IMG/VR virus record: IMGVR_UViG_3300045836_000008
Reading direction: 5' to 3' (one strand)
Length of the DNA stretch: 64,000 bases
Source of the DNA: a virus
Lineage: Duplodnaviria; Heunggongvirae; Uroviricota; Caudoviricetes
In this document: piece after piece, positions 1 through 64,000 of the stretch
Position numbering within the stretch: position 1 is the stretch's first letter
Layout of the letters: every line of letters begins with the position of its first letter
The notes under the pieces: model-generated
The model's input: the letters and a program-made list of their open reading frames with translations, nothing else
What the model was told of the DNA's origin: nothing
Databases searched by the model: none
Program-made: the position numbers and the translations under genes

Positions 1-689
1 AAAGCTTCGATACCTTCGAGACTGTAGAAGGTATCCTTCTCGCACTGCGGGCACTTGACGGTCATCGTGTGTTTAAGGACCGGCATCGTTGCGAAGAAGC
101 GCTCGATCTTTTCGAGTTGCATCGGTTCCAGTGACGCAAGGAATGCTTGAACTTCTTCTAGCGGTTCGTCCTTGGTCGGGTGAACTTCTTCATCGGTGAA
201 CACCGTCTTGATACATTGGCAGATGGTGTCATAGACGACAGCAACGCTGTAGTTTTTGTTCAGATGGTCAAGCTGTTCGGTCGTCGGGTAATTCATCTCG
301 ACGCCAAGGTTATCGGCCAACATGATCTTCGTGCTATGGCCCGGTGTCTTGATTACTTCGACATCCTGAAGATTCAGCTTGTGTTCGTGTTGGTGATCGC
401 AGTGCTTACAGGTCAGAATCAAGTCAACGCTTTCGCCCACGGCACGCATGCGAATCTGCATGAACATGTATTCAAGGTCGAAGTTCGGAAGGTTTGCGAT
501 GTCCAGCTTGTTGAACGTACAAGTATCAACTGCATTGCGGATTGCCAGAAGGATGTCCGTGTCTGCGCCCGATAGCGCCATCAAGAGATTCTTCTGTTCG
601 CCAACAACCCACGGACGGTACTTGACCTTTTTGCCGGTTGATGGTTGCGTCAATTCATGGGTTGCTACGGTGTTGCGTGGAAGTGACAT
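1..689 (-). CDS. gp26: Baseplate hub subunit (T4 gp26-like), 3' end runs off the window
   Basis: Translated by hand, absent from the ORF track because it has no stop: MSLPRNTVATHELTQPSTGKKVKYRPWVVGEQKNLLMA ... FFATMPVLKHTMTVKCPQCEKDTFYSLEGIEAF, matching both ends of gp26-family hub proteins. Late promoter CTAAATA upstream (718-724, minus). Confidence 0.85.
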   Translation of the reverse strand, partial: MSLPRNTVATHELTQPSTGKKVKYRPWVVGEQKNLLMALSGADTDILLAIRNAVDTCTFNKLDIANLPNFDLEYMFMQIRMRAVGESVDLILTCKHCDHQHEHKLNLQDVEVIKTPGHSTKIMLADNLGVEMNYPTTEQLDHLNKNYSVAVVYDTICQCIKTVFTDEEVHPTKDEPLEEVQAFLASLEPMQLEKIERFFATMPVLKHTMTVKCPQCEKDTFYSLEGIEA

Positions 690-717
690 TGTGTTCGTCT
701 CACGGTTGAAGATTCTC

Positions 718-724
718 TATTTAG
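718..724 (-). promoter_or_regulatory. T4-type late promoter (CTAAATA) for gp26
   Basis: tatttag on plus = CTAAATA on minus, about 30 nt upstream of the gp26 ATG. Confidence 0.7.
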
Positions 725-727
725 CTG

Positions 728-756
728 TTGACATGTATTCCCAGACTTGGTAATAT
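728..756 (+). promoter_or_regulatory. sigma70-type early promoter
   Basis: TTGACA-17nt-TAATAT, followed by AGGAG RBS and ATG at 783. Confidence 0.85.
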
Positions 757-782
757 CTCTCACATCGAACAGGAGAACAGAC

Positions 783-1094
783 ATGAACGCACAACAAGCA
801 CTCGATCTGGCAACCGAACACTGCATCACCGTCACGATGGACCGCGATCTGCGCGATTGCTCGACGCTGCGCCGGATCATCGCCACGGAATTCAAGGTTG
901 GAGACTACACTATCGTGCGTGGTCGCGGTCAGAACCGCTGGTCGATCATGAACGGCAAGTCGGGCGGCACGTTCTGCTACCCGTCTGGCCCGAAGTGTGG
1001 GAAGACGATCCTGTTGCCGCGTGGTGACGCAATGCAGTTCGCCATCGAACTGACGCTCGGTCTGGAACTCACGGCTTACTCGAAGGGAGACTGA
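783..1094 (+). CDS. Hypothetical early protein
   Basis: ORF with AGGAG RBS directly after the promoter; start moved from 747 to ATG 783. Confidence 0.75.
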   Translation: MNAQQALDLATEHCITVTMDRDLRDCSTLRRIIATEFKVGDYTIVRGRGQNRWSIMNGKSGGTFCYPSGPKCGKTILLPRGDAMQFAIELTLGLELTAYSKGD

Positions 1095-1096
1095 AC

Positions 1097-1330
1097 ATGG
1101 ACTCGTTTGACGTGTATTCGTATCTCATGCGTCGCAAGCACTACGGCGAAACGCCTTCCCAAGCGCTACGGGCTGTCCGGGATGATCGCGGGTTTCCCCA
1201 CTTCCCCAAGCCGTCCGCAGATGATGTAGCGCGTGATCGAGTCTTGAAGCGTTCGCGCGATGCCATCGGTGCAAAGTGGGCTTGGCAAATTGCGTATTCG
1301 GTAGCTCGACTGGAAAACAAGGGAGCCTGA
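1097..1330 (+). CDS. Hypothetical protein
   Basis: ORF with GGGAG RBS, tightly packed in the operon. Confidence 0.7.
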   Translation: MDSFDVYSYLMRRKHYGETPSQALRAVRDDRGFPHFPKPSADDVARDRVLKRSRDAIGAKWAWQIAYSVARLENKGA

Positions 1331-1332
1331 AC

Positions 1333-1626
1333 ATGGACATCAAGGAACTGAAGGCAGCGCTGGCTTCGAAGGGCTGGTCGGAAGACGCCTACGGCCACAT
1401 GAAGAAGGAAGTGAAGTATTCGGACGGATCGCCCGACGACAAGACGCGCGTGTACCGCGTGAAGGTCCAGAAGCTTTCCGTTCGTCTGGAACGCCAGTTC
1501 ACCATCGAAGCGACGCAGTATTCGCCCGCGAAGAAGGACTGGTCGAAGGTTGACGGCGCGTACCTGAAGGACATCAAGGTACGCGAAGATGGTGGTATCG
1601 TAATCGGAAAGAAGGTAATCAAGTGA
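1333..1626 (+). CDS. Hypothetical protein
   Basis: MDIKELKAAL start with GGGAG RBS; start moved from 1276. Confidence 0.75.
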   Translation: MDIKELKAALASKGWSEDAYGHMKKEVKYSDGSPDDKTRVYRVKVQKLSVRLERQFTIEATQYSPAKKDWSKVDGAYLKDIKVREDGGIVIGKKVIK

Positions 1627-1835
1627 AATACGCAGAACTCGCCACGGACCTGATGTTCTCGAAGGTCGTCGTGGCGGAAATCCCGGCCAAGTACGGCCTT
1701 CAGTTCCGCAAGGGCAAAGACGCCACGGACATCACCAACGCCCGGTCCAAGGCTGTGAAGAACGGTCACGGCAAGGTGGAATTCGAACTCTCGATGCTCG
1801 AAGTCTACTTGAAGGACGTGTTGAAAAGGGCTTGA
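1623..1835 (+). CDS. Hypothetical protein
   Basis: GTGA overlap coupling with the upstream ORF. Confidence 0.7.
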   Translation: MKYAELATDLMFSKVVVAEIPAKYGLQFRKGKDATDITNARSKAVKNGHGKVEFELSMLEVYLKDVLKRA

Positions 1836-1860
1836 CAGGCCATTCCCAAGTCTGTATGAT
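1832..1860 (+). promoter_or_regulatory. sigma70-type early promoter
   Basis: TTGACA-17nt-TATGAT with ATTCCCA in the spacer. Confidence 0.85.
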
Positions 1861-1893
1861 CCTTCACATCAATAACGAACTTGGGAGTGAAAC

Positions 1894-2259
1894 ATGGACT
1901 TTAAGACGAACGTGCGTGACTTCATGCCGCATCTCGAAACGCAAGTCATCGAGTTCCAGTTGCATTTTCCGGTGCAGGACTTCGCGAACATCCTGAAGGA
2001 AGTCGAAGAACGTCTCTGCTACGAGACGGGCGCATTGTTCACTGCACTGTACCGCGAAATCGAAGACCGAATCAAGGTCTTTGGCCCCATCAAGACGACG
2101 ATGGTGTACGACGAAATCTTCATCGGCGTGGACTGCGCGGATCGACCCTTCGAGTGGAAGCAAATCCGTGACGCCGTGGCCGAATCGTGCCGCATCTTCT
2201 GGAACCGCTACAACCTGCACGCCACGAAGGAAGTGAAGGGCGCGCATGGCGGCTCTTGA
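1894..2259 (+). CDS. Hypothetical protein
   Basis: ORF with GGGAG RBS after the promoter. Confidence 0.75.
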   Translation: MDFKTNVRDFMPHLETQVIEFQLHFPVQDFANILKEVEERLCYETGALFTALYREIEDRIKVFGPIKTTMVYDEIFIGVDCADRPFEWKQIRDAVAESCRIFWNRYNLHATKEVKGAHGGS

Positions 2260-2285
2260 CAAGAATTCCCACAACTGAACTACAA

Positions 2286-2612
2286 ATGAAGAAAATTGCA
2301 TTGCTGGCCGCGCTAGTCGCGGCTTTGAATCTCGCTGCATGTAGCGATTCCGACCGGTCGTCCGGGTACGTGGTTCCGGCCACGGCTGGTGCGATCTTCC
2401 AAGATGTCGGCACGAACCCGGCTGACGGCTGCACCACGGTGCGCTTCTTCCGGGCCACACCGGGCGGTATCCCGGATGATCGCGGGTACTACACCCGATG
2501 CCCGAACACACCGGCCAACAAGCCGGTCGTGACGCAGCACGAAGAGAACTGCGGCAAGAACTGTACCCGCACTGTCACTGTCTCGACGCTCGGTATCCCC
2601 GATCAGAAGTAG
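2286..2612 (+). CDS. Putative lipoprotein
   Basis: MKKIALLAALVAALNLAAC: basic N-terminus, hydrophobic core and LAAC lipobox; Cys-containing mature part. Confidence 0.75.
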   Translation: MKKIALLAALVAALNLAACSDSDRSSGYVVPATAGAIFQDVGTNPADGCTTVRFFRATPGGIPDDRGYYTRCPNTPANKPVVTQHEENCGKNCTRTVTVSTLGIPDQK

Positions 2613-2669
2613 GTTGACGCGGCGCAGCAGCGAATTTAAGATCGAGAACTTCATACCCTTGGAGCGAAC

Positions 2670-2891
2670 ATGGGAGACCTGTCCCCTAATTTCATGAAGT
2701 TCTCGAATCCGCGCGAGTTCGTTTCCCACGTCTGGGAAACATCCCAGAAGAACGCTGCTGCACGCCAGTACATCGTCGGCGTGATCGACGCCTTGCGATG
2801 GTCCCATGCCATCACGGTCAAGGACTACACCGAACTGTACGAACGGTATGTGTTTGGTCATGGACAGGACGGCACACCGTGTTCATCGTAG
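2670..2891 (+). CDS. Hypothetical protein
   Basis: ORF with GGAG RBS. Confidence 0.65.
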   Translation: MGDLSPNFMKFSNPREFVSHVWETSQKNAAARQYIVGVIDALRWSHAITVKDYTELYERYVFGHGQDGTPCSS

Positions 2892-3031
2892 ACCAATACT
2901 GGTCAGAGTTTGATGAAGCGTTTGTCATCGCCGCACTACAGGAATGTATGCGGATTTTGGCACATGATTTCTTCCTTCTCGATGACTACACAGACTTTCA
3001 TGACCAGATGCGGGCATACTTGAACAAATAA
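2879..3031 (+). CDS. Small hypothetical protein
   Basis: GTG start overlapping the upstream stop region; fills the gap before the next promoter. Confidence 0.45.
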   Translation: MFIVDQYWSEFDEAFVIAALQECMRILAHDFFLLDDYTDFHDQMRAYLNK

Positions 3032-3044
3032 TCACGTTTGGGAG

Positions 3045-3073
3045 TTGACAAGGTATTTCCGCGTCTGTAAGAT
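3045..3073 (+). promoter_or_regulatory. sigma70-type early promoter
   Basis: TTGACA-17nt-TAAGAT, then AAGGAG RBS. Confidence 0.85.
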
Positions 3074-3106
3074 TCTTCCATCGACAACGAACAAGGAGTG
3101 CAGACC

Positions 3107-3544
3107 ATGAAACTTGGAACCCAAACTGGTAGCTTCGTCAACCACATCTACAGCAATGCAGTCATCGGCCAACCGGAACCGGTCGTCGGTATGGGCTGCA
3201 CCATCTTGTCGTGGACCGACCGTTACGCCGGGACCATCGTGGCCGTGGAAAAGCCCGCGAAGGGCGGTATGATGGTCCACGTGACCCGCGATGATTCGAA
3301 GGTCGTCAAGGGTTCGGCGCACGATGGCAGTGCCGAATACGAATACACGTCGAACATAAATGCGCCGCGCTATACGTTCCAACAGGACGAAAATGGCCGC
3401 TGGATCGAGAAGTACCAGAAGGCGCTTGAATGGGACGATGAAGGCAACGTGACGAAGCGTTCGTCGCGCTGGTCGAAGATCAGCGGTGGCGGCAAGGGTC
3501 TGCGGATCGGTGAACGCGAAGAATATCGCGACCCTTCGTTCTAA
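3107..3544 (+). CDS. Conserved phage hypothetical protein (GMGCTILSWTDRYAGTI motif)
   Basis: Motif recalled from small early proteins of large phages; AAGGAG RBS. Confidence 0.75.
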   Translation: MKLGTQTGSFVNHIYSNAVIGQPEPVVGMGCTILSWTDRYAGTIVAVEKPAKGGMMVHVTRDDSKVVKGSAHDGSAEYEYTSNINAPRYTFQQDENGRWIEKYQKALEWDDEGNVTKRSSRWSKISGGGKGLRIGEREEYRDPSF

Positions 3545-3563
3545 AGAAAAACAGGTCTGGGAG

Positions 3564-3592
3564 TTGACAACGAATTCCCAGACCTGTATGAT
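3564..3592 (+). promoter_or_regulatory. sigma70-type early promoter inside a 12-bp inverted repeat
   Basis: TTGACA-17nt-TATGAT; arms acaggtctggga (3551-3562) and tcccagacctgt (3576-3587). Confidence 0.85.
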
Positions 3593-3622
3593 TCTCTTCA
3601 TCGACATAACGGAGTGATTGAC

Positions 3623-3970
3623 ATGAACGCACCGATCCCGCAAATCTACTCAGTCATGATGTGGACCAAGAACGACGATGGTACGTGGAAGGTGGACTGC
3701 CATTACGTCGCGGGCCATAGCAGTGCCGATGCCGAAGAACGCATCAAGGCCACGAATGGCGACTTTCTGACGGGCATCTGCTTCATCAACACTGACCTGT
3801 TCATGGAAGAGTATCCGCAACCGGCGCGCATGTATGCGACACGCATGCGCAATGATGATGCAGTGTCAGAACACGAATTTATCAAATGGAAGAAGCGGTC
3901 ACTTCACGAACAGTGGAATGACGGGGACATCTTCCCGCCCGCGTTTCGTGGAATCAAAGTAAAGAAGTAA
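3623..3970 (+). CDS. Hypothetical protein
   Basis: ORF with GGAG RBS after the promoter. Confidence 0.7.
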   Translation: MNAPIPQIYSVMMWTKNDDGTWKVDCHYVAGHSSADAEERIKATNGDFLTGICFINTDLFMEEYPQPARMYATRMRNDDAVSEHEFIKWKKRSLHEQWNDGDIFPPAFRGIKVKK

Positions 3971-3976
3971 ATGCAG

Positions 3977-4005
3977 TAGACATGCTGGAAGTGAACCGGT
4001 AAGCT
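3977..4005 (+). promoter_or_regulatory. Probable sigma70 promoter overlapping a 10-bp inverted repeat
   Basis: TAGACA-17nt-TAAGCT; arms gtgaaccggt (3991-4000) and accggttcac (4010-4019). Confidence 0.6.
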
Positions 4006-4035
4006 GAATACCGGTTCACAACGGAGAAGGTAAAG

Positions 4036-4266
4036 ATGACTCGTCGCAATCCCCACGGCATTTCGCAAGCTTTGCAACGTCTGTTTGACTATCCGGCTGG
4101 CACCCGAATAGAAGTGGCTGGAAGGAAATTTTACCGTCTCGCACTTGGTTCATTCTGGCGAGAAGATATTGGCGATGTTGAACATCACCCGTCGCGAACA
4201 TGCCTGTTCATTCGCAACGTTGAAATCATCTATAACGAACGGCACAAGGTTATAAGACGACTATGA
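4036..4266 (+). CDS. Hypothetical protein
   Basis: ORF with GGAG/AAGG RBS. Confidence 0.65.
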   Translation: MTRRNPHGISQALQRLFDYPAGTRIEVAGRKFYRLALGSFWREDIGDVEHHPSRTCLFIRNVEIIYNERHKVIRRL

Positions 4267-4448
4267 AATACACACCCGCACAACTTCAAGCAATGGCCGT
4301 TCAATTCCTGATGCACGAAACGATGAACGACCCACGCTGTCAGCAATTTAAAGAACGCATGTGGGCGCAACACGGCTTTCCGCATCACGTGACCACGCAA
4401 CGGATTCACGAACTCGCGATGGGCCAGAACGTCCGCGCCGCAGCTTAA
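4263..4448 (+). CDS. Hypothetical protein
   Basis: ATGA overlap coupling. Confidence 0.65.
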   Translation: MKYTPAQLQAMAVQFLMHETMNDPRCQQFKERMWAQHGFPHHVTTQRIHELAMGQNVRAAA

Positions 4449-5269
4449 AGATTGATGGGACTGATCGAAGTAGTCAGCCCGTACTTCTGCGCGATGCCAG
4501 TAAGTGCCGTCGCGCGTGAGTTTATCGCATCTGATAGGCTCTTCTTCACGTCGCCGCCAAGATTCGCGGACTTCGCATTCTGGGCGGCGCTCACTTGTCG
4601 ATAATACTCGACCAAGTTGCACGACCACTTCCGATAGCCATACGTCACCTGAAAACGCTGGAACTCGCTAGAGTGCTGGTTCGCGTTCATGGATGACACG
4701 GCCTTCGGGAACGCATCGGTCAAAGACACGGTATAGACAACCATATCTGTCCGGTCTAGTTGCGACAATTCAATCTTCGTGGTGTAGGTGTCGGGATAGG
4801 CAACCGTCTGGGTTGTCGTGTCCACGATGCTACTGATCCACGCGTCAAACATTCCCTTGATGTTCATGTCGCGGTCGCACAGGTATGTGACCGTGATTCC
4901 ATGCTCGCCGCCGTAATCCGCAGCTACAGGCATCGGCTGCGGCGCACCGAACGTATGCCGGTTCTTCGTGATGATGTTCAAGGCCGGGAACTGTACTGAC
5001 TCGATGCGGATGTTGGCCCGCTGCGCGTACTGTTGCCAAGTCGTTCCGGCCAGACACTTCGGTGATGTCACCGTCATGTCGAACCGGTTCTCTGACGCAT
5101 TTCCCTTGCCGAGAACTTCGCCCTTGAACGAATCAAGGGTTGCATATGACTTGTTGAAACCGTTCGACTTCTCATGCCCGAAGCCAAAAGCCCCAACAAT
5201 GGCGTTTTCCACGCCGCTGACGGCCCCGTTAAGGGCGTTGATAGGTAGGATACTGTCGAACAGTGACAT
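4445..5269 (-). CDS. gp54: Baseplate-tail tube initiator (T4 gp54-like)
   Basis: Tube-like motifs TVTYLCDRDMNIKGMFDAWISSIV, YPDTYTTKIELSQLDR, FQVTYGYRKW; located next to gp2/gp4/gp48. Confidence 0.7.
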   Translation of the reverse strand: MSLFDSILPINALNGAVSGVENAIVGAFGFGHEKSNGFNKSYATLDSFKGEVLGKGNASENRFDMTVTSPKCLAGTTWQQYAQRANIRIESVQFPALNIITKNRHTFGAPQPMPVAADYGGEHGITVTYLCDRDMNIKGMFDAWISSIVDTTTQTVAYPDTYTTKIELSQLDRTDMVVYTVSLTDAFPKAVSSMNANQHSSEFQRFQVTYGYRKWSCNLVEYYRQVSAAQNAKSANLGGDVKKSLSDAINSRATALTGIAQKYGLTTSISPINL

Positions 5270-5272
5270 GGC

Positions 5273-5872
5273 TTAGACCCGTTGTTTTGCGTCGTGCCAG
5301 ACGCGTTGTTTGCTGGCTTTCTGGAACTGTTCAATCGGCAGTAGCGCGACCATCGGCCACGATGACGAAGGGATTTCCAAGAAGCGTGATTCAAGACCAT
5401 CATCTTTGTACAGCTTGAACGCAAAATCCGCACCCAAGTTCTTTGCCTTCGACAGACGCATGAGAATGTCGTATGTCAGCTTCAGACGTGTCGTTGCGTC
5501 GAATCGATCGTTATTGGCAAGATCGTAAAGGTTCGCGAGAAGGCGCAAGCGCATCGGCGGCGGAAGATAGTGCAGGTTCAAACCGTACCAGTATTTGTGC
5601 CCGTTCTTCGTGAACTTGTCGATGTAGAAGATGCACGGAAACTTGTCCCAATACGGCAAGTCTTCCTTAGTCACCGCATCGTAGTGATACAGGTACATAC
5701 GACCCGGAACCGGCGCAACGGTCAAGCGTGTCGTGTTACCCATCAACGCCTTTGGTTGATAGGATGCGCGTGCAAGCGTCTTGATCTGCATGTTGAACCA
5801 GTCAAGGGACTGGCGCATGTTGGCCTTAGTGACCTTCAGCTTGTCGAATGGGTTGGGTGCTTTCGTTGCCAC
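5273..5872 (-). CDS. gp2: DNA end protector protein
   Basis: YDAVTKEDLPYWDKFPCIF and GLNLHYLPP motifs typical of gp2. Confidence 0.9.
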   Translation of the reverse strand: MATKAPNPFDKLKVTKANMRQSLDWFNMQIKTLARASYQPKALMGNTTRLTVAPVPGRMYLYHYDAVTKEDLPYWDKFPCIFYIDKFTKNGHKYWYGLNLHYLPPPMRLRLLANLYDLANNDRFDATTRLKLTYDILMRLSKAKNLGADFAFKLYKDDGLESRFLEIPSSSWPMVALLPIEQFQKASKQRVWHDAKQRV

Positions 5873-5899
5873 GTTGATTCGGGAAAAGATGGTACGAGA

Positions 5900-5906
5900 T
5901 ATTTAG
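5900..5906 (-). promoter_or_regulatory. Late promoter (CTAAATA) for gp2/gp54
   Basis: tatttag on plus, about 30 nt upstream of the gp2 start. Confidence 0.7.
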
Positions 5907-5956
5907 CTCTTGTCCGCAATGACAGTCGTTACGCAGACAATGACCGTTATTACGGA

Positions 5957-6409
5957 CTACTTGATGCCTAGCTCTTTCTCGGTCAAGATGATGAACTTGT
6001 ATCCCTTGCGCTGGCAGAACTTCGTAGCCGCTTCCCACTTTGCTTCATTGGTCGCGAACATGATGCACTCTTCGAGATACTTCTTGGACTTGCGGGTTGG
6101 TGTCGTTGGTTTCTGCGTGAACTTCTTTGGCTTGATTTCCGCAAGGTAGGTAGTGGTCGTGCCGTCCTTGTTGCGGATCGTGAACTTCAGGTCTACGAAG
6201 TATCGGTGAATCTGACCATCGACCGGTGACTTGTACGGGATGATGGTTTCTTCGCTCGACCAGACCAGAACGTTGTCGCGAGTGTCGCACCAGTTGAATG
6301 CCTTCAATTCCCACGACGAACGATAAGTAATGTTGTGGATGTCTCCCCGGTACTTTGCCGGATTACGGGGTTTCCACTTCCCCCTATACGCATTTGCGCC
6401 GTATGCCAT
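5957..6409 (-). CDS. gp4: Head completion protein (TnsA-like nuclease fold)
   Basis: YRSSWELKAFNWCD, WSSEETIIPYKSPVDGQIHRYFVD, ILTEKELGI; start set at ATG 6409. Confidence 0.9.
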   Translation of the reverse strand: MAYGANAYRGKWKPRNPAKYRGDIHNITYRSSWELKAFNWCDTRDNVLVWSSEETIIPYKSPVDGQIHRYFVDLKFTIRNKDGTTTTYLAEIKPKKFTQKPTTPTRKSKKYLEECIMFATNEAKWEAATKFCQRKGYKFIILTEKELGIK

Positions 6410-6415
6410 ACGTTC

Positions 6416-6446
6416 CACCTAAATATTGGATATTCCTATTTAGGTG
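6416..6446. promoter_or_regulatory. Face-to-face pair of late promoters forming a 10-bp inverted repeat
   Basis: cacctaaata-11nt-tatttaggtg; CTAAATA on plus at 6419-6425 and on minus at 6437-6443. Confidence 0.75.
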
Positions 6447-6453
6447 ACGCACC

Positions 6454-7626
6454 ATGTCTATCCTATCCACTGTCGAAAACGCAATCACTTCACACATTCC
6501 GAATCTCGGAAATCTGAAGGGCACTGCCACGTCCAATGTTGACAAGTTCAAGACACCCGTCGCGGCATCGCAGGATCGAAGCATCGGCAACTTCATGTAC
6601 CCTTCGAACCTGACGGTCGATCCCGATGAACAACATTGGGTGACGTTCTATATCAACGTCCGTGGCAAGTCGAAGATCGCGCAAGACAAGTCTAAACTCG
6701 TCACACCGGGACAGGCCGTTCCGCTGAATGGCGAGAATCGCATCGACCCGGCGCTGATGGCACAGGGCAACGATGTTGCTGGCGCTGTTGCTGGCGCAAA
6801 AAAGGCCGTAGGCGCGCTTGACAAGTACAACATAGGCCGTAAGGTTGGTGCGATCAGCCAAGCCCGTTCTGGCGGCTCTAAATCGGGCCTTGGGGCATCC
6901 GCAATCACTTACGGTCTGGCGGCTGTTGGTGGTGCTGTTGGTGGTGCTGTTGCAACCGACTTTCTGGTTAAACCCGATGTGACCTACCGACTGAAGGATT
7001 GCATCTCACTGCATGTATCACAGTCGCCGTCAGCGCACTACAGCGCGGACTATGACATCGTGAACATGGGGTCTTTGCAGGGCTTCTTTGACGGGTCGTC
7101 ATCGGCAGTGGACGGCGCTGAAAGCATGAAGATGGGACTGGACCAGTTCAAGGAGTTCGCGCGGGCGGCTGCATTCAACGCTGCTTCGAAGGACGACTCT
7201 CTTTCTGCTAGGATGGGTGCAGTAGCAAAGCAGTCATTGAACCCGTACCGCGAAGTGCTATTCAAGCAGGTTGGCTATCGTCGTTTCGGCTTCGACTACC
7301 GGTTCCTGCCAAAGAGTCAAGCCGAGACGGATCAGGTGCAGAAGATCATTCAGACCTTCAAATATCACATGCACCCTGAACTGTCGAATCAAGGTCTGTT
7401 CTACATTCACCCTTCTGAGTTCAACATTCAGTATTACTACAAGGGTAAAGAGAACAATTACTTCAACAAAATCTCAACATGCGCGCTGGTCGATATGCAC
7501 GTCCAGTATGGTCCGCAAGAACAGTTCTCGTCATTCGCAGATGGCGCACCGACCGAAATTTCGTTGCACCTTGTATTCCAAGAACTCGAAACGCTGACCA
7601 AAGAACGCATTCTGAAAGGCTACTAA
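6454..7626 (+). CDS. gp48: Baseplate tail-tube cap (T4 gp48-like)
   Basis: NPYREVLFKQVGYRRFGFDYRFLPKS, IIQTFKYHMHP, FQELETLTK. Confidence 0.85.
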   Translation: MSILSTVENAITSHIPNLGNLKGTATSNVDKFKTPVAASQDRSIGNFMYPSNLTVDPDEQHWVTFYINVRGKSKIAQDKSKLVTPGQAVPLNGENRIDPALMAQGNDVAGAVAGAKKAVGALDKYNIGRKVGAISQARSGGSKSGLGASAITYGLAAVGGAVGGAVATDFLVKPDVTYRLKDCISLHVSQSPSAHYSADYDIVNMGSLQGFFDGSSSAVDGAESMKMGLDQFKEFARAAAFNAASKDDSLSARMGAVAKQSLNPYREVLFKQVGYRRFGFDYRFLPKSQAETDQVQKIIQTFKYHMHPELSNQGLFYIHPSEFNIQYYYKGKENNYFNKISTCALVDMHVQYGPQEQFSSFADGAPTEISLHLVFQELETLTKERILKGY

Positions 7627-7880
7627 TGAAACAAGTCCTGTACTTTTCCGCACCGTGGTGTGCGCCGTGTCAGTCGTTTGCCCCGCAGTTCGCACAGGTG
7701 ATGGCCGACATCCAAAACGTGTCGTATGAGAAGGTCAACATCGACCAAGACTTCGAGAAGGCACGTGCGTATGGCGTGCGTGCTATCCCGACCATCGTGA
7801 TTCTTGAAGACGACAAAGAGCTTGCACGGCTTGCTGGCGCGAACGTCAATAAAGCAACGCTTGAACAGAAACTAAGCTAA
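7626..7880 (+). CDS. Thioredoxin-like protein
   Basis: LYFSAPWCAPCQ active site (WCxxC) and YGVRAIPT cis-Pro motif; start ATG 7626 coupled by TAATG. Confidence 0.9.
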   Translation: MKQVLYFSAPWCAPCQSFAPQFAQVMADIQNVSYEKVNIDQDFEKARAYGVRAIPTIVILEDDKELARLAGANVNKATLEQKLS

Positions 7881-7881
7881 C

Positions 7882-8391
7882 ATGACTACAGCCTACTTCG
7901 ATCAGTTCCCCAAGGTCTACTACACGTTCGACAACATCACTGCCACGTTGGTTACGAACTTCATGGCACGTGTGCAGATTTCGGATGCACTGAAGTCGAA
8001 CGTTGTGCTGTACAGCCCCTACACCATCATTGATGGCGAGACACCGGAGATGGTAGCGGATAAGATGTATGGTGATCCTTCGCTTCATTGGGTCATTCTT
8101 CTGACGAACGAAATCATCGATCCGCGCTACGATTGGTGTCTCTCGCAACAACACCTGTATTCGTATGTTCAACAGACCTATGGCAGCGATCCATCACAGG
8201 TCTACGGCACGCATCACTACGTGGACCCGAACAGCGGCTTGATCGTTGATTCGAACTTCCCCGGCGCAGTGTCGGTGTCGAACTTCGAGTACGAAGATCA
8301 GTTGAACGAAAAGAAGCGAATCATCAAGATTCTGAACCCGTCTCTATTGAACGAGTTCATCACCGAATTTAAGAACGCGATGGCAGCATGA
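7882..8391 (+). CDS. gp53: Baseplate wedge subunit
   Basis: YFDQFPKVYY, GETPEMVADKMYGDPSLHWVILLTNEIIDP, NEKKRIIKIL. Confidence 0.92.
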   Translation: MTTAYFDQFPKVYYTFDNITATLVTNFMARVQISDALKSNVVLYSPYTIIDGETPEMVADKMYGDPSLHWVILLTNEIIDPRYDWCLSQQHLYSYVQQTYGSDPSQVYGTHHYVDPNSGLIVDSNFPGAVSVSNFEYEDQLNEKKRIIKILNPSLLNEFITEFKNAMAA

Positions 8392-9008
8392 AATCACTAA
8401 AGCAATTCATCACCGAACTAGACGCCGTTTGCGAAGCTACTGACACGTCATACCGTGGCGAACATGAATCACCGGGTCCGGGTTCCGGTTCCCCGCTACA
8501 TGACCTGAAGGGCACGTATGACGATGACTTCTATGGCCCGCAAGGTGTGCGGATGTATGGCGATGGTTCGCACTACGACCACGAATCCCATGCAGCTATC
8601 GCACGCGTGCGCAACCGACCCAACGCATCGGTGAAAATCTATCGCGCGGTCCCACATGAACCGACGCATGCCGAGAAGTTGAACGCAGCATACGATGCAC
8701 AGAAGCACTACATGAAGACCGGCAAGCTGAAGAACATCGGCCACGGCGTTGACAACTACGACAAGCTGCACGCCCACATCGAACATCTCGAAAAGAATCC
8801 GCCAAAGGAAGGCTCTGAACCGCCGAAGGCCAAGATCAATCCGGGCGATTGGGTCAGTGTGTCGAAGACCTACGTCCATGAACACGGTCGCGATAATCTG
8901 AAGGGTAAGTACAAGGTATTGTCCAAGACCGTGCGTGCATCGGAAGTCTATACGGATGGTAACTCGATCCACGAACAGGGCTATCACCCGAAGGAAAAGA
9001 CCAAGTGA
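8388..9008 (+). CDS. Putative head-internal protein with a possible R-S-E type ADP-ribosyltransferase-like domain
   Basis: N-terminal MKSLKQFITE resembles the T4 internal-protein capsid targeting sequence; IYRAVP ... GDWVSVSK ... GNSIHEQGY suggests R/S/E motifs. Confidence 0.55.
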   Translation: MKSLKQFITELDAVCEATDTSYRGEHESPGPGSGSPLHDLKGTYDDDFYGPQGVRMYGDGSHYDHESHAAIARVRNRPNASVKIYRAVPHEPTHAEKLNAAYDAQKHYMKTGKLKNIGHGVDNYDKLHAHIEHLEKNPPKEGSEPPKAKINPGDWVSVSKTYVHEHGRDNLKGKYKVLSKTVRASEVYTDGNSIHEQGYHPKEKTK

Positions 9009-9667
9009 AGACGCTATCTCAGTTCATCGCAGAAGAAGCGGCAAGCCATCCGATGATCGAAGTCGATGGCAAGATGCAGCATCGCCACGATAGCGAAGGC
9101 AAACCGATCCATCCGACCGACGAAGGTATTCGTAACTTCCATCGCTGGTTCGTCGGTTCGCATGCGGTTGATAAGCATGGCCGACCACAAGCGTTCTATC
9201 ACGGCACGGTCCACGACATCACGCACTTCGATGGTGACAAGGCACGCGGCAATGAACACTACGGCACATCGAAGGGTACGCACTACTTCAGCGATTCGCC
9301 GCACAACGCCAGCACATACGCGGGCGCTCGCACGGACATGACAGGTCGCGTCACACACGCATCCGGCGCGAACGTCAACAAGGTCTATCTGCGCATGGCG
9401 AATCCGTTGAAGGTCGATGCGAAGGGCAACAACTGGCGCGAAGTTCCGTTCAAGGGCGATCACGTGACGACCGATGACATCGTGGACCACGCGAAGAGTC
9501 AAGGCCACGATGGCGCGATCATCAAGAACGTGGTCGATACCGCTGGTGAACACAAGAAGAAGCAGACGACAGTCGCGGTCTATCACCCGACGCAAATCAA
9601 GTCTGCTACAGGCAATAACGGTGATTTCCACATCATGTCGAATCACATGGGTGAGTCAACAGAATAA
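9005..9667 (+). CDS. ART-PolyVal family ADP-ribosyltransferase-like protein, putative head-internal protein
   Basis: FHRWFVGSHAVDKHGRPQAFYHGT, YFSDS...ASTYA, VYLRMANP, GHDGAII, TQIKSATGNNGDF; N-terminal MKTLSQFIAEE. Confidence 0.75.
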   Translation: MKTLSQFIAEEAASHPMIEVDGKMQHRHDSEGKPIHPTDEGIRNFHRWFVGSHAVDKHGRPQAFYHGTVHDITHFDGDKARGNEHYGTSKGTHYFSDSPHNASTYAGARTDMTGRVTHASGANVNKVYLRMANPLKVDAKGNNWREVPFKGDHVTTDDIVDHAKSQGHDGAIIKNVVDTAGEHKKKQTTVAVYHPTQIKSATGNNGDFHIMSNHMGESTE

Positions 9668-11040
9668 TGGCAAATACAATCAATAACGGCATCCGTAATG
9701 CGGGCGATGTCTCGGTCAACGAAGTCACGTTGATCTGCACGAACGGCACACAGATTGACTTGATGCCGTTTATGGTTGAACTGAACATCACCGAAGACAT
9801 CTTCTCAACGGCCATGTATGGCAACATCATGGTCGCTGATGCCATTGGCATCGTAGAGAACGGCCCGATTGTCGGGGAAGAGTACCTACGCGTGAACGTG
9901 AACACGCCGGGTATGGAATCGAAAATCTACAAGACGTTCAGGGTGTATAGCATCTCGGATCGCACTGTCGTTACTGACGACAAGACGCAAGTGTTCACAC
10001 TGCACTTCTGTTCGCCGGAAGTCTTCGTGGACACCTATGCGAAAATCTTCAAGACGTTCCAAGGGAAGGTGTCCGATGTCGCAGCGTCGATCTATCAGAA
10101 CTACCTTCAGACATCGCGCAACATCATCGTCAACCCGGAAACCAAACAGTTCGTTGATTCGGATGACGTAACATCGATGACGATCCTGAACGAGACGGAC
10201 AATCAGGTGAAGTTCACGTGTCCGGGTTGGGGCGCAATGAAGACCCTAAGCTGGCTCGCATCAAAGGGACTGGCGACAGGTACAGGCACGTCCGACAACC
10301 TGTTCTACGAGTCGTCACAGGGCTTCTATTGGGGTTCTGTCAGCAAGATCATCCAGACCTTCGTGAACAACAAGACGGTCGCAGCAGAGTTCTACTATCT
10401 GCCGAACACGACACGCATCCACGAAGGCCCGGTCGCGATCAATGGTGTTCAGTACACCGTACCAAATCTGAACAAGGGCTACAAGCTGATTCAGGACTTC
10501 CGCATCGATGACACGTTCAATACGCTGAAGTCGAATCAGAACGGCTACTACGCGAACCAAGTGCTGACGGTGGACCTGACGAACAAATCGTTCAAGTACA
10601 ACAACTACGATTATGTGTCGAACTTCGGGAAGTATCCGCACATGGATAAATACCCGCCGTTCACGACGACGCAGTTCCGCAACCCTTCGATGGCGACGCA
10701 AGTGGCCTACCAGACACCGGGTCTGTATGACAATGTGAGTGGGAATATCAGCGAGAAGATCGCAGACATCAAGCAGAACCGTTTGTCGATGCTGGCTGGT
10801 CTGTCGAACATCAAGATTGAAGGCACTGTCGCTGGACGGACAGACTTCGAAGTGGGAAGTGTGGTCTATTTCGGAATGCCAAAGATGGGTCCGAAAGACG
10901 GCACTGACAAGGCCGAAGAGTTCGATGAATATCTCTCGGGACTTTGGCTTGTCAGTTGTGTTCGCCACAAGATCAACTTGCAGCGGCATGACATGATCCT
11001 TGAAATGGTCAAGGATTCATTCGATACGCAGATTCACTAA
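9667..11040 (+). CDS. Baseplate hub protein (gp27/GpD-like)
   Basis: ELNITEDIFSTAMYGNIMVAD, FFE-like LFYESSQGFYW, YLSGLWLVSCVRH; located just before the PAAR gene. Confidence 0.7.
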   Translation: MANTINNGIRNAGDVSVNEVTLICTNGTQIDLMPFMVELNITEDIFSTAMYGNIMVADAIGIVENGPIVGEEYLRVNVNTPGMESKIYKTFRVYSISDRTVVTDDKTQVFTLHFCSPEVFVDTYAKIFKTFQGKVSDVAASIYQNYLQTSRNIIVNPETKQFVDSDDVTSMTILNETDNQVKFTCPGWGAMKTLSWLASKGLATGTGTSDNLFYESSQGFYWGSVSKIIQTFVNNKTVAAEFYYLPNTTRIHEGPVAINGVQYTVPNLNKGYKLIQDFRIDDTFNTLKSNQNGYYANQVLTVDLTNKSFKYNNYDYVSNFGKYPHMDKYPPFTTTQFRNPSMATQVAYQTPGLYDNVSGNISEKIADIKQNRLSMLAGLSNIKIEGTVAGRTDFEVGSVVYFGMPKMGPKDGTDKAEEFDEYLSGLWLVSCVRHKINLQRHDMILEMVKDSFDTQIH

Positions 11041-11048
11041 GGAAAAAC

Positions 11049-11303
11049 ATGACACGCATCTGTCGGCTAAACGACACGCACTCGCATGGCGGAAACATCA
11101 CCACTGCGAGTGCAGATTGCTTTCTCGGTAACGAACCCATCGCGCGACATGGCGATCAGATTTACTGCAATCAGCACGGAGTGCAGACCATCGTTGGCAC
11201 GGAGAACTACATCCACATCAACAATTCCGAAATCGCACTAGAAGGCGATGTATGCTCTTGCGGCGCTACTCTGATTGCGTCGTTTGATGGTGTGTCTGCC
11301 TAA
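11049..11303 (+). CDS. PAAR-repeat spike tip protein (gp5.4-like)
   Basis: RLNDTHSHGG, PIARHGDQIYCNQHG, IALEGDVCSCGATLI. Confidence 0.9.
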   Translation: MTRICRLNDTHSHGGNITTASADCFLGNEPIARHGDQIYCNQHGVQTIVGTENYIHINNSEIALEGDVCSCGATLIASFDGVSA

Positions 11304-11586
11304 ACGAGAACGCCATACCCGGATTGTTCTTGAACCAGTCGAATAGCGGCTGGATGTGTTCCTGCTTCATCGGCTGCACATCGCAGAGTTCTTGCGCTAT
11401 CAAGTTGGGTGTGACATGCCGTATGTTGGCGAAGACGCACTTCAAATCCGGGGACCAAGCGATACTCTCAGCGCCATACGGCATCGGGAACACATCGCAC
11501 GGACGGCCCCACGGCATGATGTTGCGATCTTCCGGTACGTGTCGCCGGAAACTCGATGACAGTCCTTTATCGGGAGCCATCATCAA
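11266..11586 (-). CDS. Hypothetical protein
   Basis: Last ORF of the leftward island, coupled to the upstream ORF. Confidence 0.55.
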   Translation of the reverse strand: MMMAPDKGLSSSFRRHVPEDRNIMPWGRPCDVFPMPYGAESIAWSPDLKCVFANIRHVTPNLIAQELCDVQPMKQEHIQPLFDWFKNNPGMAFSFRQTHHQTTQSE

Positions 11587-11777
11587 GACCCAAGTTCGTT
11601 AATCATCCGGTTCAGGGCGTCTTCGACTTTCCACGCGTCGATTATCTTGATGTTCTCTTCTTCGAAGTCGCCACTGCGTGCGTAGTAGCACGTGGAAGGT
11701 ACAAGGACTTTGACCGATTCGGTTGCGTCCTGCATGATGCCGCGCAATTCGATCAGTTGTTCTTTCGTAAAGGCCAT
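11583..11777 (-). CDS. Hypothetical protein
   Basis: MAFTKEQLIELRG; part of a tightly packed leftward array. Confidence 0.65.
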   Translation of the reverse strand: MAFTKEQLIELRGIMQDATESVKVLVPSTCYYARSGDFEEENIKIIDAWKVEDALNRMINELGS

Positions 11778-11965
11778 TCGATGTTCACCCAAAGTGGACA
11801 AAATTTGTTGACGGTGTGATTCGCGACGCTATCGTTGACGTTGCGACCGGTCAAATGACATTCGTGGTCGTCATACGGGTAGAAGCAATCCAAATCAGCA
11901 CGCGTGTAGATCGTACTCTTCTGCGGGCAACGATCACACGTTACTGGTCCGACGAGCCAAATCAT
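11753..11965 (-). CDS. Hypothetical Cys-rich protein
   Basis: ATGA coupling to the upstream ORF; CDRC...C...C pattern. Confidence 0.55.
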   Translation of the reverse strand: MIWLVGPVTCDRCPQKSTIYTRADLDCFYPYDDHECHLTGRNVNDSVANHTVNKFCPLWVNIEWPLRKNN

Positions 11966-12540
11966 CCGTAGTGTCCATGACATTCGTAATGCACTTCTAC
12001 TCGATCACGATCATAGTAGGTCGATGACGACTGGTCGTAATACGAACCGGGAAAGTACACTTGCGTGAAGGGTCCGCGACCGGGAAACATCGATTCAAGC
12101 TGAATGCCCCGCCAACTGGTCGGATCAACCACGTTATCAGGAACCGGACGAACGGGCGGTGGTGCTGGCGGCGCAATGACGCCGTTCGCATAGTCGTCCC
12201 ACTCTTGGAGTGCGATCAGGAAGTTGTCGTGCGCCTTGTCGCGCTTCTCGTTGGAACCGAACACCATCGACCCGGAACGTTCGGCGCGATCTTCTTTCGA
12301 TGCGCCCCACAACCAGATACGTTCGGTTTGGATGTCCATGACGGAACGCGAGATGACTTCATAGCCGTTCGATGCCCTGAACGTGTGGAAGTCGCCATCG
12401 TCGTCACCGGTCCACGTGATACGCGGGTCTGCATTCTGGTGCAGGATGTCGAACGTCAAGCGCTTGGTAGTGCTGACGAGACGAAACACCAAGTTGTCCA
12501 GACGGTAGACATCACCGGCTATAGGCTGAAGGATTTTCAC
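11962..12540 (-). CDS. Hypothetical protein
   Basis: 192-aa ORF with GTGA coupling. Confidence 0.7.
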   Translation of the reverse strand: MKILQPIAGDVYRLDNLVFRLVSTTKRLTFDILHQNADPRITWTGDDDGDFHTFRASNGYEVISRSVMDIQTERIWLWGASKEDRAERSGSMVFGSNEKRDKAHDNFLIALQEWDDYANGVIAPPAPPPVRPVPDNVVDPTSWRGIQLESMFPGRGPFTQVYFPGSYYDQSSSTYYDRDRVEVHYECHGHYG

Positions 12541-12698
12541 CAGTCACCTTCGGCTTTCACTTCTTCGATACGCGCGTCGATGTACGCGTCCCACTCTTCG
12601 GAAATCATCCCATAGATGATGTCCATGTCATCTGCGCTGGCGTACTTGTTCAGGAAACGGTAACGGTCAGCATTCTTCTGAATCTCTTCTTGCGACAT
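12537..12698 (-). CDS. Small hypothetical protein (53 aa)
   Basis: Translated by hand: MSQEEIQKNADRYRFLNKY...EGDW; below the ORF-track cutoff; coupled to the next gene. Confidence 0.6.
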   Translation of the reverse strand: MSQEEIQKNADRYRFLNKYASADDMDIIYGMISEEWDAYIDARIEEVKAEGDW

Positions 12699-12784
12699 CT
12701 CTTTCTACTTTTCTCTTGCTTGGTTTGACAAGGTGCTGCATCGCCCATCTTCCTTCAAAGATGTAGCGAACAACACCGTTCTTT

Positions 12785-13009
12785 TTACCTTCGCGCGAAC
12801 GTGCGCGATTGGCGTACTTTCGGATTTCTCGGGATAGCTTCAAGGAACTGACAGTGCGGTTTGTCGAAGACCATCACATCTTCCAGACCGTCGAAGAAAA
12901 TCTCGATCCGGTTGCGCGAAAGAATCCGCGTGACGTGGCCGGTTCCCCAATCAGGAAACCAACGATCACGCACGCGGTCTTTGACCTTCGCTTTGGTGAT
13001 GTCGATCAC
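12785..13009 (-). CDS. Hypothetical protein (SH3-like VRDRWFPDWGTGHV)
   Basis: GTG start overlapping the upstream stop; 3' half of track ORF 12785..13213. Confidence 0.6.
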   Translation of the reverse strand: MIDITKAKVKDRVRDRWFPDWGTGHVTRILSRNRIEIFFDGLEDVMVFDKPHCQFLEAIPRNPKVRQSRTFARR

Positions 13010-13197
13010 AGCGACTTCTTGTGTTCGGGTGCGGGGATGACGTTGTAACCACGCTTCTTGATGATGTTCTCGATCTTCTCGGGCGTGGACGATGCCAAGA
13101 TCGTGCCGCTGAAGGCTTCGATCAGGTCTTGCATCACCGGGTTTTCGATTCCGGTGCGTTCCAGAATGTAGACGGTCAGTACGGTTTGGTTTTCCAT
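13006..13197 (-). CDS. Hypothetical protein
   Basis: MENQTVLTVYILER; packed array. Confidence 0.65.
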   Translation of the reverse strand: MENQTVLTVYILERTGIENPVMQDLIEAFSGTILASSTPEKIENIIKKRGYNVIPAPEHKKSL

Positions 13198-13199
13198 AT

Positions 13200-13508
13200 T
13201 CACTCCGAGTCAAGAATTCGCTTCGTTTCTTCTACGATGTCGCCGCATGCCAGCCACAGGATGCGGTTCAGGTTTTGGTCATGGTCCTTTAGTTCATCTT
13301 CGTCCCACGCGCCGTATTCATCGAGTTCCTTGCGCAGCGTGTCGCGGTCGATCTTGCCTAACTGCACTGCGATTTCCGGCACCTTACGCAGTTCCGCGAT
13401 GTCCACGTCGCACTGGCCTTGATGGGAACCCTGACAGGCTTGGTCCCACGTCAGTTCAATCTCGATCAGGCCACTACCGCTGCTGTACCAGTAGGTTCGT
13501 TCGCTCAT
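13200..13508 (-). CDS. Hypothetical phage protein
   Basis: MSERTYWYSSG...ELDEYGAWDEDEL...RILWLACGDI; GGGAG RBS. Confidence 0.75.
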   Translation of the reverse strand: MSERTYWYSSGSGLIEIELTWDQACQGSHQGQCDVDIAELRKVPEIAVQLGKIDRDTLRKELDEYGAWDEDELKDHDQNLNRILWLACGDIVEETKRILDSE

Positions 13509-13510
13509 GT

Positions 13511-13696
13511 TCAATCTCCCTTTGCGTGTTTGTTGAGTGCGCGTGCAGCTTCCTTCTCGCCTTCCAGAAACAGCCAGTTGATGCACTCGTCCACGTTGTC
13601 GAACTGGCGAAGCTTCTTGGCTTCTTCATCCGACAACATGACCCGTTCTGCCGGTAGTTGCCATACGTGCCACTTACCTTTGATGAAAGGAATCAT
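13511..13696 (-). CDS. Hypothetical protein
   Basis: First gene after the leftward promoter; GGGAG RBS before ATG 13696. Confidence 0.7.
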   Translation of the reverse strand: MIPFIKGKWHVWQLPAERVMLSDEEAKKLRQFDNVDECINWLFLEGEKEAARALNKHAKGD

Positions 13697-13708
13697 GTCC
13701 GTCACTCC

Positions 13709-13715
13709 CTAAATA
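13709..13715 (+). promoter_or_regulatory. Late promoter (CTAAATA) for gp5
   Basis: CTAAATA about 65 nt upstream of the gp5 ATG. Confidence 0.65.
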
Positions 13716-13727
13716 ATCAATATACGC

Positions 13728-13756
13728 ATTGTACCCAAGCTTGGACTAGCTGTCAA
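13728..13756 (-). promoter_or_regulatory. sigma70-type early promoter for the leftward island
   Basis: On minus: AAAGTGC-TTGACA-17nt-TACAAT. Confidence 0.85.
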
Positions 13757-13780
13757 GCACTTTCATATCTGGGAATTCTC

Positions 13781-16700
13781 ATGTTTCAAGCCTACGTTGG
13801 TGTTGTCGAAGACCGTTTTGACCCTATGGAACTCGGGCGTTGTCGCGTCCGGGTTTTTGGCGTCCACACGGACGACCGCAACGACCTTCCGACCGGTGAT
13901 CTTCCGTGGTCGATGTCCATCGGCCCGATCCAATCCGCTTCTAATTCGGGCGTAGGTCTGTCGCCTACCGGCATCGTGCATGGATCGTGGGTCATTGGCT
14001 TCTTCCTTGATGGGGAAGAGAAACAGCAGTTCATGATGATGGGTACGCTGACCGGTCAACAGGCACAGGCGATGATTGCGTCTGGCACGGTAGCGGGTGC
14101 TTCATCAACGGCAAGCACAACGACGACTTCTGCTTCATCAACGGCAAGCCCGACGAACCGGACACCGGTCACGAACACCGTCTCGGGTACGGTCGATCCT
14201 ACCACGGTTCGTCAACCTTCGGGCTGGACTCTGGGCCAGACTTCGAAGCAGTATGAATCGGGTTCACGCGGTTGCGGTGCGATCAACAACTATCACAACA
14301 GCGGTGATCTTGGCGGCGCATCGTATGGGTCGTATCAGTTCGCATCCTACCTACCGGCCACGATGCCGAACGGTAAGGGTCGTCCAAACGCATCGAAGTC
14401 GCCGGTCATCAAGTATCTGGCGAACTCTTCGTATGGCTCGCGATTCGCTGGCATGCAGCCCGCGACGGCACAGTTCGATCAGACGTGGCAAGCATGCGCG
14501 TCAAGCGATCCTACGGGCTTCCAAGCCGATCAGCACGCGTATGTGAAGGCAACCTACTACGATGTCATGATCGGGAACCTGAAGCGTGCTGGACTCGACC
14601 TGACGCCGTTTGGCGCTGGTGTTCAGGACTTGGTGTGGTCCACGGCTGTCCAGATGGGACCGGCCCGCACAAGCGTGATTCTGACGCCTTTGAAGGGTAT
14701 GACCAAGCTTGACGATGTGACGATCATCAACGCGGTGATGGACTACAAGATCGCGAACGTACCAACGCTGTTCTCGCGTTCGTCGTCTGCGATCCAAGCC
14801 GGTGTCCGCTCGCGCTATGTCAGCGAAAAGAAGGCACTGCTGGCGCTCGCATCGCAATACAACAGCGCAGCACAGATTGCATCGACACAAGCCGAGAAGG
14901 ACGCCGTATTGCCGCCGAAACCGGTCACACCGATTCCGGCCAATCCGCTGATCCCGAACGCCGTGGCGCAAGCATTCAGTTCGAATGCGCCGGTCTATAC
15001 GCCGTACACACCGACAAGCGATCCGGCCAACAAGGCACTTATCGCGGGAACACGTCAAGGCTTCAGTGATCCCGATGGCGTGTATCCGACCGATGACTAC
15101 GTTGGCGAACCGGACACGAACAAGCTGGCGCGTGGCGTCTATGCCGGTACACCGTCAGAAGACAAGTCGCTGAATCGCGCAACGGGTATTCCGCTTCCGA
15201 ACGGAGATACGTTCGATCAGCCATTGAACCCGTACAACGGTAAATACCCATACAACAAGGTGTTCCAATCCGAAGCGGGTCATGTGGTCGAATACGACGA
15301 CACGCCCGGTGCTGAACGCATCAACATCTATCACACAGCCGGAACCTTCACGGAAATCGACGCCAATGGCAACATGACGCGACGCGTGGTTGGTTCGGAC
15401 TACCAAATTACGGACGGGAACGGTTATGTACGTGTCGAAGGCCGCTGTAACATTTCTGTTGGCGGTTCTGCTAACGTGTATGTCAGTGCAGATGCCAATA
15501 TTGAAGTCGATGGGGATGTATCCGTTTCAGCGGGCAACGACATCGATGTATATGCCGCTGGACGCGTCACGGTAAGCGGTGGTGAAGCGCTCGACTTCCG
15601 TGGCAAGGATGTCTTCATCTCTGCGGACAACGATTTCCATGTGACGGCGGGCGGTGTATTCAACGTCGAAGCTGGCGGTGCGATGAACCTGAAGGCCGAG
15701 ACTGGCATGTACGTGCAAGCTGCGAACGCGATGAACATCATCGGCGGTTCTGGCGTGAATGTGCAGTCGCAGTCGGGTGACATCGATGTGAATGCGAACG
15801 GCAACGCGAACATTCAATCGGGCGGTGATTCGAACGTGTTGGCTGGTGGTTCCGCGAAGGTCTACGGTACTTCATCGGCTCACTTGCGCAGTGCGGGTGT
15901 GACGGCGCTCGATGGTAGCTCGATGCAAATCCAGAATGGTTCATCGGTACAAGCGTCTGGCGCTGGTACGGCACAACCTGCATCTGATGCGAAATATGGG
16001 GAAGCGGGTCTTGACGATACGCGTACTGAGTACGACGAATATCTGATTGATGACGTGTTCCCGACGAATCGGGTTGACGGTGTAGCACTGAAGGTAGAAA
16101 CGCCAGAAGAAGCGGCAAATGGCGGCACTGCGGCGATCCAAGCGCAGATGGTGACTGACGGTATGGCAACGCCTTCAGAACTGAATGCAACGCCTGTAGC
16201 GCAGTCCGCGCCGGATACCACGCCGTTGTCTACATCGGCCAAGCCGTTCACTATCGGCAAGACCGACGCGCAACAGATGGCCTACATCAAGACGCTGACG
16301 AACATTCCGGCCAACTTCAAGCTGACGCCGAACTTCACGTTGGGTGCGCTGTCGATCAACGCACCGGCACAGCATGATCGCATCGCGGCACAATACAACC
16401 TGACTGAAGGTGAGATTGCAGCGAACCTGTATGCACTGGCGGTGAATGTCCTTGAACCGATCAAGGCAAAGTACCCGAACATGTTTGTGACCAGTGCATT
16501 CCGTGCGCAAGCCCATAACACACTGTCGAAGTCCATCTCGCAGCACTGTTTGGGTCTGGCTGCTGACATGCAATTCACTGGTGTAGCTAAGTCGGACTAC
16601 TACGCACTTGCTGCTGAACTGAAGTCGCTTCTTCCTGCATATGACCAGTTGCTTCTTGAATACAAGACCACTGGTTCAGGCAATCCGTGGATTCATATCT

Positions 16701-16786
16701 CGTTCAATACGGCTGGTAATCGCGGACAGGTATTGACCATGTTCAACAACAAGGTTCATTCGTCTGGACTGACTAAACTCGCATGA
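13781..16786 (+). CDS. gp5: Baseplate central spike with OB domain, VgrG3-like muramidase, beta-helix and C-terminal M15 peptidase
   Basis: GVVEDRFDPMELGRCRVRVFG (gp5 OB); LGQTSKQYESG...SYGSYQFAS; YPYNKVFQSEAGHVVEYDDTPGAERI; TSAFR...SQHCLGLAAD...WIHISF; start moved to ATG 13781. Confidence 0.9.
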   Translation: MFQAYVGVVEDRFDPMELGRCRVRVFGVHTDDRNDLPTGDLPWSMSIGPIQSASNSGVGLSPTGIVHGSWVIGFFLDGEEKQQFMMMGTLTGQQAQAMIASGTVAGASSTASTTTTSASSTASPTNRTPVTNTVSGTVDPTTVRQPSGWTLGQTSKQYESGSRGCGAINNYHNSGDLGGASYGSYQFASYLPATMPNGKGRPNASKSPVIKYLANSSYGSRFAGMQPATAQFDQTWQACASSDPTGFQADQHAYVKATYYDVMIGNLKRAGLDLTPFGAGVQDLVWSTAVQMGPARTSVILTPLKGMTKLDDVTIINAVMDYKIANVPTLFSRSSSAIQAGVRSRYVSEKKALLALASQYNSAAQIASTQAEKDAVLPPKPVTPIPANPLIPNAVAQAFSSNAPVYTPYTPTSDPANKALIAGTRQGFSDPDGVYPTDDYVGEPDTNKLARGVYAGTPSEDKSLNRATGIPLPNGDTFDQPLNPYNGKYPYNKVFQSEAGHVVEYDDTPGAERINIYHTAGTFTEIDANGNMTRRVVGSDYQITDGNGYVRVEGRCNISVGGSANVYVSADANIEVDGDVSVSAGNDIDVYAAGRVTVSGGEALDFRGKDVFISADNDFHVTAGGVFNVEAGGAMNLKAETGMYVQAANAMNIIGGSGVNVQSQSGDIDVNANGNANIQSGGDSNVLAGGSAKVYGTSSAHLRSAGVTALDGSSMQIQNGSSVQASGAGTAQPASDAKYGEAGLDDTRTEYDEYLIDDVFPTNRVDGVALKVETPEEAANGGTAAIQAQMVTDGMATPSELNATPVAQSAPDTTPLSTSAKPFTIGKTDAQQMAYIKTLTNIPANFKLTPNFTLGALSINAPAQHDRIAAQYNLTEGEIAANLYALAVNVLEPIKAKYPNMFVTSAFRAQAHNTLSKSISQHCLGLAADMQFTGVAKSDYYALAAELKSLLPAYDQLLLEYKTTGSGNPWIHISFNTAGNRGQVLTMFNNKVHSSGLTKLA

Positions 16787-17250
16787 TGTACGGAGCGAAG
16801 CGACGCGCCGAAGGCGGCACATAATCAGTAACAATGTCCGCCTTCGGCGTGTGTCCGTCGCTTCGCGCCGTCCCCATGAACTGTTTTGTTTAGATCGGTA
16901 TCGCATGATGTGCGATTGTTTTAGATACAATTCGGCTGTCCGAACCGAATTGCTACCTGAGAAATCAGATACATCCAACATAGGACTTCTTTCGAAGCGG
17001 GCGGTCACGCTGTACCCTTCAAACCATTTCTTATGACGCGGCGTGTGATCTTCCCGGTTGGAACAAGAAGCACGCTGACGGTAATCATCCCGTCTCGTTT
17101 GCGATGTTATAGCCATCGTTGCATTTCAAATCATATAGCGAGTCGGAAACTCGACGGCTACTGTCTCTGATGAACAGGTTCACCACGTCTTTGTATTCGC
17201 CTGACGCTTGGCTTTATCTTCCGAAGTGATTCAGATAGAACTACTTGTTC
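16787..17250 (-). ncRNA. Candidate structured non-coding RNA or origin-like region
   Basis: About 460 nt with no credible gene, several stem-loops, and ATAAATA late promoter on minus at 17254-17260. Confidence 0.35.
16791..16870. repeat. Long imperfect inverted repeat (80-nt hairpin) after gp5
   Basis: cggagcgaagcgacg pairs with cgtcgcttcgcgccg (1 mismatch); cgccgaaggcgg pairs perfectly with ccgccttcggcg. Confidence 0.9.
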
Positions 17251-17256
17251 GGGTAT

Positions 17257-17445
17257 TTATCGCAGCTTGTTCTTGTGCAGCGCTGGCGGAATCTTCACCT
17301 TGGCTGTCTCGACCGAAATTACGTTACCATCGGTATCGTACTTCGTGATCGTACAGCGCCCGCAACCCTTTAGGCGCTTGCGCTCACCGCGCTTGGCGAG
17401 TTTTTGCTTTGCTTTGCGACTTCTTGCTGGTGCGACGAGTGCCAC
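17257..17445 (-). CDS. Small basic hypothetical protein
   Basis: Lys/Arg-rich ORF ending the leftward array. Confidence 0.55.
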   Translation of the reverse strand: MALVAPARSRKAKQKLAKRGERKRLKGCGRCTITKYDTDGNVISVETAKVKIPPALHKNKLR

Positions 17446-17842
17446 TGCGTTCCTTCATTTCTTCGTTGCGGATGATGTCGGCCTTCTCTACTTCTTCCTG
17501 ACGCCGGATCACTTCAAGATCGGCCTTCAGGGCTGCGTAGACGCGCTGTCCTTCCGCCCGCAGTGCCTTCATCTGGTCGAAGGCTTTGGCACGCTCACCG
17601 AACGTCAGTTCTTGCGCCTTAGCCTTCAGTGCCTTCTCTGCACCGGCCCATGTCTTCGCGACACCGATGCACACCGTTACTTCCATGCCATCGTAATCGG
17701 ATACGTCCGTAGCTACGATGTTGAACACGTTTCCGTTAGTGAGAAATCGCTTGCGCGAATCTCGATACATCTTGCCGTACTCGTCGGTCTTGTCTGCAAT
17801 GACCTTCGCGAGATTGGCGATTTCGATCCGTAAATCTTTCAC
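17384..17842 (-). CDS. Hypothetical coiled-coil protein
   Basis: GTGA coupled start MKDLRIEIANL. Confidence 0.7.
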   Translation of the reverse strand: MKDLRIEIANLAKVIADKTDEYGKMYRDSRKRFLTNGNVFNIVATDVSDYDGMEVTVCIGVAKTWAGAEKALKAKAQELTFGERAKAFDQMKALRAEGQRVYAALKADLEVIRRQEEVEKADIIRNEEMKERSGTRRTSKKSQSKAKTRQAR

Positions 17843-18024
17843 TTCTTCCACTCTTCGAAGGGCATAAAACACCCTTCCGTCCACCACTTGTTGTCGAATT
17901 CAAGCTGGTAGCGAACGTCAAACATGTTCGCATCCACTTTGCCAATGCGAAACGGCGGCATACCCGGTTGCGTTCGATGTGCAAACGCAACTGCGTCACC
18001 GACCTTGTATTTCTGTTCGGCCAT
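17839..18024 (-). CDS. Hypothetical protein
   Basis: MAEQKYKVGDAV; coupled. Confidence 0.65.
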   Translation of the reverse strand: MAEQKYKVGDAVAFAHRTQPGMPPFRIGKVDANMFDVRYQLEFDNKWWTEGCFMPFEEWKK

Positions 18025-18236
18025 CAACGGTCATCCCAAAACGAAGAACGCGGGTTAAGTTGTTTCGTGATGATGTGGCTGCACACCGGACACGTGATCG
18101 ACAGATAGTCGCCTTCACGTTGGTCCGAATTGTACTTCGCTTCGTGCTGTACAAAGCGAATCTTGGTCTTGCACGTGCTGCATGTCGCTTCGTGCGTGCG
18201 CTCGGACGGCGCGATTCCGCGATGCAGGATTTCCAT
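18024..18236 (-). CDS. Zn-ribbon-like small protein
   Basis: CSTC ... CPVC. Confidence 0.7.
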   Translation of the reverse strand: MEILHRGIAPSERTHEATCSTCKTKIRFVQHEAKYNSDQREGDYLSITCPVCSHIITKQLNPRSSFWDDR

Positions 18237-18397
18237 TACCGGTACTCGTTGCGGGCTGACGGGGCTGGTGCTACTGGTTGTGCCTTCTCTTGTTCGATCA
18301 GGGCTTTGAGATGGTTCAGGTGATGCGTCTGCACACCCGCGCCGAATGCGTTACGCGATTCAGCGATCAGGGCTTCAAGGTATTGCGTGGAATTCAT
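18236..18397 (-). CDS. Small hypothetical protein (53 aa)
   Basis: Translated by hand: MNSTQYLEALIAESRNAFG...; TAATG coupling. Confidence 0.6.
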   Translation of the reverse strand: MNSTQYLEALIAESRNAFGAGVQTHHLNHLKALIEQEKAQPVAPAPSARNEYR

Positions 18398-18612
18398 TTG
18401 CCGAAGATGCGTTTGATTTTGTCGTCCAAGAGTTTGTCAAGCTTCTCGTAGTCACCTTGGACGAAGTTGACGAGAAGATCACGTGCAACCCAATAGCGCA
18501 ACGCGTCCTGTTCAAGATCGGGATACCGGCCGGTTGCGTCTCGATTGTTGAGACGATCACCCATCATCACGATCAGGTCATGCGGTGTAAGCTTCTGGAA
18601 TTCGGTCGTCAT
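18394..18612 (-). CDS. Hypothetical protein
   Basis: MTTEFQKLTPHDL; TAATG coupling. Confidence 0.65.
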   Translation of the reverse strand: MTTEFQKLTPHDLIVMMGDRLNNRDATGRYPDLEQDALRYWVARDLLVNFVQGDYEKLDKLLDDKIKRIFGK

Positions 18613-19073
18613 TAGGGTTCCACGTTGTAGGTGTAGGTGATGTCTTCCGGGTGTGCGGTCAGCTTCTTCGCCTTTGCACAATCGGTCATGCGTGACCACG
18701 AATGGCAGTGGCCCTTCAGCGTCGTGCCTTCGATGTCGAAGTAGAAACCCCAACGCGCCAAGTCCCAAGACTGACCGCGATAGCCGCCCTTCTGGTTCCA
18801 GAAGCGGATGTTGTAAATCTTCGCGCCGAGTTCTTCTTCGATTGCGGCGGTCGCCATTGCGATGACCTTCTTCGCAATGACGCCTTCGCCTTCGGCCTTG
18901 TGTCGCTTGCGACGCGTGCCGGTGATGCCGTCCAGAATGCTATCCATCTTGCCGATGACACCGGCATAGCAGTCGTAGTGGTCCAGACTGATACCGTGGA
19001 TGCCTTCGTCGCAATAGACGGGCTTCCCGCAGTACGCGCAAGATTCCTTGGCTAGTTCACGCGGGATTGCCAT
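18612..19073 (-). CDS. Hypothetical protein (N-terminal CAYC...HYDC)
   Basis: 153-aa ORF in the packed array. Confidence 0.7.
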   Translation of the reverse strand: MAIPRELAKESCAYCGKPVYCDEGIHGISLDHYDCYAGVIGKMDSILDGITGTRRKRHKAEGEGVIAKKVIAMATAAIEEELGAKIYNIRFWNQKGGYRGQSWDLARWGFYFDIEGTTLKGHCHSWSRMTDCAKAKKLTAHPEDITYTYNVEP

Positions 19074-19227
19074 TCTTGTTCACGGCAAGGGTGAGACGGG
19101 CCTGTTCCGACTGCATAAGAGCCTTCAGGGTCTTCAGTTCGGACGGCTGGACGCCGATGGACGTGTCGCCACGCGCATGTGCTTCGCACGACTCGATCAG
19201 GTAGTTCAGGTAGGCTTCGGGAGTCAT
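19057..19227 (-). CDS. Small hypothetical protein (56 aa)
   Basis: Translated by hand: MTPEAYLNYLIESCEAHARG...; ATGA coupling. Confidence 0.6.
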   Translation of the reverse strand: MTPEAYLNYLIESCEAHARGDTSIGVQPSELKTLKALMQSEQARLTLAVNKNGNPA

Positions 19228-19427
19228 GCTTCGTTCACGTTGAGCATTTCAAGAACCCACTGCATAAGATCGCGGCGGGTGACGAGTTCGATCATGGCTT
19301 CGTCCCCGACACGCGGGAACTGCGCTTCTGAAAGATCGCGAGTGTTGATGGCCTTGCGCACGCGGTTGAACTCTTTCAGGAAAAGTTCGGCCACGTCATG
19401 CGGGCAGTCGGCGGATTGGATGGTCAT
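19224..19427 (-). CDS. Hypothetical protein
   Basis: ATGA coupling. Confidence 0.65.
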   Translation of the reverse strand: MTIQSADCPHDVAELFLKEFNRVRKAINTRDLSEAQFPRVGDEAMIELVTRRDLMQWVLEMLNVNEA

Positions 19428-19624
19428 ACGATGGCGAGTTCCGGTTTGTCGCTGACCCAGAAGAACACTTCATCCTTCTGTTCCTTTTTGGTCAGAATTG
19501 AATTCCGATGGGCGCACTCGATCTTCAAGTGTTCCTTGGTAGACGATGCCGCGAACGGGATGTCTTGCGCGATGTCGAAGTCGCCGTACTGGCGACGATA
19601 CAGAACGTAGTGGGTCTTTCTCAT
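19424..19624 (-). CDS. Hypothetical protein
   Basis: First gene after the 19648-19676 promoter; GGAG RBS. Confidence 0.7.
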   Translation of the reverse strand: MRKTHYVLYRRQYGDFDIAQDIPFAASSTKEHLKIECAHRNSILTKKEQKDEVFFWVSDKPELAIV

Positions 19625-19647
19625 TGAATCTCCATTGCAGGACGACC

Positions 19648-19676
19648 ATTATATCAAGCTTGGGTCGTCCTGTCAA
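19648..19676 (-). promoter_or_regulatory. Perfect-consensus sigma70 promoter inside a 10-bp inverted repeat
   Basis: On minus: TTGACA-17nt-TATAAT; arms caggacgacc (19638-19647) and ggtcgtcctg (19663-19672). Confidence 0.92.
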
Positions 19677-19693
19677 TCATTCCCAAAATTGGG

Positions 19694-20017
19694 TCAGAAC
19701 TGGTGTAGGGACTTTTCCGTGACCGCCATCGCTGGCCGGTCGGCTGCGTCTTGATACACGAAGAACGGCATGTCGTCAATCCACACGTCGATGCTGATCC
19801 CCAATTCGAACATGTAGTCCTTCTTGGCGCGGCGGTTGGTGAAGCAGATGCCGTCCACCTTGCCCGTAAGGTCATGGAAGACTTGTGCGCCTTCTTCCGG
19901 GCTGCGCATCGTCACACAGTAGACCTTATGGCCCCGCAAGCGGGCATAATTCACCGTGTTCAGCCAGAAGACCGGATCGCGGGTGAAGGTGTTGTCGTAA
20001 TCAAGGCTGATGTTCAT
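19694..20017 (-). CDS. HAD-superfamily hydrolase-like protein
   Basis: ISLDYDNTFT (DxDxT), VYCVTMR, IDVWIDD motifs. Confidence 0.7.
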   Translation of the reverse strand: MNISLDYDNTFTRDPVFWLNTVNYARLRGHKVYCVTMRSPEEGAQVFHDLTGKVDGICFTNRRAKKDYMFELGISIDVWIDDMPFFVYQDAADRPAMAVTEKSLHQF

Positions 20018-20283
20018 AGTGGGTAGTCTCGCCACTCTTGGGTAAGGGTGAACATGTCGAATAGTTCTTCGAGCGTGAACGACAGATTCACATCGTGCGA
20101 CTGCGGATGCACCAGTTGAACCTTGAAGTCCTTCAAGTATCGGTACTCTTCTCGAAGCTGCGTGGCGCGACGTATGCGCCGCAACTGTTCGATCTTGCGT
20201 TCGTTCTCGATGCGCGAAAGTTCATCGGCATCAAGAACGCGGTATTGCGCCGCCTGTACAGCGGTCATTCCGGGATGGCTCAT
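20014..20283 (-). CDS. Hypothetical protein
   Basis: ATGA coupling. Confidence 0.65.
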   Translation of the reverse strand: MSHPGMTAVQAAQYRVLDADELSRIENERKIEQLRRIRRATQLREEYRYLKDFKVQLVHPQSHDVNLSFTLEELFDMFTLTQEWRDYPL

Positions 20284-20495
20284 CGATTCGGGTCTTCAAA
20301 CCAGATGCCCGAACGCATCTCTTCGAGTGCGACATCTTCTTCGTATAGGATTTGTTCGGGCGTTTTCTCGGGTCCGATGTCTTCGGCAAGCTGCTGTTTC
20401 TTCTTACCGAAGATGCGGTCGTAGTTGTCGCGGTACGCGTCAGTCGTACCCTTGGTTGCGATCAGGTCGCCAGTGATGGGGTTTCGTGTCGTCAT
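20280..20495 (-). CDS. Small hypothetical phage protein (NPITGDLI...YRDNYDRIFGKK)
   Basis: Motif recalled from small phage proteins; start moved to ATG 20495. Confidence 0.7.
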   Translation of the reverse strand: MTTRNPITGDLIATKGTTDAYRDNYDRIFGKKKQQLAEDIGPEKTPEQILYEEDVALEEMRSGIWFEDPNR

Positions 20496-20598
20496 TGGAA
20501 AAAGTGGTGCAGCATCGCCATTGCGCTCACAGCGGCAATTAGGACGACATACACGGTTGGTTCTCTCGGGTCCGGTGGAAGGATACATGTGGTTTGGA

Positions 20599-20928
20599 TC
20601 AGGCTTCGGAGTGGCATACCAGTTCTTCCGATAGCAATTCGACCGGCAACGGAAAGTCGATCAGGGCTTTTACCTTCTTCTTCGCCCATCCGCTGTCGGA
20701 CAGCTTCAGTTCGCTTTCGAGCGCCGTGAACTCCGCACCATCAACAAGCATGCGTACCTTGTAACAGAACGGGATGATGTCCCATCCTTCCGACTTGCTG
20801 ACATGGTTGGTCAGTTGCGCGATCACTTCGCACTCTTCACCGTCATACTTGTAGGTGTCGGTCTTCGAAGTGAAGGTCGGGTCGTTGATGGTGATGCAGA
20901 TGTCACCAACTTCAAATTTGTGTGTCAT
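20599..20928 (-). CDS. Hypothetical protein
   Basis: MTHKFEVGDIC; packed array. Confidence 0.7.
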   Translation of the reverse strand: MTHKFEVGDICITINDPTFTSKTDTYKYDGEECEVIAQLTNHVSKSEGWDIIPFCYKVRMLVDGAEFTALESELKLSDSGWAKKKVKALIDFPLPVELLSEELVCHSEA

Positions 20929-21143
20929 TTCTTCATCACCGGGAATTCGAGTGCTTCATAAATTCTGTACTCCGCTTTGGGACTGATGGTCTGCGCGAGT
21001 TCCATGACTGCGCGTGCATCGCTCTTCACTTCAATCGGGTCTTCGTGAATGGGTTTCCAACCATCCGTGGTCAGTCTTTCGACGTTCCAGCCGAGATGGT
21101 TGGTTGCCAACGGAAGACCGTCTTCATCAAAGACGACGGTCAT
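20925..21143 (-). CDS. Hypothetical protein
   Basis: ATGA coupling. Confidence 0.65.
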   Translation of the reverse strand: MTVVFDEDGLPLATNHLGWNVERLTTDGWKPIHEDPIEVKSDARAVMELAQTISPKAEYRIYEALEFPVMKK

Positions 21144-21147
21144 TGCG

Positions 21148-21543
21148 TTATGCCTTTGCCGGTAGGCGCTCGATTACGGGTTCACCGTAGTTGTACGATT
21201 CCACGTGACCGTCATAGAAGTGCAGACGGCATTCGTTCCGATACCAACCCTTCTCGGTGTTGTAGATCGACTCGCCGTAGACTTCGGGATGGTCCGTGCC
21301 ATCGCTGTCATCGATGTAGCTGGACCAACGTGGACCGCAGCATTCGCAATAGCCGTGGTACAGCTTGTCCCAGATGTAGTCGATGGCTTCTTTTGCGCTC
21401 GCCGCTTGCACGAACACATCTTCGGCCTGATTTTCATCGACTTCGAAGTGACCGCCACTGTTGTTCTGCGAGAAGTGGAACCACTTCAATTTCATCGTCA
21501 CGGTCGCAGTGCCGTCATCATGTAAAACTACTTCTCGACTCAC
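21148..21543 (-). CDS. Conserved phage hypothetical protein (FSQNNSGG...CECCGPRW)
   Basis: Motif pair recalled from many lytic phages. Confidence 0.75.
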   Translation of the reverse strand: MSREVVLHDDGTATVTMKLKWFHFSQNNSGGHFEVDENQAEDVFVQAASAKEAIDYIWDKLYHGYCECCGPRWSSYIDDSDGTDHPEVYGESIYNTEKGWYRNECRLHFYDGHVESYNYGEPVIERLPAKA

Positions 21544-21725
21544 TTCTTTTCCTTTTTCAGTTCTTCGAGATTGAAGAAATCCGTCACGGTCGCGTCTTTC
21601 CAGTAACAGTCAAAATCACCGGGCCAGTTACCCGGTGTTCGGACTTCGACCTGAAGGATCATCTTGCCGCGCCAGTTGGTGCGGTAGTTCGTATTGCCGG
21701 TGTAATCCGGGCGTCGAATGTTCAT
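21540..21725 (-). CDS. Hypothetical protein
   Basis: ATGA coupling. Confidence 0.65.
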   Translation of the reverse strand: MNIRRPDYTGNTNYRTNWRGKMILQVEVRTPGNWPGDFDCYWKDATVTDFFNLEELKKEKK

Positions 21726-22111
21726 AGGTCCAGTTCGATCTTCAGCAGCTTTGCAGCCATGATGATGTCTTCGGTCTTCACGTCATCGTGCAAGCGAGCC
21801 GTATAGCCGTTGAAGTGCCTACGGAATTCGTCAAACACCTTCCGACGCGTCTTTTCGGTGTAATACGCTTCGGGACTACGGACCAGATGACGCTTGTTCC
21901 CGTAGTCGGACTTCTCGATGCCATCTTCGATTTCGAACTGACCAAGTTCCGACTTGTATTGGCCGGTTGACCTGATCGAGATGTACTTTCGCCCAACCTT
22001 GGTCACGACCGCTTCTTCGATTAACTCTTCTTCCGACGAACGCCAACGCGTTTTCGTGACCCAGATTATGTCACCAACCTTCACGTCTGCGAATTTTTTC
22101 TTTTCTACCAT
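21722..22111 (-). CDS. Hypothetical protein (KVGD...VVTKVGRKYI, SH3/KOW-like)
   Basis: 129-aa ORF in the array. Confidence 0.7.
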   Translation of the reverse strand: MVEKKKFADVKVGDIIWVTKTRWRSSEEELIEEAVVTKVGRKYISIRSTGQYKSELGQFEIEDGIEKSDYGNKRHLVRSPEAYYTEKTRRKVFDEFRRHFNGYTARLHDDVKTEDIIMAAKLLKIELDL

Positions 22112-22302
22112 CTCTTCGCTATTACTTCATGACCACACGGCGGACAGACGATGAAATACTTCGTCTCACCGTCTCCGGTGTAGTCGCGTTCAAATCGGTC
22201 TTGTACGTCCTTGGGCGTGTATTCCAACGTTGCGCCGCAATTACGACAGACCACTTCTTTGACCACACTCGGGTGCGGTACGGTGCTGATGACCTTAACC
22301 AT
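22105..22302 (-). CDS. Zn-ribbon-like small protein
   Basis: CRNC ... CPPC. Confidence 0.7.
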   Translation of the reverse strand: MVKVISTVPHPSVVKEVVCRNCGATLEYTPKDVQDRFERDYTGDGETKYFIVCPPCGHEVIAKRW

Positions 22303-22573
22303 ACTTCTTCTTCAGGGCTTCGTACTGGTTGCGTTCTCGGGCTTCGGCACGTGCTTCGTTCTCAACTTCTTGAGCGACACGCTTGGCGTATTCCATGTCG
22401 GTTTCGAGTTCATCGGCAACGATTGCCATATAACTACCGCCGTTGTACGGATATTCACGCTCTTCGATACGCAACGAATCACCATACAACTCGATGTAGC
22501 TCTGAAGTGTCTCGATCAGGCCAGATGCGCTCTCACCATCGAGATATAGCGAATCTATTTCCTTCTGGACCAT
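22295..22573 (-). CDS. Hypothetical acidic protein
   Basis: ORF in the array; start uncertain (22573 or 22603). Confidence 0.65.
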   Translation of the reverse strand: MVQKEIDSLYLDGESASGLIETLQSYIELYGDSLRIEEREYPYNGGSYMAIVADELETDMEYAKRVAQEVENEARAEARERNQYEALKKKYG

Positions 22574-22586
22574 CTTGCGTTCGCGA

Positions 22587-23141
22587 TTAACCAAACTTGA
22601 CAATTTCCGGTTGTTTCAGGGTGCAGGGCACATAGCCCATCAAGTCACTGGTCTTGACTTCGATGGTTTGGATAGGGCGGTTGTTTTTCGACTTCACCCA
22701 ATAGTCGTCACCGACCGGCAGAAACGTGTTCAGGCGAATCTGCTGGATGCCGTCACGGAACTCGCTGTAGATCATCACAGCGAACGTATCGAACTTCACG
22801 AACAGGTCAACGTCCTTCAGCAAGATGTCGCCGCGCTTCTCGAAGACGTAGGACAACAGCTTGAACATGAACAGACGGTCTTCACGCTTGGCGAAGTTGC
22901 GATCCACCAGACGTTCGGGGAAGTGCTTCGAGATGAACACACGCGTGTGTTTGCCATAGACCATCTCGACAATCTTGGTCAACGGCCCGCCAGCGAAACG
23001 CGAGTAGTCGCGTGCGAGTTCGTTCACCTTGGCGCGCTTGACCAGACCTTCGGTGCTGCTGACTTGACCGGTTTGGGTTTGTGTGGCGATCATCTTCTCT
23101 ACGTCCTTTACTTTCTCTAGTTTGTCTACATGAACACTCAT
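22587..23141 (-). CDS. Hypothetical protein
   Basis: 184-aa ORF after the promoter at 23162-23190. Confidence 0.75.
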   Translation of the reverse strand: MSVHVDKLEKVKDVEKMIATQTQTGQVSSTEGLVKRAKVNELARDYSRFAGGPLTKIVEMVYGKHTRVFISKHFPERLVDRNFAKREDRLFMFKLLSYVFEKRGDILLKDVDLFVKFDTFAVMIYSEFRDGIQQIRLNTFLPVGDDYWVKSKNNRPIQTIEVKTSDLMGYVPCTLKQPEIVKFG

Positions 23142-23161
23142 GGGTGTGACTGCGAGTTCGA

Positions 23162-23190
23162 ATCATACCCGAACATGTTTGGGAATGCAA
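23162..23190 (-). promoter_or_regulatory. sigma70-type promoter
   Basis: On minus: TTGCAT-17nt-TATGAT, with the ATTCCCA motif overlapping the -35. Confidence 0.65.
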
Positions 23191-23227
23191 CAACTTTGCG
23201 AGAACGTGTGGCAACGAACAGACGCGC

Positions 23228-23262
23228 AAAATAAAACCGGCCCATGTAACACACAGGCCGGT
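23228..23262 (-). terminator. Rho-independent terminator for the 23349-23570 gene
   Basis: On minus: accggcc stem, 13-nt loop, ggccggt, then TTTATTTT. Confidence 0.65.
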
Positions 23263-23348
23263 CGGCGTCAAGCAGTAGGAAAACTAGGGAGTTACCCTAC
23301 TATCGCTGGTCTTACGATTGGCGTAGGGTCGTTGGTTGCTGTTGGGAC

Positions 23349-23570
23349 TTAGGCCGTGGCAGTGAGAACACCCCGGCCAGAATCGAGAACGTTGTTTATC
23401 TGAGATTCAAGGCGGTCTGCCACTCTGGTGTGGCTTTCCGCAGCCGTGCGGTACAGCGTCGCCATGCAAACCTTTCCGTCTTCATCTGCAAGCGCCGCGA
23501 AGTCCAAGAATAGCTTGGCGTTGCGGCGGTGATCCCGGATGCGTGCTTCGGTGATGCTAGTCATCGTCAT
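23349..23570 (-). CDS. Hypothetical protein
   Basis: MTMTSITEARIRDHRR; GGAG RBS; has its own promoter and terminator. Confidence 0.65.
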   Translation of the reverse strand: MTMTSITEARIRDHRRNAKLFLDFAALADEDGKVCMATLYRTAAESHTRVADRLESQINNVLDSGRGVLTATA

Positions 23571-23635
23571 GTCATGAACTCCAATAAATATTAAACGATA
23601 GTTCTTTCTCCAGTTGGTCCAACTACAACAGCAAG

Positions 23636-23671
23636 ACAGTACCATACATTTCTGACGATTACAAGCACTTT
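23636..23671 (-). promoter_or_regulatory. Probable sigma70 promoter (AAAGTGC class)
   Basis: On minus: AAAGTGC-TTGTAA-17nt-TACTGT. Confidence 0.55.
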
Positions 23672-23731
23672 TTACAGGCTTGGTCGTCTGTCTGCGTTTG
23701 TCCATTGTTGGCCGATTGATCCACAACTACC

Positions 23732-23738
23732 ATAAATA
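23732..23738 (+). promoter_or_regulatory. Late promoter (ATAAATA) for the gp25 operon
   Basis: cATAAATA just upstream of the gp25 ATG at 23746. Confidence 0.65.
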
Positions 23739-23745
23739 TTGGATC

Positions 23746-24150
23746 ATGGCAATCACTGTATCTACCACAAACCGCGTTTTTCGTGATTTGGATTTGCTCT
23801 TCGCTGCAAACCCCATCACTGGCGATGTCTCGATGAAATACGACGACAACGCGGTGAAGCAGTCGGTGAAGAACCTGATCCAAATGCGACCATACGAGTC
23901 GCCGTTCCATCCCGAAATCTCTAGCCAAGTCTACAGCCTGTTGTTCGAACTGCCGACACCTGTCACGGCTGAATTGATTAGGACTTCGATCATTCAAGTC
24001 CTGACCAAGTTTGAACCGCGTCTCGACAGCTTCGATGTCACCGTGACGGATAACCAAGACGCGAACGCATACAACATCACGGTTGAATTCATCATCAAGG
24101 GTTCCGACCAGTCGGTGACGGTCAACACCTTGCTTTACCGGACACGCTAA
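23746..24150 (+). CDS. gp25: Baseplate wedge subunit
   Basis: FRDLDLLFAANPITGDV, AVKQSVKNLI, YESPFHPEI, FEPR; start moved to ATG 23746. Confidence 0.92.
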   Translation: MAITVSTTNRVFRDLDLLFAANPITGDVSMKYDDNAVKQSVKNLIQMRPYESPFHPEISSQVYSLLFELPTPVTAELIRTSIIQVLTKFEPRLDSFDVTVTDNQDANAYNITVEFIIKGSDQSVTVNTLLYRTR

Positions 24151-25967
24151 TGGCAACTACACCAACGATTACTGATCTTGACTTTGACGACATCAAGGCG
24201 TCGCTGCGTGCCTATCTGTCGGGTCAGACACAGTTCACGGACTACGACTTCGAAGGTTCGGGACTGACGCAGCTATTGAATATCCTTGCACTGAACACGC
24301 ACTACAACGCGTTCCTTGCGAATGGTACGTTCAACGAAACGTTCCTTGACACGGCGATCAAGCGGGCGAACATCGTCTCGCGTGCGAAAGAGATGGGCTA
24401 CACGTCCCGCTCTGCACGCAGCGCAACCGCGACCATCGAAATCGATGTGACCGAACCAACGCAGACGCCGACCACGCTGACGCTTCCGCAGTACACGCCG
24501 TTCACGACTTCGATCAACGGTCAGACCTTCACGTTCTACAACATCGAGCCGATCAACGCGCCGCTCGTAGATGGGTCTTACACGTTCTCCAACGTCACGC
24601 TGTATGAAGGGACACTCGTCACCAACACATTCACCTACGATGGCGTGTCGGCCCCGTATTTCACGATCCCGAACGAAGCGGTAGACCTGACTACGCTTTC
24701 GGTCAAGGTGCAGCCGTCAGCCGGTTCGACCACGGTGGTTCCCTTCACGTTCTATGACTCGATCATTGGCGTGACCAATACGACCAACGCGTACTTCGTT
24801 CAAGAGTCCGCGCAAGAACTGTATCAGGTGTACTTCGGTGACGGCGCTATCGGTGCTGCGCTTCAGCAAGGCAATGTGGTTTCGTTGACGTACCTTGTGT
24901 CATCTCTTGATGCCGCGAACGTCTCGTCATCGAAGTTCGCACAGACCTTCAGCTACGCGGGCGACATCGGCGGCAATACGACCATCGCACTGCGCACGGT
25001 CAGCAACAGCCAAGGCGGTATCGACAAGGAAGACGCAGCGTCTATCCAGTTCAATGCGCCGCTGGCAATGAAACGTGCATCACGCATCATCACATCGGGC
25101 GACTACCTGTCGGCCATTGGTGACGGTGAAACCACGGTGCAGTCGATTGCGGTGTGGGGCGGCGAAGACAACATCCCGCCAGTGTACGGCAAGGTGTTCA
25201 TCTGTCTGAAGCCCTACGATGGCTATGTCATCTCGGATGCAGTGAAGAACGACATCACGACGAACATCCTTGGTAAGCAGGGCAACATGCTGGTCACACC
25301 GGTCTACGTCGATCCTGACTACGTGTACCTGACGCTGAATGTCACGTCTACCTACGATCCGAACTCAACCACGGTCACGTCAACGGACATCGAAGGCTAC
25401 ATCGTCAACACGATCAACACGTACTTCGCGCAGAACCTTGACAAGTTCAAGCAGACGTTCCGCTTCTCGCGCCTGTCGAAACTGATCGATGCAACGAACG
25501 ATTCGCTGGACAGCAACATCATGACGATGAAGCTGCAAAAGCGCTACACGATGCCGCTGAACTATCCGGTCAATCTCGACATGACTTTCCCGGTTCCGCT
25601 GCTACCCGGTTCGATGGATTCGAACGTCTTCATCTACTCGGTTGGCGATCAGTTGAACCAGACTGCGCAATTCATTGACGATGGCGCAGGTAACGTTTCG
25701 ATCAAGTCTGCGCTTACCGGCGCGGTGCTATCGCCCAACGTTGGTTGGGTGAACTACAAGACCGGTGAGATGGTTGTGAAGAACTTCATCATCGGTGGTC
25801 TGGTCGGCGGTGTCGAAGACATCCGTATCAGTTTCAGCCCGAAGAACGCAATCACGGATGTGAGTTCGAATCTGAACCAAATCATCATGCTTGACGATTC
25901 GACTGCGATCAGCAATGCAAACATCTCTGCTGGCCTAACCGTTTCGGTGGTTGCAGATAACGACTAA
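24150..25967 (+). CDS. gp6: Baseplate wedge subunit
   Basis: DLDFDDIKASLRAYLSGQTQFTDYDFEGSGL, YQVYFGDG, VWGGEDNIPPVYGKVFI. Confidence 0.95.
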   Translation: MATTPTITDLDFDDIKASLRAYLSGQTQFTDYDFEGSGLTQLLNILALNTHYNAFLANGTFNETFLDTAIKRANIVSRAKEMGYTSRSARSATATIEIDVTEPTQTPTTLTLPQYTPFTTSINGQTFTFYNIEPINAPLVDGSYTFSNVTLYEGTLVTNTFTYDGVSAPYFTIPNEAVDLTTLSVKVQPSAGSTTVVPFTFYDSIIGVTNTTNAYFVQESAQELYQVYFGDGAIGAALQQGNVVSLTYLVSSLDAANVSSSKFAQTFSYAGDIGGNTTIALRTVSNSQGGIDKEDAASIQFNAPLAMKRASRIITSGDYLSAIGDGETTVQSIAVWGGEDNIPPVYGKVFICLKPYDGYVISDAVKNDITTNILGKQGNMLVTPVYVDPDYVYLTLNVTSTYDPNSTTVTSTDIEGYIVNTINTYFAQNLDKFKQTFRFSRLSKLIDATNDSLDSNIMTMKLQKRYTMPLNYPVNLDMTFPVPLLPGSMDSNVFIYSVGDQLNQTAQFIDDGAGNVSIKSALTGAVLSPNVGWVNYKTGEMVVKNFIIGGLVGGVEDIRISFSPKNAITDVSSNLNQIIMLDDSTAISNANISAGLTVSVVADND

Positions 25968-25972
25968 AACAC

Positions 25973-27700
25973 ATGAACAAGACGATTTCATCACTGGTGC
26001 AGTCACAGTTCCCGCAGTTCGTGCGGGAAGACTATCCCACACTCGTCGCGTTCATTCAAGCGTACTACCAGTATCTTGAACTGCAAAAGAATCCGCAAGA
26101 TGTCCTAACCAACCTGATGTCGTACCGCGACATCGATAGGACTCTTGACGAATTCGTTGTCAAGTTTGAGAAGGAGTACATTGATGGACTGCCGCAGAAT
26201 GTGGTGGGCGATAAGCGCCGCTTCATCAAGCACGTCACCGACCTGTACAACACAAAGGGGACGGAAGAATCGTATCGCCTGTTGTTCCGACTGCTGTTCG
26301 GTGAAGAAATCGAACTGTACTACCCGAAACAACAGATGCTTGTGGCATCGGGCGGTACATGGTCGCAACGCAATTCGATTCAGGTCATTCTCGATCCGGG
26401 CGTGTCACCGGATTGCGTCAACAAGACGATCAAGATCAATACAGCGAATGGCGTCATCAACACGTACATCACCGATGTGGTTGCGTTGAATGTCGAAGAA
26501 CGTCTGTATGAACTGTTCATCCACAAGAACTTCGCGATCCTTCCGAATCCGGGTGATCGCGTCGTCGGCAAGAACCTAGCCGGTACGTGTCAAGCAACAG
26601 CGATCCAAGCGGACATTCTGTCTGGTGGTGCTGGCTTCCATGTGGGACAGGTATTCGAAATCAACTCGGTGTTGGGTTCGGGTGCGAAGGTCAAGGTCAC
26701 GTCCGTCGATTCGAATGGTGCAATCAAGCGTCTCGCATTCATTCAATTCGGTACGAACTACGAAGCAAGCTTTCAGGTCGCACTCGACCCGAACGTTCGC
26801 ACGTCTGGCGCAATCAACCCATACGCGTCGTACACGAACGGCTTCATTGAATCGGTGCTGGTGACGAAGGTCACGTACTTCTCGTCGGACTACTGCGACA
26901 TCACGTATTCCGGCCAGATCATCGGTTCGTCGTACACGAACGACTACCGGCCAGACAACGCACTGGACCCTTCGGTGACACCGGCAGTGGTGCAGTTCGA
27001 ACTTGGCGCGCTATGCCCGTATCGCGGCGAATACACGTCTGCTGGCGGCTTCCTTTCTGATGTGAACGTCATTCAGGACGGCTACATGTATCAGGACTTC
27101 AGCTACGTCATCAAGACGAAGCAGAAGCTTGATGACTTCAAGAACATGGTGAAGAACCTTGTTCACCCGGCTGGTACTGCGATGTTCAGTGAGATGGACC
27201 TGACATCCGACATGGACGTGTCTGCTGCGTATGACTACGCGAAGGTTCTGTCTGCTGCACTGAAGTTCTTCGAGACGTTGACGCCTACTGATGCAATCCG
27301 CTTCCTGACTGGCAAGAGCCTGACGGATTCTTCAAAGCCGATTGACACGATCAGTAAGGCAATTGGCAAGGCTTTGAATGATGCGCAGTCGTCAATCGAT
27401 AGCGTGAAGCTGAAGACCGGTAAGAACCTGACCGAAACGCAGACATCGAGCGATACCGTCACCCTGAATACCGGCAAGAACCTGACGGATTCTTCGACGT
27501 TGGCCGATTCGATCAGCAAAGCGATTGACAAGCATCGTACCGATTCAATCACGTCCACGGATGCGATTGCGCTAAATACTAGCAGGACTATCACAGGTGA
27601 TTCAGTAAGTCCAGTGGATAACACTCCATCTGCACTACTGATCGATTACTGCGATTACACATATCTCGCCCAAAACTACGTGGGCACTGTTCTCATGTAA
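25973..27700 (+). CDS. gp7: Baseplate wedge initiator (gp7-like) with C-terminal 18-aa repeats
   Basis: QFPQFVREDYPTLVAFIQAYYQYLE, LYNTKGTEESYRLLFRLLFGE, IQDGYMYQDFSYVIK, VHPAG. Confidence 0.8.
   Translation: MNKTISSLVQSQFPQFVREDYPTLVAFIQAYYQYLELQKNPQDVLTNLMSYRDIDRTLDEFVVKFEKEYIDGLPQNVVGDKRRFIKHVTDLYNTKGTEESYRLLFRLLFGEEIELYYPKQQMLVASGGTWSQRNSIQVILDPGVSPDCVNKTIKINTANGVINTYITDVVALNVEERLYELFIHKNFAILPNPGDRVVGKNLAGTCQATAIQADILSGGAGFHVGQVFEINSVLGSGAKVKVTSVDSNGAIKRLAFIQFGTNYEASFQVALDPNVRTSGAINPYASYTNGFIESVLVTKVTYFSSDYCDITYSGQIIGSSYTNDYRPDNALDPSVTPAVVQFELGALCPYRGEYTSAGGFLSDVNVIQDGYMYQDFSYVIKTKQKLDDFKNMVKNLVHPAGTAMFSEMDLTSDMDVSAAYDYAKVLSAALKFFETLTPTDAIRFLTGKSLTDSSKPIDTISKAIGKALNDAQSSIDSVKLKTGKNLTETQTSSDTVTLNTGKNLTDSSTLADSISKAIDKHRTDSITSTDAIALNTSRTITGDSVSPVDNTPSALLIDYCDYTYLAQNYVGTVLM
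27311..27580 (+). repeat. Five degenerate 54-nt (18-aa) tandem repeats in the gp7 C-terminus
   Basis: GKSLTDSSKPIDTISKAI / GKALNDAQSSIDSVKLKT / GKNLTETQTSSDTVTLNT / GKNLTDSSTLADSISKAI / DKHRTDSITSTDAIALNT. Confidence 0.75.
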
Positions 27701-27708
27701 GGACCAAA

Positions 27709-28146
27709 ATGCAAGATTTTCTTAAAGCTGTTGGCACGCTTCAAATCGTCCTGACCGACGAGTTTGGCAATGTCAAGGAAACGCGTGACCTGAAGAACAT
27801 CGTCACGTCCGTGGGTAAGGCATGGATCGCGGCGATGATGGCTGCAACCCCGCCAGCACTGATGTCAAATATGGCAATCGGTACGGGCACGACTGCGGCT
27901 GACCCTTCACAAACAACTCTGGTCACGGAAACGGCACGCGTTGTGTTGTCGTCAACCGTGGTCAACTCGAATACCGTGACCTACACGGCAACGTTCGGCG
28001 CTGGTCAAGGTACTGGTGCAGTGACAGAAGCGGGCATTTTCAATGCTGCTACTGCTGGCACGATGCTGAACCGCACGACCTTCTCTGCAATCAACAAGGG
28101 CGCGTCTGACACCATCTCGATCACGTGGGTTGTCACGCTGCAATAA
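27709..28146 (+). CDS. Putative baseplate/tail structural protein
   Basis: MAIGTGTT...LVTETARV...VTEAGIFNAATAGTMLNRTTFSAINKG; located between gp7 and gp8. Confidence 0.75.
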   Translation: MQDFLKAVGTLQIVLTDEFGNVKETRDLKNIVTSVGKAWIAAMMAATPPALMSNMAIGTGTTAADPSQTTLVTETARVVLSSTVVNSNTVTYTATFGAGQGTGAVTEAGIFNAATAGTMLNRTTFSAINKGASDTISITWVVTLQ

Positions 28147-28152
28147 TAAGCC

Positions 28153-29703
28153 ATGACGAGTTACGTTCTCAAAAATTCCATTCACACGGCGGTATGTGAG
28201 ACGTTGATTGCGGACATTCGTGCGCAACGCTCGTCTTTCTACTTCTTCGTGGGCGGGCTACAGCTTCCGGGCGTGAACATCTCGACTGATGCCGATCCTT
28301 CGTATGCCTATGAATTGGACGCACGGAACGAAATCGTCTCGCTGAAGAAGCTTCAGTCATCCGATGTGTCGTTCGTGATCCCGCGTGTCAATTGGGTATC
28401 CGGTACGGTGTATGACTACTACGATGACTACTCGCCATCGTTCCCGTCATACTCGGGCGCAACCGACATCTCACAGGCAAAGTTCTACGTGATGAACTCA
28501 CAGTTCAACGTGTACAAGTGCCTGTCGAACAATGTCAATGGGCCGTCCACTGTCGAACCGACATCGACCCTTGCTGCACCGTTCTACACGGCGGATGGCT
28601 ATCGCTGGAAGTACATGTATGCGATCCCGCTGTCGATGCGCAATCGCTTCCTGAATTCGGCCTACATGCCGGTACAAACCGCGCTGCTGGACCAGTTCTA
28701 TTCGGCTGGTCAGATTGTCTCGAAGGTGATTCTGAATCCGGGTACGGGCTACGTTCAGGCATCCACATCAATCGTCGTTGAAGGCGACGGTACTGGTGCA
28801 GTGCTGACACCGGTCGTGTCGAACGGCCAGATCGTACAGGTGATCGTGAACAATCCGGGTTCTGGATACACGTATGCGAACCTGACGGTTGAAGGTGTGG
28901 GTTCTGGTGCAGAAATCGTTGCGGACCTGTCTGTAGGCGATTTGGACACGTCACAAGCTGACGTTGAACTGTTGGCCGTACCGGGTTCACTTGAAGCCTA
29001 TCGCATCACGGATCAGGGATTTGGCTACACACAGGCAACCGTCTCGATCACTGGCGATGGCACTGGTGCAACGGCACATGTGCAGATCAGCAACAACCGT
29101 ATCGTGGCCCTGATCGTGGACAACCCCGGCCAAGGCTACACGACTGCCACGGTGACGATCACTGGTGACGGTCTGGGCGCTACGGCGATCCCGGTCATCG
29201 CACCGTGGGGCGGTCATGGCAAGAATGCGGTCAATGAACTGTATGCACAACGTCTGTCGTTCTTCTCGAATCTGTTGAACGACAAGAACCAAGGTCTTCA
29301 GATCAGCAACCAGTTCCGCCAGATCGGCATCCTTCGCGCACCGACTGCGTATGGTAGCGATCAGCTTTACACGTCATTGAACGCTTCGGCCCTGATGCTG
29401 ATTAACTTCAGTGGTCCTGCACCAAGCAACAACGATGTGTTGGCTGAACAGAACACCGGCAAGCGGTTCCGCGTGATTCAGGTGACAGGTACGCAGATGG
29501 TCGTGCAGAACCTAGACAACTTTGCCCTGCAAGGAAACTCGGTTCTGTTGAATCAAAACTCGGGAAGCCAAGTTGGCGCAGTGACGATTGTGAATCCGCA
29601 AATCGACAAGTTCTCTGGTGATCTTCTGTTCATCGACAACTTTGCGATCAATCAGCAAGCGGGACAACAGATCATCATTTTCAAGACAACTCTCAAATTC
29701 TAA
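28153..29703 (+). CDS. gp8: Baseplate wedge subunit
   Basis: VIPRVNWVSGTVYDYYDD, FYVMNSQFNVYKCLSN, DGYRWKYMY, PWGGHG, FRQIGIL. Confidence 0.9.
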   Translation: MTSYVLKNSIHTAVCETLIADIRAQRSSFYFFVGGLQLPGVNISTDADPSYAYELDARNEIVSLKKLQSSDVSFVIPRVNWVSGTVYDYYDDYSPSFPSYSGATDISQAKFYVMNSQFNVYKCLSNNVNGPSTVEPTSTLAAPFYTADGYRWKYMYAIPLSMRNRFLNSAYMPVQTALLDQFYSAGQIVSKVILNPGTGYVQASTSIVVEGDGTGAVLTPVVSNGQIVQVIVNNPGSGYTYANLTVEGVGSGAEIVADLSVGDLDTSQADVELLAVPGSLEAYRITDQGFGYTQATVSITGDGTGATAHVQISNNRIVALIVDNPGQGYTTATVTITGDGLGATAIPVIAPWGGHGKNAVNELYAQRLSFFSNLLNDKNQGLQISNQFRQIGILRAPTAYGSDQLYTSLNASALMLINFSGPAPSNNDVLAEQNTGKRFRVIQVTGTQMVVQNLDNFALQGNSVLLNQNSGSQVGAVTIVNPQIDKFSGDLLFIDNFAINQQAGQQIIIFKTTLKF

Positions 29704-29714
29704 GTAGACCATAA

Positions 29715-30761
29715 ATGTCTCTATACACAATCGTCTATCGCAGCACTAAGGGGTCGCCACTTACGAATTCGGAAGTTGACGGCAACTTTCAGGCATTCGA
29801 TACATACAAGGTCAACGTGGACGGTTCGATGCCGTTCACTGGCCCGGTGACTGCACCTTCGTTTGTCGGTGTCCATAACGGCATCGTGCAGAACAGCGGC
29901 GCAAGCCAACTTGGTACGGGTACGTTCATCGGCTATGGTGCAACTGCTAACCAAGAAGTTGACTTCGGATTCCAGACGAATTCGGTTCAACGCTGGTATA
30001 TGTCCGTCAGTGGTACGGCGGGCGAGTTCTTTAAGCTGAACTACACAGACACATCGGGCAACTACAAGCAGACGACCTTCAGCGTGGATAACGCGACGGG
30101 TGTTCTGTCTTTCCCAAGCGTGGTTCCACAAATCACGGCGGCGATGCCATCCTTGTCGGACAGTTCATCGAACATTCCGACGACTGCATGGGTGCAAGGC
30201 CAAGGCTACATCACGGCCAATGGTACTGCTAAGTATGTGACCACGATCACGTCAGCACAGGTGACGGGCGCACTGGCTTACACACCGGTCCAACAGGGCA
30301 CAGGTACGGGCCAAGGTTCCAACGTCATCAAGATTGGTTGGGGCACGAATACCGGTAACGGTGTGAAGATCACGGTCGATTCGACGGACCAAGGCTTCAT
30401 TCCGATGTCGTCAACTGCTCCGGGTAAGTTCACGTACTCAGGCGACATCGTTGCAACCGGCAACGTCACGGCGTACTCGGATGAATCGCTGAAGAAGAAT
30501 TGGGATGCAGTCCCGTCCGACTTCGTTGAAAACCTGACCACGGTCAAGTCTGGTTCTTTCGAACGTGTTGACCTGAATGGCGAACGCCAAGTCGGTGTGT
30601 CGGCACAGTCGCTTCAAGAAGTGATGCCACTCGCCGTGCAACAAAACGATGATGGTCTGATGTCAGTGTCATACGGTAACGCGGCACTGGTCGCTGCTAT
30701 CGAATTGGCTAAACGTGTTGTCGAACTGGAAGCACGTCTGGCAGCACTCGAAGGGAAATAA
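29715..30761 (+). CDS. Tail fibre protein with C-terminal intramolecular chaperone (S74/ICA) domain
   Basis: RSTKGSPLTNSEVDGNF N-terminus; YSDESLKKN...GVSAQSLQEVMP...SVSYGN plus coiled-coil end. Confidence 0.8.
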   Translation: MSLYTIVYRSTKGSPLTNSEVDGNFQAFDTYKVNVDGSMPFTGPVTAPSFVGVHNGIVQNSGASQLGTGTFIGYGATANQEVDFGFQTNSVQRWYMSVSGTAGEFFKLNYTDTSGNYKQTTFSVDNATGVLSFPSVVPQITAAMPSLSDSSSNIPTTAWVQGQGYITANGTAKYVTTITSAQVTGALAYTPVQQGTGTGQGSNVIKIGWGTNTGNGVKITVDSTDQGFIPMSSTAPGKFTYSGDIVATGNVTAYSDESLKKNWDAVPSDFVENLTTVKSGSFERVDLNGERQVGVSAQSLQEVMPLAVQQNDDGLMSVSYGNAALVAAIELAKRVVELEARLAALEGK

Positions 30762-30764
30762 CCC

Positions 30765-32021
30765 ATGACAATCAAAACGTCTGGCACACTCGCCATGACG
30801 GACATCGCATCGGAATTCGGCGTCACCATTGGTGCGTCGTATCCGGTGTCGCTGTCGCAGTTCTACCGTGGCGGCAGTTTTGTCCCGAATGGTGCAGCGG
30901 CCAATGTCAACGTGCCTACGAGTGGGGCAATCTCAATTGGTTCGATGTATGGTGCATCGAAGGTTCTCACGCTGAACCTGACATCAAGCACGTACAACTT
31001 CAATTTGCTGAACGCGATCAATGGTGCTTATGGCACACAGACGCAAGCAGTCGTCGTCGCACTTACGATCAACTCGGGTGTGACGGTCGGCGCATCGTCA
31101 AGCTGGTGGGCGCTCGACATCGGTCAGTTCCCGGCTGGTTCGATCATCACCATCAACAACTACGGTTCGATCCAAGGTCAACCGGGTGCGGGCGGCGGTT
31201 ACTACTCTGGCGGCGGTCAAGGCGGTCACTGTATCAATGCCGCATACAGCAACCAGACGATGATTATCAACAACTACTCGTCTGGTCAGATCATCGCGGG
31301 CGGCGGCGGCGGCGGTTCTGGTGGTGCTGGCGGTACAGGTGGTCAAGGCGGCGGTGGTTACTGGCAATACAACTACTGGTCCCCGCAGCAATGGTCTGGT
31401 GCTGGCGGCGCGTATTCATGGTCGTGGGACTCGTACTTCAACGTCTCTGACGGCTATTGGGGCGGCGCTCACGTGTTCTCTGTCGGTGGTCAGCCGGGAC
31501 AGGTGAACAACTATCTGCGCGGCAACAACAACCAGAACACGGTAGGTACGGCCACAATTGGCGGTGGTGAGAACGCATACACGACCAACTACACGATCTA
31601 CTGGTACGCCATCATGCAGCTATGGACGGGTACGAACTACACGTCTGGTGGTGCTGGCGGCGGCGGCGGCGCTGGTGGTGCTGGTGGACACGGTACTGGC
31701 TATGGCACATCGGCTGTAGGTGGTGCTGGTGGTGCGGCTGGTGCTGGCGGCGGCTCGCCGGGTACGAATGCAGGTTGGGGCGGTCAAGGCGGTACGGGCG
31801 GCACTGGTGGTGCTGGCGGCGGTTGGGGTTCATATGGCGGCGCTGGTGCGACTGGCTACACCGGTAACACTGGTGGTGCTGGTAACAACGGCGGCGGCGC
31901 GGGCGGTGGTGCAGGTCAAGGTGGTGCTGGCGGCGGCGCACCGGGCTACTACATCTACCGCAATGGTTCGAACTGTTCGATCAACAATAGTGGCGGCTGG
32001 TTGGCTGGCCTACTGAGTTAA
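30765..32021 (+). CDS. Glycine-rich adhesin-like protein (gp38-like)
   Basis: SGTLAMTDIASEFG...SLSQFYRGG...VPTSGAISI N-terminus, then poly-Gly tracts (GGGGGGSGG, GGAGGGGG) flanking a Trp/Tyr-rich segment. Confidence 0.75.
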   Translation: MTIKTSGTLAMTDIASEFGVTIGASYPVSLSQFYRGGSFVPNGAAANVNVPTSGAISIGSMYGASKVLTLNLTSSTYNFNLLNAINGAYGTQTQAVVVALTINSGVTVGASSSWWALDIGQFPAGSIITINNYGSIQGQPGAGGGYYSGGGQGGHCINAAYSNQTMIINNYSSGQIIAGGGGGGSGGAGGTGGQGGGGYWQYNYWSPQQWSGAGGAYSWSWDSYFNVSDGYWGGAHVFSVGGQPGQVNNYLRGNNNQNTVGTATIGGGENAYTTNYTIYWYAIMQLWTGTNYTSGGAGGGGGAGGAGGHGTGYGTSAVGGAGGAAGAGGGSPGTNAGWGGQGGTGGTGGAGGGWGSYGGAGATGYTGNTGGAGNNGGGAGGGAGQGGAGGGAPGYYIYRNGSNCSINNSGGWLAGLLS

Positions 32022-32025
32022 ACAA

Positions 32026-32514
32026 ATGGCAGACACTTCAACACTCAAATACACAGTCGATGGTTACGATCCGGCACACAAGGTGCTGTTCGTGACCTTC
32101 CCCGATGAAGGCCGCAAGGTCAACATCGGTATCCAAACCTTTCCGACGACACAAGCTGATCTTGATGCAATCGTAAAGCCCTTTGCTGCACCGGTCGAAG
32201 CTGCTGCTGAAGCAATCGCGGCTGCAAAGGCGGATGATCCATCATTCGTCGCTTCGATTGTCGGCAAGACTCACGTCACGGCACGCATCTCAACTGAAGC
32301 GGCGAAGGGTGTGGACACTACGACCGCCAATGACCTTGTTGTTGGTGACACGACGCTGAAGGCCGAGAACGTGAAGTCTGCGGACGTGGCCTACATCAAG
32401 GCACTGATCGCAGAAGTTCTGGCCGATCAAGCGAAGGCTGTAGCGACTACGGCTACGACTGAAGCACAAACGGCTGCACCGGCAGTCGCTACAACCACAA
32501 CTGAAGCGAGCTAA
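32026..32514 (+). CDS. Hypothetical Ala/Thr-rich protein (possible fibre accessory)
   Basis: ORF directly after the adhesin gene. Confidence 0.65.
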   Translation: MADTSTLKYTVDGYDPAHKVLFVTFPDEGRKVNIGIQTFPTTQADLDAIVKPFAAPVEAAAEAIAAAKADDPSFVASIVGKTHVTARISTEAAKGVDTTTANDLVVGDTTLKAENVKSADVAYIKALIAEVLADQAKAVATTATTEAQTAAPAVATTTTEAS

Positions 32515-32516
32515 AC

Positions 32517-33476
32517 ATGAGTGACACGGCACAATACTACTTCCATCGTACATTGATGCCGCCACTCTCGAAGCCATCGGAGATTCCGCACCTGTATGAC
32601 CGGACGCAAAAGCTTTTCCCGCGTCCCGAAATCAAGTGCCTAACTCCGATTGGCGATCCGAATGGCGAGAAGTTCACTGTCGATGAACTGATGGCAAACC
32701 GCGTGCAGGAAATCATCGCGGCTGCGAATGGCCGTAGGATCGCAATCTGCTGGTCTGGTGGGCTTGATTCAACATCGGTGCTACTCGCCTTCATGGATGC
32801 CCTGAAGCCCGCTGAAATCAGTGTGGTGATGAACCAGAAGTCGATTGACGAGTATCCGCTGTTCTACGAGAAGTACATCAAGGATCAGATGAACGTGATC
32901 GAGATGCCGGAATACGCGGTCGAAGGCACGATGAATCAGGTCGTACTCGATGGTTACGTGGTGGTCACTGGCGAGATTGGCGATCAGATGTTCGGTTCGA
33001 TCAAGTACATGGAATACGAAGATCAAGCGGACCTGTTGAAGCCTTGGACAGAAGTCCTGAATGGTGTGTCCGCTGATACACGGTCGGCCTATCAAACACT
33101 GGTCAATGCCTGTCCGGTTCCGATGACGACCGTCAAGATGTTCTGGTGGTGGTTCAACTATGCGATCAAGTACCAAGGCGTACAGCTTCGCATGATGATT
33201 TCCGCACCGGACACGCGACTAAATGATAATGTGTTCCACTTCTTTGACAACAAGGCGTGGAACGATTGGTGTCTCTACACCGATCAGGAAGTCCGCTATC
33301 CGGGCACTGACCCGTTGCAGTACAAGAAGCCGCTGAAGGATTACATCCTGTCCAAGAATGGCGATCAGGACTACTACGCCCACAAGGGTAAGGTACGGTC
33401 ACTCATCATCTATCATGGCAAGCTGGCGCAGTTCTACGAAGCGGACACAATTGACATCAACTGGAAACGAACATGA
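32517..33476 (+). CDS. Asparagine-synthetase-like PP-loop ATP pyrophosphatase (no glutaminase domain)
   Basis: IAICWSGGLDST PP-loop; VVTGEIGDQMFG resembles the AsnB GEGADELFG motif. Confidence 0.7.
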   Translation: MSDTAQYYFHRTLMPPLSKPSEIPHLYDRTQKLFPRPEIKCLTPIGDPNGEKFTVDELMANRVQEIIAAANGRRIAICWSGGLDSTSVLLAFMDALKPAEISVVMNQKSIDEYPLFYEKYIKDQMNVIEMPEYAVEGTMNQVVLDGYVVVTGEIGDQMFGSIKYMEYEDQADLLKPWTEVLNGVSADTRSAYQTLVNACPVPMTTVKMFWWWFNYAIKYQGVQLRMMISAPDTRLNDNVFHFFDNKAWNDWCLYTDQEVRYPGTDPLQYKKPLKDYILSKNGDQDYYAHKGKVRSLIIYHGKLAQFYEADTIDINWKRT

Positions 33477-34144
33477 TTCTGAAGCAAGGTCGTATCACAT
33501 CCCAACACGAAGGCAACAAGGTATTCATCCACAAGGCGTATGGCTATTGGTTCATGTTCGATAGCCTGAACGGCAAACCGGGTACGTGGTACGGCATTTG
33601 TAAAGGCAATGACATCATCGTTGAGATGGACAAGTCCGGTGAACCGCAATTCATCTGCAAGGACCGTGTGTTCGCAGTGACGGGCGACTTGATCGAGATT
33701 CACACAGATCGCGGCATCCCCGCTGACCTGTACCTGATCTTCATCGAAGGCTACACCGGTCAGAACGTGCTTGGTGTGAAGGTGGAAGAGAAGGGCCGAC
33801 TGAAGTACATCGACGGCTGCACCGATTCACTGCTTGTCTATCCGCCACGTCTGGGTGATCCTGCACTGAACCATCTGCACTTCCCGCCCGGTATCGACCA
33901 GACATTCCATACGCATCCGTCGATCCGTGTTGGCATTGTCTACCGTGGTCACGGTGTGGCATCGTTCCCTGACGGTGAACACGAACTCGCTGAAGGCGAC
34001 ATCTTCATCCTTGAAGTGGGCGAAGAACACCGCTTCCGTACATCGGACAGCACGATGGACATCATTGCATTCCATCCCGACAGTGATACTGGTCCTACGG
34101 ATGAAGATCACCCGATGATTAACCGGACCATCATCGAAAAATGA
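33473..34144 (+). CDS. Cupin-domain protein
   Basis: FHTHPSIRVGIVYRGHG (HxH) and GDIFILEVGEEHRFRT cupin motifs. Confidence 0.75.
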   Translation: MILKQGRITSQHEGNKVFIHKAYGYWFMFDSLNGKPGTWYGICKGNDIIVEMDKSGEPQFICKDRVFAVTGDLIEIHTDRGIPADLYLIFIEGYTGQNVLGVKVEEKGRLKYIDGCTDSLLVYPPRLGDPALNHLHFPPGIDQTFHTHPSIRVGIVYRGHGVASFPDGEHELAEGDIFILEVGEEHRFRTSDSTMDIIAFHPDSDTGPTDEDHPMINRTIIEK

Positions 34145-34836
34145 ATCGTTGGGACTTCTCAAAGTCACGATCCAAGTATCACTTCGACCCGACCATCGTA
34201 GAAGACGATAATCTTCCATTCAAAATAGTGGGTCGGGTCGAAGGTGATCTTGTGGCGCACCTTCAGGCTGCGCTGCAAGCTAATCCCGTCCGGGCGAACG
34301 GGTTCAAGAATCGCCTACAAGTTCAGAACGATGTGACGCACAAGCCGTTCACATACGACATGGATCAGGAAGAACTACGTGACCTTGGTCTGCACGAAGA
34401 CCACACGTTCTTCAACAACCTGAAGCCCGCTACCGATGTTCTCTTGAAGATTCGAGACGCATTCGGTTTCAAGCCCGAACGGTTTGGCGGCGGGTTCCAT
34501 ATCCAGAAACCCGGCATGATGTTCCCGTACCATGTGGACGAGATTCCGAACATCAAGGACAACGATCCGAACCATTGGATCGATCAGCATCCCGAATCAG
34601 TAGCACGCCTAGAGATTATGGTGTACGACTGGCAACCGGGCCACGTCTGGGCCTATGGCAACACCTACTGGAAGCAATGGAAGGCCGGTGACATCGCATG
34701 GCACAACTGGCGCGATACGCCGCACGGCACATGCAACTTTGGTCGCACTGATCGCGTGACCCTTCAGGCAACCGGCTGGACGACAGACAAAACTATCAAA
34801 ATGATCGAATCCGGCAACAATGTTGTCTATATCTGA
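34141..34836 (+). CDS. 2OG-Fe(II) dioxygenase-like (Asp/Asn beta-hydroxylase-like) protein
   Basis: QKPGMMFPYHVD (HxD), WKAGD, PHGTCNFGRTDRVTLQATG (distal H and R). Confidence 0.75.
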   Translation: MNRWDFSKSRSKYHFDPTIVEDDNLPFKIVGRVEGDLVAHLQAALQANPVRANGFKNRLQVQNDVTHKPFTYDMDQEELRDLGLHEDHTFFNNLKPATDVLLKIRDAFGFKPERFGGGFHIQKPGMMFPYHVDEIPNIKDNDPNHWIDQHPESVARLEIMVYDWQPGHVWAYGNTYWKQWKAGDIAWHNWRDTPHGTCNFGRTDRVTLQATGWTTDKTIKMIESGNNVVYI

Positions 34837-34882
34837 CACTATCACGGCCAAGTGAAATCACACGGCCACGTTACGACACCCG

Positions 34883-34909
34883 ACCCGCCCTTGTGGCGGG
34901 TTTTCTTTT
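34883..34909 (+). terminator. Rho-independent terminator
   Basis: acccgcc-cttgt-ggcgggt followed by TTTCTTTT. Confidence 0.85.
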
Positions 34910-34910
34910 G

Positions 34911-34917
34911 CTAAATA
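34911..34917 (+). promoter_or_regulatory. Late promoter (CTAAATA)
   Basis: Immediately after the terminator, about 40 nt before ATG 34957. Confidence 0.75.
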
Positions 34918-34956
34918 GTATCCAACGAATACAACTTCCTATATTCAAGGAAAAGA

Positions 34957-37900
34957 ATGTCAGCCGAACTTTCAACATTCAACGCTGCGCCGTACTTTGA
35001 TGACTACGACGAAGAGAAGAAGTTCTACAAAATCCTGTTCAAGCCGGGTTACTCGGTACAGGCACGTGAACTGACGCAACTTCAGTCGATTCTTCAAAAG
35101 CAGATTCAGCGTCATGGCGACAACATCTTCAAGGATGGTGCGATGGTCGTGCCCGGTCAAGTATCGGTTGACACGTCCTTCCATTACGTGAAGGTGCAGA
35201 ACACGTACAACAATGGCACACAGGTCGCAAACTACACCGACAATCTGGTTGGTGCGATCCTTGTCGGCCAGACTACGGGTGTCATGGCACAGGTCGTGAT
35301 GGTGATCCACACGAACAGCGTGGACCCGGAAACCATCTATGTGAAGTACACATCGGCTGGCACTGACGGCGTGACGAAGGTCTTTGCGGACAACGAAGTT
35401 TTGATCCCGCAAGACACGTCACTGGCATCGTATGGCCTTCAGGCAATCGCATCGGGTTCGACCGGTGTGGGTTCGGCTGCATCCGTGAACAAGGGTGTGT
35501 ACTACATCGGCGGCTACTTCTGCTTGGTCGAACCGCAGACGATCATCCTTGACAAGTACACGAACAGCCCGTCATACAGCGTGGGCGTGAATGTCACGTC
35601 TGGCGCTGTCACGTCTGATGACGATGCGTCGCTGCTGGACAATGCCCTTGGTACGTACAACTACAGTGCGCCGGGTGCAGATCGTATGCAAATCGAATTG
35701 ACGCTGGACAAGCGTGCAATCGGTGCGACCAATACGGCCAACTTCGTGCAACTGTTCCAAGTTGTTGATGGCGTGATTCAGACGATGGTCGTGGACACGG
35801 CATACAACACCATCGCTGACACGATGGCACAACGCACCTACGAACAAGCCGGTGACTACACTGTTACACCGGCTACGCTCGATGTGCGTGAACACCGTAA
35901 CAACAATCGCGGCAACTGGAAGGCCAACACGACCTATGCAGTGGGTGACGTGGTGGTGTCGGGTTCGAACACCTATGTGGCTACGGTCGCGGGTGTGTCG
36001 GGTTCGACGGGTCCGAATGTGACGACTGGTACGCAAGTCGATGGTCAAGTCACGTGGACGTTCAATGCAAACCCATCGTACAACCGTGGTGTGTACACGC
36101 CTGAACAGGGCGGTGACGCAACCATGCTGGCGCTCGGTCTTGAACCGCTGACGGCCTATGTTCGCGGCTACCGTTTGAACAAGGTGTCGGTCGATTGGCT
36201 GTCAGTTCCGAAGGCACGTGATACGCAGTACAACGAATCGTCACACATCACGACGACCGTGGGTAACTACGTCCTTGTGACGAACGTGAACGGCATTCCG
36301 AAGATCGACCAGAATGCAACCGTGAACCTGTACGACCAGATGACGGTCACGCCGGGTGTGCAATCGGTTGGCAACCTTGTCGGTACGGCCCGCGCACGTG
36401 CATTCCAGTATGTGTCTGGCACGATTGGTACGCAGACCGCAGTGTATCTGCTGGCACTGTTCGACATCAAGATGAACAGCGGCAAGAACTTCAACACGAA
36501 CGTGAAGCAGTTCTTCATCAACTATGGTTCGACGGTCCTGAACTTCAGTGCAGACATTCAGCCGGTCACGACGCAACTGACGGGTTCCCTGTCGGCATCG
36601 TCAAGCACGACCGTGACTGGTAACGGCACGCTGTTCCAATCGCAACTGGTGGTTGGTGACTACTTCGTGACGGCTGGCGGTGTTAGCCGTGTGACGGCCA
36701 TTGCATCGAACACTTCGCTGACTGTCGCTACCGCAGTGACGATCACGAACAGTGCTGGTTGGGTGTATGACACGAAGCTGCTTGAACCGCAGAACAGCCC
36801 GAACGTGTTCAAGATGCCGAACTATGCGATCCAATCGGTTCGCTCGTCGGATGGCACGATTGGCACTTCGTACACGGTCCAACAGCGCTTCACTGGCACG
36901 GCCAATGCGTCGGGTGTCCTGACTATCGCAACAAGCGGTACGGATACGTTCGCATCGACGGCGCTGACATCGAACTACACGTGCGTGGACAACACGACTG
37001 GCGCGATCCTGTCACCGGCATCGATCACCCTGAACACGCCATCGAACAGCCAAGCTACGCTGACCTTCACTGCGTCACAAGCTTCGCACTCGATCAGCGT
37101 GATTGCAGCAGTGAACCGCCAAGGTTCGGGCACTGAGAAGATCAAGACCCTGAACACCGGTACGCTGGTGCTGACGACTGCGGCAACGGCTGGTGCATCG
37201 ACAATCACGCTTCCACAAGCTGACGGCTATGCACTCGTCTCGGTGATGCAGGACAGCGGCACGTTCGCTGCACCTACGGGCCAGTACACGAAGGACGTTA
37301 CGTCGAACTACACGTTCAATGACGGTCAGACGGACTCGTACTACGGTCTGGCATCGATCAGCCTGTCATCGACCGGTGTGGCTGCAACTGCGCCGATCAC
37401 GATCACGTACCAATACTTCTCGCACAGTTCGACGGGTGACTACTTCACGGTCAACTCGTACCTGTCAACGATGCAGTATCAGGACATCCCGTACTTCAAC
37501 GGTATGGCACTGCGTGACTGTATCGACTTCCGCCCGCGCATCTCGACCAATGGTCAAGACTTCGTGTCATCGGGTGCGATTGTGAACGGTGTGCCGGTGC
37601 GTGGCTACGATGTCATCACGAACTACACGAACTACCTTGGCCGTCAAGATAAGCTTGCACTGGCTTCGGATGGTACGTTCTTTGACGTGAAGGGCGTGTC
37701 GTCACTGACGCCAGCACTGCCGGATGATCCGTCAACGGCAATGGTCCTGTTCACGGTCAATCTGGAACCGTACACGTTTGGTACGAAGACGACCAACGTT
37801 GCAGTGACTACGATTGACAACAAGCGCTACACGATGCGTGATATTGGCGCATTGGACAAGCGTATTGCCAACCTTGAATACTACACGTCTCTGTCGCTGC

Positions 37901-40900
37901 TTGAACAGCAAACCACGTCGATGAACATCACCGATTCGACAGGTCTGACGCGTTACCAGAACGGTTTCATTGTGGACTCGTTCAATGGTCACGGTGTTGG
38001 CAACCCGTCGAACCCGGACTACATGTGTTCTATCGACATGACGAACAACATGCTGCGTCCGTTCTTCTCGATGGAGAACATCAACCTGATCGAGAACAAC
38101 ACCAACAACAGCCAACGTGCTGCGGCTGGTTATCAGGTGACGGGCGATGTGGTGACACTGCCGTACAGCCAAGTGTCGTTCATCTCGCAGCCGTATGCGT
38201 CGGAATACGTGAACGTCAACCCGTTCGCGGTCTATGCCTTCATCGGCCACACGGACCTTACACCGTCTTCGGACGAATGGTTCGATACGTACCAACTGCC
38301 AGACATCGTGACGAACGTGGACGGCAACTTCAACACCATTTCGGCACTCGCTGCGGCATCTGGTGTTCTGGGTACGGTGTGGAATGCTTGGCAGACCCAA
38401 TGGACCGGTGCAAGCACGACTAGCACGACGACCTACAATTGGGGCGTTCACACCAACACCTATTCGGTGAACGGTGGTCCGCTGCAACTGCGTCCTGCTT
38501 CGCAAGACAACCTTGGCAATGGTACGGGTCAAGCACGTACTCTGGTGACAGAGACGACCGCTACTACTGTCGGACAATCGCGTACTGGTATCAACACGCA
38601 GATCGTCCCACAGATCACCAACACGGTGACGGCAGACAACGTTGTGGCACAGGCGGTGATCCCGTACATTCGTGCCCGCAATGTGCAGTTCATGTCGCGT
38701 GGCCTGAAGCCGAACACGACGTTCTACCCGTTCTTTGATGGCACATCGGTTTCGGCCTATGTGACACCTTCGACGGCACTGAAGTACACGGCGGTATCGG
38801 GTTTCACGTCCGTGTTTGACTATCAGTCGAATGTGGGCGGTCTGGCCGATCAGTTCGCACGCCAGATTACCGGCAACACGAACAATGCACTCGATTCGGG
38901 TGACGTGGTGTATGTGGTGCAACGTGGTTCGACTAGCTACACCTTGACGAACAGCCCTGCTACGGCGGTGGTTGGTCTACAAGAGAACCATGCTGACGGT
39001 ACGCTTCAGTTGCAAGTCCTGAACATCCTTGGTTCATTCCAAGCTGGTGACGTGATTCAAGGTACGTTGTCGAACAGCCGTGGTACGTTGACGGTTGCCC
39101 CGACAGTCAGCAATGAAGGCGGCGCTCTGGTGTCGAACTTCAACGGTGACATCGTTGGCCTGTTCCAAATCCCTGATGACAATTCGCTGAAGTTCCGCAC
39201 TGGCACTCGCGAATTCAAGGTGACGGACAGTTCGACCAATGGTACGGATTCCACATCGTATGCAGCAGTGCAGTACACGGCAACCGGTATCCTTCAAACG
39301 AAGCAAGCGTATGTGACTTCGACCCGCAATGCGGAAATCGTTCAGACGCAAGTTTCGGATACCCAAACAGTTGTGCAGACTTCAACTTCGGTTGTGTCTG
39401 ACACTGGCTGGTGGGACCCACTTGCAGAAACGTTCCTTGTGAACAGCACTGACGGTGCGTTCCTGACTTCGGTTGACCTGTACTTCCAATCGAAGGACCA
39501 GAACATTCCGGTGCAGGTTGAAATCCGTGATGTGGTCAATGGCTATCCGGGTACGAATGTGTTGCCGTTCTCGCACACCGTGCTGACACCGGACAAGGTG
39601 AATGTGTCGCAAGACGCGAGCGTGGCAACCCGCTTCACCTTCGAATCGCCGGTCTACGTGAACGATGGCACTAGCTATGCGCTGGTGGTGATGTCCGATT
39701 CCAATGCGTACAACGTGTGGATCGCGACGCTCGGTGAGAAGGTTGTGAACTCCGACAGCTACATCTCGGAACAGCCTTACACTGGCGTGATGTTCGAATC
39801 GCAGAATGCTTCAACGTGGACTGCGAACCAGAACAGCGACATCAAGTTCACGATCAACCGTGCGAAGTTCGTGACGGGTCAGTATGGTGAAGTTGAGTTC
39901 GTGAACGCGCAGCCTGACCTTCACGCACTGATTGCAACACCGTTCCAGACGGCAAGCGGTTCAACGCTGGTTCGTGTGTTCGATCAGAACCACGGCAACC
40001 CGAACGGATCGTCAGTGACGATCAGCGGTGTGACGGCGGCAGTGAACGGCATCCCGGCTGCACAGTTGAACGGTACGTTCGTGATTAGCAATGTCGAATT
40101 CGACAGCTACACGATCAGCGTGTCATCGGCGGCAACATCGTCGGGTCTGGGCGGCAATGCTGGTGTGTATGCGACGGCTAACGTCACGTATGACACGCTG
40201 CAACCGGTGGTTCAAGCCCAAAGCTTCACGGATACGACTACGGCGTGGTTCGTGAAGACGACAACGGGCCAAACCCCGCGTGGTGGTACGGAAACCCCGT
40301 ATGTGTTGGATACGTCCTACTGGCCGGTCGTGGTGAACGACAACAACACGATTGGGAACACGTGTCTGGTAGCATCGGCACCGAACCAATCTGCGTCGAT
40401 CCTGAATGGTTCGAAGTCACTCTGGCTGAAGGGTCAGATGTACACGACGAACGATGCAGTTTCGCCGTTCATCGACATGCACCGTCTGTCAGCCATCGCG
40501 GTTCGCAACCGTATCGGTACGCCGACCCTTGCGAACACCAACGTGGCAGCGCTGGACGATGTGACCGTGGTCAGTGGCAACACCAACCTGTCGTTCTCGG
40601 GCAACCAGATCACGACAACGGACGCGACAACGAAGCAAGCACTACTGACTATCGTTCCGGGTACGTATGTTGTCATCTCGGGTACGGCGTCGAACAACGG
40701 CACGTTCCTGACCCAAGCTGTCGCAAGTGATGGTAGTTCGGTGACGTTTGCCAACACCTTCACGACGCAAGCAACAGGTACGGCAACGACGCTGGTGATG
40801 CACAGCCAGTTCCTTGACGAGACTGCACCGGCTGGTTCGACAACGATCAGCAAGTACGTGTCCAAGAAGGTGAACTTCTCCAACACATCGACGTATCTCC

Positions 40901-41181
40901 GGGTACAGATGGCGTTGGCAGTTCCGCCAGCGGGCAATGTGCTGGTGTACTACAAGGCGAACCCGGCTGGCCTGACGACTGGCTTTGACGCTCTTCCGTA
41001 TGTGCTGTTGAACCCTGACAGCGCGATCAAGAAGACGACCAACCAGACGTTCACGGACACGTCATACAGCCTGACCGGCATGGCAGCGTTCGATGCGATC
41101 CAAGTCAAGATCGTGATGCAGTCCACGGACTCTTCACAAGTACCACTGGTCAAAGACCTTCGCATCATCGCTTGCGCATAA
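34957..41181 (+). CDS. Large virion structural protein (VrlC/DUF4815-like)
   Basis: APYFDDYDEEKKFYKILFKPGYSVQARELTQLQSILQ, APGADR, KRYTMRDIGALDKRIANLEYYTSLSLLE, WWDPLAETF, PLVKDLRIIA. Confidence 0.85.
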   Translation: MSAELSTFNAAPYFDDYDEEKKFYKILFKPGYSVQARELTQLQSILQKQIQRHGDNIFKDGAMVVPGQVSVDTSFHYVKVQNTYNNGTQVANYTDNLVGAILVGQTTGVMAQVVMVIHTNSVDPETIYVKYTSAGTDGVTKVFADNEVLIPQDTSLASYGLQAIASGSTGVGSAASVNKGVYYIGGYFCLVEPQTIILDKYTNSPSYSVGVNVTSGAVTSDDDASLLDNALGTYNYSAPGADRMQIELTLDKRAIGATNTANFVQLFQVVDGVIQTMVVDTAYNTIADTMAQRTYEQAGDYTVTPATLDVREHRNNNRGNWKANTTYAVGDVVVSGSNTYVATVAGVSGSTGPNVTTGTQVDGQVTWTFNANPSYNRGVYTPEQGGDATMLALGLEPLTAYVRGYRLNKVSVDWLSVPKARDTQYNESSHITTTVGNYVLVTNVNGIPKIDQNATVNLYDQMTVTPGVQSVGNLVGTARARAFQYVSGTIGTQTAVYLLALFDIKMNSGKNFNTNVKQFFINYGSTVLNFSADIQPVTTQLTGSLSASSSTTVTGNGTLFQSQLVVGDYFVTAGGVSRVTAIASNTSLTVATAVTITNSAGWVYDTKLLEPQNSPNVFKMPNYAIQSVRSSDGTIGTSYTVQQRFTGTANASGVLTIATSGTDTFASTALTSNYTCVDNTTGAILSPASITLNTPSNSQATLTFTASQASHSISVIAAVNRQGSGTEKIKTLNTGTLVLTTAATAGASTITLPQADGYALVSVMQDSGTFAAPTGQYTKDVTSNYTFNDGQTDSYYGLASISLSSTGVAATAPITITYQYFSHSSTGDYFTVNSYLSTMQYQDIPYFNGMALRDCIDFRPRISTNGQDFVSSGAIVNGVPVRGYDVITNYTNYLGRQDKLALASDGTFFDVKGVSSLTPALPDDPSTAMVLFTVNLEPYTFGTKTTNVAVTTIDNKRYTMRDIGALDKRIANLEYYTSLSLLEQQTTSMNITDSTGLTRYQNGFIVDSFNGHGVGNPSNPDYMCSIDMTNNMLRPFFSMENINLIENNTNNSQRAAAGYQVTGDVVTLPYSQVSFISQPYASEYVNVNPFAVYAFIGHTDLTPSSDEWFDTYQLPDIVTNVDGNFNTISALAAASGVLGTVWNAWQTQWTGASTTSTTTYNWGVHTNTYSVNGGPLQLRPASQDNLGNGTGQARTLVTETTATTVGQSRTGINTQIVPQITNTVTADNVVAQAVIPYIRARNVQFMSRGLKPNTTFYPFFDGTSVSAYVTPSTALKYTAVSGFTSVFDYQSNVGGLADQFARQITGNTNNALDSGDVVYVVQRGSTSYTLTNSPATAVVGLQENHADGTLQLQVLNILGSFQAGDVIQGTLSNSRGTLTVAPTVSNEGGALVSNFNGDIVGLFQIPDDNSLKFRTGTREFKVTDSSTNGTDSTSYAAVQYTATGILQTKQAYVTSTRNAEIVQTQVSDTQTVVQTSTSVVSDTGWWDPLAETFLVNSTDGAFLTSVDLYFQSKDQNIPVQVEIRDVVNGYPGTNVLPFSHTVLTPDKVNVSQDASVATRFTFESPVYVNDGTSYALVVMSDSNAYNVWIATLGEKVVNSDSYISEQPYTGVMFESQNASTWTANQNSDIKFTINRAKFVTGQYGEVEFVNAQPDLHALIATPFQTASGSTLVRVFDQNHGNPNGSSVTISGVTAAVNGIPAAQLNGTFVISNVEFDSYTISVSSAATSSGLGGNAGVYATANVTYDTLQPVVQAQSFTDTTTAWFVKTTTGQTPRGGTETPYVLDTSYWPVVVNDNNTIGNTCLVASAPNQSASILNGSKSLWLKGQMYTTNDAVSPFIDMHRLSAIAVRNRIGTPTLANTNVAALDDVTVVSGNTNLSFSGNQITTTDATTKQALLTIVPGTYVVISGTASNNGTFLTQAVASDGSSVTFANTFTTQATGTATTLVMHSQFLDETAPAGSTTISKYVSKKVNFSNTSTYLRVQMALAVPPAGNVLVYYKANPAGLTTGFDALPYVLLNPDSAIKKTTNQTFTDTSYSLTGMAAFDAIQVKIVMQSTDSSQVPLVKDLRIIACA

Positions 41182-41199
41182 CCCAGAAGGAAAACCATC

Positions 41200-41430
41200 G
41201 TGACCGACTACATCAAAGTCGCCGGTCACGATGGCCTAGTTCGCGACCGTGCGACAGGGGCCATCGTGAACACCAACCGGGCGGACTACGAGTCCTACAT
41301 TGCACGCCGTGACGCGGCGCTGAAACGACAGCAACAAGTCGATAAACATGAAGAAGAGCTAAATACTATCAAGGCGGATATTGCCGAAATCAAACAACTT
41401 CTCTTGGCAGTGCTGAAGAATGGCGGCTGA
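41200..41430 (+). CDS. Conserved T4-like hypothetical protein
   Basis: IKVAGHDGLVRDRATGAIVNTN plus coiled coil; typical neighbour of VrlC-like genes. Confidence 0.75.
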   Translation: MTDYIKVAGHDGLVRDRATGAIVNTNRADYESYIARRDAALKRQQQVDKHEEELNTIKADIAEIKQLLLAVLKNGG

Positions 41431-41755
41431 ATACAATCTCTACATCGACCAAGGCGTGACATTTTCCACTGAGATTACCATTTCTGATGACAATGGTATT
41501 CCAGTGGATTTGACCAATGCGACACTGGCATCACAGGTGCGCAAGTCGTACACGTCCACGGTCGCATTCCCGTTCACGATTACCGTACTCGGTGATCCAA
41601 CAATGGGACAAGTCGTGCTGTCGATGACTGCGACACAAACCGCTGCAATGGCGGCTGGCCGTTATGTCTATGACGCACAGTACAACATCAATGGGGTTGT
41701 GACACGGTTCCTGAAGGGGCTGGTCACGATCTTCCCGGCAGTAACACAGACATGA
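41420..41755 (+). CDS. Conserved structural protein (BppU N-terminal-like)
   Basis: MAAEYNLYIDQGVTFS, SQVRKSYTS, AGRYVYD; CTAAATA at 41359-41365. Confidence 0.75.
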   Translation: MAAEYNLYIDQGVTFSTEITISDDNGIPVDLTNATLASQVRKSYTSTVAFPFTITVLGDPTMGQVVLSMTATQTAAMAAGRYVYDAQYNINGVVTRFLKGLVTIFPAVTQT

Positions 41756-42036
41756 AAGTAACAGTCAATCAACAAACACCGGTCAGCGTCTCGGTCGGCG
41801 GTTCGCAGAAGGTATTGAATGCCACGGTTGACGCTACTGGCCCGCAAGGTCCAAAGGGCGATCCGGGTCAACAAGGTCCAGCCGGTGCGAATGGTCTGGC
41901 ACTTCTGTCACAAGCACAAGACGTTGACGTTACAAACATCACTGACGGCGCATTGCTGATCTTCAGCGAACAATCGGGCAAGTGGGAAGCTGGAACCATG
42001 CTTGAAAGTCAGTACATCGAAGGGGGTCACTTCTAA
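41752..42036 (+). CDS. Small structural protein with a short collagen-like stretch
   Basis: GPQGPKGDPGQQGPAGANG; C-terminal IEGGHF. Confidence 0.7.
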   Translation: MKVTVNQQTPVSVSVGGSQKVLNATVDATGPQGPKGDPGQQGPAGANGLALLSQAQDVDVTNITDGALLIFSEQSGKWEAGTMLESQYIEGGHF

Positions 42037-43445
42037 TGTCAACAGTCATTCGTATCAAACGCTCGGGTGTATCGGGCAATCCGCCAACACTGGCGGCGGG
42101 CGAACTCGCCTATTCATACCTACCAGACAACGGTTCGAACGGCGGTGATCGTCTGTACATCGGTGTTGGTACGGAAACAGCCGGTAATGCTGCAAACCAC
42201 TTGGTGATCGGCGGTGTGCGTTACACGTCGATGATCGATGCGGCTACACCGAACAACACGGCTTCAACACTGGTGATGCGCGATTCGTCGGGCAACATCA
42301 CGGTCACACAGGTCACAGGTGCGCTGCATGGCAACGCTGATACTGCGACCAAGCTGCTGACACCACGCAACATCAACCTGACTGGCCCGGTGACGGGTAC
42401 GGTGTCGTTCGATGGTTCAGGTGATGTCAACATTGCCACGACGATCCAAAGTTCGACAGCGCCGACATTCGCGGGTGCGACGTACACCGGCAACGTCAAC
42501 ATGTCGGGCAACACGATCACGAACCTTGCTGATCCGGTCAACCCGCAAGATGCAGCCACGAAGAACTATGTGGACGCGTCGCGTGCTGGTCTGGACGTGA
42601 AGGTATCGGTGCGTGCTGCGACGACTGCCAACATCACATTGTCGGGACTACAGACGGTTGATGGTGTCTCGCTGAACGCGGGTGATCGCGTGCTGGTGAT
42701 GGCACAGACCGATGCAACCACGAACGGTATCTATGTCGCGGCTGCTGGTGCATGGTCACGTTCGACTGATGCGAACTCGAATACCAATGTCACACCGGGT
42801 CTGTTCACGTTCGTTGAAGAAGGTACGCTGAACCACGATCAAGGCTTCGTGCTGGTCACGGATGGCGCGATCAATCTCGGTACTACGGCCATCAACTTCA
42901 CGCAGTTCTCGGGTGTCGGTGAAATCATCACTGGTCCGGGTCTGTCGAAGAACGGTAACACGCTGGACATCAATTCGACCTACGTTGGTCAGACATCGAT
43001 TGTCACGCTTGGTACGGTCACGACTGGTACGTGGCACGGCACGATAATTGCCCCGCAGTATGGTGGTACGGGTGTCAACAATGGCACATCGACTATCACG
43101 GTTGGCGGCAACCTGACGTTCAGTGGTGCGTTCGGTACAACGATCAATGTGACGGGTACGACGAACGTCACATTGCCGACATCGGGCACACTGGTCAATA
43201 GCCAAGTTGCTACGCTGTCCCAACTGACTTCGGTCGGCACGATTACGACAGGTGTGTGGCAAGGTACGCCGGTTGCAGCAAGCTACGGCGGTACGGGTCA
43301 ATCGACCTATGCTATCGGTGACATCCTTGTGGCTACGGCTACGAACACGCTGTCACGTCTGGCTGTCTCTGCAACGGCGGGCCAAGTCCTACAGTCGAAC
43401 GGTACAACACTGGTCTATGGTGACGTGGACGGTGGAACGTACTGA
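42036..43445 (+). CDS. Tail fibre-like protein
   Basis: IRIKRSGVSGNPPTLAAGELAY, ITNLADPVNPQDAATKNYVD, GDRVLV..QT...NGIYV, DGGTY end. Confidence 0.8.
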   Translation: MSTVIRIKRSGVSGNPPTLAAGELAYSYLPDNGSNGGDRLYIGVGTETAGNAANHLVIGGVRYTSMIDAATPNNTASTLVMRDSSGNITVTQVTGALHGNADTATKLLTPRNINLTGPVTGTVSFDGSGDVNIATTIQSSTAPTFAGATYTGNVNMSGNTITNLADPVNPQDAATKNYVDASRAGLDVKVSVRAATTANITLSGLQTVDGVSLNAGDRVLVMAQTDATTNGIYVAAAGAWSRSTDANSNTNVTPGLFTFVEEGTLNHDQGFVLVTDGAINLGTTAINFTQFSGVGEIITGPGLSKNGNTLDINSTYVGQTSIVTLGTVTTGTWHGTIIAPQYGGTGVNNGTSTITVGGNLTFSGAFGTTINVTGTTNVTLPTSGTLVNSQVATLSQLTSVGTITTGVWQGTPVAASYGGTGQSTYAIGDILVATATNTLSRLAVSATAGQVLQSNGTTLVYGDVDGGTY

Positions 43446-43446
43446 T

Positions 43447-43453
43447 CTAAATA
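43447..43453 (+). promoter_or_regulatory. Late promoter (CTAAATA)
   Basis: Right after the stop of the upstream gene. Confidence 0.65.
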
Positions 43454-43467
43454 AATGATATGCAATG

Positions 43468-43490
43468 CGCCCTGTCTTTACAGGGCGTTT
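43468..43490 (+). terminator. Hairpin with short U-tract (terminator-like)
   Basis: cgccctgt-cttt-acagggcg then TTT. Confidence 0.6.
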
Positions 43491-43549
43491 CCGTTTCTAC
43501 GGGCTGAAATCTTCAGCAATCCTGTACATACAGACACAAGGATGAACTC

Positions 43550-46500
43550 ATGGCAGTTCTGATTAAACGCTCGTCTGTTGCTGGCAAAGTCCCGGCAACG
43601 ACTGACCTGAACTATGGCGAACTTGCGCTGAACTCGCATGACGGTCGCCTGTTCCTGAAGGCCAACAACGGGTCTGGTGATGCGATCATCGAAGTCACTT
43701 CGGTTACGTCGCTTCTGAACAAGACCGTGACGGCCAACGTCACCCTGACTGCACTCGAATATTCGAACGCGATGATCGTGTTCTCGGGCGCACTCACGGC
43801 CAACACTGTTGTCACTGTCCCCAATACCCCACACTCGTTCATTGTTGTCAACAAGACGACAGGGAACTATTCGCTTACGCTTCAAAGCCAAGGTCAAACA
43901 CCTTCGGTCGTGGTGACGCAAGGTACGGCAGAATCGCTGCTTTGTGACACGACTGGTGTGTATGCAACAGCGGCAACAACTGGTGTTGAATTCGCCAAGG
44001 TGATCCCGGTTACGGCCAACGTGACCGCAGACATCACCTATGCTGGCGCACTGCTGCTTGTGACCACGGCTGGTGTAACGATCACGATGCCAAAGGCCAA
44101 CACGTACCAAGCCGGTACGGGCTTCGGTATCCTGAACGTGTCGGGTGGTTCAGTCACGGTTGCAGTGCAGTCCGGTGATTCGGGCGTACTGACATTCCCG
44201 CTGACGGTTCAGAACAATGATTCGTACTACCTTGCATCTGACAACAGCACGAAGTGGCATTGTGTCTGGTACAGCAATCCGCAATCACCTACCTTTGGCG
44301 CACTGACGGCATCATCGCTGACATCGACGGGCAACCTGTCGGTCACTGGTACATCGACCTTCACTGGTGCGGCCACATTCAACAACACCAACACCAACTT
44401 GGGTGCAGTGGGTGCGACGTTGAACATCGGTTCACTGGCATCGGCGGGTACGAGTTCGATCCTGTTCCGTTCGTCGGGCCTGAATTCGACCTATGACAGT
44501 GAAATCTATGGCACTGGTGGTACGGCATCACCGGGCAACGGCCAGATCAACTACACGGCGGGTTCGCACGTATTTCGCATTGGTAGCACGGCCAAACTGT
44601 CGATCACGTCTTCGGGTGTGACACTGCTGAATACAACAACGGACAGCGGTTCAGGCGCAGTGCTTCAGGTCAATGGCGACATCGAAACTCAGTGGGGTTT
44701 GATTCGTTCTACGACCTATTCAGCGCCGAGTTCAATCGTCCTGCGTCAGTCGGATGGTGTACCGGGTTCGGCTACGGCTACACAGAACGGCGATCAGGTT
44801 TCGACGGTCGTCAGCTATGCCTACGATGGCGCAGCATTCCGCAACATGGCATCGGTGGATGTGTACGCTGAAGCCAATGTGACGAACACTTCTGCACCGG
44901 GCAACATCCGCTTCTACACGACGCCTAGCGGTTCGATCAACAAGTCGGAACGCATGCGGATCACTGCACGCGGCGGCATTCTTATCGGTACGACTACGGA
45001 TGATGGCGCATCGGCCATGATCGTGACGGGTACGGCCACGTTCAATAACACCATTGTTGCAGGTTCGAACATCACGTCGAATGCTGGCAAGGTGACGGGT
45101 AATAGTTCGAATGGCGCACTGACGGCATCGAATGGTGGTGGTGCGGGTCAGACTTCAATGATCCTGAACCGTGCGGGTGCGCCGACCGATCAAAAGCAAT
45201 GGGAAGTGATGCAGGACGGTTCGGGTACGTTTGTTCTCCGAACGGTCAATGATGCCTACAGCGCGTCACAGTACGCGATGCAAGTCACGCGTGCGAGTTC
45301 GTACACGCTTGGCTATATGTCCCTGATGTCACAAGGTGGACACGTGCTGATCGGTGGTACGACTGATAACGGCACGGACGAACTGCAAGTCACTGGCACG
45401 ATCCAGACATCGGGCGGCATTGTCTTCCCGGATGGCACGAAGCAGACCACGGCCAACGGTGTCACTGCGCCTACGTCACAGGTCTACACACCGGCTGCGA
45501 ACGCCACGTCGTTTCAACCAACGGGCGGCTACACGGTTCCGTTCGTTCAGGTCTTCAAGAACAACGGACGCCTGATTCCGAACGTAGACTTCACTGCACC
45601 GGATGGGGTGAACATCAACCTGACGGTCGCGGCTACGGGTCGTGATCGTTATGAAGTCCTGACGAGTGTCATCTACAGCCCGTCAACGGTATTTGCGCCT
45701 ACATCCACGGTGTACAACCTGTCGGTCGGTGCAACGACGATCAACACGTCGAACCTGAACACGATCATGTGGGTGTATCAGAACAATGACCGTCTGATCC
45801 CGACACAGGACTTCACATACAACACGTCAACTGGTGTCATCACGTTGACCAATGCTGTTACATCGGCAACGGACAACTACGAAGTCATCGCATTCCAGCC
45901 GTTCGCGATCAATGGCATGTTGCCGTTCGTGCAAAGTGGTTCGTACAGCTTGGCATCGGGTCAAATCCCGGTGTACAACGGTTCGACATGGACGAACAAG
46001 CCACTGGCATTGTCTACCGGTACGAACGTCACACTCGATCCGTCGAACAAGTCTGCATCGGTCACACTGTCGAACACGAACAGCACGGCCACGTTCGGTT
46101 CGGGTCAGTCGATGGTGATTGGCAACACTGGTGTGAACTCGGGCAAGTATTACTTCGAAGTCACGTTCACGTCTGGTACGAACTCGGGTAACGCGGCTGT
46201 CGGTCTGGTTCCCAAGACTGAAACCCTGACGGCACAGATCGGTTACAACGATCCGAGTGCGAACTATTCGGTCGGCTGCTTCCAGAACTCGGGCAACATC
46301 TACAAGAACGGCGGTACGAGTGCGGGCAGTGCGTCGGCATTCAACACGGCTGGCAACGTGGTTCAAGTCGCCTACGATGCGGGCAACCGTCTGGTGTGGT
46401 TCGCGGTCAATGGCGGTAACTGGAACGGTAGTGCTGCTAACAGTCCTGCTACTGGTGTGGGCGGTATCGCAGTTGGTGGTACGGCTGCAATGTTCCCGGC

Positions 46501-47812
46501 CATTGGTACAGACAGTGCATCGGTCTGGACATCGAACTTCAACACGGCATTCGCGTACTCGATCCCGTCTGGTTTCTCTGCTTGGTACAACGCATCACCG
46601 GCCAACAACGTGACGCCGACTGACGTTGCAGTGCAGTTCCCGACTAGCGGTCAATTGCTGGCCTACAACGGCACGCAATGGGCGAACCGTGTGTTGACAC
46701 CATCGGACCTGAACACGGCCCTTGGAAGCTCTGCAATCGCGTCCAATGGTAACGGCTATCTGCAACTGAACAACGGTCTGTACATGCCTGACGGGTACAT
46801 TCAGGTCGTGACACCGCAAGGTCGTAATCGCGTGACCAATGGCGGCATGTTGGTCGCACAGCGCGGTACGGGCACATACACGAATGGTGTCTCGGGTTAC
46901 AGCGGTTGCGACATGATGAACGCCAACAACTCTGCTGGTGGCACGTTCACACAGGCACAGGGCACGATCACCTATGGTGGTATTGCACGCAAGGCTGTTG
47001 TACAGACGGTCACGGCAACGGGTTCGTCATTCAGCACGGCGGGTAACTTGTGGCTTGGTGTTCAGACGCGTTTCGAAGGTCAACAAGTGTTCGACATGAT
47101 TGGCGGCTATGCAACCCTGTCGTTCCTGTTCAACACGAACGTGACGGGTACATATTCGGTGCAACTGTTCGACAACACTGGCAACAACAGCTATGTGGCA
47201 ACGTTCAGTGCAACGGCAAACACACCGCAACGTGTGGTGCTTCCGGTCCTGATGTCGGCATCGTTGGGAATCCCGAACAGTTCGGCATTGGGTCTGTTGT
47301 GTACGATTGGTTGCGTGAGTGGTACGACCTATCAGACATCGACGCTGAACGCGTGGCAGACAGGCAACCTGATTTCGGCCAACACGGCAACGAACTGGAC
47401 CGGTGTGGTGAACAACTTCATCGCAGTGGGTGAACTTCAGTTGGAACCGGGCAAGATCAACACGCCGTTCGAACGGCTGCATATTGCGACGGTCACGGAA
47501 CAATGCCAACGCTACTACGAACTGATCTACTTCGGCGGTTTCCTTGTGTACAACCAAGGACCAACATCGGCACTGTTCACGGTCCCGTTCAATACGACCA
47601 AGCGTTCGACAACCACGTTCTCATACAACATTGCCAGCATCGGGACCGAAGTCACGATCCCGGCTGGCAGCATCACTGCACTGGCACTGGACCGCAATGC
47701 GGTGAACCATGCGCAAATCCAGATTCAGGGTAGCGGTGGTCAGAGTTCCGGGGTGGTTGGCCGGATCATCGGTAGTAATACGCAGTACATGGCGTTCTCT
47801 GCGGAACTGTAA
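43550..47812 (+). CDS. Long tail fibre with SPRY-like and C-terminal lectin/CBM-like domains
   Basis: LIKRSSVAGKVP..TDLNYGELALN N-terminus; repeated TTDxG...LQVxG knobs; KYYFEV...VQVAYDAGNRLVWFAVNG; RNRVTNGGM...TPFER...CQRYYE. Confidence 0.8.
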   Translation: MAVLIKRSSVAGKVPATTDLNYGELALNSHDGRLFLKANNGSGDAIIEVTSVTSLLNKTVTANVTLTALEYSNAMIVFSGALTANTVVTVPNTPHSFIVVNKTTGNYSLTLQSQGQTPSVVVTQGTAESLLCDTTGVYATAATTGVEFAKVIPVTANVTADITYAGALLLVTTAGVTITMPKANTYQAGTGFGILNVSGGSVTVAVQSGDSGVLTFPLTVQNNDSYYLASDNSTKWHCVWYSNPQSPTFGALTASSLTSTGNLSVTGTSTFTGAATFNNTNTNLGAVGATLNIGSLASAGTSSILFRSSGLNSTYDSEIYGTGGTASPGNGQINYTAGSHVFRIGSTAKLSITSSGVTLLNTTTDSGSGAVLQVNGDIETQWGLIRSTTYSAPSSIVLRQSDGVPGSATATQNGDQVSTVVSYAYDGAAFRNMASVDVYAEANVTNTSAPGNIRFYTTPSGSINKSERMRITARGGILIGTTTDDGASAMIVTGTATFNNTIVAGSNITSNAGKVTGNSSNGALTASNGGGAGQTSMILNRAGAPTDQKQWEVMQDGSGTFVLRTVNDAYSASQYAMQVTRASSYTLGYMSLMSQGGHVLIGGTTDNGTDELQVTGTIQTSGGIVFPDGTKQTTANGVTAPTSQVYTPAANATSFQPTGGYTVPFVQVFKNNGRLIPNVDFTAPDGVNINLTVAATGRDRYEVLTSVIYSPSTVFAPTSTVYNLSVGATTINTSNLNTIMWVYQNNDRLIPTQDFTYNTSTGVITLTNAVTSATDNYEVIAFQPFAINGMLPFVQSGSYSLASGQIPVYNGSTWTNKPLALSTGTNVTLDPSNKSASVTLSNTNSTATFGSGQSMVIGNTGVNSGKYYFEVTFTSGTNSGNAAVGLVPKTETLTAQIGYNDPSANYSVGCFQNSGNIYKNGGTSAGSASAFNTAGNVVQVAYDAGNRLVWFAVNGGNWNGSAANSPATGVGGIAVGGTAAMFPAIGTDSASVWTSNFNTAFAYSIPSGFSAWYNASPANNVTPTDVAVQFPTSGQLLAYNGTQWANRVLTPSDLNTALGSSAIASNGNGYLQLNNGLYMPDGYIQVVTPQGRNRVTNGGMLVAQRGTGTYTNGVSGYSGCDMMNANNSAGGTFTQAQGTITYGGIARKAVVQTVTATGSSFSTAGNLWLGVQTRFEGQQVFDMIGGYATLSFLFNTNVTGTYSVQLFDNTGNNSYVATFSATANTPQRVVLPVLMSASLGIPNSSALGLLCTIGCVSGTTYQTSTLNAWQTGNLISANTATNWTGVVNNFIAVGELQLEPGKINTPFERLHIATVTEQCQRYYELIYFGGFLVYNQGPTSALFTVPFNTTKRSTTTFSYNIASIGTEVTIPAGSITALALDRNAVNHAQIQIQGSGGQSSGVVGRIIGSNTQYMAFSAEL

Positions 47813-47818
47813 TCAACT

Positions 47819-49066
47819 ATGGCTTCAATCTCACAACTGACGGCACGACTGATCGACTTGTTCGGCAGTCCTGCCACTGCAAACCCGTCGAAGCTGGCGG
47901 GCAATCTCACGGTCAGCCCGAATGGCAACATCCTTGTCGGGCAGACCACGGACAACGGTACGGACAAGCTTCAGGTCACAGGGTCGGCACGCGTCACGAA
48001 TACGCCCCTGTACCTGTCTGGACCGGCTGCAACGTATCGCATCACGTACTTCCAGTCGGGTACATCGAATCGCTGGTCCATCTATTGTGACAGTGCGACA
48101 GAGACGGGTTCGAACGCCGGGTCGAATTTTGAGATTTCCCGCTATAACGATTCGGGTGTATGGGTCGATAACCCCATCTCGATCAACCGTGCGAACGGAC
48201 AGGTAAGCTTTGCGTCGAACATCAACGTTTCCAGCGCGGTATATCAGACCGATGGCAACATCAACGGTTCTGTTTGGGGCGGCGCTCTCAGTACGTGGCT
48301 GTCGAACAATAAGGTTAGTAAGGGCGGCGATGCAATGACCGGTTCGCTGACCAACAATGCTTCGAGTCCGTTTCACAGCACTGGTGACATCGGGATTTCG
48401 TGGTCAATCTGGAATACGACTGGCGGTCCTGCACTTCAGGTCGATGCAGCGAATGATGGCGCTGGTTACATGGGTGTGCGCTGGACACATTGGGGTATTC
48501 GACACCTTGGTGCGGTGAGTGCATATGCGGGCGGTTCGTCATCATCTACCTGCATGATCGCATTCAACATGAACAGTAATGCCACTGGTCACGTTTTCTA
48601 TGACGGCGGCAATGCTACGTTTGCGGGCACACTGACACAGAATTCGGATTACCGAATCAAGACCAACGTCCAGACCATCGAACCACGTGTGGCAATGAAT
48701 CAGGTCTTGTCTCTGCGACCGGTGACGTATGACCGCACGGACATTGAACACAATCCCAACGATCACAGCGGCTTCATTGCACATGAACTACAGGAAGTCA
48801 TCCCAAGTCTGGTATGGGGCGAGAAGGACGCAGTAAAGACGGTCAAGAAGCTTGTCGGTGATACACGACCATTCAAACCCGGTACTGAACCCGAAGACTA
48901 CGTTCCGCCAGTAGAAGTTGATGTCGTGGTTCCCGATCCGCAGTCAGTCAACTATCCGGGAATGATTCCCTACCTTGTGGCTGCGATGCAAGAGATGAAG
49001 CGCGAGATGGACGAACTGCGTCAAGAACTAGAACAACTGAAAGTTTCACAGGGCAACAATGGCTAG
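47819..49066 (+). CDS. Receptor-binding fibre with S74/ICA chaperone domain
   Basis: NSDYRIKTN...LRPVTY...GFIAHELQEVIP...VNYPGMIPYLVAAMQE. Confidence 0.8.
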   Translation: MASISQLTARLIDLFGSPATANPSKLAGNLTVSPNGNILVGQTTDNGTDKLQVTGSARVTNTPLYLSGPAATYRITYFQSGTSNRWSIYCDSATETGSNAGSNFEISRYNDSGVWVDNPISINRANGQVSFASNINVSSAVYQTDGNINGSVWGGALSTWLSNNKVSKGGDAMTGSLTNNASSPFHSTGDIGISWSIWNTTGGPALQVDAANDGAGYMGVRWTHWGIRHLGAVSAYAGGSSSSTCMIAFNMNSNATGHVFYDGGNATFAGTLTQNSDYRIKTNVQTIEPRVAMNQVLSLRPVTYDRTDIEHNPNDHSGFIAHELQEVIPSLVWGEKDAVKTVKKLVGDTRPFKPGTEPEDYVPPVEVDVVVPDPQSVNYPGMIPYLVAAMQEMKREMDELRQELEQLKVSQGNNG

Positions 49067-50477
49067 TATCACTCAACTTACAGCACGCTTGATCGATTTG
49101 TTCGGTTCCCCAAGCACGGCTGATCCGTCGAAGCTGAAGAACAATCTGACAGTCACACCTTCGGGCAATGTGGCTGTCGGTAGTGGCACGGATGACGGCA
49201 CTGGCAACAAGTTGCAACTGGCGGGCACGCTTGGCATCAACAACACGGCTGCGAACTATCGGGCTGCGAACTATTACACCAGTGGTTCTCTTCGTTGGGC
49301 GTCTGGTGTCGATGCCACGGCTGAATCCGGTTCGAATGCGGGTTCATCGTGGTTCATGAACCGCTACAGTGATACCGGTGTGTTCATCGATTCGCCACTC
49401 TCGATCAGTCGCAAGACGGGTGTCGTGACGGCTAACAGTGGCGTACAGGTCACGATGAACTCGTCGTGGACCGGTGACGGCTATGGTCAGTTCCGTGCAG
49501 TGTATGGCAACTACGGTGTGATCCTTCGCAACGATGGGACCACGTGTTACCTGTTGTCTACGGCATCTGGCAGTCCTTACGGTACGTGGAACAACTACCG
49601 TCCGTTCCAGTGGAACCTATCGACCGGTAACGTGACGATTGCCGCTGATGGTGCATCGACATCGTTTGGCGGTGTGGCAATCGGCACACAGATTCAGGGC
49701 ACAGGGACAGTCGGTCTAGTGAGTGGTGCGACCGGTTCCGGTACATCGGCCATTGCAATCAACTATGCCGGTCAGCTTGCGACATGGAACGGGTCGAATG
49801 GCTGGAACTCGTTCTACAACATCATCACTGCGTCTGGCGGGACGATGCAGGGCACCTTGAACATGTACAACCAGTCCGTAGTTCAACTGACTGGTGCGAA
49901 CGGCTACTACGGCCTTCTACGTGGTGACAGCAGCGGATGTGTCGGCTTCATCAACCAAGGTAACACTGCGTGGAACATGCGTGTTTACGATGCGGGCACC
50001 GTATTGGTTCGTGGTGCATATCAAAGCACGACCGGCTATCAGTGCCAAGCCGGTAACGGCGGTGCGCAAGGCGGCAACATCTTCAACATGTACTGGAACG
50101 GCAACGTCCAGATGTGGATCGACACGACCAACGTTGGGAATATTTCCCTGTCGTCGGACTACCGAATCAAACATTCAGTAGAACAGACACAAGGCGGTCT
50201 GGCAAAGGTGAACGCAGTCCGTACAGTGTCGTACCGATTCAAGGACATTCACCTGTACAAAGATGACGGTCGTGCGCGAGATGGTTTCATTGCACACGAA
50301 GTAGCCGAAGTTATCCCAAGTGCGGTGTATGGCGAGAAAGATGCCGTGAATGCCGAAGGCGAGATTCAACCACAAACACTTGACCCAATGCCGATGATTT
50401 CGGTGTTGTGGAACGCCGTCCAAGAACTGTCTGAACAGGTTCAAGACCTGAAGGCACAACTAGCGAGTAAAGAATAA
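49059..50477 (+). CDS. Receptor-binding fibre with S74/ICA chaperone domain (paralogue)
   Basis: SSDYRIKHS...GFIAHEVAEVIP...LWNAVQEL; same N-terminus as 47819. Confidence 0.8.
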   Translation: MASITQLTARLIDLFGSPSTADPSKLKNNLTVTPSGNVAVGSGTDDGTGNKLQLAGTLGINNTAANYRAANYYTSGSLRWASGVDATAESGSNAGSSWFMNRYSDTGVFIDSPLSISRKTGVVTANSGVQVTMNSSWTGDGYGQFRAVYGNYGVILRNDGTTCYLLSTASGSPYGTWNNYRPFQWNLSTGNVTIAADGASTSFGGVAIGTQIQGTGTVGLVSGATGSGTSAIAINYAGQLATWNGSNGWNSFYNIITASGGTMQGTLNMYNQSVVQLTGANGYYGLLRGDSSGCVGFINQGNTAWNMRVYDAGTVLVRGAYQSTTGYQCQAGNGGAQGGNIFNMYWNGNVQMWIDTTNVGNISLSSDYRIKHSVEQTQGGLAKVNAVRTVSYRFKDIHLYKDDGRARDGFIAHEVAEVIPSAVYGEKDAVNAEGEIQPQTLDPMPMISVLWNAVQELSEQVQDLKAQLASKE

Positions 50478-51649
50478 TGGCAGCACAACCTACAGAACTA
50501 CATGCACGGCTGATCGATTTGTTCGGTAGTCCCGCGACTGCCGATCCGACCAAGCTGTTCAACAACCTTGTTGTGAATCCTAACGGTACGATCACGATTG
50601 GTACTGGCCTAATCCTGCCCGATGGTTACACACGCACCATCACTGACATGGGACGCAACCGTGTCATCAATGGTGGTATGGATGTCTGGCAACGTTCGAC
50701 ATCGGTGACTGGTGTGTTGTCGGCATATCAGACCGTGGACCGGTTTGGTTGTACCACGGTTCCATCCTGTACTGCGGCACTCTCGTCGGACGTTCCCAAC
50801 AATGCCTTTGCGTACTCATGGAAGCTGACGGTCGGTACGGGTTCTGCACCGGCTGCTGCTTCATTCAATGGTGTCTGGCACAACATTGAAGGCTACAACG
50901 TCATCGACTTCGCCTATGGCAAATCGAATGCACAGGTAGGCATCCTAACGTTCTGGGTGAAGGTGTCGATTGCGGGTACGTATGCACTCAGCTTCATGAA
51001 CGGTGGTCTGAACCGCAACTACATCACCACGTACACGGTCAGCAATGCGAACACATGGCAACAGGTGACGGTCATCCTGCCGGGTGACATCACTGGTACA
51101 TGGAACAACCAGAACGGCGCTGGTCTTTCGATTTGTTGGGACTTGGGTAGCGGTTCGAACTATCAGACGGCAACCCTAAATACGTGGCAAGCGGGGCAGA
51201 TGTATGGCACGGCTTCATCGTCCAAGCTGGTTTCCACGACTGGTGCAACGTTCCAGTTGACGGGGGTCCAGTTCGAGATTGGTTCGTATAACTCACCGTT
51301 CGAACGTCGCCTGTATTCGACGGAACTGAACCATTGCATGCGGTACTACGAACAGTTGACCGGTGGTCAGTATGCAGTGGGCGCGATGAATAGTGCAACG
51401 TTGGCCTACATGCAAATGTCGTGGACCACACCGAAACGTGCTGCACCGACCATCACTGGTACGGCTGCTTCGACGTACTACTTCTATTCACCGGCCACGG
51501 CAAACATCGCCCCTAGTTCGTGGACAGCAAGCGCAACACTGAGTAAAGCCATCATCTCGGTCAACATTGCATCTGGTGGCACGGCTGGTCAAGCATGTCT
51601 GCTGGAAGACAACAGCGGTTCGGCGGTCTATATCTCTTCGGAACTGTAA
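50477..51649 (+). CDS. Receptor-binding protein with lectin/CBM-like domain
   Basis: GRNRVINGGMDVWQR...GVQFEIG..SPFERR...CMRYYE; shared N-terminal docking motif. Confidence 0.75.
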   Translation: MAAQPTELHARLIDLFGSPATADPTKLFNNLVVNPNGTITIGTGLILPDGYTRTITDMGRNRVINGGMDVWQRSTSVTGVLSAYQTVDRFGCTTVPSCTAALSSDVPNNAFAYSWKLTVGTGSAPAAASFNGVWHNIEGYNVIDFAYGKSNAQVGILTFWVKVSIAGTYALSFMNGGLNRNYITTYTVSNANTWQQVTVILPGDITGTWNNQNGAGLSICWDLGSGSNYQTATLNTWQAGQMYGTASSSKLVSTTGATFQLTGVQFEIGSYNSPFERRLYSTELNHCMRYYEQLTGGQYAVGAMNSATLAYMQMSWTTPKRAAPTITGTAASTYYFYSPATANIAPSSWTASATLSKAIISVNIASGGTAGQACLLEDNSGSAVYISSEL

Positions 51650-51655
51650 TCAACG

Positions 51656-52177
51656 ATGTACACATACACTCACACATCAAACCCGAACGTGATCCTGCGT
51701 TCGGATGGCGCATCAATCCCGGCTGATCCGCTGAATCGCGACTACACGGAATACCTACAATGGGTCGCAGCGGGCAACACTGCTGCACCCGCGCCGGGTC
51801 CAGACCTGAACGCCCTGAAGACAGACCTGATGGCAAAGGTCGATGCACTGGTTGCGGACATCTATTCCAACTGGACACGCTTCCAACAGGAATACATCCT
51901 TCGCGAACAGGCTGCGACTGACTTTGCATCACGTGGCTTCACTGGCGATCCGGGTATCTGGGTTTCAGCGTTCGCCACGGCTGCGGGCTATGACAACAAG
52001 ACGGCTGCACAACTGATCCTTGGTCAAGCCAACCAGTTGAATAGTGCATTGATGGCACTCGCTGCGCAACGCATGTCGAAATACAACATCGCCAAGGCAA
52101 CCACGGTTCAAGGTGCAACGGATGCCTTCAATGCAGTTGTTTCGGACATCAAATCGATTGCAGCCACGATTACCTAA
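51656..52177 (+). CDS. Tail fibre assembly chaperone-like protein
   Basis: SDGASIPADPLNRDYTEYLQWVAAGNTAAPA, typical of fibre assembly proteins. Confidence 0.75.
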   Translation: MYTYTHTSNPNVILRSDGASIPADPLNRDYTEYLQWVAAGNTAAPAPGPDLNALKTDLMAKVDALVADIYSNWTRFQQEYILREQAATDFASRGFTGDPGIWVSAFATAAGYDNKTAAQLILGQANQLNSALMALAAQRMSKYNIAKATTVQGATDAFNAVVSDIKSIAATIT

Positions 52178-52180
52178 ATA
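52174..52180 (+). promoter_or_regulatory. Late promoter (CTAAATA)
   Basis: About 40 nt before ATG 52220. Confidence 0.65.
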
Positions 52181-52219
52181 TGGGTGCGGCATTGTGTCCG
52201 CACTCTATAAGGAAAACCA

Positions 52220-52963
52220 ATGAAATTTGCATTCCACAAGGCCAAAGACACCCTGTTTGCAAAACTTTGTACATGGAAGATGGAAGGGCCGTACAGCCAC
52301 GTTGAAGCGTGCTTCGGTCCTGATCCCGTCAATCCGCAACTGACAGTGTGTGCTAGTTCCAAATGGACCGAAGGCGGCGTTCGTATCAAGTCGCTGGACC
52401 TGTCCGACACGACTGCATGGGACATCATTGAAGTGCCCGGCATCGATGAAGAAAAGTCGCTTCAGTGGTTCAAGGACCACGCTGGCGCACCGTATGACAC
52501 GCGCGGTTTGATCCAATTCATCACGTTCTTTCCTTGCGGCCACAATCCGAAGGGCTGGTTCTGCGATGAAGCCGTTCTCGCGTCGATTGGTATGGAAGGG
52601 TCTTACCGCTTCGATCCGAACGGCATGGCGGCGATCCTGACGTTCCTGAAGGGCTATCAGGCTGGCAATCTCAACCCGGCTGTCGCAGATGTCGAAAAGG
52701 GCGAACTTGATGGCGTTAAGCAACCAGTCACACCGTTGAAGCAGGTTGAAGCAAAGATCGAACAGGCGATTCCGGCATTGGACAGTGTTGCCACGGCTGC
52801 ACAGGTCGTTGCACCGGTCCTGTCGATTGTTCCGGGCGCTGCACCGATTGTGGCGGCTATCGAAGCGGCTGCACCAGTGATTCACAAGATTGCCGAGAAC
52901 GCACCGACTGTTGAAGCGGCGGCCAAGGCTGTCAGTGATTTGGCGAAGCCCGCAGTGTCCTAA
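52220..52963 (+). CDS. Permuted papain-like (NlpC/P60, YiiX-like) amidase/peptidase with an Ala-rich tail
   Basis: YSHVE (His) precedes GAPYD...WFCDE (Cys), the permuted order. Confidence 0.65.
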   Translation: MKFAFHKAKDTLFAKLCTWKMEGPYSHVEACFGPDPVNPQLTVCASSKWTEGGVRIKSLDLSDTTAWDIIEVPGIDEEKSLQWFKDHAGAPYDTRGLIQFITFFPCGHNPKGWFCDEAVLASIGMEGSYRFDPNGMAAILTFLKGYQAGNLNPAVADVEKGELDGVKQPVTPLKQVEAKIEQAIPALDSVATAAQVVAPVLSIVPGAAPIVAAIEAAAPVIHKIAENAPTVEAAAKAVSDLAKPAVS

Positions 52964-52996
52964 ATTTGTATGCGTTTTTCTGACACGCGTCTGAAG

Positions 52997-53003
52997 CTAA
53001 ATA
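52997..53003 (+). promoter_or_regulatory. Late promoter (CTAAATA) for gp13-gp17
   Basis: About 25 nt before ATG 53029. Confidence 0.75.
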
Positions 53004-53028
53004 GTCAACCACAACTACGGGCAAAATA

Positions 53029-54003
53029 ATGGCACTCGTACAACTCAATTCATTCGACACACTGGCGCAATACTGCTTGCAAAAGCTTGGCGCACCAGTG
53101 ATCGACATCCACATCGCGGATGAACAGATTGCCAACCGGATTTCAGACGCGTTTCAATTCTTCCGTGAATTCCACGGTGATGCAACGGATCGCATGTTCC
53201 TGAAGCATCAAGTCACGGACAACCAGATCACGGTTCCGTCAGCGACATCGTTCAAGCTTGGTGAAACTGTCACCGGTTCGGTGTCCGGTACAACGGCACA
53301 AATCACGGCTATCTCGCAAGGGCTGCTACAAGTCAACACACCGGCTGGTAGCGGCTTTGTCGCATCTGAACAAATCACTGGCGGTGAGAGTGGCGCGAAT
53401 GGCGTCATTGGCACGTACACGACTGGTGACATCGACAATGGCTTCATTCCGGTTGGTCCCGGTGTGGTCAGTGTGGTGAACGTGTTCCCGATTGCGGGCG
53501 GCGCGACATCGAATAGTCAGTTCTCCGCAGCGTATCAGATCAAGGTCAATGACATCTACAACTTCCAGTCATCACAAGGGTCACTGGCAACGAGTGGTCT
53601 GGCCTACTACGAAGAGACGAAAGAATACCTGAACACGATGGATAGTGTTCTGGTCGGTCAGCAAATCTTCCGCTACAACCCGAAGATGGGACGCCTGTAC
53701 ATCGATTTCGACTGGCGCAACAATCTCGCACCGGGTGACTTCATTCTGGCCGACTGCTACGGCATTGTCGATGAAGAAGTCTACCAAATGATTTGGGATG
53801 ACCGGATGCTGAAGAAGCTTGCCACGGCCTACCTGAAGGAACAGTGGGGCAACAACCTAAAGCTGTACGGCGGCGTGCAACTGCCCGGTGGTATCACGGT
53901 GCAAGGGCAGCAAATCTACGATGAAGCAGTAGCCGAAATCGAGAAGATCGAAGACCAGATTCGCGACATCTACCAAGAACCTGTCGGCTTCCTAGTGGGG
54001 TAA
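53029..54003 (+). CDS. gp13: Neck protein
   Basis: YCLQKLGAPVIDIHIADEQI, LATAYLKEQWGNNLKLYGGVQLPGGITVQG. Confidence 0.93.
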   Translation: MALVQLNSFDTLAQYCLQKLGAPVIDIHIADEQIANRISDAFQFFREFHGDATDRMFLKHQVTDNQITVPSATSFKLGETVTGSVSGTTAQITAISQGLLQVNTPAGSGFVASEQITGGESGANGVIGTYTTGDIDNGFIPVGPGVVSVVNVFPIAGGATSNSQFSAAYQIKVNDIYNFQSSQGSLATSGLAYYEETKEYLNTMDSVLVGQQIFRYNPKMGRLYIDFDWRNNLAPGDFILADCYGIVDEEVYQMIWDDRMLKKLATAYLKEQWGNNLKLYGGVQLPGGITVQGQQIYDEAVAEIEKIEDQIRDIYQEPVGFLVG

Positions 54004-54006
54004 GCG

Positions 54007-54750
54007 ATGGCAGTCAATTTCTATTTCCAGAACGGTATTCCTGAGAACTTCACGAATACCCAACGGATGATCGAAGCACTGACCATCCAAGCCATCCAGA
54101 TCGGCGGCATGGACACGTACTACATTCCGCGCCATCTGGTACAGGGCGACATCGATCCTATCTTCACCGAAGACCGTCTCGCCAAGTATGAGAATGCGTA
54201 CCGGTTGGAGATGTACCTAGAGAACGTAGCAGGGTTTGAAGGTGATGGCGCACTGATGTCCAAGTTCGGCATCGAGATTCAGGATTCCTGTACGTTCGTG
54301 GTCGCACGGTCACGATGGGAAGCAGAAGTCGGTCGCACTGGTACAACCATGCTACCGCGTCCGGTCGAAGGCGATCTTGTCTATCTGCCCCTGACCAAAT
54401 CGTTCTTCGAAATCAAGAAGGTGAACGCGACCAATCCGTTCTACCAACTTGGCAAACTGTTCACATACCGTCTGGAATGCGAACTGTTCGAATTCTCGCA
54501 TGAACAATTCAGCACTGGTCTGGAAGAGATTGATTCGTTGTCCGACGAACTGTCGATGGCCGATCAAGACTACTTCATCTACACGGAGAATGGTTTCGCA
54601 CTGGTGACGGAAGGCGGCGATCACATCCTGCAAGAGTTCACGTTCACCCAGAACGACCCGGCTGCACAGAACGATGCGTTCACGGCACAGGAAGAAGTCG
54701 TCCTGAACTTTGACGAGAACAACCCATTCGGTGAGATTGACCATGCTTAA
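54007..54750 (+). CDS. gp14: Neck protein
   Basis: IQIGGMDTYYIPR, GFEGDGALMSKFGIEIQD, RPVEGDLVYLPL, FYQLGK. Confidence 0.93.
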   Translation: MAVNFYFQNGIPENFTNTQRMIEALTIQAIQIGGMDTYYIPRHLVQGDIDPIFTEDRLAKYENAYRLEMYLENVAGFEGDGALMSKFGIEIQDSCTFVVARSRWEAEVGRTGTTMLPRPVEGDLVYLPLTKSFFEIKKVNATNPFYQLGKLFTYRLECELFEFSHEQFSTGLEEIDSLSDELSMADQDYFIYTENGFALVTEGGDHILQEFTFTQNDPAAQNDAFTAQEEVVLNFDENNPFGEIDHA

Positions 54751-55519
54751 CAGTCAGCAAACCTTCTACAACAAGACGACTGAAAAGGCGGTCATTGCGT
54801 TCGGCAACATGTTCAACAATGTGTACATCGAACGCTATGACGCCGACAACAAGTTGCAGCGTCGCATTCGAGTGCCGATCAGCTATGCACCCAAGGACAA
54901 GTTCTTGGCCCGCATGGAACAGCAACCCGATGTCGATTCACAGCGCGAAGAACTGACCCTGCCCCGGCTGGCTTTCGAAATAACTGGTATCCAGTACGAC
55001 CCGACGCGTCAGATGAACGCGATGCAGGGCTTCAAGGCGTTCAATCAGGGCACATTGCAGTCAGTATCCAATCCTGTCCCGTACAACCTGAAGATGGCCC
55101 TGTATGCAGTCGCCAAGACGCAAGGCGATGCACTCATGATGATGGAACAGATTCTACCGGTGTTCACGCCGCACTACACGCTGACGATGAACGCCATGCC
55201 GCAACTGAATCTGAAGAACGATCTACCAATCACGCTCGATGGAGTGTCACTGGAAGACTCGTTCGATGCACCGAAGTTCGAAGAGCGCCGTCAAGTGATG
55301 GTGTCATTCGAGTTCACGATCCAACTGAACTACTTCGGCTACACGGATGGCACGAAGGGCATCATCAAGGACGTACAGGTGGACTTCTACTCTGCGCCGG
55401 ATATGGCAGACAGCGAAGCACTCGAAGGCGTTGAAGTTCAGGTATCCCCACTGAACGCCAACCAAGGTGATCCGTACACCGTCATAACAACGATTGAAGG
55501 TTTCAACGGTAATGACTAA
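54743..55519 (+). CDS. gp15: Tail sheath stabiliser/terminator
   Basis: IAFGNMFNNV, RVPISYAPKDKFLAR, LPRLAFE, MEQILPVFTP; start moved to ATG 54743. Confidence 0.92.
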   Translation: MLNSQQTFYNKTTEKAVIAFGNMFNNVYIERYDADNKLQRRIRVPISYAPKDKFLARMEQQPDVDSQREELTLPRLAFEITGIQYDPTRQMNAMQGFKAFNQGTLQSVSNPVPYNLKMALYAVAKTQGDALMMMEQILPVFTPHYTLTMNAMPQLNLKNDLPITLDGVSLEDSFDAPKFEERRQVMVSFEFTIQLNYFGYTDGTKGIIKDVQVDFYSAPDMADSEALEGVEVQVSPLNANQGDPYTVITTIEGFNGND

Positions 55520-56033
55520 CGAACTGACCGTAGCTGCACAACAGATGCAGAACGCGTTCAAGGATTTGGACGCAACCTTCGGCACTGAAGGCGAGAACGC
55601 ACTGGCCGTGATTGAACCACGCCAGCTTGTCGTGCAGCCGGTCATCGAAGATCGGCCTGTCAGTGTTGAAGACCGACAAAACGACATCGCCGTGGTTCGC
55701 GAAACGCTGCACCGCGTGATGTCGAAGAGTGAAGATGCGCTGGACATCATCTTGCAACTGGCCCGCCAGTCGGAACACCCACGTGCGTTCGAAGTGGTTG
55801 GTCAGATGGTCAAGAATGTGTCCGATGTCGCGTCACAGATTGTGGACCTTCACAAGAAGGTGAAGGACATCGAGAAGCCGACAGAGAATCCGCGTGAAGC
55901 GGCCCTGAACGGCGGCAACCACATCGAGAACCAGAACAACATCGTCTTCACCGGTACGGCGGAAGACCTGTTGGATGCGATGGCTGCAAAGCGCGAGAAA
56001 GACGCGGGTATGGTGATCGAGAATGGTAGCTAA
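55512..56033 (+). CDS. gp16: Terminase small subunit
   Basis: SEHPRAFEVVGQMVK, NNIVFTGTAEDLL; directly upstream of gp17. Confidence 0.88.
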   Translation: MTNELTVAAQQMQNAFKDLDATFGTEGENALAVIEPRQLVVQPVIEDRPVSVEDRQNDIAVVRETLHRVMSKSEDALDIILQLARQSEHPRAFEVVGQMVKNVSDVASQIVDLHKKVKDIEKPTENPREAALNGGNHIENQNNIVFTGTAEDLLDAMAAKREKDAGMVIENGS

Positions 56034-57732
56034 ACTCATTTTGCGTGACCACGTTCGGGGCAACAAGAAGATTCGCCCCGATGGCTGGAAACACCCGTAC
56101 ACCGAATGGGAACTGGAAGAGTTCCAGAAGTGTGCGGCAGACCCGATCTACTTCATCCGCAACTACGTGAAGATCATCTCACTGGACAAGGGCATTATCA
56201 ACTTCGATATGTTCCCGTTTCAGGAGAAGTACATCCGCATGCTGTTGGAGAACCGCAAGTCCATCTGTAAGTTGTTTCGCCAAGGCGGCAAGACGACTTG
56301 CACGGCTGCGGCTATCTGCTGGTACATCATCTTCAACAAGAACAAGAACGTCGCAGTGCTTGCCAACAAGTCGAAAGGCGCTCGCGAAATCTTGGCACGT
56401 ATCAAGCTGATGTACGAAGAACTTCCGCAATTCCTGAAGCATGGTGTGCGGGAGTGGAACAAGGGTTTCATTCAGCTATCGAACGGTTCGAAGGTCACGG
56501 CTGACGCAACGTCTGCGAACGCAGCGCGGGGTAGTTCGTTGAACTGGCTATACCTTGACGAATACGCGTTCGTGGGCGGCAACATTGCCGACGAATTCTT
56601 CACGTCCGTGTTCCCTACGCTGTCATCTGGTAAGACGACGAAGATCAGTATCACATCGACGCCGATTGGTTACAACCACTTCTGGAAGATGTGGGACGAA
56701 GCCGAGAAAGGTATCAATGGCTTCCAGACCTTCACGGCTGACTATTGGGAACGTCCGGGCTATGACGAACAGTGGGCGGCAGATCAACGCCGTGTGCTTG
56801 GTGACTTGAAGTTCCGACAGGAAATCTTGATGGCCTTCCTTGGGTCATCGAACACCCTGATCGCGGGCGACTTCATCGCCAAGATGACGCCATACGAGTA
56901 CATCTTCGAGAACGATGATGGGCTTGATGTCATCGAAGCGCCGACACCGGGCCACACCTATGTCGGTATCGTGGACACGTCGCGTGGTGTTGGTGGTGAC
57001 TCGTCTGTAGTCACGATGATCGACATCACCGAAGTTCCATACAAGCTTGTCGCCAAGTACAAGTCCAATACAGTGCATCCGATGTTGTTCTCTACTATCT
57101 GTTACAAGATGGGGAAGGACTACAACGATGCGTTCCTGTTGGTCGAAATCAACGACAACGGCCAGTCGATCAGTGATGCACTGATGCACGACATGGAATA
57201 CGAGAACCTTCTATGGGTCAGCAAGGGCAAAGGTGGTCAGCAAGTCTCTTCCGGGTTTGGCCGGTCTGGCGCAACGGTTCAATCCGGTGTCCGAACTGAC
57301 AAGCTTGTGAAACGTGTTGGATGTTCCACGCTGAAGACCCTGATCGAAGAAAACAAGCTGCTGGTCAATGACCGCGACTTCATTCAAGAGTTTTCGACGT
57401 TCACGGAAATCAAGGGTTCATTCGCGGCAGACGTGGGTTATCACGACGACCTTGTGATGACACTGGTGCTGTTCGCATGGCTGACCAATTCACCGTACTT
57501 CAAGGAACTGACCAACGTCAACCTTCGTACAACGATCTATCAACAGCGGATCGAAGAGATTGAAGCCCATTTGACGCCATTCGGCATTCGCGACAACCAC
57601 ATCGATCAGGAACAGGAAATCGAAGTGATTGATCGAGACGTGTGGATGGTCGAAGACGCCGACCGAACGAAAGACTTCTTCCGACGCACTATGCAGGTTG
57701 GAGAATGGCCGGGAATGTACACAAACCGTTGA
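56023..57732 (+). CDS. gp17: Terminase large subunit
   Basis: RQGGKTT Walker A, LYLDEYAF Walker B, STPIGYNHF, VDTSRG, HDDLVM nuclease motifs. Confidence 0.97.
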   Translation: MVAKLILRDHVRGNKKIRPDGWKHPYTEWELEEFQKCAADPIYFIRNYVKIISLDKGIINFDMFPFQEKYIRMLLENRKSICKLFRQGGKTTCTAAAICWYIIFNKNKNVAVLANKSKGAREILARIKLMYEELPQFLKHGVREWNKGFIQLSNGSKVTADATSANAARGSSLNWLYLDEYAFVGGNIADEFFTSVFPTLSSGKTTKISITSTPIGYNHFWKMWDEAEKGINGFQTFTADYWERPGYDEQWAADQRRVLGDLKFRQEILMAFLGSSNTLIAGDFIAKMTPYEYIFENDDGLDVIEAPTPGHTYVGIVDTSRGVGGDSSVVTMIDITEVPYKLVAKYKSNTVHPMLFSTICYKMGKDYNDAFLLVEINDNGQSISDALMHDMEYENLLWVSKGKGGQQVSSGFGRSGATVQSGVRTDKLVKRVGCSTLKTLIEENKLLVNDRDFIQEFSTFTEIKGSFAADVGYHDDLVMTLVLFAWLTNSPYFKELTNVNLRTTIYQQRIEEIEAHLTPFGIRDNHIDQEQEIEVIDRDVWMVEDADRTKDFFRRTMQVGEWPGMYTNR

Positions 57733-57748
57733 GTTTGTCAAGCACTTT
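57714..57748 (-). promoter_or_regulatory. Possible antisense sigma70 promoter facing gp17
   Basis: On minus: AAAGTGC-TTGACA-16nt-TACATT; 13-nt identity with the 13751-13763 promoter region. Confidence 0.45.
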
Positions 57749-57766
57749 CTGAAAAGTCCATTTTCG

Positions 57767-57773
57767 CTAAATA
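57767..57773 (+). promoter_or_regulatory. Late promoter (CTAAATA) for gp18
   Basis: Intergenic, upstream of the AGGAG RBS. Confidence 0.75.
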
Positions 57774-57844
57774 GTAAGTCACAAGAGATATGAAGGGCAT
57801 CCCCATCTCGGTGTGATGCCCTTTTCTAATTTTAGGAGAACTGC

Positions 57845-59731
57845 ATGTTTATGCTCTCACCGGGCGTCAACGTACAAGAGTACGATGCGACCAATATTGT
57901 GCCCGCTGTCGCAACTACGGCGGGTGGTTTTGCAGGGACGTTTCAGTGGGGTCCGGTCGAACAGATCACGACCGTCGATTCCGAAACGACTCTGGCTAAT
58001 GTGTTTGAAGGCCCGAATGACAACACTGCGGTTTCGTTCTTCACGGCTGCGAACTTCTTGGGCTATGGCAACAACCTGCAAGTGGTTCGCGTTGTCGGCC
58101 ACAATGCGGTCAATGCTGTCGCTTCTGGCACACCGGTTCTGATTAAGAACGTCGATACGTATAACGCAAACTATCTGAACGGCCAAGGCGCTGTCGGTAT
58201 CGCTGCTGCGAAATATCCGGGCGTCAAGGGCAATGCCCTGAAGGTGTCGATTGCCAATGCTGCTGCATACTCGCAAACGCTGAATGGCACGATCACGACG
58301 ACCGCGAACAGTGCTGCTGTTGCTGGTGTCAACACGACCTTCGACACGCAAGTGACGGCTGGTTCGTTCCTGTACACGTCTGACGGCAAGCTGATCGGTC
58401 AAGTGGCATCGGTGTCGAGCGCAACATCGCTGATCCTGAAGTCACCGGCTGCACAAGTCGTGGCTGCTGCGAATGGCCGTGTCGATTGGGAATTCAAGTC
58501 AAGCTTCTCGGGCGCACCGAACACGTCTGATTGGGTTTCGAACCTGTCTGGCCTGAACGATGAAGTTCACGTGGTTGTGGTCGATACGACTGGTGTCTTC
58601 TCGGGCACACCGAACACTGTTCTTGAAACGTATCCGTATGCGTCCGTCGCAAACGATGCGAAGAAGGACGATGGTTCGACCAACTACTACAAGGCGCTGT
58701 TGAACGGCAGTTCGAAGTACGTGTGGTGGATGGGCCATCCGGTTGCTGGTACGAATTGGGGCCAACCTTCGGCTGGCAACTCGTTCGCTCAACTGACCAA
58801 GCCTGAAACTGCGCAACTGATTGGCGGTGTGTCTGATGACGTGCTGACCGACGCAATGGCTATGACCGGTTTCGGTATGTTCGCCAACGCGGAAACGGTT
58901 GACGTGTCGCTGATCCCGGTTGGTGGTGCTTCGCTGGTCGTGGCACAGTACGTGATCCAAGACATCGCTGAAATCCGTAAAGACTGCGTGGCATTCGTGT
59001 CACCGCAACTCTCGTCAGTGGTGAACAACGTTGGTCTTGAAGCTGCATCGATCATCAACGACCGCAACACCCTGAATGTCGCATCGTCATATGGCGTGAT
59101 GGACACTGGCTACAAGTACCAGTACGACCGCTACAACGATGTGTACCGCTGGATTCCGCTGAACGGCGACATCGCTGGCCTTTGCGCACGCACTGACCAG
59201 ACGAACGATCCGTGGTGGTCCCCGGCTGGTTTCAACCGTGGTCAGATCAAGAACGTCATCAAGCTGGCTTACTCACCGGGTAAGACCGACCGCGACCTTC
59301 TGTACCCTGTTGGCATCAACCCTGTTGTTACCTTCAAGGGCGAAGGCACGGTTCTGTTTGGCGACAAGACTTTGCTTGCGAAGCCTTCGTCATTCGACCG
59401 TATCAACGTTCGTCGTCTGTTCATCGTGCTGGAAAAGGCGATTGCAACTGCTTCGAAGTACCAACTGTTCGAATTCAACGACGCATTCACGCGTGCGCAA
59501 TTCCGTTCCTTCGTGGAACCGTACCTGCGTGACGTGATGGGCCGTCGCGGTATCCAAGACTTCTTGGTTGTGTGTGACGATTCAAACAACACACCGCAAG
59601 TGATCGATGGCAACCGCTTCCGCGCGTCGATCTACATCAAGCCTGCACGCAGCATCAACTTTATCGAACTGCAATTCATTAGCACGCCTACTGGTGCGCA
59701 GTTCTCCGAAGTGGTCGGCATCGCTGGCTAA
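57845..59731 (+). CDS. gp18: Tail sheath protein
   Basis: LSPGVNVQEYD, FQWGPVE, FFTAANFLGY, WWSPAGFNRG, RINVRRLF, KPARSINFI. Confidence 0.97.
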   Translation: MFMLSPGVNVQEYDATNIVPAVATTAGGFAGTFQWGPVEQITTVDSETTLANVFEGPNDNTAVSFFTAANFLGYGNNLQVVRVVGHNAVNAVASGTPVLIKNVDTYNANYLNGQGAVGIAAAKYPGVKGNALKVSIANAAAYSQTLNGTITTTANSAAVAGVNTTFDTQVTAGSFLYTSDGKLIGQVASVSSATSLILKSPAAQVVAAANGRVDWEFKSSFSGAPNTSDWVSNLSGLNDEVHVVVVDTTGVFSGTPNTVLETYPYASVANDAKKDDGSTNYYKALLNGSSKYVWWMGHPVAGTNWGQPSAGNSFAQLTKPETAQLIGGVSDDVLTDAMAMTGFGMFANAETVDVSLIPVGGASLVVAQYVIQDIAEIRKDCVAFVSPQLSSVVNNVGLEAASIINDRNTLNVASSYGVMDTGYKYQYDRYNDVYRWIPLNGDIAGLCARTDQTNDPWWSPAGFNRGQIKNVIKLAYSPGKTDRDLLYPVGINPVVTFKGEGTVLFGDKTLLAKPSSFDRINVRRLFIVLEKAIATASKYQLFEFNDAFTRAQFRSFVEPYLRDVMGRRGIQDFLVVCDDSNNTPQVIDGNRFRASIYIKPARSINFIELQFISTPTGAQFSEVVGIAG

Positions 59732-59744
59732 TAGGTGAGAGATT

Positions 59745-59767
59745 GGGGAGACAAGTTCTCCCCTTTT
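59745..59767 (+). terminator. Rho-independent terminator
   Basis: ggggaga-caagt-tctcccc then TTTT. Confidence 0.8.
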
Positions 59768-59777
59768 CGCTTTCCGC

Positions 59778-59784
59778 CTAAATA
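59778..59784 (+). promoter_or_regulatory. Late promoter (CTAAATA) for gp19-gp20
   Basis: After the terminator, about 30 nt before ATG 59814. Confidence 0.75.
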
Positions 59785-59813
59785 TTACAAACCCAAATTT
59801 CGGAGTACGATAA

Positions 59814-60383
59814 ATGGCTGATACAGTCTACTTCAACGTGGACCAGTTCAAGGCACAACTGGCTGGTGGCGGCGCTCGTCCGAACCAGTTCTTCGTGCAA
59901 CTAACCTTCCCCGCTACTGTCGCTTTGGGCGCACTCGCTATCCAATCGTCACCGTTCCTTGTGACGGCTGCTTCGATGCCGGGTTCGCACATTGGTCAAG
60001 CTACGGTCAAGTACCGTGGCCGTGACGTGCCGCTGGCTGGTGATCGTTATTTTGATGCTTGGACCATCAACATCCTGAACGACAACAACTTCACGATCCG
60101 CAATGCAATCGAAGACTGGATGAACCAGATCAACGATTTGCAAAACGCTTCCGGCGAACTTAGCCCTGCTAAGTATCAAGCGGACATGTTGGTTACGCAG
60201 TTGAACCGTAACAACCAACCGCTGAAAACGTATCAAATCCGTGGCGCGTGGCCGGTTGACCTTAGCGATTCGCAACTTGATTTCACGGCGAACGATCAAA
60301 TCTCGCAATCAAGCGTGACGTTCCGTTACCAAGACTTCAAGACAACCTTCACGCCGCTGGCTGGTATCATCTCTGGTGGTTAA
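59814..60383 (+). CDS. gp19: Tail tube protein
   Basis: GGGARPNQF, YRGRDVPLAGDRYFDAWTINILND, IRNAIEDWMNQI, GAWP. Confidence 0.95.
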   Translation: MADTVYFNVDQFKAQLAGGGARPNQFFVQLTFPATVALGALAIQSSPFLVTAASMPGSHIGQATVKYRGRDVPLAGDRYFDAWTINILNDNNFTIRNAIEDWMNQINDLQNASGELSPAKYQADMLVTQLNRNNQPLKTYQIRGAWPVDLSDSQLDFTANDQISQSSVTFRYQDFKTTFTPLAGIISGG

Positions 60384-60385
60384 TA

Positions 60386-62083
60386 ATGCAAATCTTCGGT
60401 TTCACTATCGGCGGTAAGGGGAAGAAGCTCGCACAAGATGTCGAGCAAAAGCTTCCTTCCTTTGCCATTCCTGTTGACGATGACGGCGCATCTACCGTAT
60501 CTAATGCGGTAGGTCACTTCGGCACGTTCATTGATCTTGATGGGGCTGCTAGGACGGAATCCGAACTGATTTCTCGGTATCGCGAGACGGCGAAATACCC
60601 GGATTGCGATACCGCTGTCGAAGAAGTCTGTTCAGAAGCCATCTCTACCGAAGACGACGAAGATGTAGTCAAGCTCAACCTTGATGATGTGCCGCTGTCC
60701 AAGAACATCCGCAATGTCATCGAAGAAGAGTTTGACGAAATCCTGAACCTGCTGGACTTTGATAGTCGGGCACATGATATTTTCCGTCGATACTATGTCG
60801 ATGGTCGTATCTACTACCACAAGCTTTTCGACCCGAAGAATCCGGGTGCTGGCATTCAGGAACTTCGGTACGTCGATCCGCGCAAGATCAAAAAGATTCG
60901 AGAAGTCGAGAAGAAGAAAGACGAAACGACTGGTGTTGAAATCTACACCAAGGTCATCGAATACTTCGTCTATTCCGAGAACGGCTTCACTCGCAACAAC
61001 GGCTACACTGCACCAAACAACACAGCACAGGGCGTCAAGATCGCGCCTGAAGCTATCACCTATGTTACGTCCGGTCTGATTGACCTTGACCGTAACATCG
61101 TCCTAAGCCATCTGGACAAGGCTATCAAGCCTACCAATATGCTTCGCATGGCTGAAGACTCGATGCTGATCTACCGCATGGCACGTGCGCCTGAACGTCG
61201 CGTTTTCTACGTGGACGTTGGCAATCTGCCGAACAACAAGGCGGAACAGTATCTAAAGAACATCATGAATCGTTTCCGCACGAAGATCGTCTATGACGCT
61301 TCGACCGGCGAATTGCAGGACGACCGGAAACACATGTCCATGATGGAAGACTTCTGGCTTCCGCGTCGTGAAGGTGGTCAAGGTACGCAAGTCGATACAC
61401 TCGAAGGTGCGCAAAACCTTGGCGTGGTTGACGACATCAACTACTACCAAACGAAGCTGTACAACGCCCTGAACGTTCCGGTGTCTCGCATGCAAGGCGG
61501 CAACCCGCTTAACTTCGGACGCCAAATGGAAGTCACGCGTGACGAACTGAAGTTCGCGAAGTTCATCTCCCGACTGCGCCGCAAGTTTTCAGAAATTTTT
61601 GACGATTTACTGAAAACCCAACTGATCCTGAAGGGCGTCATCACCCCGGAAGATTGGGATGAAGTCCTGAAGCCGAAGATCAAGTATGTCTTCGCATCTG
61701 ACATCTATTGGGCTGAAGCGAAAGAGATTGAGAACCTTCGCAACCGCGTCGAAATCCTGACCGAACTCGATCCTTACATCGGTGTGTACTACAGCAAGGA
61801 ATGGGTTCGCAAGAACGTGCTGAAGCAGTCCGACGAAGAGATTGAAGAAATCGAAAGTCAGATTGAAGCAGAACGCGAAGTGATGGCTACTGACGCTGAC
61901 TTCATGGGGCAACTGGCTGCTGCGAAAGAGATGCCAACCATGCAAGCACAGGCCGATGTTCAGACTGACCAACAGATGAACATGATGCAAGCACAGGCCA
62001 AGACCGACATGGCGATGCAAGCACAAGCCGCGAAACTCGCACCCAAGCCCGCAGCGAAGAAACCTGCTGCAAAGAAGAAATAA
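60386..62083 (+). CDS. gp20: Portal protein
   Basis: IFRRYYVDGRIYYH, SHLDKAIKP, IYRMARAPERRVFYVDVGNLP, EDFWLPRREGG. Confidence 0.97.
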   Translation: MQIFGFTIGGKGKKLAQDVEQKLPSFAIPVDDDGASTVSNAVGHFGTFIDLDGAARTESELISRYRETAKYPDCDTAVEEVCSEAISTEDDEDVVKLNLDDVPLSKNIRNVIEEEFDEILNLLDFDSRAHDIFRRYYVDGRIYYHKLFDPKNPGAGIQELRYVDPRKIKKIREVEKKKDETTGVEIYTKVIEYFVYSENGFTRNNGYTAPNNTAQGVKIAPEAITYVTSGLIDLDRNIVLSHLDKAIKPTNMLRMAEDSMLIYRMARAPERRVFYVDVGNLPNNKAEQYLKNIMNRFRTKIVYDASTGELQDDRKHMSMMEDFWLPRREGGQGTQVDTLEGAQNLGVVDDINYYQTKLYNALNVPVSRMQGGNPLNFGRQMEVTRDELKFAKFISRLRRKFSEIFDDLLKTQLILKGVITPEDWDEVLKPKIKYVFASDIYWAEAKEIENLRNRVEILTELDPYIGVYYSKEWVRKNVLKQSDEEIEEIESQIEAEREVMATDADFMGQLAAAKEMPTMQAQADVQTDQQMNMMQAQAKTDMAMQAQAAKLAPKPAAKKPAAKKK

Positions 62084-62087
62084 CCCG

Positions 62088-62117
62088 TCCCGATCAGGGT
62101 AAATATTCTGATCGGGA
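62088..62117 (+). promoter_or_regulatory. Late promoter (GTAAATA) in the loop of a 10-bp inverted repeat
   Basis: tcccgatcag-ggtaaatatt-ctgatcggga. Confidence 0.65.
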
Positions 62118-62134
62118 ATAACACAGGTCCAATC

Positions 62135-62452
62135 ATGGAAGACATTAAGAAAGGCGCATTCCACGCGTGGCTAGGTAAGTCGGAAAGCGAACCCATCACT
62201 GAAGAAGACATTCAGAAGGGTCTTGCTTCCGATGACGAACACGTTCGCAAGATGGCTGAGTTCGCCAAGAACTCGAAGGAATGGCATCACGAAAGCGTGA
62301 ATGAAAATTCGTTCATCGGCACGATCCTATCGAAAGATTTCAGTGCCGCTGGCGATATGTTCAAGAAGATGATGTCGGAAAAGATGACGGTCGCGCTCCA
62401 AGCACGTCGCATCGAACTCGCACAATCGCTCTACAAAAACAAGGCCGAATAA
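62135..62452 (+). CDS. Prohead core protein (gp67-like C-terminal part) with an N-terminal extra module
   Basis: Follows the portal gene; C-terminal FKKMMSEKMTVALQARRIELAQSLY resembles small core proteins. Confidence 0.55.
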   Translation: MEDIKKGAFHAWLGKSESEPITEEDIQKGLASDDEHVRKMAEFAKNSKEWHHESVNENSFIGTILSKDFSAAGDMFKKMMSEKMTVALQARRIELAQSLYKNKAE

Positions 62453-63027
62453 TGAACTTCGCAGAATTCCGCAAACAGAACGGCGAACAGGCACCACACA
62501 CGCCAGAAAAGACGGAACCTGCTGATTCACAAGTCACTACTGGCGAGACTGAGAAGGAACACCAGAACAAAGACCTTCTGAAAATGAAGGATGGCTCTGT
62601 CTGGATTCCACGTGGTCCCAAGATTCAAGCGCCGGGTCTGACTACTGAATCGAAGAACAAGGTTCACCACAAGGTCAAGATTCACTTCGCATCGGGCAAG
62701 ACGGAAGAACGTCTGATCGATGACGATGAACTTGGCGTCATCAAGCGCAACGCAAAGGTCACGAAGGTGATGCACCTTGGCCGTTCGAAGGTCAATGGCG
62801 AATTGCTTGAATACTCGCTCGATGAAGCCAACAACGCAGAAACCGTGTTCCACCACAAGGACGGTCGCAAGGCTGTAATCAACAGCTACAAGTATGCGGA
62901 CCCGTCACTTGGTACGGACCACTACGTACACATCACCAACTCTCGCGCCACGGTGTTTGATGGCGACAAGGGTCTGGAAAAAGCACACAAGCTGCTGAAG
63001 AAGCTTGGTTTCCAAAAGGCTGAATAA
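62452..63027 (+). CDS. Putative prohead-internal protein
   Basis: MNFAEFRK N-terminus and several L/I-x-x-E sites; lies in the core-gene cluster. Confidence 0.55.
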   Translation: MNFAEFRKQNGEQAPHTPEKTEPADSQVTTGETEKEHQNKDLLKMKDGSVWIPRGPKIQAPGLTTESKNKVHHKVKIHFASGKTEERLIDDDELGVIKRNAKVTKVMHLGRSKVNGELLEYSLDEANNAETVFHHKDGRKAVINSYKYADPSLGTDHYVHITNSRATVFDGDKGLEKAHKLLKKLGFQKAE

Positions 63028-63029
63028 CA

Positions 63030-63416
63030 ATGACGGCACTCGTTCAAACAGTCCTGAAGAATACGCACACAGAAGCCGTGGTCAAGATCACCGGCACTGG
63101 TACGGCTTCAATTCCGCTGTCGTCACTGGCCTTCGGTGACGAGACGTACACCGCAGCTAAAGCTTCAGTCGAGATTCGCAAGGTCTGGGTTTCGCAACCC
63201 CCAACACAGGAAGTCACCGTGACCCGCAATTCGGTTGCCGTACTTCAGTTGTTCGGTAGTGCTGAACTTTCTGATGACCAGTACAAGATCAGCGACCAAG
63301 CATCACAAGACATCTCGGTTGTCACGGCTGGTGATGGCACTGTCATTCTCACCCTGCGCAAGTCCGGTGGATTCGACTATCCGTACCGCGCTGATAACCT
63401 GACACAAGGTGCATAA
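63030..63416 (+). CDS. Conserved head-region protein upstream of gp21
   Basis: Beta-rich 128-aa ORF in the T4-like core cluster. Confidence 0.7.
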   Translation: MTALVQTVLKNTHTEAVVKITGTGTASIPLSSLAFGDETYTAAKASVEIRKVWVSQPPTQEVTVTRNSVAVLQLFGSAELSDDQYKISDQASQDISVVTAGDGTVILTLRKSGGFDYPYRADNLTQGA

Positions 63417-63418
63417 GC

Positions 63419-64000
63419 ATGAAGCTGATTACTGAACTCTACGATGAAGTAGAACTGCTGACCGAAGGTACTGGCGCTGACAAGCAACTGTACATCCAAG
63501 GTATCTTCGCACAGTCGAACATCGTCAACCGTAACAAGCGGAACTACCCGAAAGCACACATGGAATCGGCAATCCAGAAGTATGTCGATGGCTATGTGTC
63601 CAAGAATCGCGCTCTCGGTGAACTCAATCACCCGCAACGCATGCAGGTTGATCCTGAACGTGCTTGCATGTTGATTAAAGAACTCACATGGGACGGCAAC
63701 AACGTCATCGGTAAGGCCAAGGTTCTTTCTGAAGGTGTTGGCAAGGTCGTGCGTGGTCTGATTCTTGACGGCGTAAATATTGGTGTATCGACACGCGGCG
63801 GCGCTTCTGTATCCCTGCGTGAAGGTGTCACCTACGTTGGTCCTGACTTGACGTTCTCTGCTATCGATGTCGTTACTGATCCGAGCGGTCCTGACTGCTT
63901 CGTGAACGGCATCATGGAAGGCGTTGAGTGGATTTGCGAATCCGGTGTCTGGAAGATGGAAAAGATCGAACAGGTACAGGAAATCATCAAAGAGACGCCT
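63419..64000 (+). CDS. gp21: Prohead core scaffold protease, truncated at the window edge
   Basis: Translated by hand: MKLITE...LYIQGIFAQSNIVNRNKRNYP...ALGELNHP...GVSTRG...DVVTDPSGPDCFVNGIME. Confidence 0.95.
   Translation, partial: MKLITELYDEVELLTEGTGADKQLYIQGIFAQSNIVNRNKRNYPKAHMESAIQKYVDGYVSKNRALGELNHPQRMQVDPERACMLIKELTWDGNNVIGKAKVLSEGVGKVVRGLILDGVNIGVSTRGGASVSLREGVTYVGPDLTFSAIDVVTDPSGPDCFVNGIMEGVEWICESGVWKMEKIEQVQEIIKETP

Follow-up and report, generated by a model that had tools for sequence, protein, structure and literature searches.

Putative capsid targeting leaders on a pair of ADP-ribosyltransferase-like proteins encoded in the baseplate operon of an uncultured T4-like phage

The locus and its genes

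The DNA considered here (the window, meaning the whole 64-kb stretch that was analysed) comes from an uncultured T4-like myophage, and a megablast search with 10.7 kb of it against cultured phages gave no match. Two small open reading frames, gene 1 and gene 2, sit between the gene for gp53 and a conserved tail gene. The surrounding features are as follows.

6454-7626: gp48, T4-type baseplate cluster
7626-7880: thioredoxin, T4-type baseplate cluster
7882..8391, + strand: gp53 baseplate wedge gene (PF11246, 5.9e-15; phrog_232, 2.9e-49)
8388..9008, + strand: gene 1, ORF of 206 aa with an ATG start
9005..9667, + strand: gene 2, ORF of 220 aa with a GTG start
9667..11040, + strand: conserved tail/baseplate protein, 457 aa (phrog_350, 7.5e-72), syntenic in L003, L005 and L006
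11049-11303: PAAR protein, T4-type baseplate cluster
13658-16786: gp5 hub, VgrG-like in its C-terminal part, T4-type baseplate cluster

The preliminary description of this DNA spoke of two coupled genes within a baseplate cluster, and that arrangement stands. Both ORFs are present, their neighbours are of T4 type, and the sequence reads ATGA where the gp53 stop overlaps the start of gene 1, GTGA where the gene 1 stop overlaps the start of gene 2, and TAATG where the gene 2 stop overlaps the start of the 457-aa tail gene. The T4 late promoter consensus TATAAATA has no match within the 64-kb window, so translational coupling is what a late-expression reading rests on. Both genes lie in the baseplate operon and do not adjoin head genes, an observation that counts against reading their products as head payload.

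Synteny of the locus is kept in the three relatives named above. Gene 1 is the constant element, and a gene of the ART-PolyVal family, to which gene 2 belongs (see below), is found in two of the four syntenic phages. The closest relative, whose gene 1 is 91% identical, and one other phage have no ART-PolyVal gene at the locus, and the pair is therefore not obligatory.

Each protein consists of a single domain plus a leader, short of the 2-15 effector domains by which polyvalent proteins are defined (Iyer et al. 2017). They are stand-alone proteins, as was first proposed, and not parts of a giant polyvalent protein of the kind in which the domains of their relatives lie. Their His and Lys richness can likewise be put in figures (His 7.8% in gene 1 and 9.5% in gene 2; Lys 10.7% and 7.3%). 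The pI values of the mature proteins, 7.4 and 6.9 respectively, are near neutral where the internal proteins of T4 are basic, a difference that counts against the head-payload reading. Complex prediction for mature gene 1 and mature gene 2, run with alignments, gave a score of 0.01 (mark 0.32), which has no bearing on whether the two bind.

Gene 2, a member of the ART-PolyVal family

The ADP-ribosyltransferase (ART) assignment is the more direct of the two for gene 2, which matches PF18760 with 79.9 bits (the Pfam gathering threshold is 31.2) over profile positions 1-140 of 140, and matches no other ART model in Pfam. Neither gene 1 nor gene 2 has a sequence match in Pfam to the Alt/VIP2 family of ARTs, PF03496.

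9170..9628, + strand: ART-PolyVal domain, gene 2 residues 56-208 (PF18760, 4.2e-22)
9200-9202, + strand: gene 2 H66, invariant in the family alignment
9509-9511, + strand: gene 2 D169, nearly invariant in the family alignment

All the motifs first quoted for both proteins were found at the residues given; in gene 2 these are FYHGT at residues 64-68, YFS at 94-96 and KSATGNNGDF at 199-208. According to Iyer et al. 2017 (PMC5512222), the active site of the ART-PolyVal family comprises a His on strand 1, a Tyr on strand 2 and an Asp on strand 5. Judged from the alignment, H66, Y94 and D169 would occupy those strand positions; the Y94 column is aromatic in the family, and D178 is conserved as well. 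The initial reading of gene 2 as an ART-PolyVal protein of the H-Y type is thus borne out, both by the profile score and by the presence of these three residues. The idea that gene 2 might be inactive for want of a Glu at the third position of an H-Y-E triad was rejected, since that column is variable, with Thr the commonest residue, and the family is itself defined as H-Y-D (PMC5512222). Related sequences are abundant, with 8,030 clusters related to gene 2.

Gene 1, a divergent ART-like core

Gene 1 is harder to place. It belongs to phrog_2579 (6.6e-33), with 73 homologues, and has no Pfam match at E<=1, hence none to ADPrib_exo_Tox or any other ART model. Sequence and profile searches of the PDB found no match for either gene 1 or gene 2. 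The quoted motifs are IYRAVP (residues 84-89), WVSVS (155-159) and IHEQGY (194-199), and the candidate elements of an active site fall within them.

8643..8645, + strand: gene 1 Arg86, candidate strand-1 catalytic Arg (invariant column, 46 sequences)
8667..8795, + strand: gene 1 helical-hairpin insert, residues 94-136, taken as 91-146 for the fold searches (alignment; secondary structure of the model)
8856..8858, + strand: gene 1 Ser157, Ser/Thr in the family, candidate STS-motif position (alignment; model)
8973..8975, + strand: gene 1 Glu196, candidate catalytic Glu just before the last strand (>=90% conserved in the alignment)

The AF2 model of gene 1 has a pLDDT of 92.3. Fold searches with the full-length protein against the PDB, PDB representatives and AFDB clusters returned nothing usable because the helical insert dominated them, and a family member without the insert was folded instead (pLDDT 91.4); alignment shows the insert to be missing from minimal members of the family. 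With this insert-free core, 42 of 48,161 PDB representatives were matched at Z>=2, nearly all of them from the ART superfamily. The best match, domain 4 of CNFy, is weak (Z 4.7, 84 residues aligned, rmsd 4.0), as is that to KptA (Z 4.6, 70 aligned, rmsd 2.8), and the remainder include TreX, TreTu, Arr, Vis, the diphtheria, pertussis and LT toxins, C3, ParT, RES, Tne2 and Tse6. Structure searches of the ESM Atlas and Swiss-Prot also return ART families. In a Foldseek check of gene 1 against the PDB and AFDB, of the sort the preliminary description had called for, the matches are weak, with E above 0.01. The scores are low, and the assignment draws on the near-exclusive ART make-up of the match list together with the conserved residues.

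Those residues are placed much as the first reading of gene 1 as an R-S-E ART would have them. Enzymes of the cholera-toxin-like R-S-E type carry an Arg in strand 1, Ser-x-Ser/Thr in strand 2 and the catalytic Glu ahead of strand 5. Judged from the ends of the structural alignments, Arg86 falls on Arg7 of LT, and Glu196 on Glu112 of LT and Glu129 of pertussis toxin S1. Ser157 comes immediately after an invariant G-D-W-V, in a modelled strand (155-157) that is followed by a helix. Taken together, the model and the alignment lend support to a putative split beta-sheet ART core in gene 1, with a candidate R-S-E centre of the cholera/LT type.

It is unlikely, if less so than the other alternatives taken up below, that gene 1 is instead a degenerate ART module without enzyme activity, which would bind NAD+, ADP-ribose or a target and serve as an accessory to ART-PolyVal, ParB-like nuclease or GNAT domains; such a protein could still be packaged. 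The domain occurs in fusions almost always beside a catalytic domain, its I-H-E departs from the usual (E/Q)-x-E in having Ile in place of the first acidic or amide residue, the structural scores are low, and the top match, CNFy domain 4, is ART-like but has, to our knowledge, no known activity. Set against this, Arg86 is invariant and Glu196 nearly so at what would be catalytic positions, and further polar and aromatic residues (Y22, H26, H38, Y44, D47 and H166) are conserved with them, as in an active site. Moreover, gene 1 occurs alone at the locus in the two relatives that lack the ART-PolyVal gene, and minimal stand-alone homologues of 127-147 aa are common.

Fusions elsewhere show that the two domains belong together. 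Eleven independent clusters of gene 1-domain fusions carry PF18760; in 9 of the 13 fusion proteins the gene 1 domain directly adjoins ART-PolyVal. NUDIX is additionally present in two of the PF18760 fusions. As far as sequence goes, the gene 1 domain and ART-PolyVal are a recurrent pair, fused elsewhere and split here, and we propose that they form a functional pair.

The leader peptides

The features that would connect these proteins with the phage head are their first ten residues and an enzyme encoded at the far end of the window.

8388..8417, + strand: gene 1 leader, MKSLKQFITE (sequence; profile 19.6 bits), predicted prohead-protease cut after Glu10 (I-T-E)
9005..9034, + strand: gene 2 leader, (M)KTLSQFIAE (sequence; profile 21.4 bits), predicted cut after Glu10 (I-A-E)
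63419..64000, + strand: gp21-type prohead protease, N-terminal 194 aa, truncated where the window ends (head maturation protease phrog_207, 9.5e-62)

The capsid targeting sequence (CTS) of T4 is textbook T4 biology. In that sequence, MKTYQEFIAE, residues 4 and 7 control targeting and residues 8 and 10 control processing, and the motif of the T4 prohead protease is L/I-x-E (PMC8442874, PMC9026906). The general rule is about ten N-terminal residues, hydrophobic or aromatic at positions 4 and 7, with an L/I-x-E end (PMC9026906), and both leaders follow it. The N-termini are exactly those first reported to resemble the T4 tag, MKSLKQFITE in gene 1 and (fMet)KTLSQFIAEE in gene 2, with the common pattern MK(S/T)LxQFIxE. 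The gene 2 leader is identical to the T4 CTS at seven of ten residues (positions 1-3 and 7-10), and the L005 orthologue of gene 2, which has an ATG start, begins MKTFKEFVTEE. Position 4, which is Tyr in T4 and Phe in most relatives, is Leu in both leaders, and this counts against a T4-like function.

A leader profile was built from 101 distinct leaders. Within the 64-kb window it gives the two genes 19.6 and 21.4 bits and the next best ORF start 1.2 bits, and the match to genes 1 and 2 exceeds chance. Across IMG/VR the leader was found at >= 120 loci, compared with 5 for a reversed-codon control pattern, and nearly all of 130 matches fall at ORF starts. The cargo of 120 tagged ORFs falls into 53 unrelated clusters, and T4-type head/tail genes (gp13-gp21) are present at 45 of the 120 tagged loci. 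One tagged cargo family, with 21 members, is encoded between the portal and the prohead protease. Among homologues of genes 1 and 2 themselves, some have the leader, some lack it and some have a different N-terminus. At the level of the peptide, then, the leader is by all appearances a portable tag, and the gp21-type protease in the window is the enzyme expected to remove it from both proteins. A search for further variant-leader genes in Vibrio phage 1.081.O gave a single extra pattern match, which lies out of frame inside a larger ORF and is put down to chance.

The suggestion that these leaders direct proteins to the capsid has thus gained support from the variety of cargo, the restriction to true ORF starts, the T4-like contigs and the protease in the window. 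By analogy with T4, the probable fate of both proteins is to be loaded into the head, shortened by the prohead protease and carried into the host cell together with the phage DNA. That analogy is open to the objection that the common N-terminus could serve some other role, such as translation initiation or chaperone or membrane binding, with the proteins acting late in the producing cell and never packaged. T4 itself has non-packaged ARTs, ModA and ModB, which act in the producing cell, and the leaders do vary at positions 4, 5 and 9. We nonetheless consider this improbable. It is the peptide and not the DNA that is constrained, for the pattern is kept although the coding sequences of the two leaders differ at many sites, both synonymous and non-synonymous; the conserved positions 4, 7, 8 and 10 are those of the T4 targeting and processing residues; the end is always the protease motif I/V/M-x-E; and among the tagged families are proteins whose genes lie between those for the portal and the protease.

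Even less probable is a location outside the head altogether, with the proteins travelling through the tail tip or baseplate, or bound there, as VgrG/PAAR-spike effectors are, or else helping to assemble the baseplate. The pair does belong to the baseplate operon, where it is coupled to gp53 and the tail protein, and genes for a PAAR protein and for the gp5 hub, whose C-terminal part is VgrG-like, follow downstream. But the leader tops genes at many other positions, including between portal and prohead protease, so that position does not define the class, the gene 2 leader shares positions 1-3 and 7-10 with an experimentally defined head-targeting signal, and neither protein resembles any baseplate protein family in Pfam and PHROG searches.

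Proposed course of events

Under the head-payload reading, both ART-fold enzymes would be made late with the baseplate proteins, each with its own ten-residue capsid targeting sequence. The leader, through its hydrophobic residue 4 and Phe7, would attach the protein to the prohead's scaffolding core, as in T4. A gp21-type protease would then cut after Glu10 of I-x-E, leaving N-termini at residue 11 (LDAVCEATDTSYR in gene 1 and EAASHPMIEVDGK in gene 2) and mature proteins of ~21.9 and 23.2 kDa inside the head. At infection these would exit together with the DNA and, in the cell, may carry out NAD+-dependent modification of host macromolecules. Gene 2 would do so as a member of the ART family of polyvalent proteins, with an H-Y-D site, and gene 1 as an enzyme of divergent type whose centre is formed by Arg / Ser-Thr / Glu. 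In other phages the same pair would travel as one polypeptide inside large injected polyvalent proteins; here it appears to be split, and each half tagged.

On the strength of sequence, models and the T4 analogy, we think it likely, with real room for doubt, that the locus encodes a head-packaged, injected pair of ART-fold enzymes with their own CTS tags. A bolder extension is held tentatively, and we would not at present favour it: that gene 1 is the founding member of a widespread clade of active phage ARTs, so far unannotated and with an unusual centre (Arg / Ser-Thr / x-x-Glu), and that it forms a two-step or two-target NAD+ system with ART-PolyVal, the leader being a general label for payload.

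Significance

Proteins that enter the cell along with phage DNA are at work before the phage has expressed a gene of its own, which makes them prime candidates for counter-defence and host takeover, and they are usually found only through virion proteomics of cultured phages. In this uncultured phage, two predicted ART-fold enzymes bear a short, recognisable tag of a kind that stands on more than 50 cargo families. A common phage domain without a Pfam family gains a modelled fold and a candidate active site, and is tied to ART-PolyVal through recurrent fusion. If the bolder extension holds, CTS-type leaders would allow the whole injected payload of uncultured T4-like phages to be read from genomes alone, a payload that would comprise ARTs, SAM lyases and nucleotidyltransferases along with dozens of unassigned proteins. 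The advance is one of scope and detail rather than kind, since the CTS is well established and the general idea of ART packaging by myophages has been published (PMC9503650).

Comparison with known systems

The leaders resemble the T4 CTS in being ten-residue N-terminal tags with M-K-T/S, a hydrophobic residue 4, Phe7, Ile8 and Glu10, in ending with the gp21 motif L/I-x-E, and in standing on unrelated cargo in a phage with a gp21-type protease. They differ in having Leu4 for Tyr4. The cargo differs too, being near-neutral, enzyme-like and ~22-23 kDa, whereas the T4 internal proteins are small and basic; moreover, the genes lie in a baseplate operon, and the function of the tag is here a predicted one.

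T4 packages the ADP-ribosyltransferase Alt in its head and injects it (PMC9026906, PMC9503650), and phage ARTs are predicted to be head-packaged widely (PMC9503650). The pair shares with Alt a predicted ART fold, the predicted fate of protease-trimmed, injected head cargo in a T4-type phage and, in gene 1, a candidate Arg/Ser/Glu-type centre. That said, there is no detectable sequence relationship (gene 1 against ART Pfam models, E<=1), the two proteins are much smaller and would be enzymes of different clades, and they carry a leader of the internal-protein type, while Alt sheds a 7-residue N-terminal propeptide (PMC9026906).

The core of gene 1 is the same domain as phrog_2579 ('ParB C-terminal domain') and unnamed ESM Atlas/BFVD clusters. 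It forms the C-terminal part of ParB-like proteins of mycobacteriophages and is also found in many polyvalent proteins. The PHROG name, which is misleading, gives a position and not a function, and no publication was found that places this domain in the ART superfamily.

Gene 2, finally, is closest to ART-PolyVal (PF18760; the Tox-ART-HYD2 clade; Iyer et al. 2017, PMC5512222), a family predicted to be injected early (PMC5512222). It matches the domain at full length, keeps the His, Tyr and Asp, and retains the C-terminal Q-I-K-S-A...G-N-x-G-x-F signature. Elsewhere ART-PolyVal is one bead of a polyvalent protein of 1,000-6,000 aa, freed by an internal peptidase; here it is a stand-alone protein of 220 aa with a predicted cleavable tag.

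Locus and Gene Order

The window comes from an uncultured T4-like myophage (G+C 53.5%) and keeps the T4 gene order, which opens with gp2, gp4, gp48, thioredoxin, gp53, gene 1, gene 2, a tail protein (PHROG 350) and PAAR, and continues with gp5, gp6, gp7, gp8, the fibres and gp13 to gp20. Three features are central to what follows:

8388-9008 (+), gene 1, 206 aa, ATG start
9005-9667 (+), gene 2, 220 aa, GTG start
extreme end of the window, gp21-type prohead protease, residues 1-194 only

Stop and start codons overlap at three junctions (ATGA, GTGA, TAATG), so that genes 1 and 2 are translationally coupled with one another and with the gene on either side, gp53 and a tail gene. This bears out the coupled tandem within the baseplate cluster reported in the preliminary description, whose quoted motifs were all found where it had placed them.

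Several other genes of the region deserve mention. A thioredoxin gene (7626-7880, +; PF00085, 8.7e-18) lies between the baseplate genes gp48 and gp53, and occupies the same spot in three syntenic relatives (L003, L005, L006). The gp5-type hub protein (13658-16786, +; 1,042 aa) joins an OB domain to an endolysin-like C-terminus, the VgrG3-like C-terminal part being taken from precomputed Pfam matches of relatives, and a separate PAAR protein of 84 aa is encoded upstream (11049-11303, +). The fibre region contains two very long ORFs, 34957-41181 (+; 2,074 aa) and 43550-47812 (+; 1,420 aa).

Gene 2 Encodes an ART-PolyVal Protein

Gene 2 gives a full-length match to Pfam PF18760 (ART-PolyVal) of 79.9 bits (cut-off 31.2 bits) and has all three residues, His, Tyr and Asp, by which the family is defined (Iyer et al. 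2017, PMC5512222), confirming its earlier assignment as an H-Y type ADP-ribosyltransferase (ART). An exhaustive search returned 8,030 related clusters. Most of the best ones are polyvalent proteins, 1,000-6,000 residues long, in which up to 21 stretches match. Judged against 614 aligned domain copies, gene 2 has every family hallmark: F45/W48/F49, Y65-H66-G67-T68, Y94-F95-S96, A102, Y105, Y128, G167-x-D169-G170 and Q197-I-K-S-A...G-N-x-G-x-F. Thr189 is normal, since the PARP-type Glu position is a variable column within the family.

The Gene 1 Family and its Probable Fold

Gene 1 matches no Pfam family at E<=1 and is labelled only as phrog_2579, "ParB C-terminal domain". Its homologues of comparable length number 73. 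Across 46 aligned sequences Y22, H26, R86, P89 and G153-D-W-V156 are invariant, and conservation reaches at least 90% for E196, H38, Y44, D47, H166 and others. Minimal members of 127-147 aa lack a helical hairpin (residues 94-136).

The full-length AlphaFold2 model, made with the 46-sequence alignment, reached a pLDDT of 92.3. In fold searches its matches were swamped by the hairpin, and an insert-free family member, P0052, was therefore folded instead (pLDDT 91.4). This core matched 42 of 48,161 PDB representatives at Z>=2, nearly all from the ART superfamily. CNFy domain 4 (Z 4.7, 84 aligned, rmsd 4.0) and KptA/Tpt1 (Z 4.6, 70 aligned, rmsd 2.8) make up an ART-like or RNA-directed group; the toxins include TreX, TreTu, Vis, diphtheria, pertussis and LT toxins, Scabin, C3, ExoS and SdeA, and the other chains Arr, PARP13/16, ParT, RES toxins, MbcT, Tne2 and Tse6. 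Because the structural scores are low, the evidence lies in the near-exclusive ART make-up of this list and in no single match. Searches of other libraries agreed, giving DUF3990 and PF01129 ART by shape in the Atlas, ART-PolyVal, PARP and Arr-ms as family-named language-model neighbours (about 0.75), and the Arg-specific transferase EFV as top structural match in reviewed UniProt (E 0.045). The ART fold proposed in the preliminary description is probably right, with nearly all matches in its favour and a best Z of only 4.7 to set against them.

The same description suggested that gene 1 could be read as an R-S-E ART fold. In the full-length model Arg86 lies at the end of strand 81-89, W-V-S forms strand 155-157 and is followed by a helix, and Glu196 stands just ahead of strand 197-199, a predicted placement as expected of R-S-E enzymes. 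The LT alignment runs from model residue 77 (chain residue 4) to model residue 140 (chain residue 117); judged from these ends, the family Arg would fall on LT Arg7 and the Glu on LT Glu112. Alignment ends likewise suggest that the Glu falls on Glu129 of pertussis toxin S1. The placement fits the R-S-E reading, but the Glu motif, I-H-E instead of (E/Q)-x-E, is atypical.

The I-H-E (8967-8975, gene 1 residues 194-196) is at the same time an instance of the L/I-x-E motif of the prohead protease. Were it exposed, the protease would have a second cut site there, 10 residues from the C-terminus; the candidate catalytic Glu would have to be shielded by folding.

A Portable Leader

The T4 capsid targeting sequence (CTS) is MKTYQEFIAE (PMC8442874), in which residues 4 and 7 serve targeting and residues 8 and 10 processing, with gp21 cleaving after L/I-x-E (PMC9026906). 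The leaders MKSLKQFITE (gene 1) and MKTLSQFIAE (gene 2) keep positions 1, 2, 7, 8 and 10; position 3 is Thr or Ser and position 4 is Leu. Among the window's ORFs only these two match a leader profile (gene 2 21.4 bits, gene 1 19.6, next best 1.2), and the noted resemblance to the CTS therefore holds.

Both the portability of the leader and the range of phages carrying it are evident from IMG/VR, where the pattern M-K-(S/T)-F-x-(Q/E)-F-(I/V/M)-x-E was found at 120 or more loci, and a control with its codons in reversed order at 5. Nearly all of the 130 matches listed have an in-frame stop no more than a few codons upstream. The tagged ORFs of 60 aa or more among the matches listed, 120 in all, group into 53 unrelated cargo clusters, and T4-type gp13-gp21 genes occur on 45 of 120 short loci. 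Large T4-like contigs have one to three strict-consensus leaders each, and the control none. The cargo includes homologues of gene 1 (locus L103) and gene 2 (L118), S-AdoMet lyase, cytidylyltransferase-like enzymes, a DPBB lytic transglycosylase and Tox-ART-HYD1, as well as a family of 21 members, about 106 aa long, encoded between the portal and the prohead protease, the position of T4 prohead-core genes. Some contigs have tandem runs of two to four tagged genes. The leader is a separable tag: homologues of genes 1 and 2 occur tagged, untagged, or with a different N-terminal extension attached at the point where the leader would join.

In one such run (L104:6502-9422, -) four consecutive genes with unrelated bodies start MKTFKQFI-E, beside the genes for tail tube and portal on a T4-like contig; another locus (L115) has three in tandem. 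The tagged S-AdoMet lyases (PF23780; L052:1441-2151, L020:5266-5835 and about 20 related loci) are on T4-like, marine contigs, and their leaders suggest an injected SAM-degrading enzyme. In the window, the portal-to-protease interval, where T4 has gp67/gp68, contains two ORFs with no PHROG match, 62452-63027 (+) and 63030-63416 (+). The former starts MNFAEFRKQ, faintly reminiscent of the leader, and contains LLE/LDE sites at residues 118-125.

Pairing of the Two Domains

The gene 1 and ART-PolyVal domains belong together. PF18760 is also present in two gene 1 homologues of comparable length (P0014, P0054) and in 9 of 25 longer ones, two of these fusions having NUDIX in addition; other gene 1-domain fusions involve ParB-like nuclease, GNAT or Arr-ms. 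The two domains directly adjoin in 9 of the 13 fusion proteins in which both were mapped, usually with ART-PolyVal first and twice in the reverse order, that of the window. In a viral structure library the gene 1 domain lies within many large polyvalent and MuF-type proteins.

The order gp53, gene 1, tail gene is syntenic in three relatives (gene 1 identity 91%, 62% and 60%), and gene 1 is the constant resident of the locus. Among these four loci, only the window and L005 have the ART-PolyVal gene; its identity there is 86%, above every flanking structural gene (56-82%).

In a circular phage genome of 34.7 kb (MW202462.1; L002:5686-6600), the terminase and portal genes are directly preceded by a gene 1 homologue that has about 115 extra N-terminal residues and no leader. 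Similar extensions ("MPTLADIYS..." and "MGLLADIFS...") recur in P0025, P0026, P0045 and P0046, and may be a different virion-targeting module.

Proposed Model and Comparison with Known Systems

The best explanation is that the pair represents the ART-PolyVal and gene 1 domain unit in split form, with a tag on each half. The CTS-type leader would load both proteins into the prohead, the gp21-type protease would trim them after Glu10, and the trimmed proteins would be injected and then ADP-ribosylate host targets; from packaging and cleavage to injection, activity and targets, we infer these steps for both proteins. Further caveats apply to this reading: the leaders have Leu at position 4, the genes are located in a baseplate operon, and the mature proteins are near neutral, not basic.

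The literature searched held no paper assigning the gene 1 domain to the ART superfamily and none cataloguing CTS-tagged cargo beyond the T-even phages. From genomics, Iyer et al. 2022 argued for frequent head packaging of ARTs in myophages by way of MuF or portal fusion, polyvalent proteins or proximity to head genes, with no mention of a CTS-type leader (PMC9503650). T4 Alt is itself a head-packaged ART (PMC9026906, PMC9503650), and the authors of a review have already suggested that the CTS may be a general loading route for T4-like phages (PMC9026906).

Follow-up and report, generated by a model that had tools for sequence, protein, structure and literature searches.

At the 3' end of a baseplate, fibre and adhesin operon, an uncultured T4-like soil phage encodes an AsnB-type PP-loop enzyme, a bicupin and a 2-oxoglutarate/Fe(II) oxygenase. 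These identities, and the view of the first two proteins as a functional pair, are very probably correct. The conserved core consists of the PP-loop enzyme and the cupin, to which the oxygenase is a looser accessory. As for the target, we tentatively favour a protein of the adhesin module, either the Gp38-like adhesin itself or the small protein encoded next to it. It is possible, though far from assured, that such phages finish their receptor-binding tip enzymatically: a dedicated maturation pathway, which moves between phages with the adhesin gene, would place an amide or isopeptide bond, as well as a hydroxyl group, on the adhesin or on the small protein. More generally, the cupin family would be an obligate partner of PP-loop ATPases.

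Receptor-binding proteins set the host range of phages, and are usually regarded as plain gene products that are made with the help of chaperones. If the adhesin is indeed completed, or its receptor changed, by the enzymes, host range would rest on chemistry that is unreadable from the adhesin sequence, with consequences for host-range prediction and phage engineering. Whatever the target, there is a large and widespread two-enzyme system here: in most viral loci, and also in three-gene operons of bacteria, members of one cupin family are encoded next to a PP-loop ATPase.

Organization of the locus

The window, i.e., the whole stretch of 64,000 nucleotides that was analysed, represents DNA that occurs in soil and rhizosphere metagenomes. 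No match was obtained with blastn of region 32000-35000 against 50,697 cultured phage records, or with tblastn of the PP-loop enzyme and the cupin against cultured phages. All genes between 27709 and 34836 lie on one strand and are separated by gaps of at most 13 bases or joined by 4-base overlaps. They include, on the + strand, a baseplate wedge subunit-like protein of 516 aa (28153-29703; phrog_438, E 3.9e-94); a short fibre protein of 348 aa, which matches tail-fibre PHROGs and has a C-terminal S74 intramolecular chaperone domain (29715-30761; Pfam Peptidase_S74, 24.8 bits against a cut-off of 22); a Gp38-like glycine-rich adhesin of 418 aa and 28% Gly (30765-32021; phrog_10745, E 8.5e-11); and a small partner protein of 162 aa (32026-32514), which has homologues at the same position in loci L237-L239, L009 and L010. 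Gene 1, for the PP-loop enzyme (32517-33476, + strand, 319 aa), starts 2 bases past the end of the 162-aa ORF. Gene 2, for the bicupin (33473-34144, + strand, 223 aa), and gene 3, for the oxygenase (34141-34836, + strand, 231 aa), follow, and each of the two junctions is a 4-base ATGA overlap. Right after this 3' end of the operon comes an intrinsic terminator-like element on the + strand (34882-34909), made of a hairpin proper (34882-34902; 8-pair stem with 6 GC pairs) and the T-run TTCTTTTGCT. The next gene encodes a structural protein of 2074 aa (34957-41181), assigned to the DUF4815 type from the presence of this domain in its orthologues.

The sequence-only reading had described three coupled enzyme genes behind fibre and adhesin genes on the same strand, with a terminator at their end and no early promoter. 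The ORF list, the overlaps and the conserved motifs agree with this layout, the hairpin and T-run are where a terminator was expected, and no + strand sigma-70-like site scores above 9/12 within 27000-35500. Co-expression with virion proteins had been called probable; we consider late co-expression of the cassette with virion genes plausible from sequence signals. The heptamer CTAAATA, a candidate late-promoter motif, is enriched: it occurs 14 times in the window, where 1.4 copies would be expected, mostly on the + strand and in several cases just 5' of + strand ORF starts. The copy closest upstream of the operon is at 27572-27578 (+ strand), and another precedes the gene for the DUF4815-type protein (34911-34917, + strand). 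The T4 consensus TATAAATA has zero copies in the window.

All three enzyme genes are under purifying selection, with dN/dS of 0.09-0.32 against three relatives. Because of these values and the numerous homologues, the genes must be real and selected, and not chance ORFs.

The three enzymes

The PP-loop motif of gene 1, SGGLDS, occupies residues 80-85. Columns that are invariant in 23 homologues include S80, G81, G82, S85, T86, E153, D156, Q157, G160 and K218, while at least 90% of these sequences have D84, and a second Gly/acidic motif, GEIGDQxFGS, is also conserved. The Pfam family Asn_synthase (PF00733) matches residues 73-99 only, with 13.8 bits, i.e., below the cut-off of 21. At the level of structure, the model of gene 1 (pLDDT 92.7) is most similar by VIA to TsnB9 (Z 14.0), ASNS (13.6), beta-lactam synthetase (13.1), AsnB (12.1) and the carbapenam synthetase CarA (11.7), in alignments of 197-247 residues with 10-17% identity; Z is at most 8.5 for FAD synthase, GMP synthase, LarE and NAD synthetase, and the top Foldseek matches are likewise of the AsnB class. 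We assign gene 1, as a distant sequence member, to the AsnB-type synthetase domains. It shares SGGxDS, a second Gly/acidic motif and the overall fold with the synthetase domain of class II asparagine synthetases, i.e., E. coli AsnB (1ct9) and human ASNS, and with their natural-product relatives beta-lactam synthetase (1jgt), carbapenam synthetase (1q15) and the hydroxyamidotransferase TsnB9 (7ylz), and the same chemistry, adenylation of a carboxylate followed by amide formation, would be expected of it. Unlike these enzymes, gene 1 has a cupin and a small protein as partners.

No GATase match is found in gene 1 by Pfam or other sequence searches, and its model aligns from about residue 130-190 onward of enzymes with 490-576 residues. 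A full glutamine-dependent asparagine synthetase is rejected, as the N-terminal Ntn glutaminase domain with its catalytic Cys is missing. Lasso-peptide cyclases of the McjC type are AsnB homologues that make an isopeptide bond in a peptide, and the architecture of gene 1 had been compared to theirs. The resemblance goes no further than analogy: by Pfam and PHROG, the genes in 28153-34836 include no B-type protease, no PqqD-like element or RRE and no short precursor, and a lasso-cyclase system is rejected. No solved lasso cyclase is among the matches in fold searches of gene 1. In the preferred reading, what is shared with lasso cyclases is an AsnB-like domain that would act on a substrate encoded by an adjacent gene; unlike in lasso systems, the neighbours of gene 1 are the 418-aa adhesin and the 162-aa protein.

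Gene 2 has bicupin fold neighbours in the Atlas and passes the Pfam cut-offs of both Cupin_2 (PF07883; 30.3 bits against 27.2) and AraC_binding (34.5 against 21.1). Matches to PDB profiles are weak (E 2.6e-4 or weaker) and restricted to the barrel core. Seven residues, C116, H146, H148, R152, H186, H201 and H213, are invariant in 22 sequences; H146-x-H148...H186 make up the HxH...H signature, and the family has strongly conserved motifs of its own, YIDGC(T/S)DS and HPDSDxGPTDExHPMxNRT. The two-barrel architecture is like that of (S)-ureidoglycine aminohydrolase-like clusters (TM 0.74), and the C-terminal HxH...H barrel is shared with cupins of the Cupin_2 and AraC-binding types. The family is set apart from known cupins and bicupins by being encoded beside a PP-loop ATPase almost always.

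Gene 3 is predicted with high confidence (pLDDT 93.7) to adopt a double-stranded beta-helix fold, with Z of about 10 to prolyl hydroxylases, AspH and SnoK. The signature HxD...H...R (H131, D133, H195, R205) is invariant in 21 sequences. The prolyl hydroxylase of P. putida that acts on EF-Tu (4iw3), the collagen prolyl hydroxylase of PBCV-1 (5c5t), AspH and proline 3-/4-hydroxylases have a similar fold (Z 9.8-10.2), the same HxD...H triad and, as in gene 3, an Arg ten residues past the distal His. Because many subfamilies tie in Z, the substrate class is not readable from the fold. No Pfam family reaches its threshold in gene 3; PF05118 gives no match, AspH is one of the tied fold matches, and some of the feature-based neighbours are viral clusters with PF05118 in 19% of their members. 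Among cultured phages, tblastn gave a single weak match, to a cyanophage 2OG oxygenase. The names that the sequence-only reading had given to the three proteins, a PP-loop ATP pyrophosphatase without glutaminase, an HxH cupin and an HxD...H dioxygenase, are all sustained by models, fold comparisons and invariant residues; the length of gene 1, only 319 aa, fits the missing glutaminase domain.

Genomic associations of the PP-loop enzyme and the cupin

The three genes had been regarded as one cassette, and whether they co-occur elsewhere was the question put to a gene-neighbourhood survey. They do, and the association between PP-loop enzyme and cupin is tight and usually includes a small protein beside the PP-loop gene; the oxygenase does not belong to the unit to the same degree, as its family is found mostly elsewhere, in islands of metabolic genes that lack the other two. 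Of 181 PP-loop loci, 79 have the cupin at a distance of at most 2.5 kb, three-gene operons of bacteria among them. The cupin is encoded in at least 446 viral stretches. Starting from the cupin, an ORF with SGGx[D/N]S is within 2.5 kb in 61 of 73 viral loci and is the immediate neighbour in 46. In locus L017, the cupin and PP-loop genes stand in reversed order, and the pair is still beside an adhesin and a small protein. Full-text searches of the literature gave no description of a PP-loop/cupin pair.

An adhesin or fibre tip gene followed, usually, by a small protein and then by the PP-loop gene is the arrangement seen in T4-like myoviruses (the window and L237-L239). It is seen again in a contig whose central fibre is of the GpJ type, an SU10-like contig, T7-like contigs, a P2-like prophage (L130) and the cultured Pseudomonas phage Cygsa01 (PP179332.1; genes Cygsa01_00008 to _00011), which makes the system directly testable. 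About 76 non-redundant phage or metagenome loci supplied 65 proteins encoded upstream of PP-loop genes; most often these belong to phrog_10745 (10 proteins), tail-fibre phrog_2056 (10), Pfam GP38 (9) and phrog_11439 (7), and 15 of the 65 make up one homologous cluster. The PP-loop genes linked to receptor-binding genes fall in one clade (22 rows, SH-aLRT 96), so that a single origin of the linkage to Gp38-like adhesins, with later spread of the module, is possible.

The adhesin of the window matches phrog_10745 and has no Pfam match at E of 0.1 or below. It aligns with the Gp38-like adhesins found upstream of PP-loop genes in other phages; its orthologues in L237-L239 (62-69% identical) carry precomputed hits to Pfam GP38 (PF05268), and the L009 adhesin scores 42.7 bits with GP38. 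The Gp38 modules of T-even and S16-type phages have the same layout, a fibre gene, a glycine-rich Gp38-like tip and accessory genes on one strand; to our knowledge, known modules of this kind include chaperones, but no ATP- or oxygen-dependent enzymes. Full-text searches found no report of enzymatic modification of a Gp38-type adhesin. In 33 cultured phages with the N-terminal domain of the adhesin, PP-loop and cupin homologues are undetectable, so that an adhesin of this type does not in general require the enzymes. A search with an alignment of Gp38-like adhesins that came down to a poly-Gly pattern gave only 6 loci, too few for a rate, and 0 of the 6 have the enzymes.

The 162-aa protein has no family match in Pfam or PHROGs. 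Its two conserved blocks, one N-terminal and one C-terminal, are joined by an Ala/Thr-rich linker, and the C-terminal block is predicted to be helical. Co-folding of this protein with the PP-loop enzyme gave a score of 0.49, compared to 0.01 for the best control, which lends weak support to a modelled complex of the two; in the benchmark, 58 of 80 solved complexes and 2 of 110 mismatched pairs attained this mark, with only 7 of the 80 solved complexes and both passing mismatches at scores of 0.60 or lower. The runs of the co-fold agree in at least 13% of contacts, and the pLDDT of the partner is at least 50. The small upstream proteins of different lineages have no detectable homology to each other, profile-profile comparison finds no relation between those of phages and bacteria, and no solved structure is related to the bacterial small protein. 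The 90-aa protein of Cygsa01 seems by eye to resemble the phage small protein, but was missed by an HMM of the latter. The role of a ubiquitin-like carrier is rejected, as none of the small proteins inspected has a Gly-Gly end.

Possible targets of the proposed modification

In the preferred reading, the cassette would be a late-expressed tailoring unit of the receptor-binding module. Gene 1 would use ATP to adenylate a carboxylate, which would then be attacked by ammonia or an amine to form an amide or isopeptide bond. The bicupin, its evolutionary partner, has a probable metal site built of invariant His and Cys; it may supply or handle the nucleophile, or else oxidise the same substrate. 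Gene 3 would add a hydroxylation in this lineage. The modification would take place in the infected cell, ahead of fibre assembly, on the putative adhesin-module target. In favour of this reading are the enzyme identities, the PP-loop/cupin pairing, the recurrent place behind receptor-binding genes, the layout of the operon and, weakly, the co-fold with the 162-aa protein.

The same reactions could be directed at something other than a virion protein, either a free small carboxylate, such as an amino acid, a di- or tricarboxylate or a sugar acid, or a carboxylate of the host envelope, in peptidoglycan, LPS or capsule; the pair would amidate and oxidise it and the oxygenase would hydroxylate it, and we regard this as a possibility that falls well short of probable. 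The link to receptor-binding genes might then mean that the receptor is changed or masked on infected cells and debris, or that the operon end is a site tolerant of cargo. A parallel to the former would be Llp of phage T5, which is encoded beside the T5 receptor-binding protein gene. The solved folds closest to gene 1 (TsnB9, AsnB/ASNS, beta-lactam and carbapenam synthetases) are all of enzymes that act on small molecules, which counts against an adhesin target. Against it, too, speak the single clade of PP-loop genes linked to receptor-binding genes, the cultured phages that have the adhesin domain but neither enzyme, and the lack of homology between the small upstream proteins of different lineages. 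About half of the PP-loop family comes from bacterial chromosomes, where cupin/small-protein/PP-loop operons are located among housekeeping genes with no fibre gene, and in one phage subclade (L038-L041, L045) the genes are in enzyme islands away from fibres, with GNAT acetyltransferases, D-Ala-D-Ala carboxypeptidase, a cell-wall hydrolase, AspH and ketoacyl synthase as neighbours. Carboxylate transporters or binding proteins (DctP, TctA, a sodium:solute symporter-family protein) stand beside homologues in other phages, but no transporter is found in or adjoining the cassette in the window. A small-molecule role also fits the occurrence of the oxygenase family mostly on its own in metabolic islands, and cargo status fits the location of the cassette at the extreme 3' end of the operon, before the terminator. 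Passive cargo should scatter, however, and the place next to receptor-binding genes is kept by PP-loop lineages with only 23-37% identity and with fibres of different types. It would be unusual for a small-molecule pathway to have, in nearly every case, a non-enzymatic small protein beside its PP-loop gene, and late expression in a lytic phage would probably leave only a short time for envelope remodelling.

A nucleic acid is an improbable substrate; here a base of phage DNA or tRNA would be adenylated and then aminated or thiolated, a reaction type of many PP-loop ATPases, and this base would also be the substrate of the cupin and the oxygenase. The same cupin family (C-terminal barrel 50-60% identical) is the neighbour of IbrA/IbrB-like pairs, consisting of PAPS-reductase (PAPS_reduct/DUF3440) and ParB-like proteins, in 35 of 73 viral cupin loci, and in the inspected loci L028-L031 the IbrA-like cluster is a few genes before ORFs of the size of a terminase large subunit. 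These clusters differ from the cassette of the window in having another PP-loop family and ParB-like partners and in lying away from fibre genes. Gene 1 has weak sequence matches to LarE, TtcA, QueC and NAD synthetase, in the PP-loop region only, and its Cygsa01 homologues are annotated as MnmA by an automatic label; in fold comparison, however, Z of 11.7-14.0 for the AsnB class stands against 5.6 for QueC, 6.1-7.2 for TilS and 6.1-7.0 for TtuA/NcsA. Moreover, the site is a fibre operon and not a replication or packaging region, and Pfam and PHROG reveal no neighbours of ParB, DpdA, FolE, QueD or QueE type. Modification of DNA with 7-deazaguanine through a QueC activity is rejected on the low QueC score and on the absence of FolE, QueD, QueE and DpdA among the neighbours. 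Least probable of all, and in our view very unlikely, is that the three proteins are non-catalytic, serving as enzyme-derived chaperones of fibre assembly or minor virion components. Assembly chaperones are often encoded directly 3' of receptor-binding genes, and one of the two PP-loop paralogues in Cygsa01 has a degenerate PP-loop, SGGVDC. Yet residues of the ATP-binding or catalytic type are invariant in phages and bacteria in all three families, dN/dS is in the range of 0.09-0.32, and the bacterial members exist where there is no fibre to assemble.

Organization and predicted transcription signals of the cassette

The three enzyme genes of the window phage, encoding a PP-loop enzyme (gene 1, 32517-33476, 319 amino acids), a cupin (gene 2, 33473-34144, 223 aa) and an oxygenase (gene 3, 34141-34836, 231 aa), all on the plus strand, belong to a large, undescribed PP-loop/cupin system attached by phages to host-recognition modules. 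Translational coupling and a terminator, both proposed in the sequence-only reading, are borne out by ATGA overlaps at the junctions of genes 1/2 and 2/3 in the ORF list and by a plus-strand hairpin with a T-run at 34882-34909, 3' of the cassette. Two bases separate gene 1 from the end of a 162-aa ORF, and the upstream genes lie on the same strand with gaps of at most 13 bases; among their products are a protein like the baseplate wedge (28153; phrog_438, E 3.9e-94), a fibre of 348 aa that has an S74 chaperone domain (29715) and a 418-aa, 28% glycine, Gp38-like adhesin (30765; phrog_10745).

That reading also saw no early promoter, and we found no sigma-70-like site of good quality on the plus strand of 27000-35500. 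The T4 late consensus, TATAAATA, has 0 copies within the window. The heptamer CTAAATA has 14 copies where 1.4 would be expected, most of them on the plus strand, between 718 and 59784 (for example at 6419, 13709, 27572, 34911, 41359, 43447, 52174, 52997, 57767 and 59778); several copies, including those at 27572 and 34911, are just 5' of plus-strand ORF starts. To judge from this distribution, CTAAATA is probably the late-promoter core of the phage, and the simplest interpretation is a single late transcription unit, which would run from about 27572 to the terminator.

The phage is uncultured. A blastn search of 32000-35000 against 50,697 cultured-phage records gave no DNA match. Its DNA is present in soil and rhizosphere metagenomes. 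We ascribe T4-like baseplate genes to it because gp25, gp6 and a wedge protein are found in syntenic relatives of 128-177 kb.

The three enzymes

Sequence searches with gene 1 gave weak matches only, to the PP-loop region of AsnB, LarE, NAD synthetase and TtcA. An alignment of 23 homologues has two conserved motifs, SGG(L/I)DS(T) and (V/I)(T/S)GE(I/L)xDQxFG(S/A). The AlphaFold model (pLDDT 92.7) matches the synthetase domains of AsnB-class enzymes (TsnB9, ASNS, beta-lactam synthetase, AsnB and carbapenam synthetase) with Z of 11.7-14.0, against at most 8.5 for other PP-loop families, and Foldseek is concordant. Since the model aligns only from about residue 130-190 of AsnB-class enzymes onward, the glutaminase domain is absent, as had been supposed; cellular relatives in AlphaFold DB that also lack it have TM of 0.66-0.77. 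By analogy with its family, we propose with fair confidence that the enzyme would adenylate a carboxylate and then form an amide. Paralogous PP-loop genes stand in tandem in several phages (L005:6850-9128, L013:1829-4047, L326:5941-8090, in the coordinates of each locus); in Pseudomonas phage Cygsa01, the PP-loop of one of the two is degenerate (SGGVDC), and both carry the automatic annotation MnmA.

Gene 2 scores above the Pfam cut-offs for Cupin_2 and AraC_binding, is predicted by its Atlas model to be a two-barrel cupin, and has invariant C116, H146, H148, R152, H186, H201 and H213. Gene 3 has no Pfam match; H131-x-D133, H195 and R205 are invariant, and the model, of pLDDT 93.7, has a double-stranded beta-helix fold whose Z to prolyl hydroxylases, AspH, SnoK and other proteins is about 10. 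Motifs, invariant residues and folds thus agree with the AsnB-like, cupin and 2OG-Fe(II) oxygenase types named from sequence. All three are real genes under purifying selection, with dN/dS of 0.09-0.32 against three relatives.

Genomic contexts in phages and bacteria

We collected 181 PP-loop homologue loci from viral, metagenome and genome collections. The expectation of a co-occurring set behind fibre genes held in part: the PP-loop/cupin pair recurs (cupin within 2.5 kb in 79 loci, including 42 of the 74 from bacterial genome assemblies) and in phages usually follows receptor-binding genes, but the oxygenase is more loosely associated and the bacterial operons are without fibre. The oxygenase accompanies a PP-loop gene in the window's group, the contig encoding homologue P0012, loci L038-L041 and L045, and one further contig; most of its homologues stand alone in metabolic-gene islands. 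In two close relatives the oxygenase is present as tandem paralogues, two per locus, 3' of the cupin (L237:10723-12162, L238:10708-12146), versus one in the window.

In a reverse survey from the cupin, an SGGx[D/N]S ORF lies within 2.5 kb in 61 of 73 viral loci, and is the adjacent gene in 46. By homology cluster, the partner belongs to the AsnB-like family of gene 1 in 27 of the 73; 35 have an IbrA-like PAPS_reduct/DUF3440 protein, accompanied by ParB-like proteins, and 7 a third PP-loop type. Judged from these neighbourhoods, the cupin is a general partner of PP-loop ATPases, a pairing of which a full-text literature search found no description. The cupin/IbrA-like cluster with one or two ParB-like proteins (L028:5692-8242, L029:5806-9121, L031:841-3382, L242:2578-5531) lies, in the loci inspected, a few genes 5' of terminase-sized ORFs, and has the appearance of a three- or four-gene module not yet described.

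Relatives at 65-85% identity keep the order of fibre, Gp38-like adhesin, small protein, PP-loop, cupin, oxygenase and DUF4815 giant protein intact. More generally, the phage PP-loop gene lies 3' of a receptor-binding protein gene, and in most cases a small protein of about 100-215 aa is encoded between the two. This layout is seen in T4-like myoviruses (the window, and locus L017, where the cupin precedes the PP-loop gene), a contig whose central fibre is of GpJ type, SU10-like and T7-like contigs, a P2-like prophage of Xanthomonas, and a cultured phage, Cygsa01, in which genes for a fibre and a glycine-rich protein of 278 aa come before two PP-loop genes with a 90-aa protein encoded between them. 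Among 65 proteins of at least 140 aa encoded 5' of PP-loop genes, the most frequent families are phrog_10745, tail-fibre phrog_2056, phrog_11439 and Pfam GP38, and a single homologous cluster unites 15. The adhesin N-terminal domain (window 30765-31244) is common to short fibre-tip proteins, not rich in glycine, from T7-like contigs (L201, L218) and to proteins, mostly annotated hypothetical, of 33 cultured phages of Vibrio, Xanthomonas, Ralstonia, Sinorhizobium, Stenotrophomonas and Burkholderia. The PP-loop tree broadly separates bacterial from phage proteins, and places Gp38-linked and T7-fibre-linked genes in one 22-row clade (SH-aLRT 96).

Bacterial PP-loop/cupin operons are compact and sit amid housekeeping genes in Flavobacteriia, Cytophagia, Saprospiraceae, Acidobacteriota and others. 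One form begins with the cupin and has a 127-aa protein between it and the PP-loop gene; in the other, a membrane-anchored protein of 160 aa comes first, before PP-loop and cupin. Profile-profile comparison detected no relationship between the small proteins of bacteria and those of phages. The pair adjoins, in some Proteobacteria and Acidobacteriota, a sedolisin-type peptidase with a pro-kumamolisin activation domain and an unassigned 400-480-aa protein (L080:3703-9984, L121:3881-9890, L088:8116-9804).

Some phage loci are built differently. Besides the oxygenase and a PP-loop homologue of 372 aa, an enzyme island remote from fibre genes (L038:2104-10685, also L039-L041) encodes a pair of paralogues of about 291-299 aa, two GNAT acetyltransferases, a protein of 211 aa and a D-Ala-D-Ala carboxypeptidase with a signal peptide; on the opposite strand it encodes another protein, which has a weak match to a QueC-like PP-loop. 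One strand of L045:2348-8768 encodes a protease like ClpP, a PP-loop homologue, a 198-aa protein, the cupin and a cell-wall hydrolase; on the other strand lies the oxygenase, followed by an AspH-family hydroxylase and a beta-ketoacyl synthase.

Possible targets of the cassette

A target within the adhesin module is suggested by the position 3' of receptor-binding genes, which persists across lineages only 23-37% identical, by the constant small neighbour and by the presumably late operon in common with the adhesin. Co-folding of the PP-loop enzyme with the small protein adds a weak predicted signal, 0.49 against 0.01 for the best control (at least 13% of contacts in agreement between runs, partner pLDDT at least 50); 58 of 80 solved complexes attained the mark, as did 2 of 110 mismatches, and at scores up to 0.60 only 7 of the 80 and both passing mismatches did so. 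Against such a target, the adhesin N-terminal domain occurs in the 33 cultured phages without a detectable PP-loop/cupin homologue, the bacterial operons have no fibre, the solved relatives are enzymes acting on small molecules, and three kinds of carboxylate transporter or binding protein (DctP, TctA, sodium:solute symporter) stand beside homologues in other phages. On these points for and against, we hold the adhesin module to be a tentative candidate, and a small carboxylate or the envelope an equally tentative one; action on nucleic acid is improbable, and a non-catalytic role slightly more so.

The carboxylate-type transporter parts, an unusual phage cargo, are encoded directly 3' of PP-loop homologues in contigs of T7-like and other phages (L005:9452-13979, L007:9079-13213, L018:7801-9003).
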